Notes under the pieces: generated by a model
Databases searched by the model: none
Seen by the model: only the letters and a program-made list of their open reading frames with translations
Told to the model about the DNA's origin: nothing
In this document: piece after piece, positions 1 through 64,000 of the stretch
How the letters are laid out: every line of letters begins with the position of its first letter
Position numbering within the stretch: position 1 is the stretch's first letter
Program-made: the position numbers and the translations under genes
IMG/VR virus record: IMGVR_UViG_3300009702_000017
Coordinates: 36,315 to 100,314 of that record
Source of the DNA: a virus
Reading direction: 5' to 3' (one strand)
DNA length: 64,000 bases

Positions 1-623
1 TTTCTGAAATGTTCTACGGCGTTGGGATGGGTGGATACCTTAACGTCATAGTCATCGTTCCCTAGACCACGAAAAAACTCCTCCAACAGACGACCGTTTT
101 CATAGTACTTCGGCTGGAGCTCCTCAAAGATGTTATGAAAACCTGCGGGCGTTGACTTTTCCAAGTCATCAAACGATTCCTCAGACTTCTTCATATCTCG
201 CTTGTAGTCAACGATACCAAGCTTCCTCAAAGTGACATTCTTGCGAGCGTGCAAGTTATCGAGAATGGACTCTGGTACCTTTTCGGGATCCACCCAGCAA
301 AACTCTTCACATTCCTTGTCGGGATCGTTCTTTCCAGACACCTTCCCGTCTACCTTCGCCTTGAAAACGAATACCTTGATGTTCTTGCGATGCTTGTGGG
401 GCCGTACAATCGTTTCGTTGCCAAGGTACTCAAGCTCGGTAGCCTTGAGGTTTGATTCCTCTAGAAGCTCTCGCAGGGCAGCGTGAACGGGTGTCTCGCC
501 CTCTTCCACATGACCTCCAGGGAGGGTCCACTTACCAGAATCAAGGCGACGCCCGAATAGAAGCTTCCCGTCAGGGCGGAATGCAGCAACCGACGCCACA
601 CGCTTAGTAGGCTTCTTGTCCAT
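1..623 (-). CDS. NUDIX hydrolase-domain protein, runs off window start; putative head-associated polyprotein
   Basis: Hand translation from ATG at 623: MDKKPTKRVASVAAFRPDGKLLFGRRLDSGKWTLPGGHVEEGETPVHAALRELLEESNL contains a full Nudix box. Frame is open to position 1, so it is absent from the ORF track. MKKSE and LEKS follow the domain. Confidence 0.88.
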   Translation of the reverse strand, partial: MDKKPTKRVASVAAFRPDGKLLFGRRLDSGKWTLPGGHVEEGETPVHAALRELLEESNLKATELEYLGNETIVRPHKHRKNIKVFVFKAKVDGKVSGKNDPDKECEEFCWVDPEKVPESILDNLHARKNVTLRKLGIVDYKRDMKKSEESFDDLEKSTPAGFHNIFEELQPKYYENGRLLEEFFRGLGNDDYDVKVSTHPNAVEHFR

Positions 624-626
624 GGT

Positions 627-1472
627 CTAGATATTCCCGACAAAGATACCCAAGCCATACTTCACCTTCAGCCGCTTCACGAGTTTCGCTTTTTTCTCTT
701 CCAATTGCTGAATCCTGGCATTGTATAGCTCTGGACCAGGAGTGCTGATTGACTGACTCATTCCATCGAGGCCAAGGCTATGGCTAGAATCGCTAGCGTG
801 AGTAGTAGCAAGCTCTGAAAGCACCTCGATGGCGGCCCTTACGCCAATCAGTTCGTTCACAATACGAGGAAGCTTCCCATCTGGAAAGCCGGCTACGTAA
901 GTGATCTGGAAGAAAGCGGGAATCCAAGGGTAACGAGCCAGCACGTACAAGAACGCCCCCGCGCCACCCTGACCAGGAGGGATCACGGAGCCAGTCATAG
1001 CCGTTGCAGGGGTAATGGGGATGAGGTTCAGCTGGCCTCTTGCTAGATAGGTGGTCTCCACCCAGTCTAGTGGCACATCGAAGATATCCCAATCGTTTGC
1101 AGGGGTGATTGAGACCTGCTGCACAGACGATACGGGTCGCTGCCGTGTCCTGAAGTAACCAAACTGCTGGTACGCTTGCTGGTCGAATGGTTGCTTCTCC
1201 GCAATCTGACGGGGAAAGATGGTTAGATGTGTCTCCTCTTCGACCATAGATACCGCACGGATGATGATGTCCTTCAGCATCTCCTCTGTCATTTTTTCTG
1301 GCTTCTTGGTCTCTGGATCAACCATATGTGACCACAATGGAATGCCAAACAGGAACCGATTTTTCAACTTAGCTGGATCCAGAAGTGGCTCGTAGTCATC
1401 CCAATCACCATCAATCGCATTGATAGGGTAAAGGGATCCTTTGGTGTCCTTGTTGGTCATAAATACAGCCAT
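627..1472 (-). CDS. head-tail adaptor/neck protein (Herelleviridae-like)
   Basis: LFGIP..DPET, RAVS.VE...I.P, ITYVAG and SLGLDGMSQSI pattern recalls the post-capsid neck protein of SPO1/Twort-like phages; lies downstream of the MCP. Confidence 0.7.
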   Translation of the reverse strand: MAVFMTNKDTKGSLYPINAIDGDWDDYEPLLDPAKLKNRFLFGIPLWSHMVDPETKKPEKMTEEMLKDIIIRAVSMVEEETHLTIFPRQIAEKQPFDQQAYQQFGYFRTRQRPVSSVQQVSITPANDWDIFDVPLDWVETTYLARGQLNLIPITPATAMTGSVIPPGQGGAGAFLYVLARYPWIPAFFQITYVAGFPDGKLPRIVNELIGVRAAIEVLSELATTHASDSSHSLGLDGMSQSISTPGPELYNARIQQLEEKKAKLVKRLKVKYGLGIFVGNI

Positions 1473-1882
1473 TACACACGATCCAATGTAGTTACGTGCA
1501 CCTTAGACAGCAAGAACGCCGAGTGGAGATCGTCGCCTTCCGTGAGAGTGAGACGAAGGTTCACTGTGCCCCGCACGGTATCAGTCGTTAGGATAGGGAC
1601 AGCCCAAATCGATGGATCGGTAGTTGGAAACGGCTGATTTGCCGCTCGAACAACGCGCAACGCATCGTCAATCGAGTCAAGTGTGACTTCTAGCGTAGCT
1701 CCGGTGGCAGGCATGTACCTACGCCCACCTGGATGAAACCCCTTCAAGTACGAATCCTTTGACTCATCCACAAGCTGAAGGTACAGGGTAACGGTATCGC
1801 CTTCTACCCACTCGCTTGAATCAGCGTGATCAAAGGTGTTTACGTCTACCACATTGTCTAGAATCCGACAGCCAAGATGCAT
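1472..1882 (-). CDS. putative virion structural protein
   Basis: Start reassigned to ATG 1882 (GGAGG RBS, MHLGCRILDNV...); beta-rich sequence; stop overlaps the next start. Confidence 0.6.
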   Translation of the reverse strand: MHLGCRILDNVVDVNTFDHADSSEWVEGDTVTLYLQLVDESKDSYLKGFHPGGRRYMPATGATLEVTLDSIDDALRVVRAANQPFPTTDPSIWAVPILTTDTVRGTVNLRLTLTEGDDLHSAFLLSKVHVTTLDRV

Positions 1883-1898
1883 AGGGCCTCCATGCACA

Positions 1899-1904
1899 TA
1901 GATT
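1899..1904 (-). promoter_or_regulatory. candidate late promoter AATCTA
   Basis: CGTAATCTATG upstream of the RBS of the 1882 gene; identical 11-mer occurs at about 24809. Confidence 0.4.
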
Positions 1905-2091
1905 ACGAGGGCTTTGGTCGGTTCCTGTCTACCCATTCCAAATAGAGTAGGACAAACGCACAATACACCATCCACAGAAAGTGAAGCGGAGCAAGGGGCC
2001 GTAGAACAACGATGTGCGTATCTGCTGCTAACAAGACTGCGTTCACAAAACCGCAGACCCACACGAGCCACCACATTACCTTATTGGACAT
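1903..2091 (-). CDS. small membrane protein, two hydrophobic segments
   Basis: GGAGG then ATG 2091; MSNKVMWWLVWVCGFVNAVLLAA...LHFLWMVYCAFVLLYL. Confidence 0.55.
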   Translation of the reverse strand: MSNKVMWWLVWVCGFVNAVLLAADTHIVVLRPLAPLHFLWMVYCAFVLLYLEWVDRNRPKPS

Positions 2092-2428
2092 CCTCCACCT
2101 CCGATTGTGTAGGCTTGGGTTCGTCTTCTGGAAACAGACCACTCTTACTCAAAACCTTGGCGACTTGCACCGTAGCTTCGTAGAGTAGAGCGTTGTCAAG
2201 CAAATCCGCCAGAAATTGAGTATCACCATGCTCCTTGACCAAAAACAAGTAGTCTTGATCGATGTGCTGGAGTACTGAAATCGCCTGTTGCAAGTTCTGG
2301 TCAGCGGCGTACTCATACGCAATATCCAGAAGACACTTGGCCATGCCTTCATCTCCAAAATCCTCTGATCCGTGATGAAGAACCGCCTTTAGGGTCTGCT
2401 CTAGGCGTTCTTTTTGCTGTTGATTCAT
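2081..2428 (-). CDS. hypothetical protein
   Basis: 115-aa ORF with overlapping stop/start on both sides. Confidence 0.65.
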   Translation of the reverse strand: MNQQQKERLEQTLKAVLHHGSEDFGDEGMAKCLLDIAYEYAADQNLQQAISVLQHIDQDYLFLVKEHGDTQFLADLLDNALLYEATVQVAKVLSKSGLFPEDEPKPTQSEVEDVQ

Positions 2429-3176
2429 TTATCCATCCTCGTTTTAGCCGTCTCTGCGTATACGGGATCCTTCTCGATAAGCATTACGTGCCTATTGTTC
2501 TTAGCTACTGCAACTCCGGTTGTACCCGATCCAGCGAACGGGTCCAATACACATCCACCAGGATTAGTATATGTCTTGATCGTGTACTCCGTCAAAGCCA
2601 CCGGCTTCTGCGTCGGATGGAGACCACCACCTTTCTCTTCCGATTCAGCCGTTTTGAAATAGAGGACATCTCTTGGATACCTAAACCCATCGTCATTTTT
2701 CACAAGAACAGCAGTCTGTCCACCATAGACATCAGTTGGCCGATGTGCCTTTCCTTTGTTATATGGATCTCCCTTGATCATTTGCGGATTGTAGACGCGA
2801 GCGGTACTGGATCTGTGAGATGGAGGGTAGAAAATGTAAACCAACTCATGTGCTCGCATCGGCTGATGCTTCGCATTGAGGTAGTTCGTTGCCTTAGACT
2901 TTTCCCAAGTCCACTCGTACTTGAACTGCTTTTCATTACTCATTACTAGACGAGCAGCAAAAGGCATCGCAGCGCATATAGCAATCACACCATCCTTCGC
3001 CACTACGCGATTCACCATCTTCCACATCCGTTCCAACTCTACATCTACACCCAAGCTGCTTGGGTGTAGCCATATGGAGGATCCATCAAAACAAGATTAA
3101 AGAAGTCCGGCGCTACACGCTTAAGGCATTCGTAGCAGTCCCCCTCTTCAAATTCGATGTATGGAACAGTATCCAT
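2425..3176 (-). pseudogene. N6/N4 DNA methyltransferase (beta class) split by a 1-nt frameshift
   Basis: 5' frame from ATG 3176 reads MDTVPYIEFEEGDCYECL...LMDPPYGYTQAAW then TAG (3045-3047). The 3' frame (2425..3054) has HPTQKP and DPFAGSGTTG. One added base joins them. Confidence 0.85.
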
Positions 3177-3183
3177 CCTCTAT

Positions 3184-3519
3184 CTATCCTCCCGGAGTGT
3201 AGTATTCGATCTTCAGGTTTTCAGGGGCCATCATATCTGCTACTGCGTCTTCTACCGATGAAAGGTCCATGAGACGAAACGATACCTCTCGATTCAACCA
3301 CGCCTTGAATGTAGGGTGAGACACCATTGCACGAAACGCATCCTTGGTGTTCTGAGCCCTACTCTTATGTCGAGTTCCAGTCGTCACAACACCAGAGGGA
3401 GGGTGACGTAGACGTACACAGTTCTGATGCTTATTTCGATGCTGCCCACCAGCACCAGAACCAGAAAAGTACGTCAACTCGAAGTCATTCTTGGTGACGC
3501 TAAACAACAACTCCCTCAT
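3184..3519 (-). CDS. GGQ release-factor-domain protein (ArfB/PrfH-like peptidyl-tRNA hydrolase)
   Basis: FSGSGAGGQHRNKHQNCVRLRHPPSG; start at TAATG overlap 3519. Confidence 0.85.
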   Translation of the reverse strand: MRELLFSVTKNDFELTYFSGSGAGGQHRNKHQNCVRLRHPPSGVVTTGTRHKSRAQNTKDAFRAMVSHPTFKAWLNREVSFRLMDLSSVEDAVADMMAPENLKIEYYTPGG

Positions 3520-3908
3520 TACTGGTCTCCGAACGCCCAATATTGAATGAAGGCATCCTTGAACGCTTCGTAGTAGGTCTCTCCTTCACCAAGCAAGTTG
3601 TCCCCGAGCTTGATAGTCACACCATCCCTGTGAAACACCCTGGCGGTAGGACCGAAGAGCGCCTTTGAAAGCTTCGTTACACAAGAGTACGACGTAGCGT
3701 ACTCCTTCAAGTAGGCATCATCCTGCTCACCAATCTCATTCAGATTGGTTAGGGTCTTGAGCTTAAGAGACAGGTAACGACCTGTCTGCGCCCTAGCGCT
3801 CTGGATACGCTGTCGGATCTCCTGTGGCGTCTGGTACAGCTTCTTCTGAGGATGACTCGGAACCATATCGGTCATCTCCTGCGTTATCGTTGGTGTTGGA
3901 TGATTCAT
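3519..3908 (-). CDS. hypothetical protein
   Basis: ORF with AGGAG upstream; true start may be further downstream. Confidence 0.55.
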   Translation of the reverse strand: MNHPTPTITQEMTDMVPSHPQKKLYQTPQEIRQRIQSARAQTGRYLSLKLKTLTNLNEIGEQDDAYLKEYATSYSCVTKLSKALFGPTARVFHRDGVTIKLGDNLLGEGETYYEAFKDAFIQYWAFGDQ

Positions 3909-4185
3909 TCTTTTCTCCTGTTAAGCGTTCAAGGATTTCTACTGCGATATGATGAGGCAGGTCTTCGATGGAATAGCTGTTTGGCATAGCCAAGAAAGCA
4001 ACCTTCTTCCAGCCCTTTGTCTCCAGCCATCGTGTTCCATACTCCATCGCAAGGCGCATCTCTTCGCTACCAGCATCATCAGGAACGTGGAGCACCACCA
4101 CGGATCCTTCCTCAATCTTGAGACTTTCCATTGTGATGCGCATATCCGATAGCTTGTTTAACTCTACTCTGTCTGTAGTTCCCAT
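3793..4185 (-). CDS. hypothetical protein
   Basis: 130-aa ORF in operon context. Confidence 0.55.
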   Translation of the reverse strand: MGTTDRVELNKLSDMRITMESLKIEEGSVVVLHVPDDAGSEEMRLAMEYGTRWLETKGWKKVAFLAMPNSYSIEDLPHHIAVEILERLTGEKNESSNTNDNAGDDRYGSESSSEEAVPDATGDPTAYPER

Positions 4186-4472
4186 TCCCAGTTTCTTTCC
4201 ATTAGTCTCTCAAGTGGAACACCAAGTACATGTTCTTCAAGCCAATTTTTCATGGTGACAACCTTGGCGTCACATTCTAGAAGCCAGGGCTCAAAACCAA
4301 ACTCAGTCAGATACCAATGCCGAGTAACCATCAGTTCATCAAAAGCGATTGAAAGCTCATCTCCCACGTCTGGGGTGCGCTCTATCAAGGCGGGCCACCC
4401 TGATAATTGTTCGCCTACATGGATATACCACTTCTTGAAGTTGTCCAAAATCTTCTTGGTATGCTCATTCAT
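4164..4472 (-). CDS. hypothetical protein
   Basis: 102-aa ORF directly after thyA. Confidence 0.6.
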   Translation of the reverse strand: MNEHTKKILDNFKKWYIHVGEQLSGWPALIERTPDVGDELSIAFDELMVTRHWYLTEFGFEPWLLECDAKVVTMKNWLEEHVLGVPLERLMERNWEWELQTE

Positions 4473-4478
4473 GATGTC

Positions 4479-5369
4479 TCACACAGCGATAGGGGCCTTG
4501 ATTGCCGGATAGCATTCATATCCCTCTAGCGTGAAGTCTTCATACTTGTAGTCGAATACGCTGTCGTGAGGGACGATAGTCATCTTGGGAAGAGGAAGTG
4601 GAGTTCTTACCAGTTGCTCTGTCACCTGCTTCAGATGATTCGAGTACACATGAACGTCCCCAAACGTGTGTACAAAATGTCCTGGCCGATACCCGGTCAC
4701 CTGGGCCACCGTCATGGTTAACAAAGCGTAGCTCGCGATGTTGAAGGGCACTCCGAGGAAAAGATCGGCACTTCGCTGGTACAACTGGCAGTCGAGGTAC
4801 TTACCTGCCCGCACATAGAACTGAAACAGGGTATGGCATGGCGGAAGCGTAACTCGATCGGCTTCCTTTGGATTCCATCCCGTGACAATGTGTCTCCGGC
4901 TGTTAGGATTCTTCTTGATTGCCTCGACTACATTAGCAATCTGGTCTACGCCTTCGATATCAACGACAAGCTTGTGTGTTGCTTCTCCGATGATACCACC
5001 TTTATACGCCATCACTCCGGTATCAATCGTCCGTGCACCATAGTTACGCCACTGATGCCCATAGACAGGCCCCAGGTCGCCTTCCTCGCGACCAAATCGA
5101 GCGCATTGCTCTGCCGTAGCCCACTCGTCCCAAATATGAACACCGTTGTTCTGGAGGTACTTCACATTGGTATCGCCAGAAAGGAACCATAGAAGCTCAT
5201 GGACGATGCCCCGAAGGAACATTTTCTTGGTGGTCAGAAGAGGGAACCCTTCCTGCAAATCAAAGCGAAGTTGGGCCCCAAAAAGGCTGTACGTACCTAC
5301 TCCAGTGCGATCGTCACGCCGTTCACCATCTGTTACTACCTTCTTCAACAAGTCTAGATACTGCTGCAT
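4479..5369 (-). CDS. thyA: thymidylate synthase
   Basis: [47 protein letters not shown]; start reassigned to ATG 5369 after a GAGG RBS. Confidence 0.97.
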
Positions 5370-5386
5370 AGTGCCTCTAGTAAGAT

Positions 5387-5395
5387 TACAGCGCA
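5387..5395 (-). promoter_or_regulatory. CTCGCTGTA-type promoter variant (TGCGCTGTA)
   Basis: Upstream of the thyA RBS. Confidence 0.45.
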
Positions 5396-5412
5396 CAAAC
5401 CAACTATGAGCA

Positions 5413-5806
5413 TTAGACCAAGAGCAACAACTGCGGTTCGCCCACGACCCTTCCTACTCGGGTAGCCCATAGTGACGACGGAGAGCCTTGGCAACACAAG
5501 CCGCTACTGGGTGTAACATCATCCTTCTCCTCCAACAAATCATCAACCTTGTCTCTTGCCTCCTGAATCATCACAGAAAGGATGGTCTTGGCATTAGCAA
5601 GCAAGAACTGAGATGAAGTATATTGTGCTTCCCAATAGTCCACGTCCAAGACCATAAGCCGAATATCCCACTCCTGCATTCGTTCCAAACATTCCTTGTA
5701 TGCTTCGTTTGCTGGATCGGCTAGAGGCTCTTCCTGATGCTGGCACGCATACTCAAATAGCTTTGCCTTCTCCTCTGGAACTGAAAAAACGAATCTCGTC
5801 TACCAT
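5413..5806 (-). pseudogene. hypothetical protein with an extra base in a T6 run
   Basis: AGGAG-led ATG 5806 reads MVDEIRFFSSRGEGKAI*. Removing one T from the run at 5784-5789 gives MVDEIRFSVPEEKAKLFEYAC..., continuous with ORF 5413..5688. Confidence 0.6.
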
Positions 5807-5840
5807 GCCTTCTCCTAGTTATGTTGTGTACTACTAGGTA

Positions 5841-5849
5841 TACAGCAAG
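5841..5849 (-). promoter_or_regulatory. CTCGCTGTA-type promoter variant (CTTGCTGTA)
   Basis: TTTTCTTGCTGTATACCTAGT upstream of ATG 5806. Confidence 0.5.
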
Positions 5850-5853
5850 AAAA

Positions 5854-7197
5854 CTAGTCGAACAAACGTACATACGTATATGCTTGATTTCCAGATTTCC
5901 ACGTCTTTCCAGGAATAGGGACACGAACCCAACCGGCATTGTCCATATGCACGTCAGCCTCTCCTGGCTCGCATGCCCAATGTTCCCAACGCTGAAGAGT
6001 TGTAGTGCCTACCTCTAATACATCCTCGTCTGAGGTAGCTCCTCTAAAGGCACGAATACCGTCAGCGCTTTCAAATACAGGCTGCTTACTCTTCAGCGTC
6101 TTCGTCCAACCAGCACATTGATAAACATAGCCATTGTGTCCTTGTCCCTCATCGTGGTAGGTGATTAAGACAGGCCACCGTGTGCGATCGATTTCGTTGT
6201 GCATCTGCTGCATCAATGGTTCGGACAGGTGCTCCAAGTATCTCTCCGATTTGGGAACAGCGACCATTCTAGACAAGGCAAGAACGCCCTGGGGTGCCTC
6301 TGGACACACATTTCTCGCACTTCCTATAGATGGTGGACGCCAAAGAAATCCAGCAACCAGCTTATCGGATTCGTACACCCCAAAAGAGTAGGTAGCAATT
6401 GGAGGCGCGGTGCCATATCCATGATACCTTTCGCAAAGCTCGCGTACTTCTTGTACTGGACACCTTACCAACCGAAACGGTAACGCCTTGGCCCATAGAT
6501 ACTCCAAGGGCATTCTATCTCTCTTACCGGTATTGCACGAAAGGCAAGCAGGAACTAAGTTTGAGTATTGATGAGCATAGTCCCATCTGGAAATAGGAAT
6601 TGCGTGGTCGATAGTAAGATTGGAATCCTTCTTCCCACAATACGCACAACGGTTGTCAAAGGACTCTTTTATCTTCTGCCAATCTATGCTTGTCAGTACG
6701 TATCCCGTTAAAAGCTTCTTTCCACGCCTTTTTAACCGATAGACATGTCTCTTATGTGCAAGCCATACCCGATACTCCTCAGACTCAAGCTTCCGCAATC
6801 GATAGGACTTGTCATACTCACGCTTTCTGTCCTTGTTCAGGCGTGCACTTAGCGTAACCCTATCAAGAATCGACTGCCTATTGTCCTTGTAGTATTGTCT
6901 ATCTCGTTCTCGCTTAGCCTCTAGGTGATCTTCGTTGTACTTCAATTGGCGTTTTTTCTTGCAATCCTTACAGATCGCCATCCTCCCATCTTTACCAGAA
7001 GGAAGCGCATAGAAGTCCTGTACAGACTTCACTAGACCACATTTAGAGCAACGCTTAGAGCCTTCCTGTACCGGAGGTCTGTTGTGACGAACCCTAAAGC
7101 AATCCTTGCATTCAGATCGCAGCCCATCGGACTTGCCGGAGTCCTTTGAGAAAGCTGACACGGGTTTTTGCTTACCACAAATAGAACACGTCTTCAC
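5854..7197 (-). CDS. Zn-finger/HNH endonuclease fused to a Mom-like (GNAT-fold) DNA-modification domain
   Basis: N-terminal CxxC repeats; CAYCG...TIDHAIP...NLVPACLSCN (HNH); C-terminal LSRM...LITYHDEGQGHNGYVYQCAGW resembles the Mom family ELxR...SYAD...H.G..YQA.NW. Confidence 0.75.
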   Translation of the reverse strand: MKTCSICGKQKPVSAFSKDSGKSDGLRSECKDCFRVRHNRPPVQEGSKRCSKCGLVKSVQDFYALPSGKDGRMAICKDCKKKRQLKYNEDHLEAKRERDRQYYKDNRQSILDRVTLSARLNKDRKREYDKSYRLRKLESEEYRVWLAHKRHVYRLKRRGKKLLTGYVLTSIDWQKIKESFDNRCAYCGKKDSNLTIDHAIPISRWDYAHQYSNLVPACLSCNTGKRDRMPLEYLWAKALPFRLVRCPVQEVRELCERYHGYGTAPPIATYSFGVYESDKLVAGFLWRPPSIGSARNVCPEAPQGVLALSRMVAVPKSERYLEHLSEPLMQQMHNEIDRTRWPVLITYHDEGQGHNGYVYQCAGWTKTLKSKQPVFESADGIRAFRGATSDEDVLEVGTTTLQRWEHWACEPGEADVHMDNAGWVRVPIPGKTWKSGNQAYTYVRLFD

Positions 7198-7205
7198 ACT
7201 ACATA

Positions 7206-7214
7206 TACAGCGAG
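7206..7214 (-). promoter_or_regulatory. phage promoter motif CTCGCTGTA (leaderless geometry)
   Basis: Exactly 8 nt before GTG 7197, no RBS. Confidence 0.65.
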
Positions 7215-7244
7215 AAAACCGGCTATCCCTTTTGAGATAGCCGG
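7215..7244 (-). terminator. intrinsic terminator after the major capsid gene
   Basis: CCGGCTATC/GATAGCCGG stem followed by TTTT. Confidence 0.8.
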
Positions 7245-7276
7245 CCCAGGAGAGACAGCGGTGCTGTCAGGAGGAA

Positions 7277-8674
7277 CTAGCTGAGGTTGTCAACCAGAAC
7301 GTTGCGGCGAGGAATGGTAACCGCCAAGGTGAGGAACCGGAAGTGCGCTTCGGGCATGCTGAGGTCGGTCACCGCGAGCTTCAAGCGGCTATACGGAGCA
7401 AGCTGCTTGATGGTCATGGTATCACCTTGGGTGAGGTATCCAGTCACAAACCCAGGAGTCTTGTTGTCGAGGTCGGTGAACACGGTGGTTCCGGTGGTTG
7501 CAGCCTTCACGCGACCAATGTACTTGGCCTGTGCGGCGGTTCCACCGGCAGGAGACCGGTACACATTGTAGAACCGGACTACGCCACCGCCAGAGGTGAT
7601 GGTCACAGTAGTCACGTCACCATTCGCACCTACGGTCGCAGTCGCAGCAGCACTTGCTGTCGATTCGCCCACCTCGTTACCTGCGGTCACAAAGTAGACG
7701 AATGTCTCACCAGCCAGGAACGGAGTAGTAGTGCCAGCAACAGCCGCACTTGCTACAGTGATCGTCGGAGTAGCAGGACCATTTGCACGAGTAGGAGCGG
7801 GACGGGTCTTGCCTGAAAGGAAACGGCTTGATTCCATTTCGACAACGCCACCCGACACCCACTGGCGCCGCATGCTGATGCCCTGGGTATCCTGCGGACT
7901 ACCGGCAAGAATGATGCGTTCCTTGGTGTAGGCAATCTTGTTGTAGTTCGCCAACACGATTGGGTCAACAATCAGCTTGTCGGCCGAACCCATGTTCATA
8001 GCGCTACGAACATGCGCGTCTTCCACCATGCTCTGCGAGAGAGTCCCACCAGCGGTAAGAACCACCGATTCGTCAGAACCGTACTCATCGAACATCAGAT
8101 CCTGAGCATTCCTCATACTATCGGACTGGCGAATCTGGATGTCCATGCCAGGGATGTTTGGAAGCGTAGGGGTTGCAAGCGGGTTGCCGTCGAACACCCC
8201 ACCGTTGGAGAAGTCAGCCTTCCCACGGAAGAGGTCGAACTCAACGTCACCGGCGATCTTCATTGCAGCGTCTTCTGCCGCACGCTCCTCAGCCTTCTTG
8301 CCGTCCACGGTATCGACCATGTTGGCAACCAGGGTTACCCGGCGGATGTGGCTATAGAAGCACATCGGAACGACGACACGAACGAAGTCCGAAGTGGACT
8401 CGGCGCCGACGTTTCCTTCGAGGGCCGCAGACCCACCGAACTGACCGTAGCTAAGCTGACGGTCGAACTGTGCCAGAGTTGACTTCACATCATCAACCTC
8501 AAGCATGTTCTGGAGCTTGATGTGCTTGTCACTGAAGGTGGTGTTGTAAAGAACCGGCGAAAGATCCTCTACCTGAAGGGCTGCACCCTGCACCAACGCG
8601 CCAGGAGCGGCGTTGTAAGACCCGCCTTCTAGGGCCTTGACCAGTGCTTCGATGTTTGCGATTGCGTCTGCCAT
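7277..8674 (-). CDS. major capsid protein (SPO1/Twort-like)
   Basis: 465 aa; GAALQVEDLS, EDA..KIA..VE..LF.G, YNVYRS and LAVTIPRRNVLVDN parallel the Herelleviridae MCP; strong RBS; N-terminal LVKAL. Confidence 0.88.
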   Translation of the reverse strand: MADAIANIEALVKALEGGSYNAAPGALVQGAALQVEDLSPVLYNTTFSDKHIKLQNMLEVDDVKSTLAQFDRQLSYGQFGGSAALEGNVGAESTSDFVRVVVPMCFYSHIRRVTLVANMVDTVDGKKAEERAAEDAAMKIAGDVEFDLFRGKADFSNGGVFDGNPLATPTLPNIPGMDIQIRQSDSMRNAQDLMFDEYGSDESVVLTAGGTLSQSMVEDAHVRSAMNMGSADKLIVDPIVLANYNKIAYTKERIILAGSPQDTQGISMRRQWVSGGVVEMESSRFLSGKTRPAPTRANGPATPTITVASAAVAGTTTPFLAGETFVYFVTAGNEVGESTASAAATATVGANGDVTTVTITSGGGVVRFYNVYRSPAGGTAAQAKYIGRVKAATTGTTVFTDLDNKTPGFVTGYLTQGDTMTIKQLAPYSRLKLAVTDLSMPEAHFRFLTLAVTIPRRNVLVDNLS

Positions 8675-8714
8675 TGTTTTCTCCTATTACTAGGTTGTTG
8701 TTTGAAAGCGTGCC

Positions 8715-9593
8715 TTACTGAAGAAGGTGCTTGATGTCATCAAGGTTTGCCCTGTTGTACATATAGGCGGTGACGAGCCGTCTATCTTCCTTCTTCATAT
8801 CTGGGCTCCGAACGGCCTTGTTCAGCCGCTCAGTGACCTCGGACTTTGAGAGCTTGGTAACGTCCACTTCGGACTTGTCTAGCTTCTCCTCAGTCCCCGG
8901 CTTTGCGACGTGACTGATGTGAGTGATTGCCTTGCGGAGCGGCCTGTTGGTCATCAGATGGATCACCTTCTCTACATTCGAGAGACGGCCATTTGACTTG
9001 CTCAACTGCTCCTGGAGGGCCTTGATCTCTGCGTCCTTCGCAGCGATAGCTGCCCTGTCACTCTTGAGCGTTGGAGTTGCCTCGGGAGGAGGGCCACCGG
9101 GACCAGCTGGACCACTAGCTGGAGGAGATGGTGGAGCACCCTCTGGACCAGAAGCACCGCCCTGGGCGCCCCCAAGAACGGCCATGAGAGCCTGCTTGGT
9201 AGCGAGGTAGTGAAGCTCTAGCTCCTGTGGGGGAAGCTGCGCATATTCATTGACAAGAGCCTCCATGTCAGGGGGTCCGCCTTCTGCGCCTTCCTCACCA
9301 GGAATTCCTTCTGGAGATCCCTCGGGAGATCTTTCTGCGTCAGCGCTTTCCTCACCAGCCTCAGGCGGGATTGGATTTTCTGCATCTACATCATCCGCAC
9401 CCTCAACTCCAGGGGAGCCGCTATTGGTAGGGACGGGGGCGGGGACCTCTTCGTCGCCGTCAGGCTCTTCGCCAGGAATTTCATCCTTACGGAGAGGCTG
9501 CGCGTTCGCATCTGCGCCTACGCTCTTGTGGAACACCTCTAGCACGTCCCCAAGAACTTGATCGATTTCCTCATTTGAAATTCGAAGTGTCAT
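8715..9593 (-). CDS. putative scaffolding protein
   Basis: Acidic, Pro/Gly-rich with coiled coil; immediately upstream of the MCP; several LxK[S/A] motifs. Confidence 0.6.
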   Translation of the reverse strand: MTLRISNEEIDQVLGDVLEVFHKSVGADANAQPLRKDEIPGEEPDGDEEVPAPVPTNSGSPGVEGADDVDAENPIPPEAGEESADAERSPEGSPEGIPGEEGAEGGPPDMEALVNEYAQLPPQELELHYLATKQALMAVLGGAQGGASGPEGAPPSPPASGPAGPGGPPPEATPTLKSDRAAIAAKDAEIKALQEQLSKSNGRLSNVEKVIHLMTNRPLRKAITHISHVAKPGTEEKLDKSEVDVTKLSKSEVTERLNKAVRSPDMKKEDRRLVTAYMYNRANLDDIKHLLQ

Positions 9594-9642
9594 TTGTTCT
9601 TCTCTCGTTTGGGTTAGTAGTTAGCTACGTGCGTGCTAGCTA

Positions 9643-10098
9643 TTAGGAAGCAGAGGTCATTGGATACTGGATCTCGCTATCGAAGGTTGCCTGGAGGTTT
9701 GCGGCCACCAAAGTCGCTGCCGTAGGAGCAGTTCCGTTTGCGCTGTTGAAGATTTCGACAGTGGCGTTGTGCCATACAGCTTCACCGATGAGAGCCATCA
9801 GGGTGGCCCAATCGTTGATGTCGGCACCCGCACCGGCAGGGTTTGCCTCAAGGCCGATCTGAATCACCGATGGAACATAGGTGGGTGCGGTCAAACCAAG
9901 AGAGTCCTTGGCGAGAGGCCAATCAACGGGACGAACCTTGATAAAGCCCCCTGCTGATCCAGCGGTGCCAGCCCCTACTTGGATAGTAGGGGACTCGTCG
10001 GTATCAAAGCCTTCGGTAATGGTAAGTGCCGGAAGACGAAGCTTCAGGTTGCTTGCGATCTGGTGAGCTAGCTCAATTGCCTTGTAAGAAGTTGCCAT
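9643..10098 (-). CDS. putative head structural protein
   Basis: Ala/Thr-rich 151 aa with GGAG RBS inside the head operon. Confidence 0.55.
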   Translation of the reverse strand: MATSYKAIELAHQIASNLKLRLPALTITEGFDTDESPTIQVGAGTAGSAGGFIKVRPVDWPLAKDSLGLTAPTYVPSVIQIGLEANPAGAGADINDWATLMALIGEAVWHNATVEIFNSANGTAPTAATLVAANLQATFDSEIQYPMTSAS

Positions 10099-10204
10099 TC
10101 TTTACTCCTGCGAGTTGTTTTGTGGGGAGTACCGTTCCGTACACCTATAGAATTGCTTTTGAGCATGAGGCAAATTCTGTGCAAAGCGTAGCAATCTAGC
10201 TGAT

Positions 10205-10570
10205 ATGCGATGCTCCTCATGCAAAGTCGACCTTCCAGACAACCAATTTCATCAAGCTGGAAGGAGATACAACAAAGAGCATCGTGAGTATCGCTGCAAA
10301 TTCTGTAGGTCAGAACAGCGATATGAAAAGCTGTACCCGGATACCGTCTGTATCCTGTGCGGAAAACACCGGAAGCTCGAAAACAACCTTGCGTGTCACA
10401 GGTGCAATCGAGACAGCGGACTGAGGCAATGTGGTGTCTGTGGAGAAATCCAGCTTACTGAGCTAGAGTTCTATGGACGCCATAGCACCTGCAAGACATG
10501 CCTTAAGCATTCACAGTCGAAAAGGGGTTCTGTCCAGTCTGTACCGGCTTCGGAGACTCAGGTGGCCTAA
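10205..10570 (+). CDS. Cys-rich multi-zinc-finger protein
   Basis: Six CxxC pairs; CAATCTA-N6-ATG upstream; converges on the GGDEF gene. Confidence 0.65.
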   Translation: MRCSSCKVDLPDNQFHQAGRRYNKEHREYRCKFCRSEQRYEKLYPDTVCILCGKHRKLENNLACHRCNRDSGLRQCGVCGEIQLTELEFYGRHSTCKTCLKHSQSKRGSVQSVPASETQVA

Positions 10571-11801
10571 TCGGTGGCTTATCCAGAGGCTCAAATGGAA
10601 TGACTCCTTCTCTGCCAGGAACAGCAGAATGAGCATATAGCGCATGGGGCGCTCTAATCGATCCGACTCGTGCTTCTGGGTCACCACCTAGCGCCGCTAC
10701 AGCCGATTTCTTCTGAACCTTCGCGCCACTGTTCAGGGCAAAGTCGGCTTGCTGGGGGGTCTCGCCAAGGCCAGCCGAGATAGATAGCTTGTGCGTACCG
10801 CCAACAGCAGGAACCCCTTCAAGCTCTGTGCACAAATGACAGAGGAACCGACTAGCGTGCTCATACTGGGGAAAGTGAGCACTGAACTCGTCTCCACCAA
10901 ACCGATGAAGCTTCCCCTGTGGATCCTGACCTTCATAGGTTCTCGTCATGGCTCGCTGCATGGCGTCTCCCATCGTACGAATAGCATTGTCGCCCTGCTC
11001 ATGTCCAAGCTCATCGTTGATGCTCTTGAAGTCATTGGCATCCATCATCACATGAACACCCTGCCGTGCAGGCTGTGTTTCCAAAAAGTCGCGATAAGCT
11101 CTCTTGTTGCCAATCCCCGGAACCATCTCGTCTTCAAACAGTTCCTTGCGAATGGTGTCATAGTCTTCTGGATCAAGATGCCCTGCATCAACAAGCGAGC
11201 GAAGCTTATCCATCGAGCCGGTAACTGGAGACTCGGCCTTGATCAACTCGTAGAATGCGTTCTTAGTCTTCTTCACGGACTTCTCCAAAGTCTTTGTGTA
11301 ACGCAGAGTAGCAAGTCCCTGCTCTACATTCTGTACGATTCGCTCGATTTCCTGCAATGCAAGCGGAGCACCATCCAAATGCGCAGTTCCTTCGATATAC
11401 TCAAGCAAACGCGGACGTTCCATTCCTACCCTCTGATACAGGAATGAGTTCGGTCTGTCTGCAATGGCTTGTGCTGGCTCATCTGGTTTCACGTCCAGAG
11501 AACCGTTATCGTCGCCACCATCTTCTGCCTCAAATGGCTTCAATAGCTCTGGATACAACCCTTTCCTGACATCTCCCTTCGAGACGATTTGGAAGTAGGG
11601 GTGCTTCTTCATGCGCTGCAAGAAATCTAATGTTCCCTGATGACACACCCCTTCTGGCAAGTCGCTCAAATGCTCGAAGTAATCCGATAGCACATGTAAA
11701 CCATCGTCTAGAATGGCAAACTTCCCTGAGTGCTGTCGATGTACACCACTAGAATGAGGACGAATGACGTACACGTTGTAGATGTGATCGTAGTCTAGCA
11801 T
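10503..11801 (-). CDS. head-cluster protein with a C-terminal GGDEF diguanylate cyclase domain
   Basis: D..PGIGNKRAY, MMDANDFKSINDELGHEQGD, RFGGDEF (10884-10898), SISAG...ADFAL...K. Confidence 0.9.
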   Translation of the reverse strand: MLDYDHIYNVYVIRPHSSGVHRQHSGKFAILDDGLHVLSDYFEHLSDLPEGVCHQGTLDFLQRMKKHPYFQIVSKGDVRKGLYPELLKPFEAEDGGDDNGSLDVKPDEPAQAIADRPNSFLYQRVGMERPRLLEYIEGTAHLDGAPLALQEIERIVQNVEQGLATLRYTKTLEKSVKKTKNAFYELIKAESPVTGSMDKLRSLVDAGHLDPEDYDTIRKELFEDEMVPGIGNKRAYRDFLETQPARQGVHVMMDANDFKSINDELGHEQGDNAIRTMGDAMQRAMTRTYEGQDPQGKLHRFGGDEFSAHFPQYEHASRFLCHLCTELEGVPAVGGTHKLSISAGLGETPQQADFALNSGAKVQKKSAVAALGGDPEARVGSIRAPHALYAHSAVPGREGVIPFEPLDKPPIRPPESPKPVQTGQNPFSTVNA

Positions 11802-11813
11802 TATTCCTTACCC

Positions 11814-14417
11814 TTATACCGACCCGGGTGGTTGCCAAGCATCTGGGTTTCGAGTTATCTGGTTAAACGAAGCCTTTGGATTCTGCTCATGACGAAGTTG
11901 CATCCTCTGAAGCCTCTGCCCAGCAAGAGTTCCCGCTCTTTCAAGCCGATACTTGTCCGCCAACCTCCTTACCTCGTTGGGGTCAAGGCCCCTTAGCCAA
12001 TCAGCAGCGTTTTTATGGAGCGGTTTTGTCAGATCCAAATCGTCATTGTAATCTAGATACTCCATATCCCTGCGCCGCTCATTAGCCATTGTATTTCCAT
12101 GATCAATTAGATACATGTTATCGCGATTTGGCCCACCGAAGAGAAAATTCCCCCTATGTCTATCTTCATTATTAAGAACAGTATCAAAAAGACCAAACCT
12201 GTGAAGCGTACCATTGTCCTTCATCCGCTGCAAAATGTCTCGGGTTGTACTTGTCTTAGTATATCCGGATTCCGCATTCTCCACACCCTCTTGTACAGAC
12301 ATCTCTCGCTCTCTATTCCTTGGATCGAGTATGTGCGCAGTCACAGGAACATGATCCCCAAGGCCAAAACTCTTAGCTAACTCATACGCAAAAGCCTCTT
12401 TTCTTGACATAGGATCACCATGTAGGCTAGACTTGACAAGGACAGGCTTCCCATGGGCACCAAGACGCCAATGTGTGCTATACGCACCGGAGTCCGCCAA
12501 ACGAATCAAAGGCGCCTCCGATAAATCAAGCCCATGAATCAAGGCGCGCTGTTCTTCGCTCTGCGGTGTAATGATATGCTTGTCGGCGTCCACTACAGTT
12601 GGAGCGCCATATTTCATTGGCAACCGATGGAGGGTATAGGACGAACCCTCTCCCAAACTCATACGTTTCGGTTCGCCACCTTCTTCGCCAATCTTGTGGC
12701 CGTAGGCTAACCCTAGTTGTCCCTTGACGCCGCTTCCTGTGAATTCGTAAACCTTGTACCCATTGCCATCATTACCAGTTGCGTATCCCGGCTTTATGGT
12801 TTGCCCTTTCCATTCCACAGGTTCCATCTCTGGAATCTCAACCGAATTCTCCGACATGGCCTTGGCAAGCCTAGCAGCCTCAATAGCAATTCTGTGCTTT
12901 CGTAGATCCCTTTCAAGCTGTGTCCTAGGCTCAGACTTCTCTGTTGGCTCTTCTAGATCCTGTTGCTGAACGCCCAAGATTCCATGAATGGCTTGACGTA
13001 TCCTCTGATGCCTATACAAATCGTCTTCATTGTCAATATGTGGCTCGAAAAATACCTCAGGAACAAAGCTGCTTGAAATAGAATTAGGCCCATCTTCATT
13101 AGACCACACTCTGGCGGCCTTGGTAGGCTTTAGGACAAAGCCACCTCGTTCCAATGCACGCAATACGTTCGGACGGAAGTATTGCTTTAGATGTTCTGGC
13201 TTACGAAACCCAAACAATATAGGATTGGGGTGTTGTCCCGAAAACCCGTGATGAAACATATGGTAATCGGAAGGATCAAAGGTTTTTTCGGGCCCAGGTT
13301 GATCGGTGATCCTAAGATCTGCCCTTTCAACCGGATCGTCGGAATCACTGTATCGTCGAATAGCCTCGAACCCAGCACCTTGGAATGGCCCTTCTCCATC
13401 ATCGTTCTCAAACCGATATACTGTCATCGGATTCTTGGGATCATTGTGGATGAGCGCCATCTTGGCTAGCTTCACCTCGGCCTTCTTCAGTCCAAATACC
13501 GAAACAAGCTTGGCGAACTTCTCTAACGTCGCGTCCTTGTCCTCTGACTCTGCCAATACACCACCGAGACGATTGGCCAGGAACTTCTTCAGATCGCCCT
13601 TATTGGGATCGTAGTCACGCGCCGCCGCCTTCGCTTGACTAAGTAGCCACAACTTCTTGAGACGAGCAGACCGATCCTCACGCTGAAGAGCAGCACCTCC
13701 TACCAACCCACCGGGAGCAGCACTAGGGACACTGGCAGCAAGTGCCTTACCAAGCTTTCCCTCTGTCACAACAGGATTCGAGTACATCGTTACTTGTCCG
13801 GCGAGATGACGGTAGTTGGGGTGTTGTAGCTCGCTCTTGTTGATGTTCTCTAGGATGTCCTCCTTCGCCTTCCGAGGCTTGCTGTCGTCTACCTTGGGAT
13901 CGTACACCAAGCCACTGATGGCAGTCTTGTTACAAGGCTTGACAGTGATGGCGACTTGACGCATAATGGTACGCTTAAGACGATTTCCCTTGCGCTCAAG
14001 GGTTCCACCCTGGATACTATACCTCACAAGCAACGGCTCGTTGTGCTCAATCTGGTCACGCACGATAGCCGCCAGTGAAACAGCATTGAGATGACCGGAT
14101 CCATCAAACAGACGCACCATCCCATACAGAAACGGGACCTTGATCTCATCCCAGTAGTGCCTCTGCCGATCGGTTTCGCAATCGCCCTTCTTGAAAATTT
14201 TCTTGACGTAGATGATCTTACCTACGAAATCGTTCGAAGAAGCTCCGTTTGCCTCTTCGTCACGATGCTCCCAGTTAGCGAGCGCCTTTCCTTCCTCGCC
14301 ATCGCTGATATCTACGCCCTTAATCTCCAGGATTTCACCAGACGAATCAATGGCCTCTGTACCAAAGGCACCATCAATAACCATCCCCTTGGACCTACTG
14401 GTGTCTGGCAGCTGCAT
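11814..14417 (-). CDS. prohead protease fused to an unknown domain and a C-terminal PI3/4K/HipA-like kinase
   Basis: N-terminal DSSGE...NWEH...VGKI...YSIQG protease pattern; C-terminal VLVK...EAFAYELA...DRHRGNFL...LIDHG; start reassigned to ATG 14417. Confidence 0.8.
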   Translation of the reverse strand: MQLPDTSRSKGMVIDGAFGTEAIDSSGEILEIKGVDISDGEEGKALANWEHRDEEANGASSNDFVGKIIYVKKIFKKGDCETDRQRHYWDEIKVPFLYGMVRLFDGSGHLNAVSLAAIVRDQIEHNEPLLVRYSIQGGTLERKGNRLKRTIMRQVAITVKPCNKTAISGLVYDPKVDDSKPRKAKEDILENINKSELQHPNYRHLAGQVTMYSNPVVTEGKLGKALAASVPSAAPGGLVGGAALQREDRSARLKKLWLLSQAKAAARDYDPNKGDLKKFLANRLGGVLAESEDKDATLEKFAKLVSVFGLKKAEVKLAKMALIHNDPKNPMTVYRFENDDGEGPFQGAGFEAIRRYSDSDDPVERADLRITDQPGPEKTFDPSDYHMFHHGFSGQHPNPILFGFRKPEHLKQYFRPNVLRALERGGFVLKPTKAARVWSNEDGPNSISSSFVPEVFFEPHIDNEDDLYRHQRIRQAIHGILGVQQQDLEEPTEKSEPRTQLERDLRKHRIAIEAARLAKAMSENSVEIPEMEPVEWKGQTIKPGYATGNDGNGYKVYEFTGSGVKGQLGLAYGHKIGEEGGEPKRMSLGEGSSYTLHRLPMKYGAPTVVDADKHIITPQSEEQRALIHGLDLSEAPLIRLADSGAYSTHWRLGAHGKPVLVKSSLHGDPMSRKEAFAYELAKSFGLGDHVPVTAHILDPRNREREMSVQEGVENAESGYTKTSTTRDILQRMKDNGTLHRFGLFDTVLNNEDRHRGNFLFGGPNRDNMYLIDHGNTMANERRRDMEYLDYNDDLDLTKPLHKNAADWLRGLDPNEVRRLADKYRLERAGTLAGQRLQRMQLRHEQNPKASFNQITRNPDAWQPPGSV

Positions 14418-14423
14418 ACCTAA

Positions 14424-14430
14424 TAGATTG
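14424..14430 (-). promoter_or_regulatory. candidate late promoter CAATCTA-N6-ATG
   Basis: Same spacing to ATG as at 10192 and 16040. Confidence 0.45.
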
Positions 14431-14494
14431 TGGGGGAGCAAAAAAGGGGGATCCGTCTCTCCGAATGCGCATCGCAGAAATACCAAAGTAGTGC

Positions 14495-14523
14495 TTGACA
14501 TCTAGAGCGGCTAGCGGTATAAC
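14495..14523 (+). promoter_or_regulatory. sigma70-type early promoter
   Basis: TTGACA-17-TATAAC, then AAAGGAG RBS. Confidence 0.85.
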
Positions 14524-14543
14524 CATCATCGAAAGGAGATCCC

Positions 14544-15278
14544 ATGCCCCGCCTGAAGAAAGAGGTTGTCCTCGCCCGAGAGAAGTTCGTTCGAGATTTC
14601 TTCAAGAACCACCCTGCCGCCAAAGTTGACGACGCCCAGAAGGCCATCCAGGATAGTACGGGGATGCGTATGGCGCCTCCACGGTTGAAGGAGCTTTACG
14701 GGGAAACGCGCGGCACCGGAACCACTTCGATCACCCCCGCCGCAAGTCCTGTCACGGATGACGCCAAGATCGATAGTGCCTACACTCCCCCGTCTGATGA
14801 CGAGGATGACGCCATGTCCTCCATCCCCCTGGCACCCGACGGATACGTTCCCCAGACGCCGATCTCCGATGAGCAGAAGAAGACCATGTACTCAGAGCTT
14901 TGCGACCGCATGAACGACATGATGGACCACTACAATGCGGATAACATCCCCGATCGCGTCAAGTTCTACGCCAACCGAATTTACGCCGCACCCGATCTCC
15001 AGATCGCCAAGGAGGTGCGACACAAGACTCTCCAGAAGCTCCAGATCCACTTCCTGGCCATGTGGTCCAAGCACCGGATCCTTGGTCCCGACAGCCTCCA
15101 GGGGTGCCTGAAGCGCTCCAAGGAAGCGGACAACCTTGCGAACTTCCTGGAGTCCAAGAACGATCTCCAGGGGGCCCGGCGGGAGCGCCAGCGGGCAGCA
15201 AGGATGCGCGCCAAGGCTACCGAACTTCGGGCACTCCAGGTCGAGGGAGTCTCGGACGAAGCCGCACAAAGCACTTGA
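14544..15278 (+). CDS. hypothetical early protein
   Basis: 244 aa; promoter and RBS upstream; G/C-ending codons. Confidence 0.8.
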   Translation: MPRLKKEVVLAREKFVRDFFKNHPAAKVDDAQKAIQDSTGMRMAPPRLKELYGETRGTGTTSITPAASPVTDDAKIDSAYTPPSDDEDDAMSSIPLAPDGYVPQTPISDEQKKTMYSELCDRMNDMMDHYNADNIPDRVKFYANRIYAAPDLQIAKEVRHKTLQKLQIHFLAMWSKHRILGPDSLQGCLKRSKEADNLANFLESKNDLQGARRERQRAARMRAKATELRALQVEGVSDEAAQST

Positions 15279-15303
15279 CTTTATCATTTCCAGGTAGTAT
15301 TGT
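15275..15303 (+). promoter_or_regulatory. sigma70-type early promoter
   Basis: TTGACT-17-TATTGT. Confidence 0.7.
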
Positions 15304-15323
15304 AGTTGCACAAGGAGAAACAC

Positions 15324-15707
15324 ATGGCGCTCTCAAAGAGGATGAGACTTCCCAAGACCCTGGAATATCTGGACCTGGAGTCCATCCGCACCGCCCGGGA
15401 AGAGGTCGTGGTTCTGGAGGCGAAGTTGACGGAGAAGAAGAAGGCGCTCCGAGAGATGGAGGGGACGGCAATCGCCATCCTGGAGCATGGAGGCTACTGC
15501 CGGGGACCTCTCACGGCGACCCTGGATACCGTCACTAAGGCTGGCAAGCGTAGCCCCAAATGGAAGGGTCTCTACGCGACACACCTCCAGACCATTCACG
15601 ATCTCACCGAAGAGCAGGTGAAGGAACGATTCCAGGGGATCGTGGACAGCATGGAACCGAACGTCACCAAGTCCACCAACCTCGTCATTTCAGAAAAGGA
15701 GGGGTAA
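15324..15707 (+). CDS. hypothetical early protein
   Basis: AAGGAG RBS, ATG 15324 (MALSKRMRL...). Confidence 0.75.
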   Translation: MALSKRMRLPKTLEYLDLESIRTAREEVVVLEAKLTEKKKALREMEGTAIAILEHGGYCRGPLTATLDTVTKAGKRSPKWKGLYATHLQTIHDLTEEQVKERFQGIVDSMEPNVTKSTNLVISEKEG

Positions 15708-15760
15708 TATGTCATCGACGGTTACAGCAAAGCCAACTACAATGCCGTGACGGACACAGA

Positions 15761-15934
15761 ATGGAGGAATTGGATCGCCTCGTTGACGAGAAGCTGATGG
15801 AAGCCGAAAACGAGGCCGATCGCGAGCTTTCAAGGCAGATGCGCGACTACGGGTATGAAGAGTGGCCGCCTACCCAATCGGAAGATGGGTGGATCCTCCT
15901 GAAGGAGAGCCCCTACCAAGGAAGACGCATCTGA
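15761..15934 (+). CDS. small acidic hypothetical protein
   Basis: MEELDRLVDEKLMEAENE...; start uncertain. Confidence 0.45.
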   Translation: MEELDRLVDEKLMEAENEADRELSRQMRDYGYEEWPPTQSEDGWILLKESPYQGRRI

Positions 15935-16002
15935 CAAGGGATTTGTGACGTGGAGGCGAAGTGCCCTCTGGGATTGTCTGGGAATGTGGAACAAAATCAC
16001 AA

Positions 16003-16031
16003 TAGACGCCGACGCCTGGAAGCCCTATAAC
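16003..16031 (+). promoter_or_regulatory. sigma70-type promoter
   Basis: TAGACG-17-TATAAC. Confidence 0.6.
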
Positions 16032-16052
16032 CCAAACAGCAATCTATAGACA

Positions 16053-16325
16053 ATGGAAAATTCAACCTACAAGATCATGGCTTGGCTCCCGTCAAGCGGA
16101 AATGTTGCCCTAGTGGCCCCTAATGGATCGGTCGGATGGGCGGGTCCCTCAACCGAATATCACTTCCAACCGATGTTCCCACAGTTCATCGAGTCCGCAG
16201 TCCAAAAGCACTGGTACGTTCGCCTCAAGACTCCTTTGGAGGTTACTCTAGAGGATCTCCCTAGTGTGGTGGAACATATGGAGCGTGGATTCGAGGCCAA
16301 CAGCGGACAAGGCCAAGGCGAATAG
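16053..16325 (+). CDS. hypothetical protein
   Basis: 90-aa ORF behind a promoter. Confidence 0.65.
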   Translation: MENSTYKIMAWLPSSGNVALVAPNGSVGWAGPSTEYHFQPMFPQFIESAVQKHWYVRLKTPLEVTLEDLPSVVEHMERGFEANSGQGQGE

Positions 16326-16328
16326 TTC

Positions 16329-16357
16329 TTGACGCCCAGTGTCCAATGTGCTAACTT
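16329..16357 (+). promoter_or_regulatory. sigma70-type promoter with extended -10
   Basis: TTGACG-17-TAACTT preceded by TG; AGGAGG RBS follows. Confidence 0.65.
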
Positions 16358-16378
16358 GTGATCACAAAGGAGGAAGTA

Positions 16379-16687
16379 ATGCACGAGTTCAATATCGATG
16401 CCCATCTCGACTATCAGCTGTACCAGCACCTCTCCGCCGAAGAGGAGTCTGATCGTCTCTACGAGGAAGCATGGGGAAACGCCATCCCATGTCCGGTTCA
16501 CGGCAAAGACCTTCTGGACGAGCGGCTGAATCCAATCACCTACATGCCGGAAATCTACTGCACTGGTATCAATGGCTGCCCCAACTGCGGCGGCTCCGGC
16601 CCCTGCGACGAGGGTTCCGATAATGTCGCTCTCGATCGCTGCCCCGGCTGCGGGGCGGCGCTGGTGAATGGGCAGGTCAAGGACTGA
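16379..16687 (+). CDS. Cys-rich hypothetical protein
   Basis: AGGAGG RBS; CPVH, CPNC and CPGC motifs. Confidence 0.7.
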   Translation: MHEFNIDAHLDYQLYQHLSAEEESDRLYEEAWGNAIPCPVHGKDLLDERLNPITYMPEIYCTGINGCPNCGGSGPCDEGSDNVALDRCPGCGAALVNGQVKD

Positions 16688-16911
16688 TGTCCCTCACTAC
16701 CTGCCCCATTTGCCGTACCTCCTACGACCTTGAAGGATTCCGGGCCCTTGAGTTCGTGGAGTACAAGCAAGTCCGGGGCACCTACAAGCGCATGGAGATT
16801 CGACGCTGCAAGTGTCACAAGGGCGTCAGAATCCTCTGGGTGGACAGCTGGTTAGAACCGTGTCCACCACCCTCCATCGACCCTCCAGTAGCACAAATGA
16901 GGCTCCTATGA
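16687..16911 (+). CDS. small Zn-ribbon protein
   Basis: CPIC...CKC; TGATG coupling. Confidence 0.6.
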   Translation: MSLTTCPICRTSYDLEGFRALEFVEYKQVRGTYKRMEIRRCKCHKGVRILWVDSWLEPCPPPSIDPPVAQMRLL

Positions 16912-17273
16912 CAACAAGAGAAGAATTCCAGCAGGCAATCGAAGAGGAAGATCGGATTCGAAAGTCAATGCACCCGATCGAGCTTCAGATCGACCAGGAA
17001 CTCCAAGCCGAAACGATGGAGACATTCAAGGGATTCTTCCCAAAGTCCAAGATTACCGATTGGGTAAAGGCACAGAAGAAGATTCCCGCCGATGTCCTGG
17101 TAGAAATGTTAGGGCGCTACCACGAAAAAGCGCGTACAGCCGGAGATAAGTGGATGGCTGATCGAAAAACGGCGAAGGAGCGCGTTCACACACTCGCCAA
17201 GGATCTTCGCCCCATCCCCGGAAGAGAAAGGTTCAAGTGGAAGTCTCGCTACGAATCCGAGTACCATACTTAG
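16908..17273 (+). CDS. hypothetical protein (frame stays open past TAG to 17372)
   Basis: GAGG RBS; MTTREEFQQAIEEEDR... Confidence 0.65.
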   Translation: MTTREEFQQAIEEEDRIRKSMHPIELQIDQELQAETMETFKGFFPKSKITDWVKAQKKIPADVLVEMLGRYHEKARTAGDKWMADRKTAKERVHTLAKDLRPIPGRERFKWKSRYESEYHT

Positions 17274-17368
17274 GGCTTCGGGGCACACCACTACGCCCAA
17301 AACACAGCGGAGATGTTCGCTGACGTAGCTAAATTCTACGACATCCCGGTTAATGACCTACCTACTAC

Positions 17369-20300
17369 CTAACTTGTAGCAGGCACCCACCCTTTATCAA
17401 AGGTGAAGCTACCTTGCGTACCGTGACGCCTCTGGTGTAGCTGTGTGAGGAAGTGCTCAAAGTCGGTACGTAAGTTCGCCTTGCGCGCCAGCATAGCGTT
17501 CTCGCGTTCCTGGCGACGTGGAGTTCCCGGAGGGAAGAACTTGTCCAGATACGGAGAGAACTCCCTCAGATACTCGTGATCGGGAATGGACTGTGCACCT
17601 CTGATGAACGGTTCTAGCTGCTGTGGATCAAAATCCATACGGTTGTCCGCAAATGCATGCCAGAAGTTGTTGTAGTACGGCGCCGGAGTGCCATACATCG
17701 CATTTGGATTGTAGTCAAGTGCCAAACGATCATTCGGGAAGTACCTGAATGCCTGTTCCTTATCGATAGCAGCAATCCTACCATCCTTGCGCACGATGAA
17801 ATTGTCCGGGTGACTGTCGTGCTGGGACATCAGCCAATCGGCTACGTGAGCGGCCCCAACGTCCCTCTTCTGCACATCCGTTAGCTTGGACGGTGGGATA
17901 GACCTCAACGTCCCTGTCGTGTCATAGAGAGGCTGCACGGTGGCTACATTGTCACCGTTATTCACTCGATGGATTGGCACCGCAACTGGATTGAACCTAC
18001 GCTCGATACGCGACAGCGCCTGCTGCACATCGGCTCGGAATGGCTCTGGCTCGCCCGCTTTTGAAAGTGCTGGCTTTACAAGCCACTTGCTTCCGTTCTT
18101 GTGCTGCGGTCCCTCGTAGATGTGCTTCTCACCCGCACCTCCAAGATTAGCTCCATTCCGAACATACTGAAGCTCATGGAACTCTGGTTCTTCGTCGCTT
18201 TTCCCTAACTTCTCTTCGGTCTGTGTCGGGGCGTACACTTGTTGTATATCACCCTGTTCCCCATGCCTGAACACTGGGATGTTGTACTTCTTGCCCAAAT
18301 CAACAAGTTGTGCTGCCCGGTCAGCTGCCCTTTCCGCGTAGTACGACGAAGATTTTTCGAGATGTGGATAATGCAATGAAGCAACATCCTTACTCAAGTC
18401 TACTCCACCATGAATATGTGCTTCTGGTGCATTTATAAAGCGATCTAGCTTACTCCCGTTCGCCAACCCAATAATAGGTGACTGCGAGTTCAATCTATTC
18501 GGGAGCACACCCAGTCTTGGATTTCCGGTGGTGGTTTGAAATATATTCTGAAATGCAATTATACGAGGAAATTCTGATGTTACAGGATGAAGATCCGCTC
18601 CCTCCCTAGGGGACATTCCAGTCGTACTGTCAGCGATATATGCGGTATCGTCACCTGTAAAGGTAGACCGATCCTTAACATGCGGCTTTAACTCTGCCCA
18701 ATAGTCCCCATACCCACGGGCGCCCCCTCGATCAAAAGTCAAATTAGGATGACGACTAGCTATATGTAATGCACCGTATACCGGCCGATACTTCCCATCC
18801 AAATCCCTGGGGAATTTGAATACACTTTCATCCCACTTTTCTCTGTCGGGCCTATCATCTCCCCAATCGCTAGGCGTCCCGTTTGCGAAGGTATTCACAA
18901 ATCTCCCACGCCTCATTAGTCCAGCAATGGCTTCGTGAGGGAAATTCATGGTAATTGGAGCTTCCTCTACATACCTGATGATCTCTGGATCCGAAAGAAC
19001 CTTGTGATAGAAGTCGTATCTATTTTGCAACGGAATACCAGCCGCATCGTTCTGCATCGTCCTAATCACTTTATTGAAATCCGGGTTACTTGGATTGAAC
19101 ACATTGGCAAGGTACTCGGTCCAAACCTTACCATTGTTCCTCCAAGTAGGAGCATTCGGCTTAAATATCTTATCAATAGCTTCCGGGGAATGCTTTCCTA
19201 GCTTCTCTTCCTCTGGCAATGGAAGGTGGACCTGTTCTACCTTGCCTGTGTCACGATCATGCTTGAACACAGGAAGATTGTACTTCTTACCAAGCTCTAC
19301 CATGTCGTTCACCTCACTGGGAGCTATAATCGACGAGTAGTGTAACGAATGTACGTCGTCTGGTAAATGAACACCTCCATGGATCTGCGCTTCAATTGGC
19401 CGAGTACCATTGACACGATACGCAGTCTTATCTACCTTATGCAAATCTGGATGAAGCCAATTCAAAAGTGCGGCACCTGTTGTCTGAACCATACGTGGCT
19501 TCTGGTCTACTAGATCGTTAGGATTGGCAAAGAATAGGTGCTGATACGCAAGCGCTTTCGGGTGATTGATCGTGACAGGCATCCTATGTGCATCTGGCCC
19601 ACTATACGCAAATGTATCGTGTCCCGTGAACGTAGACCTATTCTTCACATGATCATGTAGCTGCGCCCACGCTGCCCCATACGTACTATGGCCTCCATAT
19701 TTTGCTGTATCGCTGTCGTCTCTATTGGTTATGGCAAGAGCACCATAGATGGGTCGGATGGGTCCGGTCTTCATCAAATCTTCCACAGTGTCACGATCAC
19801 GATTAAACGGGAATCCAAATACATCCCGTTCAATGCTCGGCCTCAACCCAGAATAGGAATCTCCCCCGTTTGCATCTGGGTGGAAAGCGTTGAGGAACTT
19901 CCCATCCTTTAGTAATCGTCTAGCCGTAGGTGGATTGAAATTGACAGTGATAGGTGCTTTCTGAATTGCATCCAATAGCTTCTCGTCGAAGACGGGAGCA
20001 TGCTCTTTGAGTGATGGATTCAAGCGATCGTTGATGAAATCTTCCCAGTCCTTTCCGTTCTGTCGAAATCTCTCTACGTTCGGTTCCCAATACTGCTTGA
20101 TCGCTTCCCGTGAGTGCTTTGCCAGCTTGGACTCGCTCTTCCCAATATCATCCTCTTCGGGACTCCAGGTACCACGGTTGAAGACAGATTTGATCTGATG
20201 AGGATGAAAAGCAATGTAGCCTGTCCCTCCTTCGATCTCGTTAGGATACACAACACCGTCGTAGCCTTGATCCAGGAGCTTACGCTTCAGTGCTTGTGCC

Positions 20301-21697
20301 AGTTCGTAAGCGACCTCGTGAGATCCAGTCTCCCGATCCCTTCCAATGAGGTCTAGGTGCACTTCCCTTCTATAGTCGGCGTCGTTGTCATACCGATCCC
20401 ACCCCGGGTCATCGGGATGCCGGCCGATCCAACCATAAGCCTCTGGCAAGTCACTCAAATGGCCTGGAAGATCCTGCTCTAGGATCATGTTCGATAGCTT
20501 ATCTTCGTCTACATAGAGAGGATTGCGGAGCGATAAATAAGCTGGGATGACGCGCCCACCAACGTTTTCGTCGCCTTCGCCGTGGAAACGGCTATCCCTC
20601 CAGTCGCCAGTCTTCTGCGATCCAGTAAATGCGCTTCCTACCTGTGGAGAATCACTGAAATGTGCGCCCAAGAACGAATTTGGGTCCCCGCTAGATCCAA
20701 CAAACGGACCCTCAAGCTCCTCTTCATCAGGCTCATATGGGTCAGCTCCATTAGTGCTAAACTCACTGAAGTTCACAGGCGAGTTCGTACCATGGTACAC
20801 TACCTTGGGTCTATTGTTCTCTGTGATCTGAGAACCATTGAACCAGTGCTTGAACGCTGGGCTGTTTTCCATCGAAGGATCTCGTCCAGACTTCGGTTCA
20901 TCGAACATAGCCAGCTGTTCCGCCTTTTCAAGAGGGCGCTGCTTCTCCCACTCGTCCCACTTCGGTCCCTTGTAGGTCACATGGCCGTTGTGGTCAAAGC
21001 CATATCCAGGCATGAGGGTAGCTATCGTACATCTACAATGCGGGTGCTCCCCAGCAATGCTCGGTTCATTGTCTCCACGCTTATGGTAGCCGGCCTTGCA
21101 TTCTGACAAGCGCCATAGTCTCGGCGTTACATCGTCTTCGTTCAAGTGAAGACGCTTACACTCATCACACAGATGCTCGTCATGTACGACCACGAAATAG
21201 ACAACTGGATCGTTTTCTCCAACGTCCTCATTGATCTTGACGATTCCCTCTAGAGCACCAAAGGCACGTCCGTTCTGCGCCTCGCTATCGATGATTGTCT
21301 TGACATTCTTGCCGACCTCACCCCATACATCCGTGAGCTTTCCGTTCAACACCGTCTCTACGTCAGTGTCGATGCCCTGAGCCTTCGCATCCGCGAGGAA
21401 CGAAGATACTTCGTTGACGACCTTGGCCTTTGCATTAGCGCGAGAGGCATCGAGATAGTTTTCTGCAACGGATAACAACGACTTCAATACCCGAGGATTT
21501 CCATTGACCCCTTCCGCCTCTGCGGCAGTAAGGTACAAGCCCGGAAGAGACATCCGCGACTTACGACCAAACAAGATACGCTTGTCGATGCTACCTTTTC
21601 CGAGGAAGCGAGACTTGGCGCGGTCAAACATTTGATCGATGAGACTATCGATCAACTTGAGAGCGGCGCCAGAGAGAACGTAGTGCGGCGCTGGCAT
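17369..21697 (-). CDS. MuF-like minor head protein fused to an ART-PolyVal-like domain, two DUF3626-like repeats and a kinase-like domain
   Basis: CDEC...HPHCRC (MuF); FKHWF.GS...KVVYHGT; duplicated RP.YGAL...RSTFTG.DT...EA.IHGGV.L..DV.SLHY; C-terminal WLVKP...DSHPDNF...IDKEQAF. Confidence 0.8.
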   Translation of the reverse strand: MPAPHYVLSGAALKLIDSLIDQMFDRAKSRFLGKGSIDKRILFGRKSRMSLPGLYLTAAEAEGVNGNPRVLKSLLSVAENYLDASRANAKAKVVNEVSSFLADAKAQGIDTDVETVLNGKLTDVWGEVGKNVKTIIDSEAQNGRAFGALEGIVKINEDVGENDPVVYFVVVHDEHLCDECKRLHLNEDDVTPRLWRLSECKAGYHKRGDNEPSIAGEHPHCRCTIATLMPGYGFDHNGHVTYKGPKWDEWEKQRPLEKAEQLAMFDEPKSGRDPSMENSPAFKHWFNGSQITENNRPKVVYHGTNSPVNFSEFSTNGADPYEPDEEELEGPFVGSSGDPNSFLGAHFSDSPQVGSAFTGSQKTGDWRDSRFHGEGDENVGGRVIPAYLSLRNPLYVDEDKLSNMILEQDLPGHLSDLPEAYGWIGRHPDDPGWDRYDNDADYRREVHLDLIGRDRETGSHEVAYELAQALKRKLLDQGYDGVVYPNEIEGGTGYIAFHPHQIKSVFNRGTWSPEEDDIGKSESKLAKHSREAIKQYWEPNVERFRQNGKDWEDFINDRLNPSLKEHAPVFDEKLLDAIQKAPITVNFNPPTARRLLKDGKFLNAFHPDANGGDSYSGLRPSIERDVFGFPFNRDRDTVEDLMKTGPIRPIYGALAITNRDDSDTAKYGGHSTYGAAWAQLHDHVKNRSTFTGHDTFAYSGPDAHRMPVTINHPKALAYQHLFFANPNDLVDQKPRMVQTTGAALLNWLHPDLHKVDKTAYRVNGTRPIEAQIHGGVHLPDDVHSLHYSSIIAPSEVNDMVELGKKYNLPVFKHDRDTGKVEQVHLPLPEEEKLGKHSPEAIDKIFKPNAPTWRNNGKVWTEYLANVFNPSNPDFNKVIRTMQNDAAGIPLQNRYDFYHKVLSDPEIIRYVEEAPITMNFPHEAIAGLMRRGRFVNTFANGTPSDWGDDRPDREKWDESVFKFPRDLDGKYRPVYGALHIASRHPNLTFDRGGARGYGDYWAELKPHVKDRSTFTGDDTAYIADSTTGMSPREGADLHPVTSEFPRIIAFQNIFQTTTGNPRLGVLPNRLNSQSPIIGLANGSKLDRFINAPEAHIHGGVDLSKDVASLHYPHLEKSSSYYAERAADRAAQLVDLGKKYNIPVFRHGEQGDIQQVYAPTQTEEKLGKSDEEPEFHELQYVRNGANLGGAGEKHIYEGPQHKNGSKWLVKPALSKAGEPEPFRADVQQALSRIERRFNPVAVPIHRVNNGDNVATVQPLYDTTGTLRSIPPSKLTDVQKRDVGAAHVADWLMSQHDSHPDNFIVRKDGRIAAIDKEQAFRYFPNDRLALDYNPNAMYGTPAPYYNNFWHAFADNRMDFDPQQLEPFIRGAQSIPDHEYLREFSPYLDKFFPPGTPRRQERENAMLARKANLRTDFEHFLTQLHQRRHGTQGSFTFDKGWVPATS

Positions 21698-23805
21698 TAG
21701 TTCTCCTTTGGTAGATAGTTCCTACGAATTACCTTGCAAGCCTCTTTGAGCATCCGCTTGGAGTCATTTTCCCACCACTGCATGAAATCGTTCACGGTGA
21801 CCTTGTGGTGAGCCAAGACCCTACGCTTCGACGTAGGTAACTGACGCTCGGACTTGGTAAGGGAGTCCAAGGCAAGATCGGCGCTTCTGGATAGATCCTG
21901 TTCTCCAGACATGTCCTGTTCGGGCGATGGCTGACCCGCTTCGCTTGCCTGTGTGCCTTCCTGGCCCTGGGCCTCGGCTGGGGCGTCACCACTGCCCGCT
22001 GCAGCTCCTGGGGCTCCCTGGGCGCCCTGCTGTTGCTGCATTTGAGCCTGCTGCTGCATTTGAGCCTGTTGCTGCATCTGCTGCCATTCGAACCAGAACG
22101 GGTCTCTAATGTAGGCAAGGGACTGATCTTGGGATGCCCCCTGGACCCCCAACAGCTTCTCCACGATGACACCTACCGGAACGTACTTGTCAATGACAGC
22201 TTGCCACTGTGGATTGAGAAGGAAATCGCCCCCAAGTTGCTGGTCAATCGGATCCTTCTCTACCGCCTCCAGCACCTTGTTCATCGTCATATGCAGCGGC
22301 ATGTCTTGCTGCAACCGGATGGACTCCTTCTCTGCCGTCTCGGACTCTAGACCAAGAAGCTTCAAGGTGCAAATCTTCGACAAGTTCTTGTCGATGACAG
22401 GCATGATGTAGGTGTTGAGAAAGTCCTGCCACTGTGCAATTAGCGGCCTAATACCTACGTCTCTGGCTGCCTCCAACTTGTACTCGGCGTTAGATTCGGA
22501 TAGAGCCTGATTGTTTGTACCGCGAGACAAGTGGGCGTAGCCAGGAAGCTCCTCTGGAGACATTTGGAACGCTGCCATGATAGTCCGCGCGTTTGTGTCC
22601 GACAAGAACTGGAACTCCATATCACGCTGACCTTGATCAATCGGGGTCCAATTGATCCTGTCTTCTGGCCCGATACCAAATACGGGCATACGCCAGGAGT
22701 TGTCTACGCCATTGATGTTCGCATTGAACTCTTGCTGCACCTGAGATACAACCTGCTCATCTACCTCTTCCGACTGAATGATGAGCATTCCCCGGGTAGC
22801 GCGGCCAGACTGGAAGTACAGCTTGTTGTGGGTCGTAATGTTGATGTGGGTTGTAACGGCTGCTAGAATAGTATCAAGCGGAGTTACTGGATACCCATCT
22901 AACTCAATGTCGTTCACAGGATAGAAATTATGTACCACACACTCTTCGTCTGTGAATGCCTGCTTCGGAGTTCCATCGATAACCTGAATCCAGGTGTACT
23001 CGTCATTCTCAAACCGCTCTGGCTCCAGCCTTTCGTTCTTGAAGCGCTCAAGTAGCTTCCGGGCTTGATCACGAATAGCTTGCTCAGCCTCCTGCTGCGG
23101 AGTGGCACGGTAGATGGTACCAGCGTCGATTGGACGGAAGCTGTGGAACTCACGCTCCCCATTACCATTCATCACGTAGATGAGTTCTGTCGCAATACGC
23201 CCAACTGTGATTGCGTTTTTGGTACTACGCAATAGGTACTGCGAAAACGTCATGCGATCTTCTGCATGATCATAGCCTTCTACTCGACCACAGCTATATA
23301 GGAGCTTCTCAGCCTTCTCAATACGATCCCGAAGAGCCTCTTTTTGCTCTTCATCCATCTTGTCCGTCGTACCTGGATTTGGTTCAATAACGTAACCAGT
23401 CGAGAAGCGATCGGGACGAGGACGACCAAAGGTTCCAACGTGATTGCCTCGTGCGTTTATAATGGCAGCGACAAGATCGTCCTGAATGGCAATGCGCTTC
23501 AGAACCCTATCTGGAATCATCCGCAGCTTGGCGCGGTAGACTGACTGGTACTCACCCGGATGGTTTGGATCCTTTTCAAAGGCCAAGCGCGTGATACTAC
23601 GCTTACCACCTGGACCATTGAGGATATTCAATACACTCTTGGCTAGAGAAGGATAGCCATCAGACGTTGCATCCTCCTCCGATTTCTCTAGAGACGCTTC
23701 CACGAACGGATCGATGAACGCGACCGAAACCCCCTTGGGGCGCTTAGATCCGATGGGATACATCTTGAGCGACAAGGGCTCTTCGTGGTGAATTGAGGAA
23801 GACAT
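21697..23805 (-). CDS. portal protein (Herelleviridae-like)
   Basis: DAGTI, GYPVTPLD, YFQSG.ATRGML, DMEFQ, MSPEE and GIRPL motifs; Gln-rich tail; start at TAATG overlap 23805. Confidence 0.85.
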   Translation of the reverse strand: MSSSIHHEEPLSLKMYPIGSKRPKGVSVAFIDPFVEASLEKSEEDATSDGYPSLAKSVLNILNGPGGKRSITRLAFEKDPNHPGEYQSVYRAKLRMIPDRVLKRIAIQDDLVAAIINARGNHVGTFGRPRPDRFSTGYVIEPNPGTTDKMDEEQKEALRDRIEKAEKLLYSCGRVEGYDHAEDRMTFSQYLLRSTKNAITVGRIATELIYVMNGNGEREFHSFRPIDAGTIYRATPQQEAEQAIRDQARKLLERFKNERLEPERFENDEYTWIQVIDGTPKQAFTDEECVVHNFYPVNDIELDGYPVTPLDTILAAVTTHINITTHNKLYFQSGRATRGMLIIQSEEVDEQVVSQVQQEFNANINGVDNSWRMPVFGIGPEDRINWTPIDQGQRDMEFQFLSDTNARTIMAAFQMSPEELPGYAHLSRGTNNQALSESNAEYKLEAARDVGIRPLIAQWQDFLNTYIMPVIDKNLSKICTLKLLGLESETAEKESIRLQQDMPLHMTMNKVLEAVEKDPIDQQLGGDFLLNPQWQAVIDKYVPVGVIVEKLLGVQGASQDQSLAYIRDPFWFEWQQMQQQAQMQQQAQMQQQQGAQGAPGAAAGSGDAPAEAQGQEGTQASEAGQPSPEQDMSGEQDLSRSADLALDSLTKSERQLPTSKRRVLAHHKVTVNDFMQWWENDSKRMLKEACKVIRRNYLPKEN

Positions 23806-24788
23806 TACTCGGTAGAAATGACAGTGAGGTTTAGGGTCTGCGTACTCTTGTTCACCACTTCCATCGACCACGTTGGACCAATCTTGGTGAGATAGGCTAC
23901 GCTAGCTGGGTCAGCTGCGGTACTAGGTGACAAACGCTGGTAATCTCCGGTGTCCCCATTCATACGTACAACGCACTCTTGGTCTGCCTCGATGTGAACG
24001 AATCGTTTGGAAGACGTATAGAACTGAAGCCCAGTCGCATCCGGCAAAATACCGGTCTCGGTCGCAAGCGGTGAGGTGCTTGCAAACTCGATCCACGTAG
24101 AAGTCACTCGCTGCAACTCGTAGGTCTTTTGGGTGCCAATGGCGAATCCAGCACTAATAGCAAGTTTGTCTCCTGGCTGTACACCATCGGCCGAAAAAGC
24201 GATCAGTTGTGCATCAGAGGTGAGCGTGACGCTTTCGGAAACACCAGTAAAGACTTCTCCTGCGAGGCGAGTTAGCTGAATTTGGGTAGTGGACTGAACC
24301 GCCATCACCTGCCAGAATCCCACATTGAGGAAGTTGAACGGCGAAGCCGAGTCTCCAGTTAGCTGACCCGGAATGAACAGCGTATCACCGGGCGCGACAC
24401 CAGCAAACGACCCAACATCGATCTGCATAGTAACACTACCATTGCTATTGACCGTAGTAGTAACGGTAGAGCCAGAAAGCGCCAGATTCCGATCTGTCCT
24501 AAATACCGGGTTCGTACCACTAGTCCAGGTAAGCCTATAGATACCCCTGTTCGCCACATTCTCTTCAAGCGAGAACTGCGATGTAGCGTCTGTCAGAGTA
24601 GTACGCACACCATTGAAGATCGATAGCGTAGCAGATGGATCAACCGCATATCCCCTAGACGTTGGGTTTTCAACAATCAATCCACTCTGCTCATGAGTCC
24701 AGTCTACAAACCTGCGCTGTGGATTGTCGTTAGCGGCAGAGTCACCGTAAGCGATGATTTTGATTAAGTGTCTGAAAACCGCATTCAT
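23805..24788 (-). CDS. putative structural protein
   Basis: Ser/Thr/Gly-rich beta protein; AGGAG RBS before ATG 24788. Confidence 0.65.
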   Translation of the reverse strand: MNAVFRHLIKIIAYGDSAANDNPQRRFVDWTHEQSGLIVENPTSRGYAVDPSATLSIFNGVRTTLTDATSQFSLEENVANRGIYRLTWTSGTNPVFRTDRNLALSGSTVTTTVNSNGSVTMQIDVGSFAGVAPGDTLFIPGQLTGDSASPFNFLNVGFWQVMAVQSTTQIQLTRLAGEVFTGVSESVTLTSDAQLIAFSADGVQPGDKLAISAGFAIGTQKTYELQRVTSTWIEFASTSPLATETGILPDATGLQFYTSSKRFVHIEADQECVVRMNGDTGDYQRLSPSTAADPASVAYLTKIGPTWSMEVVNKSTQTLNLTVISTE

Positions 24789-24808
24789 TGGCGTACTCCT
24801 ACTCCCCA

Positions 24809-24814
24809 TAGATT
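24809..24814 (-). promoter_or_regulatory. candidate late promoter AATCTA
   Basis: CGTAATCTATG in the gap after terL. Confidence 0.4.
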
Positions 24815-24818
24815 ACGG

Positions 24819-26753
24819 CTAGATACCAAAGTGGAAGCCGCCCTTCTTTTTCACACCGCCGGTGATGACTCGACCCGGCCTAACGCCGGTAAGCTGTTCG
24901 ATCTGCTTCTGCATCCAGTCATCTTGGGTATACCGCGCATCAATCGTAACTGGCCTTCGCCCCTCTTCTAATATGGGGGGGCCACTAATCCCCTTCCCCT
25001 TCTTGAACGTATTCATCAATCCATAACGCAATGCATCACAACTGTCGTCATCCTCCTCGTCGGGCTTGTTAGTCAAATTTCCCTCCGAGTCGGTAGCAAA
25101 GTGGTACTTGGATATACGCTCGAAAGCAGTGTCGATAGCCTTATCTCCCTTCAGGAAATACAACCTGGACGGCATTCCTACGGGGTGAATCATGGCACGA
25201 GTCAACTCAATACCAGCCTTCACACTTCCCGCATTCTTCTTCCACGTTACACAACGAAACCCCTTACGCTTAAACGTCTTTGTCGAAGCCGGATCCTCCG
25301 GGTCTGCGTAAATCTTCGGATCGTAATCTCGGATTTGCTGGTTGCACACGTCAATCTTCTGCTCTAACTCCAACCCTTCCTTTGAGATAGACTCCAACAC
25401 AAAAGCCCTATCACCATCTACCGCAAAAAGAATGACAGCAAACGGGTGAGTGAATCCGTAGTCCATACCCGCCACGAACTTCGTACCCCTAGACTTGAAT
25501 AGCGCAACAAGTTCCTGCTTTGAGAAATCCTCCGAATACTCCTCGCCGGTCACCATTGACGCAATTTCAGCGGCAGTCTTCTTCTGCCTTTCCGCATCAA
25601 GGTACGGATAAATCAAGCCATATGCCCCTGGCTTGCGACACATCAGCTGTGCATTCGCTTCTTCAAGGTCAACGCTCTTGAACTGATTGACAACGTGCGT
25701 AATAGGCTTCAGCAAGGGTGGGTACAGATCATCTGGCAACGAGCCCCGCTGCTTTGTCGCAAGGCGCCCCTTACACATCGCAAATAAGTTACAGTTACGC
25801 AGACAACCAACAAAGCCTTCGTCTCGCTCGTACTTCTTCTGCTTCTCTGGAGGCAGGCCGTTGTATTGCTTTTCCGAAATCGATTCCAGGTACTCGTCAC
25901 TGTAGTAGATAGGGATACGAGGGAAGTCTGGAAGGTGTCGATCTGGAGTGCACTTCTCTGTCACATCGATGATGTTCCAGTGCCGAATCTGTAAGTCACT
26001 CCTCTCTGGGTCCTTCTCATGCTTGTCAATCTCCTGCTGTACTAGACCATATGAAGTCTTTCGCGTACTGGTGAGAAAGACCACGGGGTTGTGGCGCTCC
26101 TCATCAGGCGATGGAATCATCTTCGACTCCTTGTACGCCCTGGGATTCGCCAAGTCCATCTCGTCTAGACAGAAGAACGGAACGTGCTCTGAGTTTGCAC
26201 CGGCCACAGTACCTACAATCACCTGAAGATACTTGGTGTACTTCTTGTAGCGAAACTGCTCCTCATCAGAAAGCTCAAGGTACTTAGCGCGATTTAGGAA
26301 TTCCCCAGTTTCGCGACGTTCATACCACTCAACCTCAAGACGTCTCTGGCTCGAGCTTACCTTGTAATCACGCAAATATGGCCTATCGAAAAACCCCTGA
26401 ATGTAGCTAACTGCCTTTGCGGACTGCGATGTAATGGCCGCCATATGAGCAACATTCCTACGACCATGCAACATGGTTGCAACGTGAAGTGCCGCTGAAC
26501 CAAGAGTCTTAAAGCCTTCTCGATAAGCATATGCAAGCAAACGGCTAATGCTAGCGTCGTTCCGAAGCATAGCAGAGTAAAGCTCCCAAATCATGTCCAT
26601 GGGAGACGAATTCGACTGTTCATCAATGATCGAATCAGTAAAATTCAGATGCAGGTATATCTGCATCCACCGATGCAAGTCCTGTTTAGTCTCACACGGG
26701 AGAAAAAGTGCTTGCCTGTAAAGGCGATCTTTATCACTAACTATCATTGCCAT
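24819..26753 (-). CDS. terL: terminase large subunit
   Basis: AYREGFKT Walker A-like, CLDEMD Walker B, GMDYG and DDSCDALRY nuclease motifs; upstream of the portal. Confidence 0.88.
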   Translation of the reverse strand: MAMIVSDKDRLYRQALFLPCETKQDLHRWMQIYLHLNFTDSIIDEQSNSSPMDMIWELYSAMLRNDASISRLLAYAYREGFKTLGSAALHVATMLHGRRNVAHMAAITSQSAKAVSYIQGFFDRPYLRDYKVSSSQRRLEVEWYERRETGEFLNRAKYLELSDEEQFRYKKYTKYLQVIVGTVAGANSEHVPFFCLDEMDLANPRAYKESKMIPSPDEERHNPVVFLTSTRKTSYGLVQQEIDKHEKDPERSDLQIRHWNIIDVTEKCTPDRHLPDFPRIPIYYSDEYLESISEKQYNGLPPEKQKKYERDEGFVGCLRNCNLFAMCKGRLATKQRGSLPDDLYPPLLKPITHVVNQFKSVDLEEANAQLMCRKPGAYGLIYPYLDAERQKKTAAEIASMVTGEEYSEDFSKQELVALFKSRGTKFVAGMDYGFTHPFAVILFAVDGDRAFVLESISKEGLELEQKIDVCNQQIRDYDPKIYADPEDPASTKTFKRKGFRCVTWKKNAGSVKAGIELTRAMIHPVGMPSRLYFLKGDKAIDTAFERISKYHFATDSEGNLTNKPDEEDDDSCDALRYGLMNTFKKGKGISGPPILEEGRRPVTIDARYTQDDWMQKQIEQLTGVRPGRVITGGVKKKGGFHFGI

Positions 26754-27357
26754 TTTTCTGCGACTTCAAGAGCAGTTCTCGAAGCGCCTCCGCATGTTCT
26801 GGACCTACGATTGACTCCACTGACACCGTGTTCTCTACCTTCCCGGTATGCTCAATCTGGCCAACGAGCTTCGTCGTATTGTTTTGACCCGTCATTTCAA
26901 GAAGGAGCTTACTCAAGTCCTTGTAGTTGCGTACATTGTCAGGTACCATAGTGTTCTTGAGATGAGTAGCGTCTCCCGTTTGAATAAACCTCTGAATCGC
27001 CTCACGTTGCTTCTTGTGGGTAGCCGAAAGTACCGTGGCGATGAAGTCTACAGCCTCTACCTGCACCTGTCTCACTCGACCAGCTACAGTATCAAACAGA
27101 CGAGCCATATGCTCGTCACGAAGACGATCCCAGTCCCCCTCAAGGCGTGCTTGTATGACAGCGCCATGAGGCAGCTTGTTCAGCTTCGCAATTTCGAGAC
27201 AGCTACTACCGTTGAGGAACAGTGAAAAAAGTTGAGCCTGCAACGAGGTTGCTAGGCGGTACCCTTCCTTCTCTTCGTAAGCCTTGAGGGCTGTTCTCTC
27301 CCTCTCCGTCAACCGATCCATCGGAACTAGCTGGTTCTCTTCTTGGTTCAGGTCCAT
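26737..27357 (-). CDS. putative terminase small subunit
   Basis: Helical HTH-like protein immediately upstream of terL. Confidence 0.5.
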   Translation of the reverse strand: MDLNQEENQLVPMDRLTERERTALKAYEEKEGYRLATSLQAQLFSLFLNGSSCLEIAKLNKLPHGAVIQARLEGDWDRLRDEHMARLFDTVAGRVRQVQVEAVDFIATVLSATHKKQREAIQRFIQTGDATHLKNTMVPDNVRNYKDLSKLLLEMTGQNNTTKLVGQIEHTGKVENTVSVESIVGPEHAEALRELLLKSQKNGNDS

Positions 27358-27676
27358 ATCTCTCTACTTCCACTTCGTTCCCATCTACGAAAATCTCCAC
27401 CATCCACTCATCTCCAAGCATCGAAACTACCGAATACTGAAGCATCTTGAATCTCTGTGGTATGTCGTCTGGATACACTTTTTCTGGATCTGTCTCAAAA
27501 CGAAACCGAATCGTGTATGCGGGACGGTCAATCTCAACCGTGTACTTTGCGCCAGGGTAAGCAACAAGAGGCCAATGCTTCAACTGGACAATTTGCGCCT
27601 CATGGAGCATCCCCGTCTTTTCGGTCACCATGCTCCGAAGGCGTTTTAGCTTTAGCCAACCTTCGGAACTATTCAC
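27206..27676 (-). CDS. hypothetical protein
   Basis: ORF coupled to the upstream nuclease gene. Confidence 0.55.
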   Translation of the reverse strand: MNSSEGWLKLKRLRSMVTEKTGMLHEAQIVQLKHWPLVAYPGAKYTVEIDRPAYTIRFRFETDPEKVYPDDIPQRFKMLQYSVVSMLGDEWMVEIFVDGNEVEVERYGPEPRREPASSDGSVDGEGENSPQGLRREGRVPPSNLVAGSTFFTVPQR

Positions 27677-28680
27677 ATCCCAATCCTCTCTGCCGCCATC
27701 TGCCTCAGTTCGTCAGTAGGCGTCCCATGCGGCGGGACGAACGCCTGTACATAAGATTGGAACGCCTTATCAATCCCTTCCGATTCTCTGACCTTGATAT
27801 CCTTCTTGTCCGTCTTGAAGGTACGCAGCTTAACACCAGGGCGGCGATACTTTTTCGCAACCCCTTCAAGCCACGCCTCTGGACCCCTCAGGTCAACCCT
27901 CCACGTAGTCCGGTCATCGAGGGTGGGCAAGTCGTCGTCTGGGGTAAGTGTGACGCTCCTGATGGCCCTACAAACCGTATCCGTTGGGATGCCCTTGGGA
28001 TTGAGGATAGCGGGAGCAGGAGCGTCTACTTCAACGAGCCATAGATGACGGTCTACGTCCGCGTCCATAGCAGACCTCCAACGGGGAGCACCAATGTACC
28101 AGACATTCCCAAACCGCTGTGGGGTATGGATATGGCCAGAAATGAACGTGGCATTCGGGAATAGCCTCGGATCCACACCATCCTTGGCATAGAACCCGTT
28201 CTCATACTTCGATCCGTCGAACGTCTGATGGCAGAAGTAGATGTTCCCAGGGCACGGATTCTCATGTTTCCTGACGGTATCTACGAACCCCTTCCTAGAG
28301 GCCATGTATGGCATGAAGACAGCACCGGGAATATCATCAAATGCAGTGACCTTGTTCACCACATACACATTCCCTTCATTGAACATATCCATCGAAGTCT
28401 CTTGGATAGCGTTCGTGCCAGCTTGATCGTGATTCCCGACTAGTACGATCACTCGACCAAATTCACCTACTGTAGTCGAAAGATCACTAAACGCTTCACG
28501 CCAAAATTCCTGCACCCCTAGATGCAAGATGGAATGATCGTTAGTCTGGTCCCCCATGAAGACTGGGGTAGCGTTATGCTCCTCCACGAGCTTCCTGATG
28601 TACTCGATAAGCGAACGACAGTCGTCCAGTTCGGAGTAGACTGCGTGTACATCTCCAATGAGCAGGAGCTTACTCGACAT
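27673..28680 (-). CDS. SbcD/Mre11-like metallophosphoesterase nuclease
   Basis: IGDVH, MGDQ, VGNHD, FCHQ, SGHIH.PQ, YIGAP. Confidence 0.88.
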   Translation of the reverse strand: MSSKLLLIGDVHAVYSELDDCRSLIEYIRKLVEEHNATPVFMGDQTNDHSILHLGVQEFWREAFSDLSTTVGEFGRVIVLVGNHDQAGTNAIQETSMDMFNEGNVYVVNKVTAFDDIPGAVFMPYMASRKGFVDTVRKHENPCPGNIYFCHQTFDGSKYENGFYAKDGVDPRLFPNATFISGHIHTPQRFGNVWYIGAPRWRSAMDADVDRHLWLVEVDAPAPAILNPKGIPTDTVCRAIRSVTLTPDDDLPTLDDRTTWRVDLRGPEAWLEGVAKKYRRPGVKLRTFKTDKKDIKVRESEGIDKAFQSYVQAFVPPHGTPTDELRQMAAERIGM

Positions 28681-28972
28681 CGTGCTGACCCCTAACAAAG
28701 AGCACGAAAGACTCTGGAATGATCAATACTTCACTTTTCTCGTCTCCGATGTCAATACTATAAACCTGTTGTCCATGGGGCTGATTCTTGATCACACCAT
28801 CAACCCAAACAACATCCCCTTCAAAAATCGTCTTTCCGTTACCAAAGACCACACGCAACGGGACTGCCGTGTACGAGGGTGTCCAACCACCCTTCTACAC
28901 CCTCGTATTAGCCCGCTTCTCTTGACTGAAAGGTTCTACCCCAAGCTTGTTGTTCCATGCGATTATACTCAT
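28670..28972 (-). pseudogene. GroES-like co-chaperonin with an in-frame TAG at codon 26
   Basis: AGGAG-led ATG 28972: MSIIAWNNKLGVEP...RV*KGG...VVFGNG...EGDVVW...EVLIIPESFVLFV, 100 codons, parallels GroES motifs. Confidence 0.7.
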
Positions 28973-28980
28973 ACTGTCTC

Positions 28981-30036
28981 CTATAACGCGATACCTCTCA
29001 TTATCAGTACCTTCTGATGAATGATAGGTAGTTTTCTAACGGACTGCGCCAGCACATGCAGTACCTCTGCATTCTCTACAGCGCAGTCTGGTTGCCAATG
29101 ATCGTCTGCTGCAATTACGTCAAAGAGAGTCGTAGCAGTACGCTCCTCATCTCCAGACTGGTTAGTCACCAATGTCTCACCACTAATGTAGCTCGCGGCA
29201 CTAAGTAGATGTTGAATCTCACTTGCGTTCGTTTCCCCACCGTTCTTTGCACCTTCATTCACTCTAGCGGCCAAGTCCTCGAAATCTACCTCGTTCTTGT
29301 CATATCGTGATATGGCCTTGTGAGCACGATAGAGCTTGCGCTGGTCTGACGAAGAAAAGTGAACGAACGTCTTTGAGTAAGCGTTGATGAAGTTCCCTAC
29401 CATGCGCCCAATAGCCACACCACGAAAAGCGGTTGTGTATGGCATCTCGTACTTATCGATGGCCGACAATAGCCCATCAATGGCGATCTGAACGAAATCC
29501 ATGAAGGTAAGATGACTCTTGGATGTGCGGGACCAAAAGATACGTGCACGAGAAATGGCGAGTGGAGTGTTCATCTCTACGAGCGCATGACGAATAGCCT
29601 CAATCCTTCTTGCAAGCACTGTGATAGGAGACTTGGGAGCCCATTTCCTTGACTTCAACACCCATCCAATGAACATGTAGTTGACATGGAACTGGTAGAG
29701 CGCTTCAGCATCACGCTTCTTGAGCGCTTTGGAAATCTCGGCAAAGAAGACGTTGTGACGCTCTCTGAAATATGGCCTAGCTGAAAGAACATTCCTGTTT
29801 TCTTCGGTGATGTATGTGACGAATTTACGGTACACGTTAGGGCCGTATCGATGTCGGATTAGTATGTCGCGCCATTTGTCCTCAAGCCACGTAAGCTCCT
29901 CTAGCTGGCTACGCTGGATAGATTCAGCGGACATGTCGTCTGCATAGTCTTCCTCGCAAGCCTCGATAGCAATCGCTAGAGAACCAGTGAACTTGCGGAA
30001 GTGTTCTTGGGAGTCAAATTGCTTATTTGGCGCCAT
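28981..30036 (-). CDS. phage RNA polymerase sigma factor (sigma70 family)
   Basis: LVEMNTPLAISRA...FMDFVQIAIDGLLSAIDKYE...F...A (region 2) plus downstream HTH; start reassigned to 30036. Confidence 0.8.
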   Translation of the reverse strand: MAPNKQFDSQEHFRKFTGSLAIAIEACEEDYADDMSAESIQRSQLEELTWLEDKWRDILIRHRYGPNVYRKFVTYITEENRNVLSARPYFRERHNVFFAEISKALKKRDAEALYQFHVNYMFIGWVLKSRKWAPKSPITVLARRIEAIRHALVEMNTPLAISRARIFWSRTSKSHLTFMDFVQIAIDGLLSAIDKYEMPYTTAFRGVAIGRMVGNFINAYSKTFVHFSSSDQRKLYRAHKAISRYDKNEVDFEDLAARVNEGAKNGGETNASEIQHLLSAASYISGETLVTNQSGDEERTATTLFDVIAADDHWQPDCAVENAEVLHVLAQSVRKLPIIHQKVLIMRGIAL

Positions 30037-31504
30037 CTCGAATCTCAATGATAGGTGGACAAATACTATTGTAGTACGCTCGGCGCCTATTAGCGTGATC
30101 GTGCAATAGCTCAACGTTGGTAATATCAAAGTCAGTGAAGATGCAATTCTTCTTCCCCGGTACCCTTCTAGTACCTCTACCAATCACCTGTCGAATCTTC
30201 ACCTCAGACGACTTCCCTTGGAGGTAGATAATGTGATCTGCGTTCTTCACATCGGTACCAATACCAATGGCTTTGGTTCCGACTAGGATTGGAAAGCGCC
30301 CTTCATTAAAATCCGCTACAAGCTGGTGGTTGTTCGACTTCTGGTACTTCTCTGGGAGACTAGAGTATCTATCCTTTTGGACTGCGCCATGAGCAAACCA
30401 CGCCTCACGCTTTAAATACGGAAGCAGCACCATGAACTGAAAAACTTCCTCGACCATAATCAAGACATGACGACCTCGGTCAACCGATTCGTTTGCAATC
30501 TGAGCGGCTATCTGGGAAATATCTGTGTTGTTGTACAGGTGTACGCGGTTCAATCTGTTTACGTCTTCAGTCTTGTACTTGGAAGGAGAACGTACATTGA
30601 CCATGCAAAAGCGAATGGGAGACAAATATCCGTCACGAATCCCTTGGGCAACGTCCATCTCGTACACAATATCTCCAATAATGGCTTGGAGAAGCTTTTC
30701 CTTGCCATCATTGCGAATCTGTGTGCCAGATACAAAGAACCGATAAGGAGCATCCTTCATGAGGTTGAAGCACACATCTGTAAGTGTCTTTGCCGGTGTC
30801 ATGTGAGACTCATCAGCACAAAACACCTGAGCACTGGACAGCCGCTTCCAGTGCTCACTGTTTGGGTCGGTTCTTGATAAGGACTTGTCGATAGCAATCA
30901 CGAACTGCTTGTCTGATTGCTTCTTTCCATTGCCATAGAGCCCAACCCTCTTCTTTCCAAGATGCTTGCTGAATTGTTCGTGTAACTGCAAGGCAATACT
31001 CTTGGAAGGAGCCATGATAACTGTCTTCAGACCCAGACGCTTCACTAGCAACATCAGAATGAACGACTTTCCCCCTCCAGTCATCAACTCGATAGCGCCA
31101 TGCTTCGCCTTTAGAAGTGCTTCTACGGCTTCGCTCTGATATGAACGGGGCTCAAAAGGAGGAGGTGTATCCCAAGGGACTGGGCTTGGCTCTGGATAGT
31201 CTACTTCATTCTTGATTTCAGTGAGAAGGATTTGCTGAATCTGTCTCGCCAGCCCGCTGTATGTCCAATATCCATCGTCATCATGAAAGAGCAAGTCGTT
31301 TTTCACCTTCTCCTTAAGCTCTCTAGCTTGCCTAAGGTACTCGTCTTTACCGTACTTGCGTGTAAACCAACCGCTTCCCTTGAGGAATTTTTGGTACTGA
31401 TACGAAGCAGACTTGTCAGTGTAGCTGAGGTACCTCTTCAACAACGTAACTGTCTCTTTGCCACCATCAATCCTAGCGATTGTTGGTTCTGTGATCCTTA
31501 TCAT
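30023..31504 (-). CDS. superfamily 2 helicase (UvsW-like)
   Basis: PRSYQ, TGGGKS, DESH, SGT, QVIGRGTR. Confidence 0.92.
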   Translation of the reverse strand: MIRITEPTIARIDGGKETVTLLKRYLSYTDKSASYQYQKFLKGSGWFTRKYGKDEYLRQARELKEKVKNDLLFHDDDGYWTYSGLARQIQQILLTEIKNEVDYPEPSPVPWDTPPPFEPRSYQSEAVEALLKAKHGAIELMTGGGKSFILMLLVKRLGLKTVIMAPSKSIALQLHEQFSKHLGKKRVGLYGNGKKQSDKQFVIAIDKSLSRTDPNSEHWKRLSSAQVFCADESHMTPAKTLTDVCFNLMKDAPYRFFVSGTQIRNDGKEKLLQAIIGDIVYEMDVAQGIRDGYLSPIRFCMVNVRSPSKYKTEDVNRLNRVHLYNNTDISQIAAQIANESVDRGRHVLIMVEEVFQFMVLLPYLKREAWFAHGAVQKDRYSSLPEKYQKSNNHQLVADFNEGRFPILVGTKAIGIGTDVKNADHIIYLQGKSSEVKIRQVIGRGTRRVPGKKNCIFTDFDITNVELLHDHANRRRAYYNSICPPIIEIRDGAK

Positions 31505-32099
31505 CTAGAATCCTATCTAGCACTTGCTGTGCTCTTTCATCACTTGTTCCCTCCAGCGCCACAAGCGGGACATCAGGAAGGTACCCCCAAACTAGGTCAG
31601 GAAGAAGACCGTCTACTTCAAGTGCTTGTTTGTAATCGTGAACTCGATTTGGATCGTATACCTTTTCTTTTGGAAAGAGCGGACAGTAGAAGATTATGTC
31701 TGGCTTCCATGTTGGTGTAACTTTCAGAATGAAGTCGTATACATCCTTCCGTTCATCGGGATTCACATAGAGCATTGCATTGAGTGGACTGCTGTCTGAA
31801 ATGACGAATGTCTTGTTGATGATCTTAAGGGCATCGTAAGCGAAGACGTCTTCTCTAGCAGATTGGTTGACGGCAATTTCCTGTTGATCTGTTAGCAATA
31901 GGTCTCCATTGAATGGAATAAATTTGGGATGATTTTCATTCCAAGTCAATCTTCCAATCTTACGTAGTCTTGCAATATGATACCTAGCTTCTTCTGGTAC
32001 GAACTCAGCAACATGACCATTGTCCTTGAGGTTGGCAAAGACCTTAGCGGCTACTGTCGTCTTTCCAGATCCAGGCGCTCCTACGAAGTTGATTAGCAT
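31473..32099 (-). CDS. P-loop NTPase/nucleotide kinase (NadR/AAA_28-like)
   Basis: GAPGSGKTT, EFVPEEAR, ISDSSPL. Confidence 0.8.
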   Translation of the reverse strand: MLINFVGAPGSGKTTVAAKVFANLKDNGHVAEFVPEEARYHIARLRKIGRLTWNENHPKFIPFNGDLLLTDQQEIAVNQSAREDVFAYDALKIINKTFVISDSSPLNAMLYVNPDERKDVYDFILKVTPTWKPDIIFYCPLFPKEKVYDPNRVHDYKQALEVDGLLPDLVWGYLPDVPLVALEGTSDERAQQVLDRILDDKDHRTNNR

Positions 32100-32118
32100 G
32101 TTGACCTTTCTCTCTAGT

Positions 32119-32127
32119 TACAGCGAG
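32119..32127 (-). promoter_or_regulatory. phage promoter motif CTCGCTGTA
   Basis: Heads the leftward operon, upstream of the RBS of ATG 32099. Confidence 0.65.
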
Positions 32128-32159
32128 TTTAGCGTTATGTTTAGCTTACTGTCACCGAA

Positions 32160-32240
32160 TTTTTCTGGACATGATCTTATTGGTATACAACTTAGTATAT
32201 TTATTAATATATAGTATTCTAATGATATAGAAATACCTGA
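32160..32240. other. AT-rich non-coding segment at the strand switch; candidate replication origin
   Basis: TTAGTATATTTATTAATATATAGTATTCTAATGATATAGAAAT between divergent promoters. Confidence 0.35.
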
Positions 32241-32347
32241 GGCTCTTCGCAGGGTCCCTAGACCTCCAGAAAACATCAAAACACGAAAACACCACAGGTG
32301 ACTTCACTGGTCTTACGCAAAACTTCGCTAATGTTCGCCCCTCTATT

Positions 32348-32356
32348 CTCGCTGTA
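32348..32356 (+). promoter_or_regulatory. phage promoter motif CTCGCTGTA
   Basis: Heads the rightward operon, 12 nt before ATG 32369. Confidence 0.65.
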
Positions 32357-32368
32357 GTTAGAGTAGAT

Positions 32369-32992
32369 ATGGGAAACCCGAGATCGAAAGGCGGCAGACC
32401 GCCAGGAGCAGCCAGGGAAGGGGCTTACGAGCTACTAGAACTGCTGCTGCACAACAGCGACGACCAAGGCGCTTGCACCCTTACCTTGGAGCAGCTTTCG
32501 CACAAGCTCAATAGGTGTAAGCGCACACTCATCCGCTACATGCACATCCTCAAGGACGAGGGGCATGTTACCGTAAAGCGCTGGAATTACATGGTAGATG
32601 GCAAGTTCATAGGCAGATGGAAGGTGTTTCCAAGAGGTGCCAAGGCGATGTACGACTGGGCTCACTGGGCCGAGGTCCATAAGCAACCCATTGTGCCAAA
32701 GAAGACGTTCTCGGCACCCAAGGACAAGCTTCCTCCCGGCAGACCAAAGGGAGGGTTCAAGCAGAAGAAACTGGAACTCATGCTAATTCTGAAGATGGAA
32801 TGCGGCCGAAAGGGATACACGAAAATCAGTTCGAATGAGTTGACGCAACGAATGAAGCGATCGAAGTCAAGTGTGAGCAAGTATCTTCAGTGCCTACGCA
32901 ATGAGGGGGTTGTCTCAGCAGTGTACAACCGATACAACAATCGAGACTGGAGCGGTGTGTACACGGAACGAATCATCTATTGGCATAGGTAA
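32369..32992 (+). CDS. tandem winged-HTH DNA-binding protein
   Basis: Two repeats of GRP-G...LEL...(T/S)xxEL...KR.K..(L/V)..Y...L..EG.V. Confidence 0.7.
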   Translation: MGNPRSKGGRPPGAAREGAYELLELLLHNSDDQGACTLTLEQLSHKLNRCKRTLIRYMHILKDEGHVTVKRWNYMVDGKFIGRWKVFPRGAKAMYDWAHWAEVHKQPIVPKKTFSAPKDKLPPGRPKGGFKQKKLELMLILKMECGRKGYTKISSNELTQRMKRSKSSVSKYLQCLRNEGVVSAVYNRYNNRDWSGVYTERIIYWHR

Positions 32993-32995
32993 GAT

Positions 32996-34840
32996 ATGGC
33001 AGAATCATACGGCAAGGTGAAGTCAGTAGCTAAGAACGTAACCGTCAAGGGACCCGACCTTGACTCGAAGGTACTTTCGACGATGAAGCGAACCGCTGAC
33101 ATCGTGGGTGCTACCTTGGGACCGGGTGGTAATCCTGTGCTCGTTGAGCGTCAGGAATACGGCCTTCCGTCCTACGTGACGAAGGACGGGGTGACTGTAT
33201 TCCAGTCGCTTGGTTTCCTGGACCCTACGGAACACGCCATCATGGAGACGGCAAGGGACGCTAGCGTGCGTACCAACTCGGAGGCAGGTGACGGGACTAC
33301 AACCGCTACTGTGTTGTCTGAGGCGATTGTTCGTCTCATGAACGAGTATACCAAGAAGCACCCTCGCGTCAGTCCACAGTTTGTCGTGCGGGAGCTAGAG
33401 CGGTGTTTTCGTGAGGACATTGATCCGACCATCAAGAGCCTGAGCTGTACTGCTTCTCGCGATAACGAAGAAGGTATCGGTTTCTTGCGTTCCGTTGCTC
33501 GAATCAGCACAAACGGAGACTCCCCTCTAGCGGATGCGGTGATCGATTGCTTCGAGATTTCTGGCGATCAAGGGAATGTGACCATTACCGAGACAAGCGG
33601 TCCATCGAGCTACGAAGTAGAGCATGTTGACGGCTATAGTATCGGAACAGGATACGAGGAATCTTGCGGAAAGTGGTATGGAAAGTTCATTAACGATCCT
33701 GCAACACAGAGGTGCGTACTGGAGAAGCCGGTTGTGGTGCTCTATCACGGGCAGATCAACGATATTGGTACTGTCAGGCTGCTCATGGAAGCAGTTGGTG
33801 ATGCGTGGCAGACTAGTCGTGGAGGCGAGGAAGGCGAGTTCAATGGTAACGTAATCCTGATGGCTACCGGATTTTCTGATGTGGTCTTGGGTATTTTTGC
33901 TACAAATTTCAACATCCCAAGCATGTTGAGTGTCTTTCCGTTGGTTGTTCCAAAGAGCCCAATGCTAGGCGGTCAATATGAGCTTCTTGCTGACATTTCC
34001 GCGCTTACTGGCGCGAGGATCTTCGATCCCATCAATGACCACCCCGATAGCTTGCCTTACTTAGAGGCACAACGTCAAGGGCAACTGAAGGATCTGTTGC
34101 ATGAATACCTTGGGCCTGGAATCGATAGGTTTGAGGCAGGTAGGTATCGTTCCAACGTACTTGGGATGGCTAATGAGGATGACGTTCTTGTCCGCATTGA
34201 CGAGCTACAGGCTCAGATCGAGAACGCTGCGTCACGCCTTGACAAGATGCTGCTAGAAGAGCGTATGGCAAAGCTGTCGGGTGGAATCGCAAAGCTAGTA
34301 GTACGTGGTCCTAGCAACGGCGAACTCAAGGAAAAGCGCGATCGTGCAGAGGATGCTGTGTGCGCTGTTCGTGGAGCCATCTCTGATGGATTCCTACCGG
34401 GTGGTGGATGGACTCTTCTCTATCTGGCAGAGATGTTGGACAAGCGCGGTAGCGACATCCTCTCGGAAGTGCTCGTTCCGGCTCTCCGTTCCCCTGTAGA
34501 GCGATTGTACTCCAACGCCGGTCTCATTACCGAGGAAGATCGCGAAGAGGTGCTGAAGCCCATCCTGACGGCCATCAGGAACAACGCCAAGAAGCACAAG
34601 TATCTTGTGTACGACGTACTTGAGGGAAAGCACGTAGACGCTTACGAAAGTGGTCTGCTGGATAGTACCCCCGCTGTACTGGAGGCAATCCGTAACAGTC
34701 TATCGATTGCCTCTCTTCTCGGATGTCTGGGTGGTACGATTGTGTACGCTCGCGATCTTGAGCTTGAAAGGCAAGAAGCCCTGGATAACAGCGAATGGCT
34801 TCGCAATGCTGGCGTAAATCCCGCAAACGAAAGACCCTAA
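32996..34840 (+). CDS. groL: phage chaperonin (GroEL-like)
   Basis: TLGPGG, VTKDGVTV, GDGTTTAT, ERMAKLSGG, EKRDRAEDA, GGG. Confidence 0.92.
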   Translation: MAESYGKVKSVAKNVTVKGPDLDSKVLSTMKRTADIVGATLGPGGNPVLVERQEYGLPSYVTKDGVTVFQSLGFLDPTEHAIMETARDASVRTNSEAGDGTTTATVLSEAIVRLMNEYTKKHPRVSPQFVVRELERCFREDIDPTIKSLSCTASRDNEEGIGFLRSVARISTNGDSPLADAVIDCFEISGDQGNVTITETSGPSSYEVEHVDGYSIGTGYEESCGKWYGKFINDPATQRCVLEKPVVVLYHGQINDIGTVRLLMEAVGDAWQTSRGGEEGEFNGNVILMATGFSDVVLGIFATNFNIPSMLSVFPLVVPKSPMLGGQYELLADISALTGARIFDPINDHPDSLPYLEAQRQGQLKDLLHEYLGPGIDRFEAGRYRSNVLGMANEDDVLVRIDELQAQIENAASRLDKMLLEERMAKLSGGIAKLVVRGPSNGELKEKRDRAEDAVCAVRGAISDGFLPGGGWTLLYLAEMLDKRGSDILSEVLVPALRSPVERLYSNAGLITEEDREEVLKPILTAIRNNAKKHKYLVYDVLEGKHVDAYESGLLDSTPAVLEAIRNSLSIASLLGCLGGTIVYARDLELERQEALDNSEWLRNAGVNPANERP

Positions 34841-35091
34841 TGCCTCTATACAAGTACAAGTGCCCAACGTGTGGCCTTCAGGCTCGCAGAATCCTGCTTG
34901 CTAGGCAGAAGGACGAACCGCAGACTTGCGTGTGTGGAGAACGACTTGAACGTGATCCTTCTCCACCGTCTAGTCATGTAAGAGAAGTAGTCGATAACGG
35001 CATGATGCCAAGGGCAGTTGATCGGTTCTCAAAGGCAGAGGAACTATACAAGAACCGAGCAAAGGAACTCGAGCAGAAGATGAAGGAGTAG
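34840..35091 (+). CDS. FmdB-like zinc-ribbon protein
   Basis: MPLYKYKCPTCG...CVCG. Confidence 0.8.
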   Translation: MPLYKYKCPTCGLQARRILLARQKDEPQTCVCGERLERDPSPPSSHVREVVDNGMMPRAVDRFSKAEELYKNRAKELEQKMKE

Positions 35092-35093
35092 AC

Positions 35094-36082
35094 ATGAAAG
35101 AAGCAAAGAGTATTGTATACGATTTAGCCAAGGAGCTTAATAGGCTAATGGGGATCAGGCTCCGTATTCAAATCTGCTAAAACTACTCGAAGAGCTAGAG
35201 GGGCCCAGCAAGACATTTGAATATGATCCGTCAAAGGATCCATTTCGTGGTGGATTGTTCTTGGTTGACAATGACTTCTCAACTGCGACCAAGAGCATTA
35301 ATCACCTCATTGATAGAGCGAGACTGCTCGAACTATCTGTGCCCTACGATACAAACACTTACCGCAGTCCCTTGTTTCGTGTAGGCGATGTCTTGAAGCC
35401 GATGGGTTATTGTATGCCGGGCTTCTTGATGTTGACTTCACAATTCTTAGCTCTCCGTATAGCGGCATCCTGAAGGACAAGATGGTTTGGGTCTACGAAG
35501 TTGTGCTTCGGGTATGCAAATGTGGTGTCAGGGGAGAAGAAAAAGAGGGTATGGCAAAGGAAGAGTACGCGAGGCTATACCTTCCTAACCTTCATGAGTA
35601 TTGTGAACTGAAGTGCAGGCCAAGGCCGATCCGTTTTGTACGGAAGGGAAAGACGATGAGTGACGTAGAGGATAGAATCAAAGATCCGTTTGAGGGCGCA
35701 ACCTTGCAGGTGAGAAAGATCGAACGGTAAGCGATGGGGCGTACTTCCGTTAGTAAATCCAGAAGCGATCCGTGGACTTAAGGATGCCCACTGGGATTAT
35801 ACCAAGGATCCATATGGTCCAGGCACGGTGGCTTATGCTAATGGGTGGAACGCTGATGAGATCCGAGAGCACAAGCACCCCTTCGTGATGTACGATGAAG
35901 ACCAGATGAATGCGAATGCATTGAGCGGCAATTGGGGTGAAGGGGTAGATAGTATCTACGTACTTCGCAACAGTGCATATCGCAACAGGCATTGTCCAGA
36001 GGGGATTGTTCCCAATGAGGAAGACATTCCTCATAGTGATCGTAACCTTTGGGCTACTCTCATGGTGTCGTTCAATTTCTAA
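35094..36082 (+). pseudogene. hypothetical coding region broken by about three single-base indels
   Basis: Open frames hand over at about 35150 (-1), 35400 (-1) and 35720 (+1), each repairable by one base. Confidence 0.55.
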
Positions 36083-36088
36083 CCTTTT

Positions 36089-36097
36089 CTCGCTGTA
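36089..36097 (+). promoter_or_regulatory. phage promoter motif CTCGCTGTA (leaderless geometry)
   Basis: 8 nt before ATG 36106. Confidence 0.65.
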
Positions 36098-36105
36098 TAC
36101 TTGGT

Positions 36106-38244
36106 ATGGAGCCAATCAGACTACGATACGTTCGAATGAAGGGCTTCCGCTCGTTTGTGGATGAGCAGGTTACGGAGCTTCCTCAGACCGGGAACATCCT
36201 ACTTCTAGGAGATTCTGGTGCAGGCAAGTCAACTCTCTTGCTTGCTATATCGTATGCCTTTGATTACTGTCCATTCCCCGCTTCTGCTCAGCAATCGTGG
36301 GGAAACTCCGATAAGATGGAGGTAGAGGTAGGGTTCACTTGTGACGAGGGCGACGGTGTAGTTACGAGAGGAGCCAAGCACGTACTGAAGATTGGGGGGG
36401 TCGTCCATACAGGTGCAGAGGACGTTAAGAATCAGCTGCAACGTATCCTAGGGCTTGACAAAGACCTTCGAGCGGCCCTCACCTACCGACCCCAGGATAC
36501 ACAGGGCATCTTGCTACCAAAGTCGAACTCACAGGTACAAGACTTCTTCACACACGTACTTGACCTTGAGAATGTCGTAGAAGGTATCTATGAGGCAACT
36601 AAGCGTGCTAATGACTTTGGGGAAGTAGAAAGGCTTGCGACAGAAAGCCTACTTTTGTCGGAGAATTACCTAAAGGTTGTCGAAAGCACCAAGGTAGTTC
36701 CCCTTGAGACGTTCAATCCAGAGCATATCGATGAGCAGATCAACGATAAGGTCAAGGAGATTGGGTTTACCAGAAATCGTATTGACGAGCTTTCTTCGCT
36801 CAAGGATCAACTGAACAGTGAAAAAGCGGAGATCGTCGCGCGTGTGACTGAACAATATGCATCAAAGATCGATGCTGTGAATTCGGGCCTTCCTTCTGAC
36901 GACGAAGACTATGTACGTGACGAGGGGGGACTTGACAAGCTATCTGTGTACCACATCACCATTGGCAACAAAATCCGTGAACTAGAAGAAGAAGATCGCC
37001 AAAGGCGAGAAGAGCATGATGCTGGTTTACAGAAGCTTGTGGATAAAAAGAGCGATTGCCTTAGGAGTGCCGACAAAGAGTCGCACCTCTTGGAGGAAGA
37101 AAACAGAGTCAGGTCTGAGATTGAAAATCTGCGTAATCAAAAGTGCCCGACTTGCCATAGGGTATGGGAGATCGCAGAAGAACACCTAATGGCCCATGAA
37201 AACAGATTACAGGAAATCGGAAGGGATCTAGCTCAGGTTCTTTCAGATAAGGCTCACGCCAACGACCTTGAAAAGGAGATTAGCGAGTACCCAGACTTCA
37301 TCCCTAATGAGAATATTCAGCGCTTTTCTGAAACTCGGAAGAAGGTCGAGGCTAAGATCATTGAAGAGAAGAGTCGATTGGATAACGAGGAACGGAATTT
37401 CAAAGCACAGAAGGAAGCCAGGAAGAATACCATTCTACTCGCAGTCAAGGAGCTTGAAGAACAAAGGGACAGGCAACTCAAACACGAAATCGAGGAGCAA
37501 GGGATTGACCACCAACTAGAGACCGTAGAAGCTATGGCCGAGAAACAAAACAGTCTCGTCCATGAGTTGGAGAAGCAGGTAGCAGAGCTAAAGGGCGAAA
37601 AGAATGTGGTAGTAGCGAAGATGGAGGCAAACAAGCGTGAACACGAGGCTTCAACGAAGCTGCTCATGGAAGCGCAGAGCGCTATATCTGACTACCGCAA
37701 TCGGTATTCGACAGCCCTAGCAAAAAAGAACAAGGAGCTTGACTTCATTGCCTTGTCCAAGGGGTTCATGACCAATATCCTCAACGAGGTCCTGTCGTCC
37801 ATCAGCGACGAAACGAATCGTATCCTTGCGGCTGTCCCCAATACGGCACACGTCACCTTCCACTACGAAACGGAACGGGAGACAAAGAAAGGAAGTACGA
37901 AACTTGGCATTGTTCCAATGGTCGAGGTATCTGGACACGACGCCTCTAACATTCGTTCTGGGCTCTCTGGAGGGATGATGTCTGTAGTCAGTCTAGCAGT
38001 AGACCTAGCGATGCGAAAGGTTGTCGGAGAGCGTACTGGAAGAAACCTTGGATGGTTGATGCTTGACGAATGTTTCAACGGCCTTGGTCCCAACGAGATG
38101 CAATCAGCACTAGAGATTATCTCCGAGTACGCATCCGATTGCCTTGTGTTGGTCGTACAACACGCTTCCGAATTCCAGGAAGCGTTTACCGACCGATTCT
38201 ATGTAGTGAACGAAAACGGAAAGAGTAGGATTACGCATGATTGA
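36106..38244 (+). CDS. SbcC/Rad50-like ATPase
   Basis: MKGFRSF, GDSGAGKST, long coiled coil with CPTC hook, LSGG, LDECF. Confidence 0.92.
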   Translation: MEPIRLRYVRMKGFRSFVDEQVTELPQTGNILLLGDSGAGKSTLLLAISYAFDYCPFPASAQQSWGNSDKMEVEVGFTCDEGDGVVTRGAKHVLKIGGVVHTGAEDVKNQLQRILGLDKDLRAALTYRPQDTQGILLPKSNSQVQDFFTHVLDLENVVEGIYEATKRANDFGEVERLATESLLLSENYLKVVESTKVVPLETFNPEHIDEQINDKVKEIGFTRNRIDELSSLKDQLNSEKAEIVARVTEQYASKIDAVNSGLPSDDEDYVRDEGGLDKLSVYHITIGNKIRELEEEDRQRREEHDAGLQKLVDKKSDCLRSADKESHLLEEENRVRSEIENLRNQKCPTCHRVWEIAEEHLMAHENRLQEIGRDLAQVLSDKAHANDLEKEISEYPDFIPNENIQRFSETRKKVEAKIIEEKSRLDNEERNFKAQKEARKNTILLAVKELEEQRDRQLKHEIEEQGIDHQLETVEAMAEKQNSLVHELEKQVAELKGEKNVVVAKMEANKREHEASTKLLMEAQSAISDYRNRYSTALAKKNKELDFIALSKGFMTNILNEVLSSISDETNRILAAVPNTAHVTFHYETERETKKGSTKLGIVPMVEVSGHDASNIRSGLSGGMMSVVSLAVDLAMRKVVGERTGRNLGWLMLDECFNGLGPNEMQSALEIISEYASDCLVLVVQHASEFQEAFTDRFYVVNENGKSRITHD

Positions 38245-38494
38245 GCTTACCATTCAGGAAGTGAATGAGATTAAGGGAATGGCAAGGACCAACCTCATTG
38301 ACTGGAACTATCTGGACCACCGTCTTCCAGATATGAAGCGCGAGCTACAGTACGAGGAGGCGTTCACGCTTGCTTACGTCGAGGCTGTATTGAATATCCT
38401 CAACAAGAAGGGGGCTATCAAGGACGGCTGGCTTGATGCTCATAAGATGGTCATGCGACCACCGCATGACTACGAAAGTATGTACAGTGAGTAA
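38237..38494 (+). CDS. hypothetical protein
   Basis: 85-aa coupled ORF. Confidence 0.65.
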   Translation: MIELTIQEVNEIKGMARTNLIDWNYLDHRLPDMKRELQYEEAFTLAYVEAVLNILNKKGAIKDGWLDAHKMVMRPPHDYESMYSE

Positions 38495-38495
38495 T

Positions 38496-38504
38496 CTCGC
38501 TGTA
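38496..38504 (+). promoter_or_regulatory. phage promoter motif CTCGCTGTA
   Basis: Intergenic, upstream of a GGAG RBS. Confidence 0.65.
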
Positions 38505-38533
38505 TACCTAGTGAACCCAAACTGGAGATAAAC

Positions 38534-38812
38534 ATGGCAGGAAGACCCAAGAAGGACCCATTCGCGGATTTGGATGATGCTTTCAAGGCAGCTGTACAAG
38601 AGAGCGATGACGCCACCATTCGGACGAAGATTACTGACGCCGCACTCTTTCGAGTGCAGGTCGAAGAGGCTCGAAAGGCAGACGTAGACCTTCAGATGAA
38701 GAAGGATGTCTTCCATGAAGCGGATGCCCCGTACAAGGATGATGTCAAGGCCGCTAACATGAAGATTCAGTATTGCCGAGAGGTGCTGAAGAGTCGCGGC
38801 AAGAATGTCTAG
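38534..38812 (+). CDS. hypothetical protein
   Basis: GGAG RBS; 92 aa. Confidence 0.75.
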   Translation: MAGRPKKDPFADLDDAFKAAVQESDDATIRTKITDAALFRVQVEEARKADVDLQMKKDVFHEADAPYKDDVKAANMKIQYCREVLKSRGKNV

Positions 38813-38825
38813 TCGTAGCAGCAAC

Positions 38826-38876
38826 ACCACCACAAGACTGCGTAGGATCTACCGGTCTTGTGGTGGTATCTTTTTT
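38826..38876 (+). terminator. intrinsic terminator-like hairpin
   Basis: 13-bp stem ACCACCACAAGAC/GTCTTGTGGTGGT followed by ATCTTTTTT. Confidence 0.7.
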
Positions 38877-38885
38877 GGAGACATC

Positions 38886-39500
38886 ATGAATGTGCTTGCA
38901 CTAGACCTTTCAAGTAGCACCGGTTGGGCCGTTGTCCAAAGGGACAACGGAAAGTTTCGTCTTGTAGGGAAAGGGCTGATTGCTACAGGTCGGCCAGTGC
39001 TTGATTACGGAGATTACCCCTGGGCATACCTACATGTAGCAGGGCTGATTGCAAGTTCGGTGCTCTGCATTGCCAAGACATATCCTGTTGATCGCATTAT
39101 CATAGAGGAGACCAACAAGGGGCAGAATCGCTACCATCAAAAGCTACTGGAATTCATTCATTGTAGAGTGCTCGATGTACTTGGAGCCCACGGCCTGACC
39201 CATGTGTCATACGTCAATACAAAGGATTGGCGTAAGCAACTGGGAATCTCACTTTCGAAAGCTGACAAACGAGCGAACGCCAAGCTTTCCAAGGCTAAGC
39301 GGGTCGCCAATTCGATCGGCAGTAAACTAGACAAGAAGGCCCTTGGGATTAGTGGGCGCATCACCTGGAAGCATCTTTCGGTACGGTACGCCAACGAGCG
39401 ATACGGGCTCAATCTCAAGATTAAAGACAACGACATCGCAGACGCTATCTGTATTGGTACAGCATACCTAGATGGCGCTCCAATTTGCACAGGAAAGTAG
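38886..39500 (+). CDS. RuvC-like Holliday junction resolvase
   Basis: VLALDLSSSTGWA, IIIEE, DIADAICIG. Confidence 0.85.
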   Translation: MNVLALDLSSSTGWAVVQRDNGKFRLVGKGLIATGRPVLDYGDYPWAYLHVAGLIASSVLCIAKTYPVDRIIIEETNKGQNRYHQKLLEFIHCRVLDVLGAHGLTHVSYVNTKDWRKQLGISLSKADKRANAKLSKAKRVANSIGSKLDKKALGISGRITWKHLSVRYANERYGLNLKIKDNDIADAICIGTAYLDGAPICTGK

Positions 39501-39503
39501 CGT

Positions 39504-41474
39504 ATGGCAATTATAGATCTACCCGCACATCAACGATTCTCTCTTTCGGAACAATTCCTAGGTGAGTACAAGCAACGTAAGGTAGAGTGGGGTCCGTTGG
39601 GGGAGATCACGTTTCGGCGCACCTACTCGAGAGAGAAGGAGGACGGAACCCAAGAAGAGTGGTGGGAGACTGTACGGCGTGTTGTCGAAGGTACCTATAC
39701 CGTGCAGAAGTGGCATTGTCGCCGGTTTAATCTTCCCTGGGACAACCGGAAGGCTCAGAACTCTGCCCAGAACATGTTTGACCTCATCTTCACCTTCAGG
39801 TTCACTCCTTCTGGACGTGGACTTTGGATGATGGGTACGGACTATGTGTACGATCGCGGGAGCGCAGCCTTGAACAACTGTGGCTTCGTTTCCACAGAGC
39901 ACATCAAAAATGACTTTGCAGATCCTTTCTGTTGGCTCATGGACATGAGCATGCTTGGAGTTGGTGTCGGAGGGAACACTGACGGTGCTGAGTCTATGAA
40001 GATTGTAGAGCCTCGGCTCGGTGATGACGTGCATGTCGTAGAAGACACCAGAGAAGCCTGGGTAGAACTTGTTCGCCGTGCGCTCAACTCCTATGTCGGC
40101 AAGGGATCTTGGCCTGCCTCTATCGATTATAGCAACGTACGACCAGAGGGTACTTTAATTCGAGGCTTTGGAGGAACGGCAAGCGGACCAGAACCACTCA
40201 AGAAGCTTGTCGAAGTGGACATCCCAGCAATCCTGGATTCACTCATCGGTTCCCACATCGATAGCACAGCTATTGTGGACCTTTTCAACGTGATTGGTGT
40301 TTGCGTTGTGAGCGGTAATGTGCGTCGTAGCGCAGAGATCATGATCGGAGATCCACACGATGCAGACTTCATCAACATGAAGGATCCTGTTCTCTGCGGT
40401 GAAGAACTGGCGTCTCACCGATGGGCTTCCAATAATAGTGTATACGCTGAAGTTGGGATGGACTACAGACCGCATGCTCGTGCTACCGCACAAAACGGGG
40501 AGCCCGGCTACGTTTGGATGGAGAATGCACGCAAGTATGGTCGTATGGCAGACCCGCCTGATTACGCTGACACTAGAGCCGTAGGAGTTAATCCCTGTGG
40601 TGAGCAGACCCTTGAAGACAGGGAGCTATGCTGTCTTGTAGAGACTTACCCAAGTAGGCATGATAAGTTCTCTGACTACAAGCGCACGCTCAAGTACGCA
40701 TATCTGTATGCCAAGACTGTCACGCTTATCCCAACACACTCACCGACTACCAACGCCGTCCAGATGCGCAATCGAAGGATTGGTACAAGTCAGTCTGGTA
40801 TTATTGAGAACATCCAAAAGATTGGTCGTCAAGGTCATATTGAGTGGTGTGACAATGGGTACAAGTACCTTCGAGAGCTTGACGTAGTTTACTCTGACTG
40901 GCTCTGCGTGCCTAGGAGTCGCAAGATCACATCCGTCAAGCCCAGTGGGACCGTCAGCTTGCTTCCTGGCGTGACTCCGGGCATCCACTATCCTCACAGC
41001 TTGCACTACTACCGAACAATCCGTGTGAGCAATACCAGCCCCCTTGTTAAGGCCCATAAGGACGCTGGTTATCGAGTGGAGGAGGACAAGTACAGTCCCA
41101 ATACCTCTGTCATCTACTTCCCTGTGAAGGAGCGCTCTTTTGATCGGAGCAAGGATCAAGTGACCATGTGGGAACAGCTTGAGAATGCTTCTATGATGCA
41201 AGAGTGGTGGGCCGACAATCAGGTGTCCATTACGGTCACATTCAACCAGAACGAAGCCAAGGACATTGCACGGGCACTAGATGTATTCCAGTCCAAGTTG
41301 AAGGCTGTCTCATTCTTACCTATTCGCGATCACCAGTATGAGCAGGCGCCGTATATTGAGATCAATGAGGAGGAATACGATAGGGCAGTCGCAGCAATTC
41401 GGACAGTCAACTACGAGAACTCGGATCATGAGGTGACAGAGCGATTCTGTGACGGAGACATCTGTATCATCTAA
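39504..41474 (+). CDS. nrdJ: class II (B12-dependent, monomeric RTPR-like) ribonucleotide reductase
   Basis: PSGRGLW, LNNCGF, GNVRRSA, NPCGEQ.L..RELCCL, TSVKPSGTVS, C-terminal ERFCDGDIC. Confidence 0.93.
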   Translation: MAIIDLPAHQRFSLSEQFLGEYKQRKVEWGPLGEITFRRTYSREKEDGTQEEWWETVRRVVEGTYTVQKWHCRRFNLPWDNRKAQNSAQNMFDLIFTFRFTPSGRGLWMMGTDYVYDRGSAALNNCGFVSTEHIKNDFADPFCWLMDMSMLGVGVGGNTDGAESMKIVEPRLGDDVHVVEDTREAWVELVRRALNSYVGKGSWPASIDYSNVRPEGTLIRGFGGTASGPEPLKKLVEVDIPAILDSLIGSHIDSTAIVDLFNVIGVCVVSGNVRRSAEIMIGDPHDADFINMKDPVLCGEELASHRWASNNSVYAEVGMDYRPHARATAQNGEPGYVWMENARKYGRMADPPDYADTRAVGVNPCGEQTLEDRELCCLVETYPSRHDKFSDYKRTLKYAYLYAKTVTLIPTHSPTTNAVQMRNRRIGTSQSGIIENIQKIGRQGHIEWCDNGYKYLRELDVVYSDWLCVPRSRKITSVKPSGTVSLLPGVTPGIHYPHSLHYYRTIRVSNTSPLVKAHKDAGYRVEEDKYSPNTSVIYFPVKERSFDRSKDQVTMWEQLENASMMQEWWADNQVSITVTFNQNEAKDIARALDVFQSKLKAVSFLPIRDHQYEQAPYIEINEEEYDRAVAAIRTVNYENSDHEVTERFCDGDICII

Positions 41475-41490
41475 TGTTTGGTCATTGTTT

Positions 41491-41499
41491 CTCGCTGTA
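41491..41499 (+). promoter_or_regulatory. phage promoter motif CTCGCTGTA
   Basis: Intergenic, upstream of AGGAG. Confidence 0.65.
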
Positions 41500-41518
41500 T
41501 CAAGAGTAGGAGAACATT

Positions 41519-42406
41519 TTGACATTCAGTTTTGACCCAGACGAATTCGCTCCTCTAGAAGATGATTCGAGCTACGAGAAAATCTACGATGAGCCGGACA
41601 CTCAACCAATGGGTGTAGCAGATGTAGCGCAGTCAGTGTTGGAGGAACTTGACAACGTTCCAGACGAGGATGACTTTGGGATCGAAGACCTGACTGAAGT
41701 TACCAAACGGTTGGATGTGGCGTCGTACTACCGAACCCTTTTGGATAGTCGCATCTTCAACGACCCATCCCAAGCCGCACTCATTGTAGAGAGTCGTATT
41801 CGGAAGTTTGTTCGTTCTGAACTAGATATCCTACTTGGGATCAAGCCTCAGCAAGTCGCGGCCCCGCCTCAGAGTACATTTTCCTCAGAAGAGGTAGAGG
41901 CATTGAAGGCCATCGCAAGCAGGTTGCTGGGTGGAGGTAGAGGCAATCTTGGGCCTCCACAACAGCCTCGCGGCCCTGTAGTGAACCGTGTTGATCCCCC
42001 AAAATCTCGGAGAACACCTACCCTTGCTGGACCTTCAAGTCAGCCTAAGGCCAATCTCCCAAGGCGTAAGGAGAAGGCGACTCCGAAGAAGAAGCCGCAA
42101 CCAAAGAAGCCACAACAGCCCAACCCCGCTCGGGATCCCAACAAGGCATACAGAACCAACGAAACGAATAATAAGGGGGAGCAGATCATTCGCAAGGGAC
42201 ACAAGAAGTATGTGGAGCGAGTCGCTGATAATGGGAAGAAGTATCTAGCTGATATTACTCCGCAGCTAACAAGCCCCGCTCGAATTCCAATGCCCTCTAA
42301 GGCAGCTTTCGAATCGGCCATGCAGGCAGAGGCACAAAACCAGATTGCCTTCCTATCAAAGCAACCAATTCAAACACAGCTAGCGGTACAGCTAGTACAA
42401 CAATAA
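41519..42406 (+). CDS. hypothetical protein (acidic N-terminus, Pro/Lys-rich C-terminus)
   Basis: TTG start with AGGAG RBS. Confidence 0.7.
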   Translation: MTFSFDPDEFAPLEDDSSYEKIYDEPDTQPMGVADVAQSVLEELDNVPDEDDFGIEDLTEVTKRLDVASYYRTLLDSRIFNDPSQAALIVESRIRKFVRSELDILLGIKPQQVAAPPQSTFSSEEVEALKAIASRLLGGGRGNLGPPQQPRGPVVNRVDPPKSRRTPTLAGPSSQPKANLPRRKEKATPKKKPQPKKPQQPNPARDPNKAYRTNETNNKGEQIIRKGHKKYVERVADNGKKYLADITPQLTSPARIPMPSKAAFESAMQAEAQNQIAFLSKQPIQTQLAVQLVQQ

Positions 42407-42426
42407 CCATAACCAGGAGAACGCAA

Positions 42427-43038
42427 ATGCCAGCACCTAGCAATCCACTGAAGAAGATTTCGCAGAAGAACAAGACCGCCAACATCAGCAAGCGTCTAAA
42501 AGACCTTGAAGACAACTTCGACCAGCTTGTGAATAACATCAACAACTCACTTCGAATTGCGGACAATCGTCTGCGTGAGCACCGTGAGGTTCTTGACGCA
42601 GTTGTATCACAGTATGGCGAAGAGGAAATCGCCCAGCTGATTATCCAGCGTCGTCAGGACAAGGCAATGCAGGAAGCTCAGGCGGCCAAGGAGAGTCTTG
42701 AGGAAGCTCTCAAGGAAGGCAGGATTGTCGAGGTCGAAGAGATTGGCGATGACACCATCATTGCAGGTCACCAAGAGGATGAGAATGGAGAGGTAGTTCC
42801 TCCTGGGTATGCCCAGTTCACGATGGCTCAGGTAAACCCAGACTTTCAGGATACCATCCGATCGAAGACTGTTGGGGAAGTGGTAGACGCAGACGGTGGC
42901 CAGAAGTTCGTTATCACTGGTCTATATGAGGCTGCTCCAGAGCCTCCTCCGGCTGAAGAAACAAGTGTATCCGCGTCTGATGAAGAGGAGATCGCAGAGG
43001 AAGCGCAAGGTACGGAAGACGTTGTAGACGCGGAGTAG
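42427..43038 (+). CDS. hypothetical acidic coiled-coil protein
   Basis: AGGAG RBS; 203 aa. Confidence 0.75.
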   Translation: MPAPSNPLKKISQKNKTANISKRLKDLEDNFDQLVNNINNSLRIADNRLREHREVLDAVVSQYGEEEIAQLIIQRRQDKAMQEAQAAKESLEEALKEGRIVEVEEIGDDTIIAGHQEDENGEVVPPGYAQFTMAQVNPDFQDTIRSKTVGEVVDADGGQKFVITGLYEAAPEPPPAEETSVSASDEEEIAEEAQGTEDVVDAE

Positions 43039-43044
43039 TAACAA

Positions 43045-43090
43045 GATACCCCTGGGATCGTACTCCATTCGGTGAGATCCCAGGGGTATC
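43045..43090 (+). terminator. long intergenic hairpin (terminator or processing site)
   Basis: Perfect 15-bp stem GATACCCCTGGGATC/GATCCCAGGGGTATC, 16-nt loop, then TATTATTT. Confidence 0.6.
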
Positions 43091-43107
43091 TATTATTTAG
43101 GAGCAAC

Positions 43108-44547
43108 ATGTTTTCAGTACAAGAGACGCAAAGGGTCATTGTAGAGCTTGCCGGCAAAATGGGTAAGCATCCGTCAGAGGTTCTTCAGCGAGAGTACAGG
43201 GAGTATTCTGGCGAGAGTAAGCGCTCTTGTGCACGCTTCGTTCCGTGGAAGGAGACGCTTCTCGAATGGTTCCCGGAAGACGAATCGTTTGAGCCAGAAG
43301 AAAGCCCTCTAGACCTTCTTTCGGTTGCCGCACGAAACAAGTATAACCTTCCGGGTGTAAACTGGAAGGGACAGACAGACAAGCAAAAGAAGCAAGAATT
43401 CAATGAGTCAATGGGGCACGTAGCGCAGATGCTACGGGACATCGCAGCGGATCCAGACAAGGAAATGAGAGATAAGCGGGCCGCTAGATACATTAAGTTC
43501 CTTACTCAGGATGAATCGACCTACCTGGGGAAGAGACTGGCTCGCTCGGTCTCGATTGGTCACGCTCGCGAAATGCTCTTCTTCAAGCGTTTTGAATCTT
43601 TTGCTCGTGAAGCCTTTGCTGACAAGATCGTAATCAAGGGTGGCTATGCGAAGAAGAAGAGTAGGGCTCCTGTAAAGCGTATCGTTACGCTTGGATTGTC
43701 CGATCTACATATAGGAGCCACTCTTGAGCCCGATGAGCATCCATCCCCCTACGACTTCTTACGTGCATCTCGTCGCATGGCTGCGTTGACTCTTCAGGCA
43801 GCAGACTACAAGAGCCAATACAGAGACAACACTGTCCTAAATCTCCTCTTCAATGGGGATGTGATTGAGGGTCTCTTGCAGCATGACCAGAACGACGGTG
43901 CCCCTCTAGAAGAGCAGTGCACAGCCTTTACTCGCTTTAGCGCAGATATGATTGCGTACCTAGCGGGGGCGTTCCCAGAAGTGTACATCTGGTTCCAGCC
44001 CGGCAACCACGGACGCAATAAGCTACGCCATCCCGGGAGAGCTACGAATCAGAAGTGGGATAGCACAGAGACCATTTTGTACAAGTTCTTGGAGCAACTA
44101 TTCGAGAAGACGCCGAATGTCCATATTGACATTCGTAAGCCAGCTGTTTCGGTCATCCCCCTCTTCAACAAGCATATGCTGATGACTCATGGCGACACAG
44201 AACTAAAGCTTGGATCTCCAAGCACTCAAGCATTCTTGTATGAACAAGAACTAGATCGCATCAACGCCAAGCAGACCTATGGTCCGCATCATATCGACCT
44301 TTTGTTTACGGGGCATTACCACGATCCCAAGCACATGCCCTTCAAGAACTCGGAGGTCATTACCAACGGTGCTCTGGTTCCATCAAATGGCTTTGCCAGG
44401 AGCAGTGGCCACGATGGACCTACCGGTCAATGGATCTGGGAGTCAGTCGAAGGACATGTTGTTGGTGACGAGCGCTTTGTTCGAGTTGGAGAACGGGACG
44501 ACGAAGACTCAACCCTCGATCAAATCGTGAAGCCTTACGCATGGTAG
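43108..44547 (+). CDS. calcineurin-like metallophosphoesterase/exonuclease
   Basis: SDLHIG, NGDVIEG, GNHGR, THGD, GHYH. Confidence 0.85.
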   Translation: MFSVQETQRVIVELAGKMGKHPSEVLQREYREYSGESKRSCARFVPWKETLLEWFPEDESFEPEESPLDLLSVAARNKYNLPGVNWKGQTDKQKKQEFNESMGHVAQMLRDIAADPDKEMRDKRAARYIKFLTQDESTYLGKRLARSVSIGHAREMLFFKRFESFAREAFADKIVIKGGYAKKKSRAPVKRIVTLGLSDLHIGATLEPDEHPSPYDFLRASRRMAALTLQAADYKSQYRDNTVLNLLFNGDVIEGLLQHDQNDGAPLEEQCTAFTRFSADMIAYLAGAFPEVYIWFQPGNHGRNKLRHPGRATNQKWDSTETILYKFLEQLFEKTPNVHIDIRKPAVSVIPLFNKHMLMTHGDTELKLGSPSTQAFLYEQELDRINAKQTYGPHHIDLLFTGHYHDPKHMPFKNSEVITNGALVPSNGFARSSGHDGPTGQWIWESVEGHVVGDERFVRVGERDDEDSTLDQIVKPYAW

Positions 44548-44551
44548 CGGT

Positions 44552-44932
44552 ATGTCCATCGAACACGAACAGGCCAAGTTGATTAGAGTTCAAGGAGCGC
44601 TGAAGGTACTTGGGGCACGCGAGACCGAAACGTACTTTGAGATAAAGGAACGGAAAGAACTCATCGAAGACGTCGATCGTGGACTAAGTAGACTGCGTAC
44701 CAACAGAAGGGCAATGAAGAGGAGCAAAGTTGTATCTCTTGAGACCTACTCGTATACGCTTTCGCTTATGACCGCCAAGATCAAGTCAAGGCGTGAAGCG
44801 AACGAACAGTTGAACAATGCTATTGCAAAGCTCCAACGGGTTAAGAAGGAAATCGAGGAAAAGTCCAAGGAGCTAGAAAAAGTGAATGAAACGATCCGTG
44901 GATATGGAAACGTATTGGAGTTCAAAAAATGA
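44552..44932 (+). CDS. coiled-coil hypothetical protein
   Basis: 126-aa ORF in operon. Confidence 0.65.
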   Translation: MSIEHEQAKLIRVQGALKVLGARETETYFEIKERKELIEDVDRGLSRLRTNRRAMKRSKVVSLETYSYTLSLMTAKIKSRREANEQLNNAIAKLQRVKKEIEEKSKELEKVNETIRGYGNVLEFKK

Positions 44933-45150
44933 CAGACGACGAAGCAAAGCAGCAGATACTCACTGACCCCGATTTCGTTTATTCAAAGAGGTTCAACTTC
45001 TCTCTTGAGAAGCTGATGGATCGGTACGTTGATGGGCCACCTAAGCGCATTCAGGCACAAGTTCTAATGATCACGGAAAATGAACTAGAGGAAATCTACG
45101 AGCAAGCCATTCAGAAGCTCCGAAAGTTCATGAATGTAAACGCGCTGTAA
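44929..45150 (+). CDS. hypothetical protein
   Basis: ATGA coupling. Confidence 0.65.
   Translation: MTDDEAKQQILTDPDFVYSKRFNFSLEKLMDRYVDGPPKRIQAQVLMITENELEEIYEQAIQKLRKFMNVNAL
45141..45149 (+). promoter_or_regulatory. promoter motif variant CGCGCTGTA (leaderless geometry)
   Basis: 8 nt before the dnaE ATG 45158. Confidence 0.6.
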
Positions 45151-45157
45151 CTAAGTT

Positions 45158-48100
45158 ATGCAAGCTTTCTCTACACCCCATTGCCACATCCAGTCGCTTG
45201 ACTCCGCTTCTACACCTAAGGCGTTTGTGAAGCGAGAGAAGGAACTAGGGACTGGTAGCATTACTTGCACAGACCACGGTACATTGCAGGCATGCTGGTC
45301 TGTGTACGACTTGGCCAAGAAGAATGACCTTACCCCCATCCTTGGGCTTGAGGGATACTTCCGTGACGACAACTGCCCCATCCTTCTGGGGGCCGGCTAC
45401 CAACGGGACGCAAAGGGGACATTCCAGTCGTACTGGAAGTACGGTCACATTACCATTCACACCAAGGATTACGCATCGTACAAGGCACTAGGAATGATCT
45501 TGTCCGATGCTCCCATGGAACGACATGGCAGTGAATTGAAGCCCATCTTTGGTTGGAAGGAACTGGAAGAGATTGGTAGCTACAACGTTACCTTTGGAAG
45601 CGGATGCCTCATTGGCATGGTACAGCGGCATCTTCTTGACCACGGTGACATCAAGGTAGCACAGGCATACTACGAGCGTCTTAGAAGCATCGTCGGCCCC
45701 GACAATTTCTATGTCGAGGTCTTCCCACATGTATGTGACAAGAAATGGGACAACGGCGTCTACGTCACGTTGGAGAATGGAGAGAAGCTTCGGTACTACG
45801 ATGGAAAGAGGTTCAACGTCAGCGAGGTAGGTGAAATTTCTGCGATCGATCTAGCACGGCTATTTGACACCAAGAAATGGAACGAGCAAAGTGCGCTATT
45901 GTCCATCAACAACAATCGCAAGTGGACTCCACTGGAGAATCCAAGTCGCATCCTGCAAGTAGAGAAGGTGGAGGGGTTCATTCGCAATGAGTGTCGTCCT
46001 TGGGCGCCTGACGGGGATGTGCAGCGTGGCACCAACATAGCGATGATATCGTTGGCCAAGCGATTTGGAGATAGGATTCTCATTTCCGACGACAGTCATT
46101 ATGCTCATCCAGAAGACTACATCGTCCAGAACATCAAGCTCTTAGCTGGCCACGGCTCGTGGAGATTCACTCCTGGGTACCATCGGCAGAGTAGTGAGGA
46201 AGCGTATGAATACTTCAAGTCACGATTCAACCTTCCCGTTTCTCGTCTGGAGGAATGGGTGGAGAACTCCAAGCAATGGGTAGAGCAGTTCAAGGACTTC
46301 TCTTTCGATGCAAAGCCCAGTCTTCCAACGAAGTTCTACCCTGACAACACGCTTCGTCACACTATGGAGCTAATCAAAAAGCACGGCCGTATGCAGTGGA
46401 ACAACACCGTTTACATGGACCGTCTACGCACGGAGATAGACATTCTTCACAAGAATGGCGAGATCGATCTACTTCCATATTTTTTCCTCGGTGAAGAGGT
46501 GTGCGACACCTACGCCAAGAACGGACTGCTCACTGGTCCTGGGCGTGGCTCTGCGGCTGGCTTGTTGCTTTCGTACCTTTTTGGAATCACCCATATCGAT
46601 CCGATTGAGCATGGACTGTCCCTTGAGCGCTTCATCACCCTGGACCGTATCAAGTCGGGCAAGCTTCCCGACATCGATCAGGACTTGCCGGATCGGGACC
46701 TCTTAGTCAATGAAGAGAACGGTTGGCTCAAGAAGCGGTTCGGTGAGTGCTTCGCTCAAATCAGTGTAGATAGTAAGATGCGCCTACGTTCGTCTGTACG
46801 CGACGTTTGTCGAGTAATGCACGGCCATGTAAGCGAAGCGATCGAAAACCTCACCAAGCAGTTCGAGAATGCTCCACAGGGAGTGTCTGACGCCGAGTTC
46901 GTCTTCGGTTACGAGGGACCTGAAGGATGGGTGGACGGATCGATTGAGACAGATGAGGCATTAAAAACTTTCGTCAACCTCTACCCTAAGGAATGGGATG
47001 CCGTTAAGAAGTGCCTTGGGGTGCCACGACACAAGGGGCGGCACGCTTGCGGTTACATCATCGCTAATGAACCCGTCAAAACATTCATTCCATTGACGAA
47101 GATTTCCGGTGTCACGGTAACGCAGTATACGACAGAATCGGTAGAGGCTGTTGGTGGCGTGAAGATGGACTTCTTGTCAGTCAATTCACTGAAGGACATC
47201 TCCGACTGCATCAAGCTGGCACAGGAAGGGGTTGGGGTGCCTTCTAATTTGATTATCAAAGGGAAGAAAGTTCCAAGCATCCGACTTGTACCTCTCAAGG
47301 ACAACATGCGTTTCCCCGAATCCAAGGACAGGTTTGCCGATATCTGGGATCTACCCGAGGATCAAGATGTTTTCAATGACATCTGTGAGGGACGTACCGA
47401 GACGGTATTCCAATTCAATACACCTTCTGCCATCCAGTGGCTAGAGCACTTCAATCGCGTCAAGGGTTACGACGAGTACGACGAGATACATAAGACAATC
47501 GACAGCGTAGACGCAATGGCCGACTTCACCGCCCTAGATCGCCCAGGACCACTTGACGCCTACATAGAAACAGAGAGAGGTAAACACAACATGCTGGTTG
47601 AGTATGCCAAGCGAGCAGCGGGTGAGAAGCATCATGGAACACTTCCCTTGTTCGATGAACTGCTCCCAGAGACCTATGGCATCCTGACCTATCAAGAACA
47701 GCTACAAAACCTCTACCAGCACCTCACAGGTTGTACCGGGGCTGAAGCAGAGGAATTTCGTCGTAACGTAGCGAAGAAGAAGAAGAGCAAGATCGAGGCT
47801 GCTTATCCGTTCTTCATGGAGCATGCTACGGAAAAGATTGGGGATGAAGCGCAAGGTGTATGGGACTTCCTTCAGACATGGGCCTCCTACGGGTTCAATC
47901 GATCTCACGCTGTATGTTATGCCTCAATTGGATATGCCTGTGCATACCTGAAGCATTACTACCCACTTGAATGGTGGACGGCAGTTCTACGTAACGCAGA
48001 CAAGAACGAGATCAACGAGAAATTCTGGGCATATTGTGGAGACAAGATCAACATGCCAGATGTCCAGAAGTCCGAAGCGAACTTCGTTATCAAGGATGGC

Positions 48101-48940
48101 AGGATCCAGGCCCCACTGAGTCTCTTGCATGGAATCGGAGAAGCAGCACACAAGGAGATCGTTGAGGGCTCGCCTTATACTTCGATTCTAGATTTCTGTC
48201 AGCGTATCCAGGAGACCGAGGACAAGACTTCTACCTACGTGATCAAGGACGGTAAGCGAAAGAAGAAGGCCGGAAGGAGCGCTCTAAACAGGCGCGTGGT
48301 TTCAAGTCTTATCGCCTCTGGTGCGATGGACTCATTATTCCCAAGCGAAATAGATGGCCGAGAAATACACCTGATCGATAAGCTAGAGATGTACGAGAGA
48401 GCGCTCTCCGAGGTAACGGGGAAGAAGCCACAGGCAATTGACCAGAAGTATGTTGGTCTAAATCCTGTTGTGCTATATCAAATTAGAAAGTCCATCGTAC
48501 CTGCCTACTCTGAGCCGCTAGTAGAAAAGCTTCACGAAATGGAGTGGCCAGGAGTCACAACAATTTCTGGGGCACTGGAGTATATGGATGCGAATAACGG
48601 TCGCTGGTTGTTCGTAGATGGAAGGCTCATCGAGAAGACACAGCGGTTAGATCCATGGCCCCCTGACTTTGAAGCGCAGCTTGCCGTGGCAGCATACGTG
48701 ATTGATGAGAGACGGTTTTTCTATGGAGATCGCAGACAGAAAGCCGCGTGTGAGCTTACCCTAGACGTAAATGGGGATCGGTATTCTTGGGTGCTCTGGC
48801 CCGATAAGCACGGTAAGCTGCCAAAACAGATTCAGGAAACAAAGCTAAAAGGCGCTGTAATCATAGCGATGGTATCCAAGTATCGTCAAGACAAGCCCTT
48901 TGTAATCAGAAGCGTTGACCTAGTTCAAACACCTCTTTAG
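45158..48940 (+). CDS. dnaE: DNA polymerase III alpha-like (family C)
   Basis: PHP domain (HCH, TDHG, GLEGY, DDSHY), GPGRGSAAG, PDIDQD, KMDFL, YQEQ, YGFNRSHA. Confidence 0.95.
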   Translation: MQAFSTPHCHIQSLDSASTPKAFVKREKELGTGSITCTDHGTLQACWSVYDLAKKNDLTPILGLEGYFRDDNCPILLGAGYQRDAKGTFQSYWKYGHITIHTKDYASYKALGMILSDAPMERHGSELKPIFGWKELEEIGSYNVTFGSGCLIGMVQRHLLDHGDIKVAQAYYERLRSIVGPDNFYVEVFPHVCDKKWDNGVYVTLENGEKLRYYDGKRFNVSEVGEISAIDLARLFDTKKWNEQSALLSINNNRKWTPLENPSRILQVEKVEGFIRNECRPWAPDGDVQRGTNIAMISLAKRFGDRILISDDSHYAHPEDYIVQNIKLLAGHGSWRFTPGYHRQSSEEAYEYFKSRFNLPVSRLEEWVENSKQWVEQFKDFSFDAKPSLPTKFYPDNTLRHTMELIKKHGRMQWNNTVYMDRLRTEIDILHKNGEIDLLPYFFLGEEVCDTYAKNGLLTGPGRGSAAGLLLSYLFGITHIDPIEHGLSLERFITLDRIKSGKLPDIDQDLPDRDLLVNEENGWLKKRFGECFAQISVDSKMRLRSSVRDVCRVMHGHVSEAIENLTKQFENAPQGVSDAEFVFGYEGPEGWVDGSIETDEALKTFVNLYPKEWDAVKKCLGVPRHKGRHACGYIIANEPVKTFIPLTKISGVTVTQYTTESVEAVGGVKMDFLSVNSLKDISDCIKLAQEGVGVPSNLIIKGKKVPSIRLVPLKDNMRFPESKDRFADIWDLPEDQDVFNDICEGRTETVFQFNTPSAIQWLEHFNRVKGYDEYDEIHKTIDSVDAMADFTALDRPGPLDAYIETERGKHNMLVEYAKRAAGEKHHGTLPLFDELLPETYGILTYQEQLQNLYQHLTGCTGAEAEEFRRNVAKKKKSKIEAAYPFFMEHATEKIGDEAQGVWDFLQTWASYGFNRSHAVCYASIGYACAYLKHYYPLEWWTAVLRNADKNEINEKFWAYCGDKINMPDVQKSEANFVIKDGRIQAPLSLLHGIGEAAHKEIVEGSPYTSILDFCQRIQETEDKTSTYVIKDGKRKKKAGRSALNRRVVSSLIASGAMDSLFPSEIDGREIHLIDKLEMYERALSEVTGKKPQAIDQKYVGLNPVVLYQIRKSIVPAYSEPLVEKLHEMEWPGVTTISGALEYMDANNGRWLFVDGRLIEKTQRLDPWPPDFEAQLAVAAYVIDERRFFYGDRRQKAACELTLDVNGDRYSWVLWPDKHGKLPKQIQETKLKGAVIIAMVSKYRQDKPFVIRSVDLVQTPL

Positions 48941-48949
48941 GAGACAAAT

Positions 48950-49690
48950 ATGGCAAAGAAACCATTGGAAGCAATCATGAAGCGCATCAAGGATGCGAAC
49001 GCAAACGCTAACATTGTACTGGAAGACATCCCGATCAAGGCACGTCCAGCATTCGAGATGCGCAAGCGCCAAGGAGAGGTTAAGGAGAAGGAAGCCACGA
49101 AGGAGTATGACGAGTACGCTAAGGGACACATAGGCGCTATCTTCTTGGATGGACGGCCAGAGAGTGTCGAAGATTTCTTGAGGCTAGCAAAGCAAGAAGG
49201 CAATACAGCAAATATTGATGTTCGTTCCTTTTATGAGACCATTTCGAATGGCATTTGGGAGTCTATTGACCGCAAGGATCACCTCTTCACACCAAATCAG
49301 CAGAGCATGCTCTTGAGCAATCTGCGGTCCATCATGTTCGAGTTACAGATTGATGCAATGCCCGGCGTACCTTTCGAGGGAAACATTGTTGTGCAGTCGC
49401 CAGAACACGCTGTATCTCATGTAAGAGAGATGGTACGGAAGGCTATGGGAGATGACTTTGCACGAATCGCCATCCAAAAGGATGTCACGAAGCAATGTGT
49501 CGCTTCCGCTTATACTGGCGCAGTAGTACCGGTGGTCTTCTACAACTTTCTAGAAGATGAAGTCCCTGCTCTTTCAGAAGGGCTTCTGGGCGCGGTTACC
49601 TATCACGCGGAAGGTACCGTTGATGAGAACGAAGTCATTCGAGTTTTCCGCGCACTCAATAACTCAATCCGCGATAACCTAAGCAAGTAG
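48950..49690 (+). CDS. hypothetical protein
   Basis: GGAG RBS; 246 aa. Confidence 0.7.
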   Translation: MAKKPLEAIMKRIKDANANANIVLEDIPIKARPAFEMRKRQGEVKEKEATKEYDEYAKGHIGAIFLDGRPESVEDFLRLAKQEGNTANIDVRSFYETISNGIWESIDRKDHLFTPNQQSMLLSNLRSIMFELQIDAMPGVPFEGNIVVQSPEHAVSHVREMVRKAMGDDFARIAIQKDVTKQCVASAYTGAVVPVVFYNFLEDEVPALSEGLLGAVTYHAEGTVDENEVIRVFRALNNSIRDNLSK

Positions 49691-49700
49691 AAAGGACGAT

Positions 49701-50870
49701 ATGTCAGGATTTGGAACACCAAACTATAACGACTCGGAGTATGAGAAGAACTTCAAGCCGCAGAGCGACAAGAATGGCGGTATCACTCATTCCGTCTTTC
49801 GCATTCTACCTCCAATGAAGAAGCAGGCCGCCAAGGGAATCTGGCACCTCTACATTCCACAGCACTTCGGGTACAGTGGAGTGAATTCATTTGATCCCAG
49901 CAAGACGATCGCTCGACCATTCCGGTGCCTTCGTGAGAAGAACTTCAAGACCGGTATGATTATTCGAGATTGCCCGGAGTGTATCGAGATTGATCGTCAC
50001 AAGGAAGAACTAGAGGTCAAGTCCGAAGAGTATGATGCCAAGATCGAGACTGGAGAGATGACTGAGGCAGACAAGGAGCTTCTGCTATCGCCTCTTCGCG
50101 AGTGGCTGAAGTCTCACAACTGGGACGGGAAGCACCGTCTTCAGGCCATGAACCGCGAGGGCGAGCTTGGCAAGCTATCGATTAGCAACCGTACCTTCAA
50201 AACCCTCAGACAGTCAATGGACGAGGTACGAAAAGAAGGCATCGATCCGTTGGCTCTAGACCAGGGTGTCTGGTTCGACATCGTTCGTACCGGACTTGGT
50301 TGGAGCGATGCCGATGTGGTGAAGGTCGAAACCGAACAGCGGCGTTTCTCTGATGGAACCGTTGGGAAGGTCACCAAGCTGGCGCCCATCCCACAGGAAA
50401 CCGCAGAGAAGGCACTGGCAATCCTTCGCGATTTGTCTGATTTTGTCATCGAGCTTGACGAAGACCATGTTCGTCAGTTGGTGGAGTCGGGTGGAGAGCC
50501 TTCTGTGGTAGATGCCATCTTCGATGACTTTATCAAGAAGGCGAATAAGGAGAAGTCACACGAAGCCTCTTCTGCACCCGCCCCGGCGGCCATTCCTCCA
50601 CCACCTCCAGCCCCTGCTACTGTGAGCACTGCAGAGACGGTGGCGGCCCCTACTTCAACAGGCCCGACGAGGGAAGAGATGCTGGCTAGGATCGAAGCTC
50701 TTCAGACACAGCTTGCGGGTACGGCTCCAAATCCGACGCCTACGCCAGAGGTCCCGGCTGCACCCCCAGCGCCTCCAGCGCAGACGACCCCTCCTGCGGA
50801 GACCGCTTCGCAGCCCGATTTTACTGCGATGCTACCCGAGGAGTTGGAGAAGTTCTTCGAGGACAACTAG
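49701..50870 (+). CDS. single-stranded DNA-binding protein (gp32-like)
   Basis: FRILPP...H...CL...CPEC, acidic/Pro-rich tail; next to the recombinase. Confidence 0.65.
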   Translation: MSGFGTPNYNDSEYEKNFKPQSDKNGGITHSVFRILPPMKKQAAKGIWHLYIPQHFGYSGVNSFDPSKTIARPFRCLREKNFKTGMIIRDCPECIEIDRHKEELEVKSEEYDAKIETGEMTEADKELLLSPLREWLKSHNWDGKHRLQAMNREGELGKLSISNRTFKTLRQSMDEVRKEGIDPLALDQGVWFDIVRTGLGWSDADVVKVETEQRRFSDGTVGKVTKLAPIPQETAEKALAILRDLSDFVIELDEDHVRQLVESGGEPSVVDAIFDDFIKKANKEKSHEASSAPAPAAIPPPPPAPATVSTAETVAAPTSTGPTREEMLARIEALQTQLAGTAPNPTPTPEVPAAPPAPPAQTTPPAETASQPDFTAMLPEELEKFFEDN

Positions 50871-50871
50871 G

Positions 50872-51432
50872 ATGGAAGGCGAGACCCTAATCGTTGTTGG
50901 AAGGGGCGACCCCTCAATGAAGGAGGCGCCCCTTCGCCTAGAAATGGGGTACGTGTACCTTGTTGAATCTAGGATTCGTGACATTGCTCACACAAACGAA
51001 TCGACTGCACCAGAACTCTTAGCTGCCTTCAATGAAGCGTGGAGGGTGCTAGATAACTACGTGACACGTCTAAAGGCAGAAGCGGTACTAGGAAAGAGAA
51101 CGCTTGATAGAGAGCGAGCAAAGCTAGTAGTCGATGAGATCCCGGCGATCATTGAAGCAAAAGATCTTCCTAACACTAGAGATATTCGGGACTCATTGGT
51201 GCTCATGGATCCAACGTACCAAGAATACGAAGAACGGGTAGCCTACATTGATGCGACGCTTATGCTCATGGAAGGTAAGAAGAAGGCGATGGAAATGGCT
51301 TATACCGCCGTGAAAAAGATTATCGGAGGAAACGCGCTGTCTACTAGACGGGTACTCAACGTAGATCCAAACGAACAACAGGAACCTGGAGTCACATCGC
51401 CAACCTCAGGATTTGGTACACCGAGATACTAG
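50872..51432 (+). CDS. putative recombination mediator (UvsY-like)
   Basis: Helical protein between SSB and RecA. Confidence 0.45.
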   Translation: MEGETLIVVGRGDPSMKEAPLRLEMGYVYLVESRIRDIAHTNESTAPELLAAFNEAWRVLDNYVTRLKAEAVLGKRTLDRERAKLVVDEIPAIIEAKDLPNTRDIRDSLVLMDPTYQEYEERVAYIDATLMLMEGKKKAMEMAYTAVKKIIGGNALSTRRVLNVDPNEQQEPGVTSPTSGFGTPRY

Positions 51433-51440
51433 GAGAACAT

Positions 51441-52589
51441 ATGGCAAAATCAGATGCACAGAAGATGATGGCAAAGCTCATGAAGTTGGATGGTGCGGTA
51501 CAGCGAGACTACGACCCGTACATGAATGTACTACGTTGCCCAAGTCCGAGCTTCAACTTCACCTTTGGGAACTCATGGGGGCTTCCCCTTGGCTATACAT
51601 TGGCTATCTGGGGACCACCCAAGGGTGGCAAGAGCGTCGTCATCAACTCCATGATTGGGCAGATGCATCGTGACTATCCAGATGCTTATGCCATCAAATT
51701 CAACACCGAGATGCGCGAACTCGTACAGCTTACTGACCGGCAAATGGATGTTTGGGGGATCGATAGAGATCGGTACATTGCCTATGAGACCAACAGGGCC
51801 TCTGGCGTATTCGATGTCATTGAAAAGAACATCGCTGAGGCCGTAGAAGGCGGAATGAACGTCAAAATGGTTGCCATCGACTCCTTGAATAGTATCATGG
51901 GTCGCCGGACCGAGAACGCCAACACGGTTGACCAGCAACAGATTGGCGACAAGGCCCAGACCTACGGGGACGGCCTTGCTCGCATCCTCCCTACGCTACG
52001 CAAGTATCGTATTGGTCTGGTACTATCTCTACAGCAACGACAGGAGATGGACCAGCACGAGATCAAGCGTGGACATATCCACAAGATGGCTGGTGCGAAT
52101 GCAGTCCAGCATTTTGCTGAGTATTTCATGTATATCGCACCGGACAAGACTAAGAAGGGCCGCCAAGATCTCCTAGAGAATGATCTTGTCAACAAGCAGG
52201 TGAGTGACCTAAAGGATAAGGCGGAACAGACTGCCCACCGCATCTATGTCAACATGCGCGACTCCTCTGTTGGGCCCAAGGGCCGTTGGGGTGGGTTCAT
52301 TTTCAGTGACAAGGAAGGCATCGTCAACACCCACGAAGAAGTATTTCTTCTTGGTACAAATCGGGGTGTGATCGAGAGACCAAATCAGCTGACGTATTCC
52401 TTCAACGGAAACAACTGGGCTGGTAAGAAGAACATGATCGAAGAACTTAGAAAGAACCCGGACCTTTGCAGTGCAATTCTGACCAAACTGCGTGAGATGG
52501 ATATTGGAGGCGGTGCAGACGACATCGGAGGCGAAGACGTTCCACAGGGAATCGTGAATCCTGGAGCGGAAGGCGAAGGGGAAGTGTAA
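51441..52589 (+). CDS. recA: RecA/UvsX-like recombinase
   Basis: WGPPKGGKS, FNTE, VAIDSL. Confidence 0.88.
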   Translation: MAKSDAQKMMAKLMKLDGAVQRDYDPYMNVLRCPSPSFNFTFGNSWGLPLGYTLAIWGPPKGGKSVVINSMIGQMHRDYPDAYAIKFNTEMRELVQLTDRQMDVWGIDRDRYIAYETNRASGVFDVIEKNIAEAVEGGMNVKMVAIDSLNSIMGRRTENANTVDQQQIGDKAQTYGDGLARILPTLRKYRIGLVLSLQQRQEMDQHEIKRGHIHKMAGANAVQHFAEYFMYIAPDKTKKGRQDLLENDLVNKQVSDLKDKAEQTAHRIYVNMRDSSVGPKGRWGGFIFSDKEGIVNTHEEVFLLGTNRGVIERPNQLTYSFNGNNWAGKKNMIEELRKNPDLCSAILTKLREMDIGGGADDIGGEDVPQGIVNPGAEGEGEV

Positions 52590-52590
52590 T

Positions 52591-53571
52591 ATGGAACACC
52601 TAGATTTAGGTGCATTGAAGGACATCGTTGAGAATAGCGGTGTCCTTCATCGCAAGAATAGTGTATCGTGGATCTTTGGTTGCCCACATTGCGGCAAGGA
52701 CAAGCTATACATCAGAAAGAGGGATGGCCGCTGGGTATGTTGGAAGTGCAAGACGACCCACAATTACCAAGGGGCACGTCCAGAGTTTCCGCTCCGAGAT
52801 CTCTTAGGTGTTTCGATTTTAGACATACAGGAGCGACTGTACGGAGCCCATGAGTTTGCGGGCACCTATCTCCACACAACCCTGGAAAATGAAGATGAAG
52901 AGGAAGAGGTGTATTATCCAGAAATCGCATGGCCTTTGGACTTCTATCCTCTAGACGACCATCGTTCCAAGGCGGGTCGAGTCTACCTTGAGGGGCGCGG
53001 TGTATCACTCGATGTTGCGATTGTAGCGGGATTGCGTTACTGCCCTCCAAAGCGAGTCGTAGCTTTCCCGATCCAGCAATGGGGTCGGTTGGTGGGGTGG
53101 CAGCAACGTCCCATTTACCCGACTGAGTGGGTAGACCCGGAGACGGCAGAGAATCGATCTGTGCCCAAGTACCTGACGTACCCAAGAGGTCTGGATCATC
53201 TTTTCATGTTCGGGGATCGTCTAGCTGGCGCAGAGGAATGTACGATTACCGAGGGCCCTATTGACGCCCTGAAGGCCCATCTTCTGCCAAACGTAGTGTG
53301 TAGCATGGGAAAGGGTGTCGGCATCGAGCAGATTGACCTCATCAAGCGCAGTGACGTCAAGAAGGTATATCTTGCCTTGGATCCAGATGCCAGCGCAGAC
53401 ACTCGCGCGAACATCGAGCGCCTTGCCCACCTAGAGCTACACCTGATTCGTCCAGAGGGTAAGAAAGACCTCGGAGACATGACCCCCGAGGCCGTGAAGG
53501 AACTCTACCTGGAGGCACCTAGAGTGTCGCCTGCGTCGATGATCGTCCATCTCGACGTGCCTGTTCTATAG
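52591..53571 (+). CDS. dnaG: DNA primase
   Basis: CPHCG...CWKC zinc finger, YLEGRG, ITEGPIDAL, LALDPD TOPRIM. Confidence 0.9.
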   Translation: MEHLDLGALKDIVENSGVLHRKNSVSWIFGCPHCGKDKLYIRKRDGRWVCWKCKTTHNYQGARPEFPLRDLLGVSILDIQERLYGAHEFAGTYLHTTLENEDEEEEVYYPEIAWPLDFYPLDDHRSKAGRVYLEGRGVSLDVAIVAGLRYCPPKRVVAFPIQQWGRLVGWQQRPIYPTEWVDPETAENRSVPKYLTYPRGLDHLFMFGDRLAGAEECTITEGPIDALKAHLLPNVVCSMGKGVGIEQIDLIKRSDVKKVYLALDPDASADTRANIERLAHLELHLIRPEGKKDLGDMTPEAVKELYLEAPRVSPASMIVHLDVPVL

Positions 53572-54670
53572 CCTCCTCAAGACCATTGTCGAGTGTAAGG
53601 ACCCTTAGTTGATTGAAGACTCCCAGGAAGGAACAGTTGTCGCACTCCTCGAAGTGGGCCCGGATCCGCTTCCTGGCGTGCATCTTGGCCGCAGGAGACG
53701 CCAAAGCCGATCCAGCCACCCGGCAGAGCTTCGACATGTAGTCGTCGTGAGGAAGGCCCTCCAGGCGCTCCACAAGCACCTTGGCGATCCTCTTCCTCTC
53801 TTTCTTGCTTCCACGCTTCCGCTTCTCCCTATCATGCGTGTCGTACATCGTAAGCAGCGAGACAGGATCCCCGTCCTTGATCGCTCCGATGTACCGGTCA
53901 TTGGTCTCCTGGGCAACATTCAGAACGGCAGCTTCAGGGGTGCACGACCAGTCCTTTTTGCGCAGCAAATCGTAGAAGTTGGTGAACCGCTGACGAAGCT
54001 CATAGGAAAGCAGGCTCCGATTCTCCTTCTCCGACAAATCCACGCGATAGAGGCGATGGAGCCAAGAAAGCGTCCAAATCATAGCGTAGGAAAGCAGGTC
54101 TTCGTGCTCGTATCCATTGCGAAGACAGAGATCGTGGTTGTGGCGAAAGAACCGCTTCACCTGAGCACCCATCACGCTGTCGTATTCATGCAACTTGGCA
54201 TCCGCTACATTGGGCGAACGACGAAAATCCGAGTGGCGCATGGCAACCAACTCGTAGTCGTTCCGGTAGTTAACCGGGTGATCGGGCCCGTCACCCCGAT
54301 AGACGGGCATCAGGGCACCGTACCCAAGCGCTTCGGTGAGCGCCATAAAGGCCCGAGTAGAGGTGCGTTCGTCGGGCGAAAGAATAGCGTTTTGGTCAAT
54401 CGTCGCGAAGGGTGGGTCACCTGCGACTTCTGGGTTGGTATCGGGAAGGATGTGGACCATCGTGCCGTTGGAGTGCTCGGCCACAATGTTCTCTCCGCTA
54501 ACCTTGCTGTAGATCCCTACGGCGGCGAACCACGAAGACAGCACACTAATAGCCCGAAGGCGTGGGGGAATACTCATCATTTCTCCAGTTGTGACCCTAA
54601 GGTCGTTATTCCTTACCTCCGGCGATGTAACTCCCTGAAGCGGGTGAACCCGCAAGGCGGTCATCGCCAT
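53519..54670 (-). CDS. hypothetical protein, possibly sigma-region-2-like
   Basis: Lone minus-strand ORF with G/C-ending codons; YEHEDLLSYAMIW segment; start uncertain. Confidence 0.65.
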   Translation of the reverse strand: MAMTALRVHPLQGVTSPEVRNNDLRVTTGEMMSIPPRLRAISVLSSWFAAVGIYSKVSGENIVAEHSNGTMVHILPDTNPEVAGDPPFATIDQNAILSPDERTSTRAFMALTEALGYGALMPVYRGDGPDHPVNYRNDYELVAMRHSDFRRSPNVADAKLHEYDSVMGAQVKRFFRHNHDLCLRNGYEHEDLLSYAMIWTLSWLHRLYRVDLSEKENRSLLSYELRQRFTNFYDLLRKKDWSCTPEAAVLNVAQETNDRYIGAIKDGDPVSLLTMYDTHDREKRKRGSKKERKRIAKVLVERLEGLPHDDYMSKLCRVAGSALASPAAKMHARKRIRAHFEECDNCSFLGVFNQLRVLTLDNGLEEAIEQARRDGRSSTQATL

Positions 54671-54730
54671 GATTCGACAAAACCACCATATCCCTCCATG
54701 GGATGCAACCCTATTTTCAACAGGATTTAA

Positions 54731-56257
54731 ATGGACGAAAACACTACACTTCCTCCGAATCTCGCTACCCTGGCGCTCTCTGAAGCGAAGCAAGAAGCTT
54801 TGATTGGGCACATGCTTGTAGATGAACGCCTCTTCCGTGAATGCAAACCCCAGATCAAGCCTGAGTGGTTCGTGGGTGGATGGTCTGGTACGCTTTGGAA
54901 GGCGATGGTAGAATTCTGGGATCATCACGAAAAGTTCTGGACATTGCCTGAGCTAAAGGACAGTAAGTCCTTTCGAGTAGCTGATCAAGCTACTCGCAAT
55001 GGGTGTTATGCACACATTATCAGATGTCAAGGCAGAGTGGAAGAATTTTCTGCTAACATCTTGCTTGAAGAGTTAACGAACTGGCTTCAGGCCCGCATGC
55101 TGTACAACTCTGTGAAAGAGATTGAGGTACACTACCAAAAGGGACAATTCGATCAAGCTATTGGTGTGACAAGGCGGTTTGTGCGAGAAGTAGATCGAGC
55201 GAACTTCGGTGCGCAAGACAGACCTATCGACTTCACGGACTTCGGTTTCTTTGACGAAGAGGAAATTGAAGCACAGAATGCTCTCACGTTCGGAAACGAC
55301 GTGATGGACCAATTGCTTCTGAAAAAGAGGGTAGAGGGTGGTGGTGGTTTGGTCCGGGGTGACCTAACGGTAATCATCGCACCGACCAATGTAGGTAAGA
55401 CGACGTTCTGTACTACCATAGCACGCCACAATGTCATGCGCAAGAGAAACGTCTTGATGATCACCCATGAAGGTCGCAAGGGTGAGATCGTGGAGAAGTT
55501 CTGGTGTGGCTTTCTTGGCGTGAACGCAGCACAGCTTACCAAGATGCGTAGAACGCCAGAAGGTCACCGGAAGCTATTGGTAGCGGCCAAGATCATCAAT
55601 CGGTACTTCAAGTTTGTACCCATGGTTCATACTGGGCAGACAGTAGAAGAGGTAGTAGCCAAGATTCAGCGCTTGCAAGACCAACAGGTTGCGGAGTATG
55701 GTGAAGGCTTTGATTTGGTAGTAGACGACTACCCGGCGAAGCTGAATACGAATGCGTTCAAGAAGGGGTCTGAGCAATGGCGGCATAAGATTGAGGAAGC
55801 CTACCAATACTTTGCGGATCTTGGGCTGGAATACAATTGGCATACCGTAGCGCCTATCCAGACGAACCGTATTGGTAGTAAGGTGAATAAGCGCCAGAAG
55901 GGCGAAGAGAAGCGGCTTGTGACACTCGAAGATGTTGCGGAGTCCTATGGGTCTATGACGGTGGCGGCCAATATTGTCAGTTTGAATAGGAGTCCAGAGG
56001 ATGAGCGCAACAACATCGTCACCTTCTTGATTGATAAGAGCCGTGGCAACGCCAAGGGAGTCGCTGTCGTAACAAAATCAGCGTACGATAACGCTATTAC
56101 ACATGACAACAAACACGGGGCGGTCTGGTACTACGGACATTCCCACATGATGGACAATATTCGCACGGTACTGCTGTCCGACTACCGTGGTGATGTACAC
56201 GAATTCATTAGGGCTCATGCAAATCAGGAGCTACCGCTTGAGCTACAGGGCTTGTAA
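54731..56257 (+). CDS. dnaB: replicative DNA helicase (DnaB-like)
   Basis: IIAPTNVGKT, ITHE, VVDDY, QTNR, KSR. Confidence 0.88.
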   Translation: MDENTTLPPNLATLALSEAKQEALIGHMLVDERLFRECKPQIKPEWFVGGWSGTLWKAMVEFWDHHEKFWTLPELKDSKSFRVADQATRNGCYAHIIRCQGRVEEFSANILLEELTNWLQARMLYNSVKEIEVHYQKGQFDQAIGVTRRFVREVDRANFGAQDRPIDFTDFGFFDEEEIEAQNALTFGNDVMDQLLLKKRVEGGGGLVRGDLTVIIAPTNVGKTTFCTTIARHNVMRKRNVLMITHEGRKGEIVEKFWCGFLGVNAAQLTKMRRTPEGHRKLLVAAKIINRYFKFVPMVHTGQTVEEVVAKIQRLQDQQVAEYGEGFDLVVDDYPAKLNTNAFKKGSEQWRHKIEEAYQYFADLGLEYNWHTVAPIQTNRIGSKVNKRQKGEEKRLVTLEDVAESYGSMTVAANIVSLNRSPEDERNNIVTFLIDKSRGNAKGVAVVTKSAYDNAITHDNKHGAVWYYGHSHMMDNIRTVLLSDYRGDVHEFIRAHANQELPLELQGL

Positions 56258-56258
56258 A

Positions 56259-56267
56259 CTCGCTGTA
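56259..56267 (+). promoter_or_regulatory. phage promoter motif CTCGCTGTA
   Basis: Intergenic, upstream of GAGGAG. Confidence 0.65.
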
Positions 56268-56286
56268 TACCTAGAGAGGAGAAAGA

Positions 56287-56955
56287 ATGGACACACAAGA
56301 AGAAGTCGAGGAGCTAACCCTTATGGAGCAAATGGCACCATTGGCCCAGCGAGCAGCAGGCACACTTGGCACTGGTTACGATTTCGACAACCGGATCTTA
56401 TACGTTGTAGGAGACGTTGACGAAGCCATGTTCATGCGTGTGCTGGTTGGTCTGAATGCCCTTGAGGAAGAGGAGGGGCCAATTACGGTGATGCTTCATA
56501 GTGGAGGGGGAGAAGAACTTCCAGGGTATGGTATCTACGATGCGTTTCGGATGTTTCCATACCCTGTCGTCATTCAAGGTTTTGGCATTGTTGGATCGAT
56601 GGCATCCATTATCTTGCAGGCTGCTGACTATCGTGTGCTGACCAAGGAGTGTCAATTCCTGGTCCACAATGGAAGCATGACCTTTGGGGGGGTCACTGAT
56701 GGGATGTTTGTGTTGCCTTCCGAAAAGGCCATTTCAGTGGGTGCGGATGTAAAGAGGTCGGTAAATCGATACACCACAATCCTAGCTCGTCATACTCACC
56801 TTACTTTGAGTGAGGTACAAGAGATTTGTGGAAAGGACGAGTTCTTGTCTGCCCGCCAAGCCCTTAAGCTAGGGTTCATTGACAAGATCGCACCGACACG
56901 CAAGAAGTTCGAGATCGCTAAGAAGCGCAAGAAGACCAAGAAGAAGGAGAAGTAA
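56287..56955 (+). CDS. clpP: ClpP-like protease
   Basis: RILYVVGDVD, HSGGG, IYD, GSMASIILQA, FLVHNG. Confidence 0.88.
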   Translation: MDTQEEVEELTLMEQMAPLAQRAAGTLGTGYDFDNRILYVVGDVDEAMFMRVLVGLNALEEEEGPITVMLHSGGGEELPGYGIYDAFRMFPYPVVIQGFGIVGSMASIILQAADYRVLTKECQFLVHNGSMTFGGVTDGMFVLPSEKAISVGADVKRSVNRYTTILARHTHLTLSEVQEICGKDEFLSARQALKLGFIDKIAPTRKKFEIAKKRKKTKKKEK

Positions 56956-57593
56956 TGCTAGTGGTCGCTACTGCAAAGAAGACGTTCGCTTGGCTCAAGA
57001 GCCCAAAGGGGAGGGGAGTAGCTATCGTACTTGGCATCCTATTGCTCTTCGGAGTCGGATACGCTGTTGGTCGCTATGCTGCTCCTACGAAGACTGTCGT
57101 GACAACTCAAACAAAGGTTGTAACGCAAGTAAAGGAGCACGTCATTGTGAAGCATGACGTTCAAGTCAAGATGGTAGCACATAAGGTGTATATTCGTGCA
57201 AAAGCCCAGAACACGCACACCGTAACAGAGACTACGAAGAAGCCAGACGGAACCGTCGTGACCAAGACGACGACTGATACTAGCTCTAGCGACGTTACCG
57301 CCAACACCGAAGGAAAGAAGACGGAGGCAGCTTCGCATACAGTCGCAGACAAGACAGAAGAGAAGAAGCAGGTAGCCACCAAGAAGACTAAGAAAGTGGT
57401 TGAGAACAATAGACCAAACTGGGCTATATCTCCTATGGTAGGAGTCAATCTGAGTGGTCTTAAGCTGACCAATCCTGTTTTCAAGCCAGTGTTCGGGTTG
57501 CAGGTTGAGCGACGGATCGTCGGGCCCTTTAGTGTGGGTGCATGGGGATTGTCCTCTGGTCAGGTAGGCGTAGAGCTTACGGTCCGTTTCTAG
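56955..57593 (+). CDS. membrane-anchored hypothetical protein
   Basis: N-terminal TM, Thr/Lys/Val-rich stalk, C-terminal amphipathic beta strands ending in F. Confidence 0.7.
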   Translation: MLVVATAKKTFAWLKSPKGRGVAIVLGILLLFGVGYAVGRYAAPTKTVVTTQTKVVTQVKEHVIVKHDVQVKMVAHKVYIRAKAQNTHTVTETTKKPDGTVVTKTTTDTSSSDVTANTEGKKTEAASHTVADKTEEKKQVATKKTKKVVENNRPNWAISPMVGVNLSGLKLTNPVFKPVFGLQVERRIVGPFSVGAWGLSSGQVGVELTVRF

Positions 57594-57601
57594 GAGACAC
57601 A

Positions 57602-58315
57602 ATGACTGAAAATCCGACTTTTACAGAGCTTGAACTGAAGTACCTCGTGAAGGCTACCCCTAATCTATTGGAGGAAGACATGGGAAAGCCGACTCCACAG
57701 ATTTCGGCCTACAGCTTTGTTCGTTACGTTTTGGCTCATACCGAGGAAATCTTTAAAAAGTTGATCGTTGTAGATGGGCCAGATACCTACTATAGCCATC
57801 CCGATGGGCGTGTGGTACGTCATCGGCATGATGCTGGGGGAACTCATATTGACGAACTCACGGTCAAGATGCGTAACTCCGAGACTTCAGTGGTAGACCG
57901 GGTAGAGGTGGATCTGAAGCTTGGAGAAAAGATCAAGCCAGATGACGTAAGGGCATTCCTAGCTACCCTTGGGTTTGAAGAAGAAATGATCCTGATGAAG
58001 CATGCCCATATTATTTGGATAGAGGGGAACGGTATTCGCGGTACTAGTGGTAGAGTTCCAGGTGTTACGCTATGCATCTACAACGTCACACCAATTGTGA
58101 GAAACTACATCGACTACGGAAAGACCAAGTATTTTATCGAAGTTGAAATCGACAAGGAAGAGAACAACCTACCCGCAGCGATGGAGACGCTGAGTAAGTG
58201 GAAGGAGCGTTTGGAAAAGTGGTATGCTGGGAAAATTGAACAGAGTGATTTGTCACTCTACGAAATCTATTCGGGCAAGAAGTACCGAATCGTATCAAAG
58301 GACATCAAGCTGTAA
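57602..58315 (+). CDS. CYTH-domain (triphosphate tunnel metalloenzyme) protein
   Basis: ELELKY, RHR, ELTVK, EVDL, FIEVEI. Confidence 0.78.
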   Translation: MTENPTFTELELKYLVKATPNLLEEDMGKPTPQISAYSFVRYVLAHTEEIFKKLIVVDGPDTYYSHPDGRVVRHRHDAGGTHIDELTVKMRNSETSVVDRVEVDLKLGEKIKPDDVRAFLATLGFEEEMILMKHAHIIWIEGNGIRGTSGRVPGVTLCIYNVTPIVRNYIDYGKTKYFIEVEIDKEENNLPAAMETLSKWKERLEKWYAGKIEQSDLSLYEIYSGKKYRIVSKDIKL

Positions 58316-58332
58316 CCAACCTTGGAGATACA

Positions 58333-58509
58333 GTGATCAAGAGTGAACTACGAGAAACCATCGAGAGTGTACTGACCGAGGAGACCAACTTTGAGGATGA
58401 CACAATTGCATACATCACCGACATCCTAGTGAATCGAATTGAGAGTGATTGTGAAGTAGAGGTGTATGATGACGAAGAGGCATTGCCAAGCGAAGCAGAG
58501 GAGTGGTAG
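58333..58509 (+). CDS. small acidic hypothetical protein
   Basis: GGAG RBS and GTG start; hand-translated VIKSELRETIESVL... Confidence 0.55.
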   Translation: MIKSELRETIESVLTEETNFEDDTIAYITDILVNRIESDCEVEVYDDEEALPSEAEEW

Positions 58510-58510
58510 A

Positions 58511-58798
58511 ATGGACTCGCAACGCACAAGAGTAAAGCTACAAAACGGATCTACGCGCTATCGACACGTACTTGCTAGTGAGGAGTGTGCACCAGACGGA
58601 ATGAGGTCGGATTTTCTACGCTTCGAACTCATCCGTTTACTCGTTGACACACCAGACCTAGCCGCTTGTGGTCCAGTATTTTTCAATAGACTCCTCATTA
58701 GGCATGATGGATCGAAGTGGGTAGCCGAAATGGAAGCAACGGTCAAGGAAGAATCCAATGCCCAACAACAACACCAGTCACAGGAACACACGGGATGA
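58511..58798 (+). CDS. hypothetical protein
   Basis: ATG just after the upstream stop. Confidence 0.6.
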   Translation: MDSQRTRVKLQNGSTRYRHVLASEECAPDGMRSDFLRFELIRLLVDTPDLAACGPVFFNRLLIRHDGSKWVAEMEATVKEESNAQQQHQSQEHTG

Positions 58799-59075
58799 AC
58801 GTAAGGCGAAAGAACTCGCAGACCTACGCAGGGAAAATCAACAACTGCACCGTCAAGTAGCTAGACTACGAAAGGAACGAGACAGACTCCAGGAGCTAGT
58901 CGGAAAGCATGCAGATGAGCAGTTCTACTCACCTTTAACAAAAGAACCTAAGGCAAAGGTATTCGAGTGTGAGTGCGGTGGCAAAGGCTTCTTGACAATG
59001 ACGTTGCCAAGTGGTAAGGATGTAAGCTACTGTAGGGAATGCAAAACTAGAATCGAAAGGAAGGACAATGAGTGA
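58758..59075 (+). CDS. coiled-coil plus Zn-ribbon protein
   Basis: LRRENQQL..., CECG...CREC. Confidence 0.65.
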   Translation: MPNNNTSHRNTRDERKAKELADLRRENQQLHRQVARLRKERDRLQELVGKHADEQFYSPLTKEPKAKVFECECGGKGFLTMTLPSGKDVSYCRECKTRIERKDNE

Positions 59076-60069
59076 GTTTGGTGTACCAGTAGTCAAGATC
59101 GGGAAAATCGGTAAGCACCCCAACGCCGATCGGTTGGAGCTTACCCAGGTCGAGGGCGTTACCTGTGTTGTACAAGCTGGCCAGTGGAAGACTGGAGACA
59201 AGGCTGTCTACGTACCCGTGGACGCCATGGTGCCTCGGACAGACCAGTTCAGCTGGCTCTTTACCGAGGGCGACGACAAGGAACGCAAGCGAGTGTGTGC
59301 TGCACGTATTCGCGGCATTTTCTCTATGGGCCTTCTTGTCCCTGCGCCTGATGGTTTCGATGTTGGCCAGGACGCTGCTGCTGCACTAGACATTCTGAAG
59401 TACGAGGCTCCGACTCCAGCGTTCATGGGCGGTAAGGTGGATACCTTCCGCAACGGCAACTTCATTCCTGTCTACGGTGTGGAGAACTACTTCAAGTATC
59501 GGGATGTGATTCAGGCTGGTGAGATGGTTATCGTTACGGAGAAGATCCACGGCACAAACTCTCGGTTCATCTTTGACAACGACGGGCTTCATTGTGGAAG
59601 TCATCTGGTATGGTGGGCCAAGGATGCCGACACCAAGAATGTTTGGTGGCAGGTGGCTGAGCAGTACGATCTGGAGTCGAAGTTGATGCAGATCCCAAAT
59701 ATCGTGATTTACGGTGAGACCTACGGGGATGGCATCCAGGATCTCAAGTATGACCTGAAGGGAAAGTACGAGTTCGCCGTCTTCGATGCTTTCGATACCA
59801 TGGGGGGTCGATTCCTCACCTTTGATGAGCTTCGCAGCGTCTGCGAGGGCATCGGTCTTCCCATGATACCGAGTCTTTACTACGGTCCCTTTGACCCAGC
59901 CAAGATCGAGCCAATGAAGGATGGGGCGAGTACTCTAGCGAAGCACATTCGAGAGGGTATCGTCATCAAGTCCCTTGAGAACCGATTTGACGAGCGTCTT
60001 GGTCGAGTGATTCTCAAGGCCAAGTCTGAGGCATACCTCCTTCGGAAGAATGGGACGGAGTTCCACTAG
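59068..60069 (+). CDS. RNA ligase (DRB0094/Rnl5-like)
   Basis: HPNADRLE OB-like N-terminus, TEKIHGTN, FAVFD, REGIVIK, LKAKS. Confidence 0.9.
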   Translation: MSEFGVPVVKIGKIGKHPNADRLELTQVEGVTCVVQAGQWKTGDKAVYVPVDAMVPRTDQFSWLFTEGDDKERKRVCAARIRGIFSMGLLVPAPDGFDVGQDAAAALDILKYEAPTPAFMGGKVDTFRNGNFIPVYGVENYFKYRDVIQAGEMVIVTEKIHGTNSRFIFDNDGLHCGSHLVWWAKDADTKNVWWQVAEQYDLESKLMQIPNIVIYGETYGDGIQDLKYDLKGKYEFAVFDAFDTMGGRFLTFDELRSVCEGIGLPMIPSLYYGPFDPAKIEPMKDGASTLAKHIREGIVIKSLENRFDERLGRVILKAKSEAYLLRKNGTEFH

Positions 60070-60246
60070 ATGAGCTGGAAGTCCTTACTGTATGTTGCAA
60101 TCTGGATCCTTTGTGCTATAGTGATAAAGTACGAAGGATACCAGAGCATCCAGGGCGGTCTAGTGACTATTCTGGCATTCACGCTGTTCGCATTCTTCTA
60201 CGATGACGTGTTCAGGACTAGGAGCCAGCATGAGCAAGACGATTGA
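60070..60246 (+). CDS. small two-TM membrane protein
   Basis: Hand-translated MSWKSLLYVAIWILCAIVI...LVTILAFTLFAFF. Confidence 0.55.
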   Translation: MSWKSLLYVAIWILCAIVIKYEGYQSIQGGLVTILAFTLFAFFYDDVFRTRSQHEQDD

Positions 60247-60249
60247 AAG

Positions 60250-60507
60250 ATGACTGGCTTTAGGACGAGTTTGGCCAACTATCATACGGACCCAACAATC
60301 CTGTGGAAGGATAGAATGAAGGTTAGAACGCAAACAGAACATGACGAGATCAATGCTCGTGAGTATCCTGGCACACGACAGATGTGCGTATTTTGCGATG
60401 AGTCAACTGGTAGGTGTGAAGACGATGATCTCTATCTGTCCGATGGGCGTGGTCCACTCTGCGACGAATGCTACGATGGTCCTCTTGACAATGAGTCGAA
60501 GGACTGA
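60250..60507 (+). CDS. small Zn-finger protein
   Basis: CVFC...CDEC; start uncertain. Confidence 0.55.
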   Translation: MTGFRTSLANYHTDPTILWKDRMKVRTQTEHDEINAREYPGTRQMCVFCDESTGRCEDDDLYLSDGRGPLCDECYDGPLDNESKD

Positions 60508-60611
60508 TATAACGACAATAGACCCGTCCAGAAGCGTGTAGACACGCGCTACGGCAGTGGCAACCCCACTTTCAATCACGGGCTTCTTTTAACCCCTAGC
60601 GGAGAAGAACA

Positions 60612-61022
60612 ATGAACAAGTTCGGAGCTAATGCAGGAAGGCAGGGTCACAAGCGCGGTGAGAAGTCGCAGCGAAGTGGTGCCCCCAACAAGGGGGTTGC
60701 TGCGGCGAAGCGGGCACAGAAGCGCAAGGAGGCGCGTGAGCGCCAGAAGGCGTCTGATAAGCTGTCTCCCAAGGAGCGGCTGGCTCTCCTGGATTCTCGA
60801 CTGGGTGAGGGTCAGGGGGCTACCAAGGAGCGCAAGAAGCTTCAGGAGCGCATCGACAATCCGAACGCCTTTGCTGGCAAGGTCAAGAACAAGAAGAACA
60901 AAAAGAACTACCAGGACAAGCGTGGCAAGGGTCACCGTGCTCGTCAAAAGAAGCGTAAGAAGGTTCTAGACGAGATGGCCCGGGTCTCGCAGGAGATCGG
61001 TGGGTACAAGGAGATCGCCTAG
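60612..61022 (+). CDS. highly basic (Lys/Arg-rich) protein
   Basis: GGAG RBS; strongly biased codons. Confidence 0.75.
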   Translation: MNKFGANAGRQGHKRGEKSQRSGAPNKGVAAAKRAQKRKEARERQKASDKLSPKERLALLDSRLGEGQGATKERKKLQERIDNPNAFAGKVKNKKNKKNYQDKRGKGHRARQKKRKKVLDEMARVSQEIGGYKEIA

Positions 61023-61057
61023 TTCTCCACCTTCCTATTAGAAGCGGAGAAACGTTC

Positions 61058-61260
61058 ATGGCTATCGTAGGTAAGAGAAAACAGGGACCACCGGAAGAAA
61101 GGCCGGTGGTCCCCGTGGTCGCGATATGTCCGCACAGACATGGAGTCGTCTCGATAGGGCCTGTGAGAAGGTAGAACGTCAAGAAGCAAAGAGAGAAATC
61201 GAGGATCAAACGTTAGACCTTAGTGATAGTAGCGACAAGTACGAACCGAAGGAAATTTGA
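61058..61260 (+). pseudogene. small protein split by a -1 frame change beside a hairpin
   Basis: GGAG-led ATG 61058; one added base gives MAIVGKRKTGTTGRKAGGPRGRDMSAQTWSRLDRACEKVERQEAKREIE... Confidence 0.5.
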
Positions 61261-61532
61261 TGTCTAACTACCTGCTAAACTCAACGCCGTCTTATTCAGT
61301 TGGAAACATCTGGGGTAGATGTGATTCCTGTGGCGAAGGACTTAATGCTTTGTCGGAACCTGCTATATGCGAGGAGTGTCAGGGCCTTTTCCATCAAGAT
61401 TGCTTAAAGGAACACACTCACAAAAAGACAAGCGGTAGTGGATGCGAATGTGGTGTATTGAAGGTGTATGGATCATCAGCGACATCTGGTATGCACTCAA
61501 CGTGGTGTCGCATGTACTCAAAGGACGAGTAA
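61260..61532 (+). CDS. Zn-finger protein
   Basis: CDSC, CEEC, HQDC, CEC, HSTWC. Confidence 0.6.
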   Translation: MSNYLLNSTPSYSVGNIWGRCDSCGEGLNALSEPAICEECQGLFHQDCLKEHTHKKTSGSGCECGVLKVYGSSATSGMHSTWCRMYSKDE

Positions 61533-61542
61533 AGGAGATACG

Positions 61543-61809
61543 ATGAACGAAGAATGTTTGCACGCAGGGTTGAGGTTTAGTGAGAACGCTATGTCCATTC
61601 GGTGCCTGGATTGCCCTGCCGTGTGGTGGCCCATGGGGGATCTATATTCCGCACAGGCCGTGTCTTCTCTGGCAAACTACGGGCTTCGTAGTGCGGTCCT
61701 TGAACCCTCTCTGATTGACGGTGTTCTCACACAGGCCATCAAGGGGCGTTTCTACAAGAACGACGACAACGATCCGGTTCCAGCCGTTTTTGAGGAGGCT
61801 GCTGATTGA
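61543..61809 (+). CDS. hypothetical protein
   Basis: AAGGAG RBS. Confidence 0.6.
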   Translation: MNEECLHAGLRFSENAMSIRCLDCPAVWWPMGDLYSAQAVSSLANYGLRSAVLEPSLIDGVLTQAIKGRFYKNDDNDPVPAVFEEAAD

Positions 61810-62219
61810 TTAGCCTTTACACAGACGGTTCTAGCACCGGCAGAAGCAATCGCGAAGGTGGTTGGGGTGTCTGTGTAGCAAAGGACGATCAACTTTGGTT
61901 TGGAAGCTATGGAGGGCATACCAAAACCACTAGCAACGTAATGGAGTTGACGGCCGCGCTTCAAGCCCTTAAAATGATAGAGATGTACCGCCTGGATCTC
62001 ATAGATGCCATCGAGATCGTCTCCGATAGCCAGTACGTGATTGGTCTTGCCACTGGCCTCTTTACACCTAAGTCCAACAAGGATCTAGCGGTTCGAGTCA
62101 GGCACCTGACGGAAAAGTACAAGTGTCCTTTTCGCTGGACAAAGGGCCATGATGGTGATAAGTTCAATGAGTTAGCAGACAAGCTAGCGAAGAGAGGGAA
62201 GGAAGAACACCGTGAGTGA
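61806..62219 (+). CDS. rnhA: ribonuclease HI
   Basis: YTDGS, TSNVMEL.A, SDSQYV, WTKGH..DKFNELADKLA. Confidence 0.93.
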   Translation: MISLYTDGSSTGRSNREGGWGVCVAKDDQLWFGSYGGHTKTTSNVMELTAALQALKMIEMYRLDLIDAIEIVSDSQYVIGLATGLFTPKSNKDLAVRVRHLTEKYKCPFRWTKGHDGDKFNELADKLAKRGKEEHRE

Positions 62220-62355
62220 CAGAGACGACGAACTACTAGCAGCAATTGCCGCGCCTTGCGTATTCTGCTGCCACAGCGCCGTGTGCATCACCGGCTACAA
62301 AGTCTTTGAAGTCAATGTAGAGGCTGGTACTTTAGACCATGGAGGTGTGAAATGA
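62212..62355 (+). CDS. small hypothetical protein
   Basis: GTG start overlapping the rnhA stop; ends at the ATGA of the next gene. Confidence 0.4.
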   Translation: MSDRDDELLAAIAAPCVFCCHSAVCITGYKVFEVNVEAGTLDHGGVK

Positions 62356-62765
62356 AGAAGCTACTACTCGTTTTTGTTCTGGTGGCTGGGTGTGGTGGAT
62401 TTCCCGCCGTACAGCCAAAGACCCAAACCCCAATTGCTGACCAGTGCAACGAAATGGAGATGTTGATTCACAAGTGCACTGGATTTTCTATCGGTTTCAT
62501 TCAGGGGCTTGTGGATTGTAAGACGTTGGATCCTACTACCGTATGCACCGATGCGTCTAGTAGTATGTTCGTATCACTGATGGCAGCATGGGGGGTGACT
62601 CCACGTGGTCCCGTCTTCAACTCCGCTGTCATGGATGAGTGCATTGCCGAATCCGAAGCGTGGCAGTGTTCTGACTTTCGGGGCCGCAATCATCCGTCCG
62701 TATGCGAGTATGTGTGTACGAAGAAGCCAATTGACATGGCTAGCTGGGGTGGACCCGGAACCTGA
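62352..62765 (+). CDS. Cys-rich lipoprotein
   Basis: MKK, hydrophobic core, lipobox LVAGC; eight further Cys. Confidence 0.75.
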   Translation: MKKLLLVFVLVAGCGGFPAVQPKTQTPIADQCNEMEMLIHKCTGFSIGFIQGLVDCKTLDPTTVCTDASSSMFVSLMAAWGVTPRGPVFNSAVMDECIAESEAWQCSDFRGRNHPSVCEYVCTKKPIDMASWGGPGT

Positions 62766-62776
62766 AAGGAAGCGAG

Positions 62777-63076
62777 ATGACTGAAGCAATTTTGGATGAC
62801 TTGTCGGCTGCCAACAAGAGAATCGAGGAACTGGAGGCTGAAGTGAAGTGGGTCCGGGAGCGGGGGTTGCGAGCGATGGAGACCGCCATGCACCATATCG
62901 AGCAGGGCGGTTGCAACATGGACCTGACGATCGCGACTGGGGCGTGCGGTGACCTCGCACAGGAAATGCGCGGCAAGATCACCGGCTTCCCGGTGCCCAG
63001 CTACATCTTCGCCAAGCCGTGCGCCTGTTCGCTCTGCCGCTGGCGCGCCGAGGGCGTGGAGAGCGGCGCGCCGTGA
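62777..63076 (+). CDS. hypothetical protein, GC-rich 3' part
   Basis: RBS; stop overlaps the def start. Confidence 0.6.
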   Translation: MTEAILDDLSAANKRIEELEAEVKWVRERGLRAMETAMHHIEQGGCNMDLTIATGACGDLAQEMRGKITGFPVPSYIFAKPCACSLCRWRAEGVESGAP

Positions 63077-63576
63077 CCAAGATCGTCACCTATCCAGACG
63101 AACGCCTCCTTGAGCCTTGCGCGTGGGTGCCTTATGATGATGAAGGGGCAGTGATCGTAAAAGGGTTCCTAGCTCTTGCGCAGCCTGTGCTTGAGAGGAC
63201 ACAGGGACTAGCCGTAGCGGCCAACCAGATTGGCCTTTTGTACCGTATCGTCGCCCTCCCACACAGGCATTTTGTCAATCCGGTGGTCTATAGCCTGTTC
63301 GGAGAAAAGATACCTGTGAACGAGGGATGTCTATCTCTTCCAGGCGTATTCGAGTATGTTGAGAGATACCAGGGGATAGAGATTGAATGGACAGAGTTAG
63401 TTGATGGTGAGTGGAAGGAGCATCGCAAGTCCTACTTCTATGTCAATCCTAACCAGACGCTTTCACATATCCTTCAACACGAGATGGAGCACCTAGACGG
63501 CAAGCTGTTCCTGGACAATCTACCCAAGAATGCACGCAAGCGGGCCTATCGCAAGTACACGGAGAAGCACGGATGA
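63073..63576 (+). CDS. def: peptide deformylase
   Basis: GLAVAANQIG, EGCLSLPG, QHEMEHLDG. Confidence 0.95.
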   Translation: MTKIVTYPDERLLEPCAWVPYDDEGAVIVKGFLALAQPVLERTQGLAVAANQIGLLYRIVALPHRHFVNPVVYSLFGEKIPVNEGCLSLPGVFEYVERYQGIEIEWTELVDGEWKEHRKSYFYVNPNQTLSHILQHEMEHLDGKLFLDNLPKNARKRAYRKYTEKHG

Positions 63577-64000
63577 ACCACAACAATAGATGGGACATTC
63601 TTTGCCGCATTGCGATCGATGATAGAACGATCGCATCGATCACCAATGGCTTGTATAGGGAATTCTATCCGCCTAAGAGGCAACGCTTATACGATGCTCA
63701 AAGGAGAGCTATGAAGCGTCTAATAAAGGCTCTCCTAACCAAGACGTGGGTCATGGCCGGGCCGGCAGCGGGGGACAGAGCCCTCCGACCAGCTCACGTC
63801 CTTCACCACCGCGTGCTCGACGCCGAGCGCGCGGACGAGCATCCTCGCGTTGCGCATCCCCTGCCTCCTCTTGGCTGAGTTGGAACAACCCAACCTTGAG
63901 GCTTGCAGGGGTGCGCGCTGCCGCTCTGGGCCCTGGGTGACCCACGTCTTGGTCACAAGAGCCCTAATAAAGACGCAGGAAGAACTACGGGAGTACGACA
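63573..64000 (+). pseudogene. hypothetical gene interrupted by a MITE
   Basis: Removing the element plus one target copy restores ...AMKRLIKTQEELREYD. Confidence 0.7.
63728..63963 (-). mobile_element. 236-bp non-autonomous IS derivative (MITE), probably ISL3 family
   Basis: 26-bp TIRs (23/26 match) starting GGCTCT; 8-bp direct repeat CTAATAAA at 63720-63727 and 63964-63971; GC-rich interior with an RBS and MRNARMLVRALGVEHAVV, resembling an ISL3 transposase N-terminus. Confidence 0.85.

Follow-up and report, generated by a model that had tools for sequence, protein, structure and literature searches.

A predicted diguanylate cyclase without an RxxD I-site, encoded in the head module of a relative of Myxococcus phage Mx1

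Phage-linked GGDEF domains and proteins of the phage head

Cyclic di-GMP is the main lifestyle switch in many bacteria, and to our knowledge phages have been known to tamper with it only indirectly. Phage YIP peptides activate the host diguanylate cyclase YfiN, raising c-di-GMP (PMC8085984); YIP is a small peptide that works on a host enzyme after its expression, whereas the phage described here encodes a cyclase of its own. GGDEF domains were reported in polyvalent proteins of phages and prophages by Iyer et al. in 2017, for example in Acetonema longum WP_004096050.1. They are rare in that set, occur in Firmicutes prophages as parts of giant multidomain proteins and accompany other enzymatic cargo whose delivery at invasion is predicted; PBECR domains are a hallmark of these polyvalent, invasion-delivered proteins (PMC5512222). 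That computational study held the only mention of GGDEF in phage in the literature that we searched, and the same search returned no phage diguanylate cyclase that had been characterised by experiment or linked to a virion.

In phage T4, the genes of the internal proteins IPI-III and Alt lie close to those of the prohead protease and scaffold; the proteins carry a short recognition motif, are kept in the head and are ejected with the DNA. The enzymes known to be delivered from phage heads include ADP-ribosyltransferases, RNA polymerases and nucleases. Giant phages of the phiKZ/SPN3US type likewise retain protease-processed head proteins and eject them with the DNA (SPN3US: PMC10052503, PMC7411985). 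The predicted protein described here resembles these internal proteins in being encoded near a protease and a scaffold gene and in carrying a short motif. The motif itself differs, being L/I-x-E in T4 and hydrophobic-x-K-[AS]-E here, where the protease is of the SPO1 type, and a folded 172-aa domain precedes the motif in place of the short capsid-targeting peptide of T4-type proteins.

The window, a stretch of 64,000 nucleotides, comes from a 121-kb viral record (GC 50%, about 74% complete) related to Myxococcus phage Mx1. The GGDEF gene is an open reading frame of 432 aa at 10503-11801 on the minus strand, exactly where the preliminary description had placed it, and from the ORF list, Pfam, homologues and a structure model it encodes an N-terminal domain, a linker, a helical stalk, the GGDEF domain and a Pro-rich tail. 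It has 31 full-length homologues at 28-50% identity. Direct reading of the sequence gives a ribosome-binding site, AAGGA (11805-11809, minus strand), 4 nt 5' of the ATG, and the gap to the stop codon of the upstream protease gene is 12 nt. No promoter- or terminator-like sites were found between these two genes, and the scan of 7000-17500 was overall not above chance. On the opposite strand, a 121-aa zinc-ribbon ORF (10205-10570) overlaps the 3' end of the GGDEF gene.

Mx1 was the sole clear phage relative among the 50,697 phage records searched; three faecal-metagenome matches labelled 'Bacteriophage sp.' were set aside, and MT835727, the one inspected, proved to be bacterial, with genes for ABC transporters and PBP5. 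In Mx1 (OR576727), which belongs to the same clade (capsid proteins 57% identical), the counterpart is the pair WNM70323 (hypothetical, 150 aa) and WNM70324 ('nucleotide cyclase', 243 aa), likewise flanked by a giant 'putative prohead protease' on one side and by the genes for scaffold and capsid on the other. WNM70323 is 25% identical to the N-domain of the window protein (E 6e-10), while the Mx1 cyclase is 39% identical to that of the window, with GGDEF intact and no RxxD visible before it. Whereas the window has one 432-aa gene, the Mx1 unit is split into two genes that overlap at TAATG. The split lies 14 codons before the linker motif, which the cyclase piece retains among its first 18 residues. 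The paper on the Mx1 genome has no discussion of the cyclase gene, and we found no published function for either Mx1 protein.

Domains and active site of the cyclase

The GGDEF catalytic domain spans residues 223-392 (10626-11135, minus strand) and closes with a long helix and then a strand at 388-392. Pfam PF00990 matches residues 230-350 with 48 bits (cut-off 23.8, E 1.5e-12; 50.2 bits in the genome search), the family profile matches 47 solved GGDEF or diguanylate cyclase chains, and the AlphaFold2 model (pLDDT 83.6 overall, 90-98 across the GGDEF domain) has only GGDEF domains and diguanylate cyclases among its best 50 Foldseek matches in the PDB. By the model and the family alignment, a helical stalk at residues 192-222 (11136-11228, minus strand) leads into the domain and ends in DEMVPGIGNKRAY, which replaces the usual N-terminal turn of GGDEF domains. 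A homodimer prediction for residues 190-405 in two copies scored 0.40 against a mark of 0.42, which says nothing either way. The conserved C-terminal RAPxALYAHS was considered as a capsid-targeting tail; this is unsupported, and the model makes it the strand (388-392) that ends the GGDEF domain.

The protein shares with PleD, WspR, DgcB, SiaD and GcbC the fold, the GG[D/E]EF signature, the metal-binding Asp, the guanine-recognising Asn/Asp and the helical stalk. Unlike these enzymes, it has no RxxD and no known sensor or receiver domain, and instead has a phage-specific N-domain; its last helix and strand are also divergent from those of bacterial cyclases, and it is encoded in a phage head operon, with fusion to the capsid protease in relatives.

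Both catalytic signatures that had been read from the sequence at first, D.N.FK.IND..GH..GD and RFGGDEF, are indeed present (D254, K259, N262, D271, R300 and G302-F306), the GGDEF signature itself lying at residues 302-306 (10884-10898, minus strand). D254, N262, D271, R300, GGDEF 302-306 and K361 are invariant in 23 homologues (31-50% identity), and D254, N262 and D271, which we take to be the equivalents of PleD D327 (metal), N335 and D344 (the guanine-reading pair), are kept in 134, 140 and 130 of 151 representatives, respectively. Since Asp271 stands at the guanine-selecting position, GTP is the expected substrate. As judged from its sequence, the protein is a GGDEF diguanylate cyclase with a complete active site and without an RxxD I-site, and we predict with good confidence that it is active as a cyclase.

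A nucleotide cyclase with another product, such as c-di-AMP or the 3',3'-cGAMP of Hypr-GGDEF enzymes, would agree with the Mx1 annotation, which reads only 'nucleotide cyclase', and with the Asn that takes the place of Asp at the base-selecting position in 12 of the 151 family members. Hypr-GGDEF enzymes (cGAMP synthases) have a Ser at the position of this Asp, where the window protein has Asp271. Together with Asn262, this Asp271 makes up the pair by which PleD-type enzymes recognise guanine, and the close relatives of the window protein have both residues as well. We consider another product highly improbable.

The active site varies across the wider family. Among the 151 representatives, taken from clusters at 50% identity or lower, key catalytic residues are degenerate in 32 (about 21%), and a further 27 are altered at one or more other key residues. 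The degenerate forms indicate that catalysis is dispensable in some lineages and may not be the sole selected role. Such variation, in a module that has nevertheless kept its place, would suit a mainly structural or assembly part of the prohead core, like a scaffold or inner-body protein, in which the GGDEF fold serves as building block or nucleotide binder and catalysis is secondary, and the strict tie between N-domain and GGDEF domain, in a unit always found among assembly genes, points the same way. However, all nine key residues are intact in 92 of the 151 (61%) and in 24 of the 34 forms fused behind other domains, and the invariance of the catalytic residues in the clade of the window protein is not easily explained unless catalysis is under selection, which makes a mainly structural role quite unlikely.

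In the I-site class of cyclases, RxxD stands five residues before GG[D/E]EF. Sequence and alignment place DPQG there in the window protein, at residues 293-296 (10914-10925, minus strand), nine to six residues before the GG, which agrees with the preliminary description. None of the relatives in which a GG[DE]EF-type motif can be recognised has RxxD, and in the HMM alignment the RPAD I-site of GcbC (5euh) pairs with a non-RxxD stretch, confirming the register. The cyclase had also been called unregulated. The missing RxxD stands, but lack of regulation is not a safe reading of the sequence alone, because a conserved 172-aa N-domain nearly always accompanies the cyclase.

In the models this N-terminal domain (residues 1-172; 11286-11801, minus strand), which is specific to the clade of the phage, consists of two small alpha/beta lobes, 1-88 and 117-170, with a disordered acidic loop (89-116) between them. 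No fold was assigned: among 48,161 chains compared with VIA-align, the top match had Z 4.5 and covered about 50 residues, Foldseek against BFVD returned the same family only, and no AFDB cluster matched below E 0.05. The N-domain profile found 336 cluster representatives. In 150 of 176 family sequences the N-domain is followed by GGDEF, while 24 others are stand-alone (about 90-196 aa) and one sequence of 384 aa is an exception to both patterns. We therefore rejected a role of the N-domain as a general adaptor that would address varied cargo to the capsid. A short N-terminal capsid-targeting peptide of the T4 type (10-20 residues) is absent, as the N-terminus is modelled as the folded 172-aa domain.

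The head module, the protease and the linker motif

The position of the gene between the prohead protease and the scaffold and capsid genes, proposed earlier from the window itself, is borne out by matches of the neighbours and by conserved order: protease, GGDEF, a gene of about 150 aa, scaffold and capsid follow one another in Mx1 and in four metagenomic relatives. Immediately upstream, an 895-aa protein (11814-14501, minus strand) begins with an SPO1-type head maturation protease domain (residues 38-196; 13914-14390, minus strand) and continues with cargo that includes a PI3/PI4-kinase-like C-terminus, whose kinase loop matches the PF00454-positive region of P0101. The protease domain had no Pfam match even at E 1, and the profile of its family had no match among PDB sequences; its identity is settled by two matches only, PHROG 1028, reached through relatives (phrog_1028 matched in 10 of 18 protease family members), and SPO1 gp3.2 by hhalign (probability 97.8%, E 8.6e-13). 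Downstream lie a conserved 151-aa gene (9643-10098, minus strand), with a gene of the same size at the same position in Mx1 and in the loci L002, L003 and L005, then a scaffold-like protein of 292 aa (8715-9593, minus strand), assigned by alignment with syntenic proteins, its motifs and its SPO1-like position, which is acidic and Pro-rich and has two strict copies of the motif described below, and the major capsid protein (7277-8674, minus strand; phrog_752, E 3.9e-45, besides its identity to that of Mx1). The head-module genes that flank the GGDEF gene comprise portal, protease, scaffold, capsid and a 1442-aa protein (17369-21697, minus strand) in which Pfam finds ART-PolyVal and DUF3626 domains and no MuF domain.

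Two putative cleavage motifs had been noted ahead of the GGDEF domain, and both are found in a linker (11229-11288, minus strand), in or at the edge of its predicted disordered stretch at residues 173-188, with pLDDT below 50 at 173-181 and 183-188: LEKS at 172-175 (11277-11288) and LIKAE at 186-190 (11232-11246). Across the linkers of 149 relatives there are 71 copies of the strict motif [LIVMF]-x-K-[AS]-E, and their two flanking domains, about 42,000 aa in total, have none. Within the window, head proteins contain 10 copies in 4,401 aa, where 0.58 are expected and none of 2000 shuffles reached as many, compared with 3 copies in 12,117 aa of the other proteins (Fisher p = 2e-4). The same pattern holds in four related loci, with 5-7 copies observed against 0.4-0.5 expected in head proteins and none in non-head proteins. 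The ART-PolyVal domain of the 1442-aa protein is flanked by strict motifs, one at residue 256, 38 aa ahead of it, and one at residue 518, 10 aa behind it, while the capsid protein carries LVKAL, which is not of the strict form. On these statistics, [LIVMF]-x-K-[AS]-E is probably the cut site of the protease. We found nothing usable in the literature on an experimentally mapped cut site of an SPO1-type protease. Capsid proteins of Herelleviridae lose about 23 N-terminal residues, a loss that would presumably fit K23/A24 in the SPO1 sequence 'ALNK-ALEAG'.

The N-domain/GGDEF unit is found behind other domains in 34 of the 176 family sequences, and in 33 of these 34 the N-terminus is an SPO1-type head maturation protease, 34-50% identical to the protease domain of the window. 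These fusions place the module inside proheads in those phages; with the gene directly behind the protease gene in the window, they suggest that the enzyme is probably loaded into the head. Other family members are fused to PBECR5, DUF3626 or PI3/PI4-kinase-like domains. DUF3626 and a kinase-like domain are head-module cargo in this window too. PBECR5 belongs to the hallmark domains of the Iyer et al. set (PMC5512222), and DUF3626 adjoins ART-PolyVal in the 1442-aa protein; the likeness to that set is one of domain content and context, and here the GGDEF domain is part of a fixed two-domain unit with a linker motif, tied to the head maturation protease in a clade of Mx1-like myophages.

The same genes could encode a late cytoplasmic enzyme that is not packaged and uses the head operon for timing only, raising c-di-GMP or consuming GTP late in infection, with effects such as a stop of motility, a change of the cell surface or exclusion of superinfecting phage. 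In favour of this, the gene has a ribosome-binding site of its own within a late-type operon and in the window is separate from the protease gene; phages do raise host c-di-GMP from within the cell, as with YIP and YfiN (PMC8085984), and c-di-GMP induces the pilus inhibitor PlzR (PMC11461919). An unpackaged enzyme does not account for the protease fusions in 33 relatives, for a linker that keeps a motif specific to head proteins, or for the fusions to the cargo domains PBECR5 and DUF3626, and we regard it as unlikely. Packaging, which the preliminary description had offered as one option, has become much more plausible, by inference from these fusions and from the head-specific linker motif, which together argue well for it.

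Proposed delivery and consequences for the host

We propose that the cyclase protein would be made late, from the head operon, and would join the SPO1-type maturation protease, whose gene lies 12 nt upstream, in the assembling prohead. The protease would cut the linker at [LIVMF]-x-K-[AS]-E and release a cyclase fragment that matches the Mx1 'nucleotide cyclase' in size (about 240 aa). This fragment would remain in the filled head, enter the host with the DNA and, ahead of all phage gene expression, turn GTP into c-di-GMP. Host functions under the control of c-di-GMP would then be perturbed, which in Myxococcus would mean type IV pili, exopolysaccharide and the nucleoid protein CdbA. Incorporation into the head and cleavage are, in our judgement, likely. 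Ejection with early action falls a little short of an even chance, and ejection with an effect on the host is speculation. A folded protein of 25-45 kDa has to unfold for passage down the tail, and fragments made by prohead proteases often exit the capsid rather than stay. We would give an even chance to the explanation as a whole, that of a late, packaged, protease-cut and ejected cyclase that makes c-di-GMP.

Searches of the 121-kb record found no PilZ domain (c-di-GMP receptor) and no EAL phosphodiesterase, so the phage itself gives no pointer to a c-di-GMP target. A product that disturbs cyclic-oligonucleotide immunity (CBASS, type III CRISPR or Panoptes-like decoys), rather than motility or the cell surface, would follow the proposal of Iyer et al. 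that GGDEF domains of polyvalent proteins interfere with host nucleotide responses (PMC5512222), whether that product is c-di-GMP or another cyclic nucleotide. In M. xanthus, an island with CBASS and type III-B stops Mx4 but not Mx1, and the authors of that study suspect countermeasures in Mx1 (PMC11506125). The head module additionally encodes a NUDIX hydrolase and an ART domain, which would fit such a counter-defence. However, the active site, with Asp271, resembles that of an ordinary GTP-specific diguanylate cyclase, and the window offers no link between the gene and any defence system. As we also know of no mechanism by which c-di-GMP would block such systems, counter-defence is very doubtful.

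Under the proposal of a packaged and ejected cyclase, Mx1-like virions would carry a protease-released enzyme without product inhibition and inject it with the DNA, and a burst of c-di-GMP would be the first event of infection; we put this forward tentatively, as possible rather than probable. Mx1 can be cultivated on Myxococcus xanthus. The c-di-GMP biology of this host is well mapped, covering pili, exopolysaccharide, development and CdbA (PMC4686200, PMC4877007, PMC7156744).

The putative hydrophobic-x-K-[AS]-E site would serve as a working rule for parsing cargo polyproteins in a large, mostly uncultured phage clade. If the proposal is true, one outcome of the burst before phage transcription begins could be a shutdown of pili and motility, another the release of the c-di-GMP-sensitive CdbA. 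The enzyme would then be the first among second-messenger synthases for which delivery by a virus particle is shown, which would extend the list of head-delivered enzymes to this class and reveal a new way in which a virus may seize host signalling at time zero.

Genomic setting of the GGDEF gene

The source record is a 121,050-bp IMG/VR virus estimated to be 74% complete, and its major capsid protein (7277-8674, minus strand) shares 57% identity with the capsid protein of Myxococcus phage Mx1 and 22-25% with those of SPO1-like Bacillus/Lysinibacillus phages and of Bacteroides phages. Read along the minus strand, the head module comprises a terminase-like gene (24819-26753; weak Pfam Terminase_3C match, E 0.0019), the portal gene (21697-23871), a gene for a 1442-aa protein with an ART-PolyVal domain (aa 294-508) and two DUF3626 stretches (17369-21697), the gene for an 895-aa protease protein (11814-14501), the GGDEF gene (10503-11801), a 151-aa gene, a Pro/acid-rich 292-aa scaffold-like gene, the capsid gene, and a 447-aa ORF fusing HNH and Mom-like DNA-modification domains (5854-7197; Pfam HNH 7.6e-11, Mom 2.7e-10). 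An island of small plus-strand genes separates the 1442-aa and 895-aa protein genes. The HNH-Mom ORF directly follows the capsid gene, and a 469-aa gene occupies the same place in a metagenomic relative (L005).

The 895-aa protein begins with a head maturation protease domain of 160-200 residues. Ten of 18 protease family members match phrog_1028. Against SPO1 gp3.2, hhalign gave the family profile a probability of 97.8% (E 8.6e-13) over an alignment that takes in the conserved His (NYEH) and Ser (SVEGS) motifs, so the preliminary description had correctly placed the GGDEF gene between a prohead protease and the scaffold and capsid genes. At its C-terminus, the 895-aa protein carries a PI3/PI4-kinase-like catalytic loop, DRHRGN...IDHGN (aa ~768-815; 12057-12200, minus strand), which aligns (E 8e-5) with the region of a relative, P0101, that matches Pfam PI3_PI4_kinase; P0101 holds protease, GGDEF and kinase-like domains on a single 1704-aa chain.

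The GGDEF gene encodes 432 aa and begins 12 nt after the upstream stop codon; an AAGGA ribosome-binding site precedes its ATG by 4 nt. Its last 68 nt are overlapped by a 121-aa plus-strand ORF (10205-10570) with many CxxC pairs and a weak endonuclease VII PHROG match, probably a homing-endonuclease remnant; at this position the metagenomic relative L002 has a convergent, overlapping 256-aa Endonuclease_7 gene.

A word-indexed search returned 31 full-length homologues (28-50% identity), all metagenomic, on contigs of up to 181 kb. Mx1 and four metagenomic loci share the order protease protein (895-1976 aa), GGDEF, a gene of ~150 aa, scaffold (~280-400 aa) and capsid protein (~468 aa). Whereas the window has one gene, in Mx1 the unit spans two, one of 150 aa and one of 243 aa annotated 'nucleotide cyclase', which overlap in TAATG (8537-9720 of the Mx1 locus); the 150-aa product matches the window N-domain (E 6e-10), and the Mx1 cyclase is intact. 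A further GGDEF match, MT835727.1 (28489-42878; 'UNVERIFIED Bacteriophage sp.'), was rejected as a phage GGDEF, as it is ordinary bacterial DNA encoding ABC transporters, a PBP5-type carboxypeptidase and a DHH phosphoesterase.

Catalytic residues and predicted activity

Residues 230-350 of the 432-aa protein match PF00990 (E 1.5e-12; score 48 bits, gathering threshold 23.8 bits), and the same part is matched by seven PHROG families of unknown function. The family profile matched 47 distinct GGDEF/diguanylate cyclase sequences among solved structures (best E 6e-14). An AlphaFold2 model built from an alignment of 23 homologues had a mean pLDDT of 83.6, with 90-98 across the GGDEF domain, and its top 50 Foldseek matches in the PDB were all GGDEF domains (WspR, DgcB, SiaD, SadC, PleD, DosC and others).

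The preliminary description's observations on this ORF hold in full: both catalytic strings occur in the translation, and the reported DPQG is D293-P-Q-G296, nine to six residues before GG. The protein has every residue that PleD-type enzymes are known to require: the Asp that binds metal, the Lys of FK, the Asn/Asp pair that reads guanine, the Arg preceding GG, the two acidic residues within GGDEF and the Lys of the last helix. Across the 23-sequence alignment D254, N262, D271, R300, G302-G-D-E305 and K361 are invariant, and 90% or more of the sequences retain F306 and K259. The presence of Asp271 argues for GTP as substrate and against a Hypr-type cGAMP synthase. The protein is very probably an active cyclase.

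RxxD was found in none of the 23 aligned homologues, and in the HMM alignment the RPAD I-site of GcbC (5euh) pairs with a non-RxxD stretch; classical product inhibition would therefore be unlikely. Of the earlier reading of a feedback-insensitive, unregulated cyclase, the missing RxxD is borne out; it does not establish that the enzyme is unregulated, since the N-domain could regulate it.

All nine key residues are kept in 92 of 151 representatives, among them 24 of the 34 in which the unit is fused behind other domains. Another 27 keep D254, G303, D/E304 and E305 with at least one other key residue altered, and 32, about one fifth, are degenerate (for example GGDKF, GGDNF or GGDSF) and nevertheless keep the module. 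This census indicates that catalysis is under selection in most lineages and lost in some, which leaves room for a second, non-catalytic role.

N-terminal domain, protease fusions and linker motif

In two independent models residues 1-172 form two small alpha/beta lobes with a disordered acidic loop between them, and structure searches including BFVD and AFDB returned no structural relatives of this N-domain outside its own family. Its profile matched 336 clusters among 1.84 billion representatives (278 at E 1e-10 or better). By local HMM search of 176 sequences, the N-domain is followed by a GGDEF domain in 150 and stands alone in 24 (about 90-196 aa), as in Mx1; in one 384-aa sequence no GGDEF domain was detected behind it. 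These counts led us to reject a general adaptor and identify the N-domain as a dedicated partner of the GGDEF cyclase.

The unit lies behind other sequence in 34 of the 176, and 33 of these have an N-terminus that matches residues ~29-423 of the window protease protein at 34-50% identity. The architectures are protease/N-domain/GGDEF (about 670-790 aa) and protease/other cargo/N-domain/GGDEF (about 850-1700 aa); other members carry a PBECR5, DUF3626 or PI3_PI4_kinase-like domain C-terminal to the cyclase. In the window, DUF3626 is found on the 1442-aa protein and the kinase-like domain on the protease protein. Covalent linkage to the head maturation protease would necessarily carry a domain into the prohead, and these fusions are the strongest evidence for the unit as putative capsid cargo.

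The linker is disordered (pLDDT <50 at 173-181 and 183-188) and variable, except for two short conserved motifs that in the window read LEKS (172-175) and LIKAE (186-190). The strict motif [LIVMF].K[AS]E occurs 10 times in the window head proteins (4,401 aa; 0.58 expected from shuffling; 0 of 2000 shuffles reach 10) and 3 times in the other proteins (12,117 aa; 1.97 expected; Fisher p = 2e-4 for head versus other), a statistic that is partly post hoc because the motif was chosen after inspection of the linker. Independent of that choice are four other loci and a positional test on 149 relatives. In Mx1 and three further loci, the head proteins contain 5-7 motifs per locus against 0.36-0.50 expected (0 of 1000 shuffles), and their non-head proteins contain none against 0.12-0.53 expected. 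Among the 149 relatives, the N-domain/GGDEF linkers contain 71 strict motifs, and none occurs within the two domains themselves (about 42,000 aa); 130 of the linkers have a looser form.

The ten window matches fall in the scaffold (2), GGDEF protein (1), protease protein (2), 1442-aa protein (2) and portal (3). The two in the 1442-aa protein flank ART-PolyVal, the one at aa 256 preceding it by 38 aa and the one at aa 518 following it by 10 aa, which suggests a polyprotein that would be cut into separate enzymes. One head motif, MKKSE at aa 144, also occurs in a NUDIX hydrolase (3-623, minus strand; Pfam E 2.3e-22) that runs off the window edge. A related LVKALEAG is found at the capsid protein N-terminus, and a ~30-residue copy of the capsid N-terminal arm (8560-8674, minus strand) lies inside the protease protein (aa ~252-290; 13632-13748, minus strand), with the shared pattern L-x-K-A-x-x-A-G...AAP..L..GAALQ.ED. 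Equivalent mimicry links SPO1 gp3.2 and gp6.1, and the copy may represent a docking or cleavage segment that both proteins share.

The most economical reading of these patterns is that hydrophobic-x-K-[AS] is a putative recognition site of the SPO1-type protease. The protease would cut the linker of the GGDEF protein there, releasing a fragment that would match the Mx1 cyclase gene product in size. The Mx1 split point lies 14 codons upstream of the window linker-motif position, and the Mx1 cyclase piece starts with an 18-residue segment ending in DLKKMD. The preliminary interpretation is thus supported in part. We consider incorporation of the GGDEF protein into proheads, together with its processing, likely; its ejection and early action are a more tentative proposal, about which we are somewhat doubtful.

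Possible roles in the host

Searches of the 121-kb record for PilZ and EAL genes found none, so any c-di-GMP target is presumably in the host. The nearest isolate, Mx1, infects M. xanthus, in which c-di-GMP controls pilus-dependent motility (PMC4686200) as well as exopolysaccharide production and development (PMC4877007), and competes with DNA for binding to the essential nucleoid protein CdbA (PMC7156744, PMC10313047). The YIP peptide is an earlier example of a phage manipulating c-di-GMP (PMC8085984), and a pilus-assembly inhibitor is induced by c-di-GMP (PMC11461919). By analogy, the phage cyclase might act through such pathways, which is speculation. Equally speculative is a counter-defence role: a CBASS and type III-B island of M. 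xanthus blocks Mx4 and Mx1 escapes it (PMC11506125), which lends no direct support.

Iyer et al. (2017) reported that polyvalent proteins of phages and prophages on rare occasions contain GGDEF domains, for which they proposed delivery at invasion (PMC5512222), and in the Mx1 genome note a 'nucleotide cyclase' is annotated but not commented on; in the literature searched we found no paper characterising a phage diguanylate cyclase or placing one in a virion. To this our analysis adds an N-domain exclusive to the GGDEF cyclase, a census of catalytic residues and a positional test of the linker motif. We group the GGDEF protein with the known diguanylate cyclases and, putatively, with head-packaged phage effectors.

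What the first reader, a model, noticed from the sequence alone, without database searches (positions are those of the whole stretch)
17369..21697. MuF protein with a four-domain effector train including a tandem DUF3626-like duplication
Seen: MuF-like N-terminus (~20940-21697), ART-PolyVal-like domain (~20150-20900), two clearly homologous repeats (~19220-20100 and ~18220-19180) and a kinase-like domain (~17369-18190), with K-S/A/H linkers. Known: MuF fusions to toxin or ART domains occur in phage heads. Inference: diverged duplicate ART-like domains may target different host substrates; modules appear exchangeable at the cleavage linkers.
Basis: partly seen in the sequence, partly recalled or inferred. 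Interest (0 to 1): 0.75.

Follow-up and report, generated by a model that had tools for sequence, protein, structure and literature searches.

The report
Phage head protein carrying four enzymes
A large uncultured relative of Myxococcus phage Mx1 has extended its small MuF head protein into a 1442-residue chain of four apparently active host-modifying enzymes (three ADP-ribosyltransferases, two of them relatives of the Salmonella effector SopF, plus an atypical kinase), probably cut apart inside the capsid and injected with the DNA; this is a rich but recognisable example of a known phage strategy.

Summary
ORF 17369-21697 (-) encodes 1442 aa and is translationally coupled to the portal gene. 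It has five parts:
- a divergent MuF domain (1-258);
- ART-PolyVal (278-515, Pfam 6e-13);
- two DUF3626 modules (528-835, 836-1166; 34% identical, E 4e-45; sister copies on a tree);
- a C-terminal kinase (1167-1442).

DUF3626 is the SopF family (PDB 7DN8/7DN9). The three SopF NAD-binding residues (Y224, Y240, E325) are kept in both copies.

The kinase folds with high confidence (pLDDT 90). Its nearest solved structures are PI4KIIα (Z 14.1) and CtkA (Z 12.3). It keeps K, DxHxxN and D. Its family has about 1850 clusters and matched no Pfam model above threshold.

About three quarters of the complete orthologues among 41 related phage loci, and Mx1 itself, are bare MuF proteins of about 255 aa, so the train is a lineage-specific addition.

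The linkers (L-x-K followed by S/A/H) sit at four domain borders. The motif is 18-fold enriched in this phage's head-module proteins (p 2e-6, this gene excluded). It marks DUF3626 module borders in other phages too. Cleavage, packaging, injection and the enzyme activities are all inferred.

This scan earlier noted a MuF-SopF-like fusion in a streptococcal phage. Verdict: new member of a known kind, a polyvalent MuF-effector protein. Interest 0.5.

The parts
17369..21697 (-). Whole gene: 1442-aa MuF-effector polyprotein. Its start overlaps the portal stop (TAATG), with AAAGGAG 7 nt upstream.
21697..23871 (-). Portal gene directly upstream (724 aa). It carries two L-x-K|S motifs near its N-terminus (aa 61 and 76).
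   Evidence: Pfam Phage_portal 2.4e-11 and PHROG portal families; motifs
20924..21697 (-). MuF-like head-incorporation domain, aa 1-258, with C177-x-x-C180 and H218-P-H-C221-R-C223.
20921..20932 (-). Linker 1: L-E-K|A (aa 256-259), at the point where the bare MuF orthologues end.
20153..20866 (-). ART-PolyVal ADP-ribosyltransferase domain, aa 278-515. H302 is nearly invariant and D480 invariant; Y387 lies in the conserved P-x-Y-L-S. Two low-confidence acidic/Gly-rich insertions.
   Evidence: Pfam PF18760 6e-13; alignments A3/A4; model pLDDT 72.9; ART-superfamily structural neighbours at Z 5-7.6
20114..20125 (-). Linker 2: L-A-K|H (aa 525-528).
19193..20116 (-). DUF3626 (SopF-like ART) module a, aa 528-835. 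Y651, Y673 and E769 correspond to SopF Y224, Y240 and E325.
19190..19201 (-). Linker 3: L-G-K|H (aa 833-836), exactly between the two repeats.
18200..19192 (-). DUF3626 (SopF-like ART) module b, aa 836-1166. Y974, Y996 and E1092 are conserved. One further L-E-K|S at aa 1113 lies inside the domain.
18197..18208 (-). Linker 4: L-G-K|S (aa 1164-1167).
17372..18199 (-). Atypical protein-kinase-like domain of PI4KII/CtkA type, aa 1167-1442. K1208 (FKP-type motif), D1294-x-H1296-x-x-N1299, D1312.

Best explanation
The gene encodes a capsid-targeted cargo polyprotein of an Mx1-like myophage.

The N-terminal MuF domain is made together with the portal. As in other MuF/gp7 proteins, it brings the chain into the prohead. 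Behind it hang four enzymes: an H-Y-D type ART-PolyVal ADP-ribosyltransferase, two SopF-family (DUF3626) ADP-ribosyltransferases that arose by tandem duplication in place, and a PI4KII/CtkA-like atypical kinase.

The head maturation protease probably cuts after Lys in the L-x-K|S/A/H linkers. That would free the MuF domain and four separate enzymes inside the head. They would then be ejected with the DNA and modify host targets with NAD+ and ATP early in infection.

Shown here:
- the domain identities;
- conserved catalytic residues in the three transferase domains, and conserved kinase catalytic motifs;
- the duplication;
- that the train is a lineage-specific addition to a normally bare MuF;
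- that the linker motif is specific to head-module proteins and conserved at module borders.

Inferred: packaging, cleavage, ejection, enzymatic activity and the targets.
For: Domain calls:
- Pfam and PHROG hits.
- MuF orthology to the Mx1 post-portal gene at 47% identity; 11 of 24 orthologues hit PF04233; TAATG coupling to the portal gene.

SopF link:
- phmmer to PDB 7DN8/7DN9, E 4e-5.
- PMC6682159 places DUF3626 in SopF.
- PMC11937434 names E325, Y224 and Y240 as NAD-site residues whose mutation blocks activity, and its primer sequences fix their sequence contexts.
- All three align to conserved residues in both copies and in 3 further phage DUF3626 domains (P0004, P0005, P0127).

Duplication: the two copies are sisters with 99/98 support.

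Kinase:
- Model pLDDT 89.9.
- At least 500 kinase hits by Foldseek.
- PI4KIIα Z 14.1 over 231 residues, CtkA 12.3, MavQ 11.6, actin-fragmin kinase 11.5.
- Catalytic motifs intact.
- The family has 1852 clusters, nearly all inside proteins of 1000-7700 aa, some with MuF. In mycobacteriophages it sits in minor-capsid/ART fusion proteins.

ART-PolyVal: H302 is nearly invariant and D480 invariant. The neighbours are PARP, MbcT, diphtheria toxin and ParT.

Lineage-specific train: of 41 orthologous loci, most are about 255 aa, 5 carry an intein and 3 carry a small tail of about 170-200 aa (GNAT-like in two). Only this gene and P0005 carry long trains, while P0155, a 662-aa 5'-truncated fragment, carries MuF plus one DUF3626.

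Linker motif:
- 4 of 5 sites fall at domain borders.
- 13 sites in 9,517 aa of head-block proteins with this gene excluded, against 2 in 26,075 aa elsewhere, p 2e-6. L-x-K-[SA] gives 33 against 15, p 1.5e-9. The K-to-R, reversed and L-x-E controls are flat.
- Six L-x-K-[SA] sites in the ORF at the scaffold position, and LVK|A at MCP residue 11-14.
- The same motif directly precedes DUF3626 modules in P0004, P0005, P0127 and a second gene of this phage.

Precedent: prohead proteases cut ejection proteins in SPN3US (PMC10052503); phiKZ and T4 from my own knowledge. T4 Alt is a head-packaged, injected ART (PMC5512222).
Against: - No experiment exists. The phage is an uncultured IMG/VR contig estimated at 74% complete.
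- The MuF Pfam score is below the curated cut-off.
- I could not confirm the protease domain of the neighbouring 895-aa ORF with Pfam, PHROGs, NCBIfam or PDB sequence searches. Its identity rests on the Mx1 GenBank annotation.
- The linker motif was defined after seeing this protein. One site (aa 1113) lies inside a domain.
- The ART-PolyVal model is only moderate (pLDDT 72.9), with modest Z scores.
- SopF needs a eukaryotic ARF GTPase for activation and has a eukaryotic target, so its biology cannot be transferred to a bacterial host.
- Some polyvalent proteins, such as N4 vRNAP, are packaged unprocessed (PMC5512222).
Confidence: 0.62

Rival explanations
1. Same cargo protein, but it is not processed. 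The whole 160-kDa chain is packaged and ejected as one polyvalent protein. The L-x-K-S/A stretches are then just flexible, conserved module borders, or signals for something else such as docking.
For: Iyer et al. note that N4 vRNAP, ArdC and TraC1 travel unprocessed (PMC5512222). The protease domain next door could not be verified by my searches. One motif lies inside a folded domain.
Against: The motif is enriched 18-fold in head-module proteins only, with flat controls. It clusters in the scaffold-position ORF and sits at the N-termini of MCP and portal, which is the pattern expected of protease substrates. It falls at four borders of this protein.
Confidence: 0.22
2. A MuF polymorphic toxin in the sense of Jamet et al. 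2017. The train would be released on lysis, or delivered to kill competing bacteria, and would be neutralised in the producer by immunity proteins.
For: MuF N-terminus with variable C-terminal toxin-type domains (PMC5576092).
Against: No same-strand downstream gene exists. The next ORFs are convergent and have no Pfam match. An opposite-strand block of small genes sits at the same position in Mx1, whose MuF has no train, though I did not compare their sequences. The relatives are large Mx1-type contractile-tail phages of about 120-170 kb rather than typical temperate prophages (PMC10720576). Four enzymes in series fit the polyvalent pattern, not one toxin with one immunity gene.
Confidence: 0.06
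3. The enzyme-like domains are catalytically dead. They would serve as internal head or scaffolding mass, or as decoys that bind host defence factors.
For: Tandem kinase copies in relatives include degenerate ones (P0007 and P0008 second copies lack D/N/D). DUF3626 copy a sits on a long branch (1.99 against 0.43).
Against: The known or family-conserved catalytic residues that I could map are present in the three transferase domains, and the kinase keeps its K, DxHxxN and D motifs.
Confidence: 0.07

Closest known systems
Polyvalent proteins and MuF-effector fusions of phages (Iyer, Burroughs, Anand, de Souza, Aravind 2017, PMC5512222; Iyer et al. 2022, PMC9503650)
   Same: A MuF head domain followed by several enzymatic effector domains in one chain. 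ART-PolyVal is the signature ART of this class. Kinases and repeated ART copies occur. The gene sits in a late/head context. Head packaging and injection are predicted on the T4 Alt model.
   Different: Neither paper's main text mentions DUF3626 or SopF. The kinase here keeps a helical C-lobe and is PI4KII/CtkA-like, not the C-lobe-less 'polyvalent kinase' they describe. The modules here are separated by a short Lys-containing motif shared with the other head proteins. That suggests processing by the head protease rather than by an embedded MPTase or assemblin domain.
Salmonella T3SS effector SopF (DUF3626; PDB 7DN8/7DN9)
   Same: Same Pfam family. Conserved RP[IV]YGAL, YG and EA[HQ]IHGG motifs carry the equivalents of Y224, Y240 and E325, which bind NAD+ in SopF (PMC11937434).
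   Different: SopF is a single-domain effector injected into animal cells, activated by ARF GTPases, that modifies the V-ATPase (own knowledge; PMC7716379 context). Here two copies sit in a phage head protein aimed at a bacterium, so activator and target must differ. Sequence identity is low (phmmer E 4e-5).
Myxococcus phage Mx1 WNM70317.1 and the IMG/VR orthologues
   Same: Orthologous MuF domain (44-53% identity for the closer orthologues, down to about 30% for the most distant) directly after the portal, followed by an opposite-strand island and a gene annotated as prohead protease.
   Different: Mx1 and most orthologues stop at about residue 255. This gene continues for another 1180 residues.
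Mycobacteriophage minor capsid-ART fusions (McProf gp54, DAZ90042.1; Onyinye gp16)
   Same: A head protein after the portal carries the same kinase-like family plus an ADP-ribosyltransferase.
   Different: The N-terminal head domain (Pfam VG15) and the ART family (ADPrib_exo_Tox, R-S-E type) are different. There is no DUF3626 and no tandem duplication.
Type II phosphatidylinositol 4-kinase (PDB 4PLA), H. pylori CtkA (3AKJ), Legionella MavQ (7M7A), actin-fragmin kinase (1CJA)
   Same: Best structural neighbours of the C-terminal domain (Z 11.5-14.1). Same order of an FKP-type Lys, DxHxxN and a metal-binding Asp.
   Different: 10-14% identity. Pfam PI3_PI4_kinase is below threshold. These neighbours include both lipid and protein kinases, so the substrate cannot be inferred.
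Prohead-protease-processed ejection proteins of T4, phiKZ and SPN3US (PMC10052503)
   Same: Internal head or ejection proteins, the portal, MCP and the protease itself share one short cleavage motif.
   Different: Those proteases cut after Glu ([A/S/G]-x-E or [L/I]-x-E). The motif here has Lys at the presumed P1 position, and L-x-E-[SA] is not enriched. Cleavage here would dice a train into separate enzymes rather than remove a propeptide.

Membership tests
Phage_Mu_F / SPP1 gp7 (PF04233, TIGR01641) | Score above the curated Pfam/TIGRFAM cut-off | tested here: not met
   19.7 bits against 29.6 (E 0.0015); TIGR01641 15.7 against 39.65. However, 11 of 24 orthologues hit PF04233 (best 6.7e-5) as the only recurrent family.
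Phage_Mu_F / SPP1 gp7 (PF04233, TIGR01641) | Gene directly downstream of the portal in the head module | tested here: met
   TAATG overlap with the portal stop. Mx1 has the same order, and the IMG/VR relative L008 has one small ORF between portal and MuF.
Phage_Mu_F / SPP1 gp7 (PF04233, TIGR01641) | C-terminal conserved H-P-x-C-R-C block matching the end of the profile | tested here: met
   The match runs to profile position 111 of 112. H218, R222 and C223 are invariant and P219 and C221 nearly invariant across 24 orthologues.
ART-PolyVal (PF18760; Tox-ART-HYD2 clade) | Score above the Pfam gathering cut-off | tested here: met
   50.2 bits (56.5 for the isolated region) against 31.2.
ART-PolyVal (PF18760; Tox-ART-HYD2 clade) | H (strand 1), Y (strand 2), D (strand 5) active-site configuration (PMC5512222) | tested here: inconclusive
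   H302 is nearly invariant and D480 invariant in 14 domains. Y387 lies in the conserved P-x-Y-L-S, but I could not verify that it is the strand-2 Tyr.
ART-PolyVal (PF18760; Tox-ART-HYD2 clade) | ART superfamily fold | tested here: met
   Ranks 2-21 of the structural neighbours are all ART-superfamily members, and most of the top 40 are: PARP13, tankyrase, PARP1, MbcT, diphtheria toxin, ParT, RES (Z 4-6.4). The model is moderate at pLDDT 72.9.
DUF3626 / SopF ADP-ribosyltransferases (PF12294) | Score above the Pfam cut-off for each copy | tested here: met
   43.3 and 40.6 bits against 27. Confirmed on the genome.
DUF3626 / SopF ADP-ribosyltransferases (PF12294) | NAD-site residues equivalent to SopF Y224, Y240 and E325 | tested here: met
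   Y651/Y673/E769 and Y974/Y996/E1092.
DUF3626 / SopF ADP-ribosyltransferases (PF12294) | NAD+-dependent ADP-ribosylation of a protein target | not testable with these tools
   Needs biochemistry.
PI3/PI4-kinase-like atypical kinases (PF00454 and structural relatives) | Score above the Pfam cut-off | tested here: not met
   14 bits against 27.1, E 0.048. None of 10 family members hit any kinase model at 1e-3.
PI3/PI4-kinase-like atypical kinases (PF00454 and structural relatives) | Protein-kinase-like bilobal fold closest to PI4KII-type kinases | tested here: met
   pLDDT 89.9. 4PLA Z 14.1, rmsd 3.9 Å over 231 residues; CtkA 12.3; HipA 9.5.
PI3/PI4-kinase-like atypical kinases (PF00454 and structural relatives) | ATP-binding Lys, DxHxxN catalytic loop and metal-binding Asp | tested here: met
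   K1208, D1294/H1296/N1299 and D1312 were located in the sequence and are conserved in most of 9 aligned domains. Their spatial arrangement in the model was not inspected.
'Polyvalent-protein kinase' of Iyer et al. 2017 | Loss of the whole C-terminal kinase subdomain | tested here: not met
   The model has a helical C-lobe (helices 182-266 of the domain); description in PMC5512222.
MuF polymorphic toxin systems (Jamet et al. 2017, PMC5576092) | Cognate immunity gene immediately downstream, in a temperate phage | tested here: not met
   The downstream ORFs are convergent and have no family match. An opposite-strand block of small genes occupies the same position in train-less Mx1. Lysogeny was not assessed.
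Polyvalent proteins (PMC5512222) | Two or more unrelated effector domains in one polypeptide encoded among virion or late genes | tested here: met
   Four enzymatic domains after MuF, between the portal and the head genes.

The most novel reading that the evidence does not exclude
Mx1-like phages run a 'cassette' system for capsid cargo. Enzyme modules travel between different head proteins together with a short L-x-K|S/A address that a Lys-specific maturation protease cuts, so one gene delivers several free enzymes. The modules include SopF-family ARTs and a large PI4KII-like kinase family with no Pfam model. On this reading SopF, an effector of an animal pathogen, belongs to a family whose main reservoir is phage head cargo aimed at bacteria. 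That implies bacterial targets for this ART family and a new P1-Lys specificity class of prohead protease.
Probability: 0.35. Interest if true: 0.65.

Novelty: new member of a known kind. Interest (0 to 1): 0.5.

Why it matters
- It links the SopF ADP-ribosyltransferase family, studied only as a Salmonella effector of animal cells, to phage head cargo. That points to unknown bacterial targets for the family.
- It exposes a large kinase family (about 1850 clusters at 50% identity) that matched no Pfam model above threshold and lives almost only inside giant phage proteins.
- It gives a testable prediction of a Lys-specific head-protease site that would turn one gene into five virion proteins.
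- Comparison with bare MuF orthologues shows how such trains are built, by addition at the MuF C-terminus and tandem duplication.
- The general principle of MuF-effector or polyvalent proteins injected with the DNA is already established, so the gain is in detail rather than in concept.

Tried and rejected
1. General functional coupling of the kinase with ARTs. The order DUF3626 then kinase recurs: this gene, a second 852-aa gene of the same phage, P0004 and P0127. Mycobacteriophage proteins pair the kinase with an exotoxin-type ART. But among 151 kinase-family proteins only about 6 carry a recognisable ART, so I rejected this as a rule.

2. Close relatives of the whole protein. None found by megablast against phages or by word-based protein search, which returned only the protein itself.

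3. A wider set of long DUF3626 proteins. The word-based search gave only one extra hit.

4. Confirming the neighbouring protease domain. Pfam, PHROGs, NCBIfam and PDB sequence searches of the N-terminus of ORF 11817-14501 found nothing.

5. An immunity or ADP-ribosylhydrolase gene among the convergent downstream ORFs. No family match.

6. Profile search of ART-PolyVal against PDB sequences. No hit. Foldseek gave nothing at E <= 0.001, and only VIA-align showed the ART neighbours. The top structural hit, the cyanophage A4 pre-ejectosome chain (Z 7.6, rmsd 6.0 Å), is suggestive of an in-capsid ART-like domain. The paper does not mention an ART, so I use it only as a lead.

7. Promoter and terminator scans around the gene are at chance level.

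8. Lipid-kinase reading. Among 50,697 cultured phage records the kinase family was found only in Mycobacterium phages. From my own knowledge, mycobacteria and myxobacteria both make inositol lipids. The structural neighbours include protein kinases too, so the question stays open and I make no claim.

Full report
**What is there**

The minus strand of the window carries one uninterrupted ORF at 17369-21697, giving a 1442-aa product. Its ATG overlaps the TAA of the upstream 724-aa portal gene (TAATG), and AAAGGAG lies 7 nt upstream. The window is part of a 121-kb IMG/VR viral contig estimated at 74% complete. The contig's head module is colinear with that of Myxococcus phage Mx1.

**Domain by domain**

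(i) MuF domain, residues 1-258.
- The region hits Pfam Phage_Mu_F only weakly (E 0.0015, below the cut-off). It also hits PHROG 'portal/minor head protein' families and TIGR01641 weakly.
- It is 47% identical (E 1e-65) to the 258-aa protein encoded directly after the portal in Mx1.
- 41 orthologous loci were recovered from viral contigs. Of 24 aligned orthologues, 11 hit PF04233 on their own. No other family recurs; the only other hits were tail domains in four rows.
- The C-x-x-C ... H-P-x-C-R-C block is invariant or nearly invariant across them.
- I accept it as a divergent MuF.

(ii) ART-PolyVal, residues 278-515.
- Pfam gives E 6e-13, above the cut-off.
- In an alignment with 13 ART-PolyVal units from other giant proteins, D480 is invariant and H302 nearly invariant, and Y387 sits in a conserved P-x-Y-L-S. 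This fits the H-Y-D site described for this clade (PMC5512222).
- An AlphaFold model is moderate (pLDDT 72.9) with two disordered acidic insertions.
- Its structural neighbours are almost all ART-superfamily members: PARP13, tankyrase, PARP1, MbcT, diphtheria toxin, ParT (Z 5-6.4). A cyanophage A4 pre-ejectosome chain ranks first at Z 7.6.

(iii, iv) Two DUF3626 modules, residues 528-835 and 836-1166.
- Each is above the Pfam cut-off. They are 34% identical to each other (E 4e-45).
- DUF3626 is the family of the Salmonella effector SopF. phmmer finds PDB 7DN8/7DN9, and PMC6682159 places DUF3626 in SopF.
- PMC11937434 states that E325 (N-ribose) and Y224/Y240 (nicotinamide) are needed for ADP-ribosylation. 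Its mutagenesis primers fix their contexts as RPIYAAL, SAYGK and YIEAHIHG.
- These align with RPIYGAL/STYGA/IEAQIHGG in copy a (Y651, Y673, E769). In copy b they align with RPVYGAL/RGYGD/PEAHIHGG (Y974, Y996, E1092).
- On a small tree of seven phage DUF3626 modules the two copies are sisters (99/98 support). Copy a sits on the longer branch (1.99 against 0.43). So this is a tandem duplication in place with asymmetric divergence.

(v) Kinase-like domain, residues 1167-1442.
- The region has only a weak PI3_PI4_kinase hit (E 0.048).
- With an alignment of nine homologous domains it folds confidently (pLDDT 89.9, pTM 0.88).
- Foldseek returns at least 500 protein kinases.
- VIA-align ranks PI4KIIα first (4PLA, Z 14.1, rmsd 3.9 Å over 231 residues). 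CtkA (12.3), MavQ (11.6), actin-fragmin kinase (11.5), Fam20 (10.8) and HipA (9.5) follow.
- K1208 (in an FKP-type motif), D1294-x-H-x-x-N1299 and D1312 are in place.
- A profile search of 1.84 billion cluster representatives finds 1852 members (887 at E <= 1e-30). Almost all lie inside proteins of 1000-7700 aa, often as two to four tandem copies.
- Ten sampled members hit no kinase model in Pfam.
- Among 50,697 cultured phage records the family appears only in 12 Mycobacterium phage records, seven of which annotate the gene as a minor-capsid/ART fusion or an ADP-ribosyltransferase. McProf gp54 is one: VG15 plus this kinase plus ADPrib_exo_Tox.

**The train is an addition**

Mx1 and about three quarters of the complete orthologues are bare MuF proteins of about 255 aa. 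Five carry an intein inserted at the H-P-x-C motif. Three have a tail of about 170-200 aa that is GNAT-like in two. Only this gene and the metagenomic protein P0005 (MuF + intein + GNAT + DUF3626) carry long trains. P0155, a 662-aa 5'-truncated fragment, carries MuF plus one DUF3626. The bare orthologues end where this protein has L-E-K|A.

**Linkers**

- L-[GAE]-K-[SAH] occurs five times in this protein against 0.24 expected. Four of the five sites lie at the domain borders.
- Across the whole 121-kb genome the motif occurs 13 times in 9,517 aa of the minus-strand head block, with this gene excluded. It occurs twice in the remaining 26,075 aa (p 2e-6).
- The looser L-x-K-[SA] gives 33 against 15 (p 1.5e-9).
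- K-to-R, reversed-order, other-P1' and T4-type L-x-E-[SA] variants are not enriched.
- Carriers include the portal (two sites near the N-terminus) and the 895-aa ORF that is orthologous by position to Mx1's annotated prohead protease (three sites).
- They also include the diguanylate-cyclase gene, the ORF at the scaffold position (six L-x-K-[SA] sites), and the major capsid protein (LVK|A at residues 11-14).
- The same motif directly precedes DUF3626 modules in four other proteins: P0004 (ELEK|STPEG), P0005 (KLAK|STPKG), P0127 (PLAK|MSTPAG) and a second gene of this phage (DLEK|STPAG). In this gene the equivalents are LAK|HSREA and LGK|HSPEA.
- This is the pattern expected of a maturation-protease site that travels with the modules. 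Processing of head and ejection proteins at one shared motif is documented for SPN3US (PMC10052503), and for phiKZ and T4 from my own knowledge.
- Cleavage here remains an inference. I could not verify the protease domain itself.

**Mechanism proposed**

MuF brings the chain into the prohead. The protease cuts after Lys at the four borders. The freed enzymes are ejected with the DNA and act early on host targets, as T4 Alt does (PMC5512222). The targets are unknown. SopF's ARF activation and V-ATPase target are eukaryotic and cannot be transferred. The kinase's neighbours include both lipid and protein kinases.

**Rivals**

- An unprocessed polyvalent protein (0.22).
- A MuF polymorphic toxin with immunity (0.06). 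No same-strand downstream gene exists, and an opposite-strand gene block occupies the same position in train-less Mx1.
- Inactive structural domains (0.07). The catalytic residues are all kept.

**Other cargo in the same phage**

A third DUF3626 domain is fused to a distantly related DRHSGN...IDHS kinase in an 852-aa ORF that straddles the window start. Further kinase-like domains occur in a 452-aa ORF and at the C-terminus of the protease-position ORF. A general ART-kinase coupling was tested and rejected: about 6 of 151 kinase-family proteins carry a recognisable ART.

**Comparison and novelty**

The architecture is a clear member of the polyvalent/MuF-effector class (PMC5512222, PMC9503650, PMC5576092). 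Three things are new in detail:
- SopF-family ARTs as phage head cargo. The two Aravind-group papers do not mention DUF3626 or SopF, and only two library papers mention DUF3626 at all.
- The large kinase family that matched no Pfam model above threshold.
- The Lys-type linker motif.

I rate it a new member of a known kind, with interest 0.5.

Noticed in passing
L013, L032/L033, L044, L045 (IMG/VR loci) and protein P0005: Five MuF orthologues of Mx1-like phages, and P0005, carry an intein inserted exactly at the Cys of the conserved H-P-x-C-R-C motif. The inteins have LAGLIDADG or DUF559-type endonuclease parts. This is an intein in a minor head protein.
   Followed up: partly
window 1-623 and upstream (genome G000:C1:34379-36937, minus strand): A second gene of this phage (852 aa) carries a third DUF3626 domain (Pfam 6.7e-18), followed by a distantly related kinase-like domain with canonical DRHSGN...IDHS motifs. 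The next gene (452 aa) has another kinase-like domain (NPDGHAQN...IDHG).
   Followed up: partly
window 11817-14501 (-): An 895-aa ORF sits at the position of Mx1's 'putative prohead protease'. Its C-terminus is kinase-like (weak PI3_PI4_kinase/HipA_2 hits; DRHRGN...IDHG), and it carries three L-x-K|[SA] motifs. Its N-terminal protease domain matched nothing in Pfam, PHROGs, NCBIfam or PDB sequences.
   Followed up: partly
window 8718-9593 (-) and 7280-8674 (-): The ORF just upstream of the major capsid gene (scaffold position, 292 aa) carries six L-x-K-[SA] sites, four of them within 60 residues. The major capsid protein (PHROG 752, 3.9e-45) has L-V-K|A at residues 11-14.
   Followed up: partly
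proteins P0006-P0154 (metagenomic): The kinase family occurs as 2-4 tandem copies in about 45% of the 151 best-scoring proteins. Some second copies have lost the catalytic D/N/D residues (pseudokinase-like), for example in P0007 and P0008.
   Followed up: partly
L049 (GCA_034680565.1 contig JAXOUH010009651.1), gene 8001-14426: A 2141-aa protein combines NUDIX, DUF3626, the same kinase family and PBECR5 in one chain. L-x-K|S/A motifs lie at its module borders. The surrounding contig is phage-like and full of small unannotated genes.
   Followed up: partly
PDB 9K3A chain B against the model of window 20153-20866: The ART-PolyVal model's top structural neighbour is a chain of the cyanophage A4 pre-ejectosome (Z 7.6, rmsd 6.0 Å, 165 residues). 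The published paper does not describe an ART-like domain there.
   Followed up: no
window 14544-17273 (+): A block of six small opposite-strand ORFs lies between the MuF-train gene and the protease-position gene. None has a family match. A comparable opposite-strand block of four small genes sits at the same place in Mx1.
   Followed up: partly
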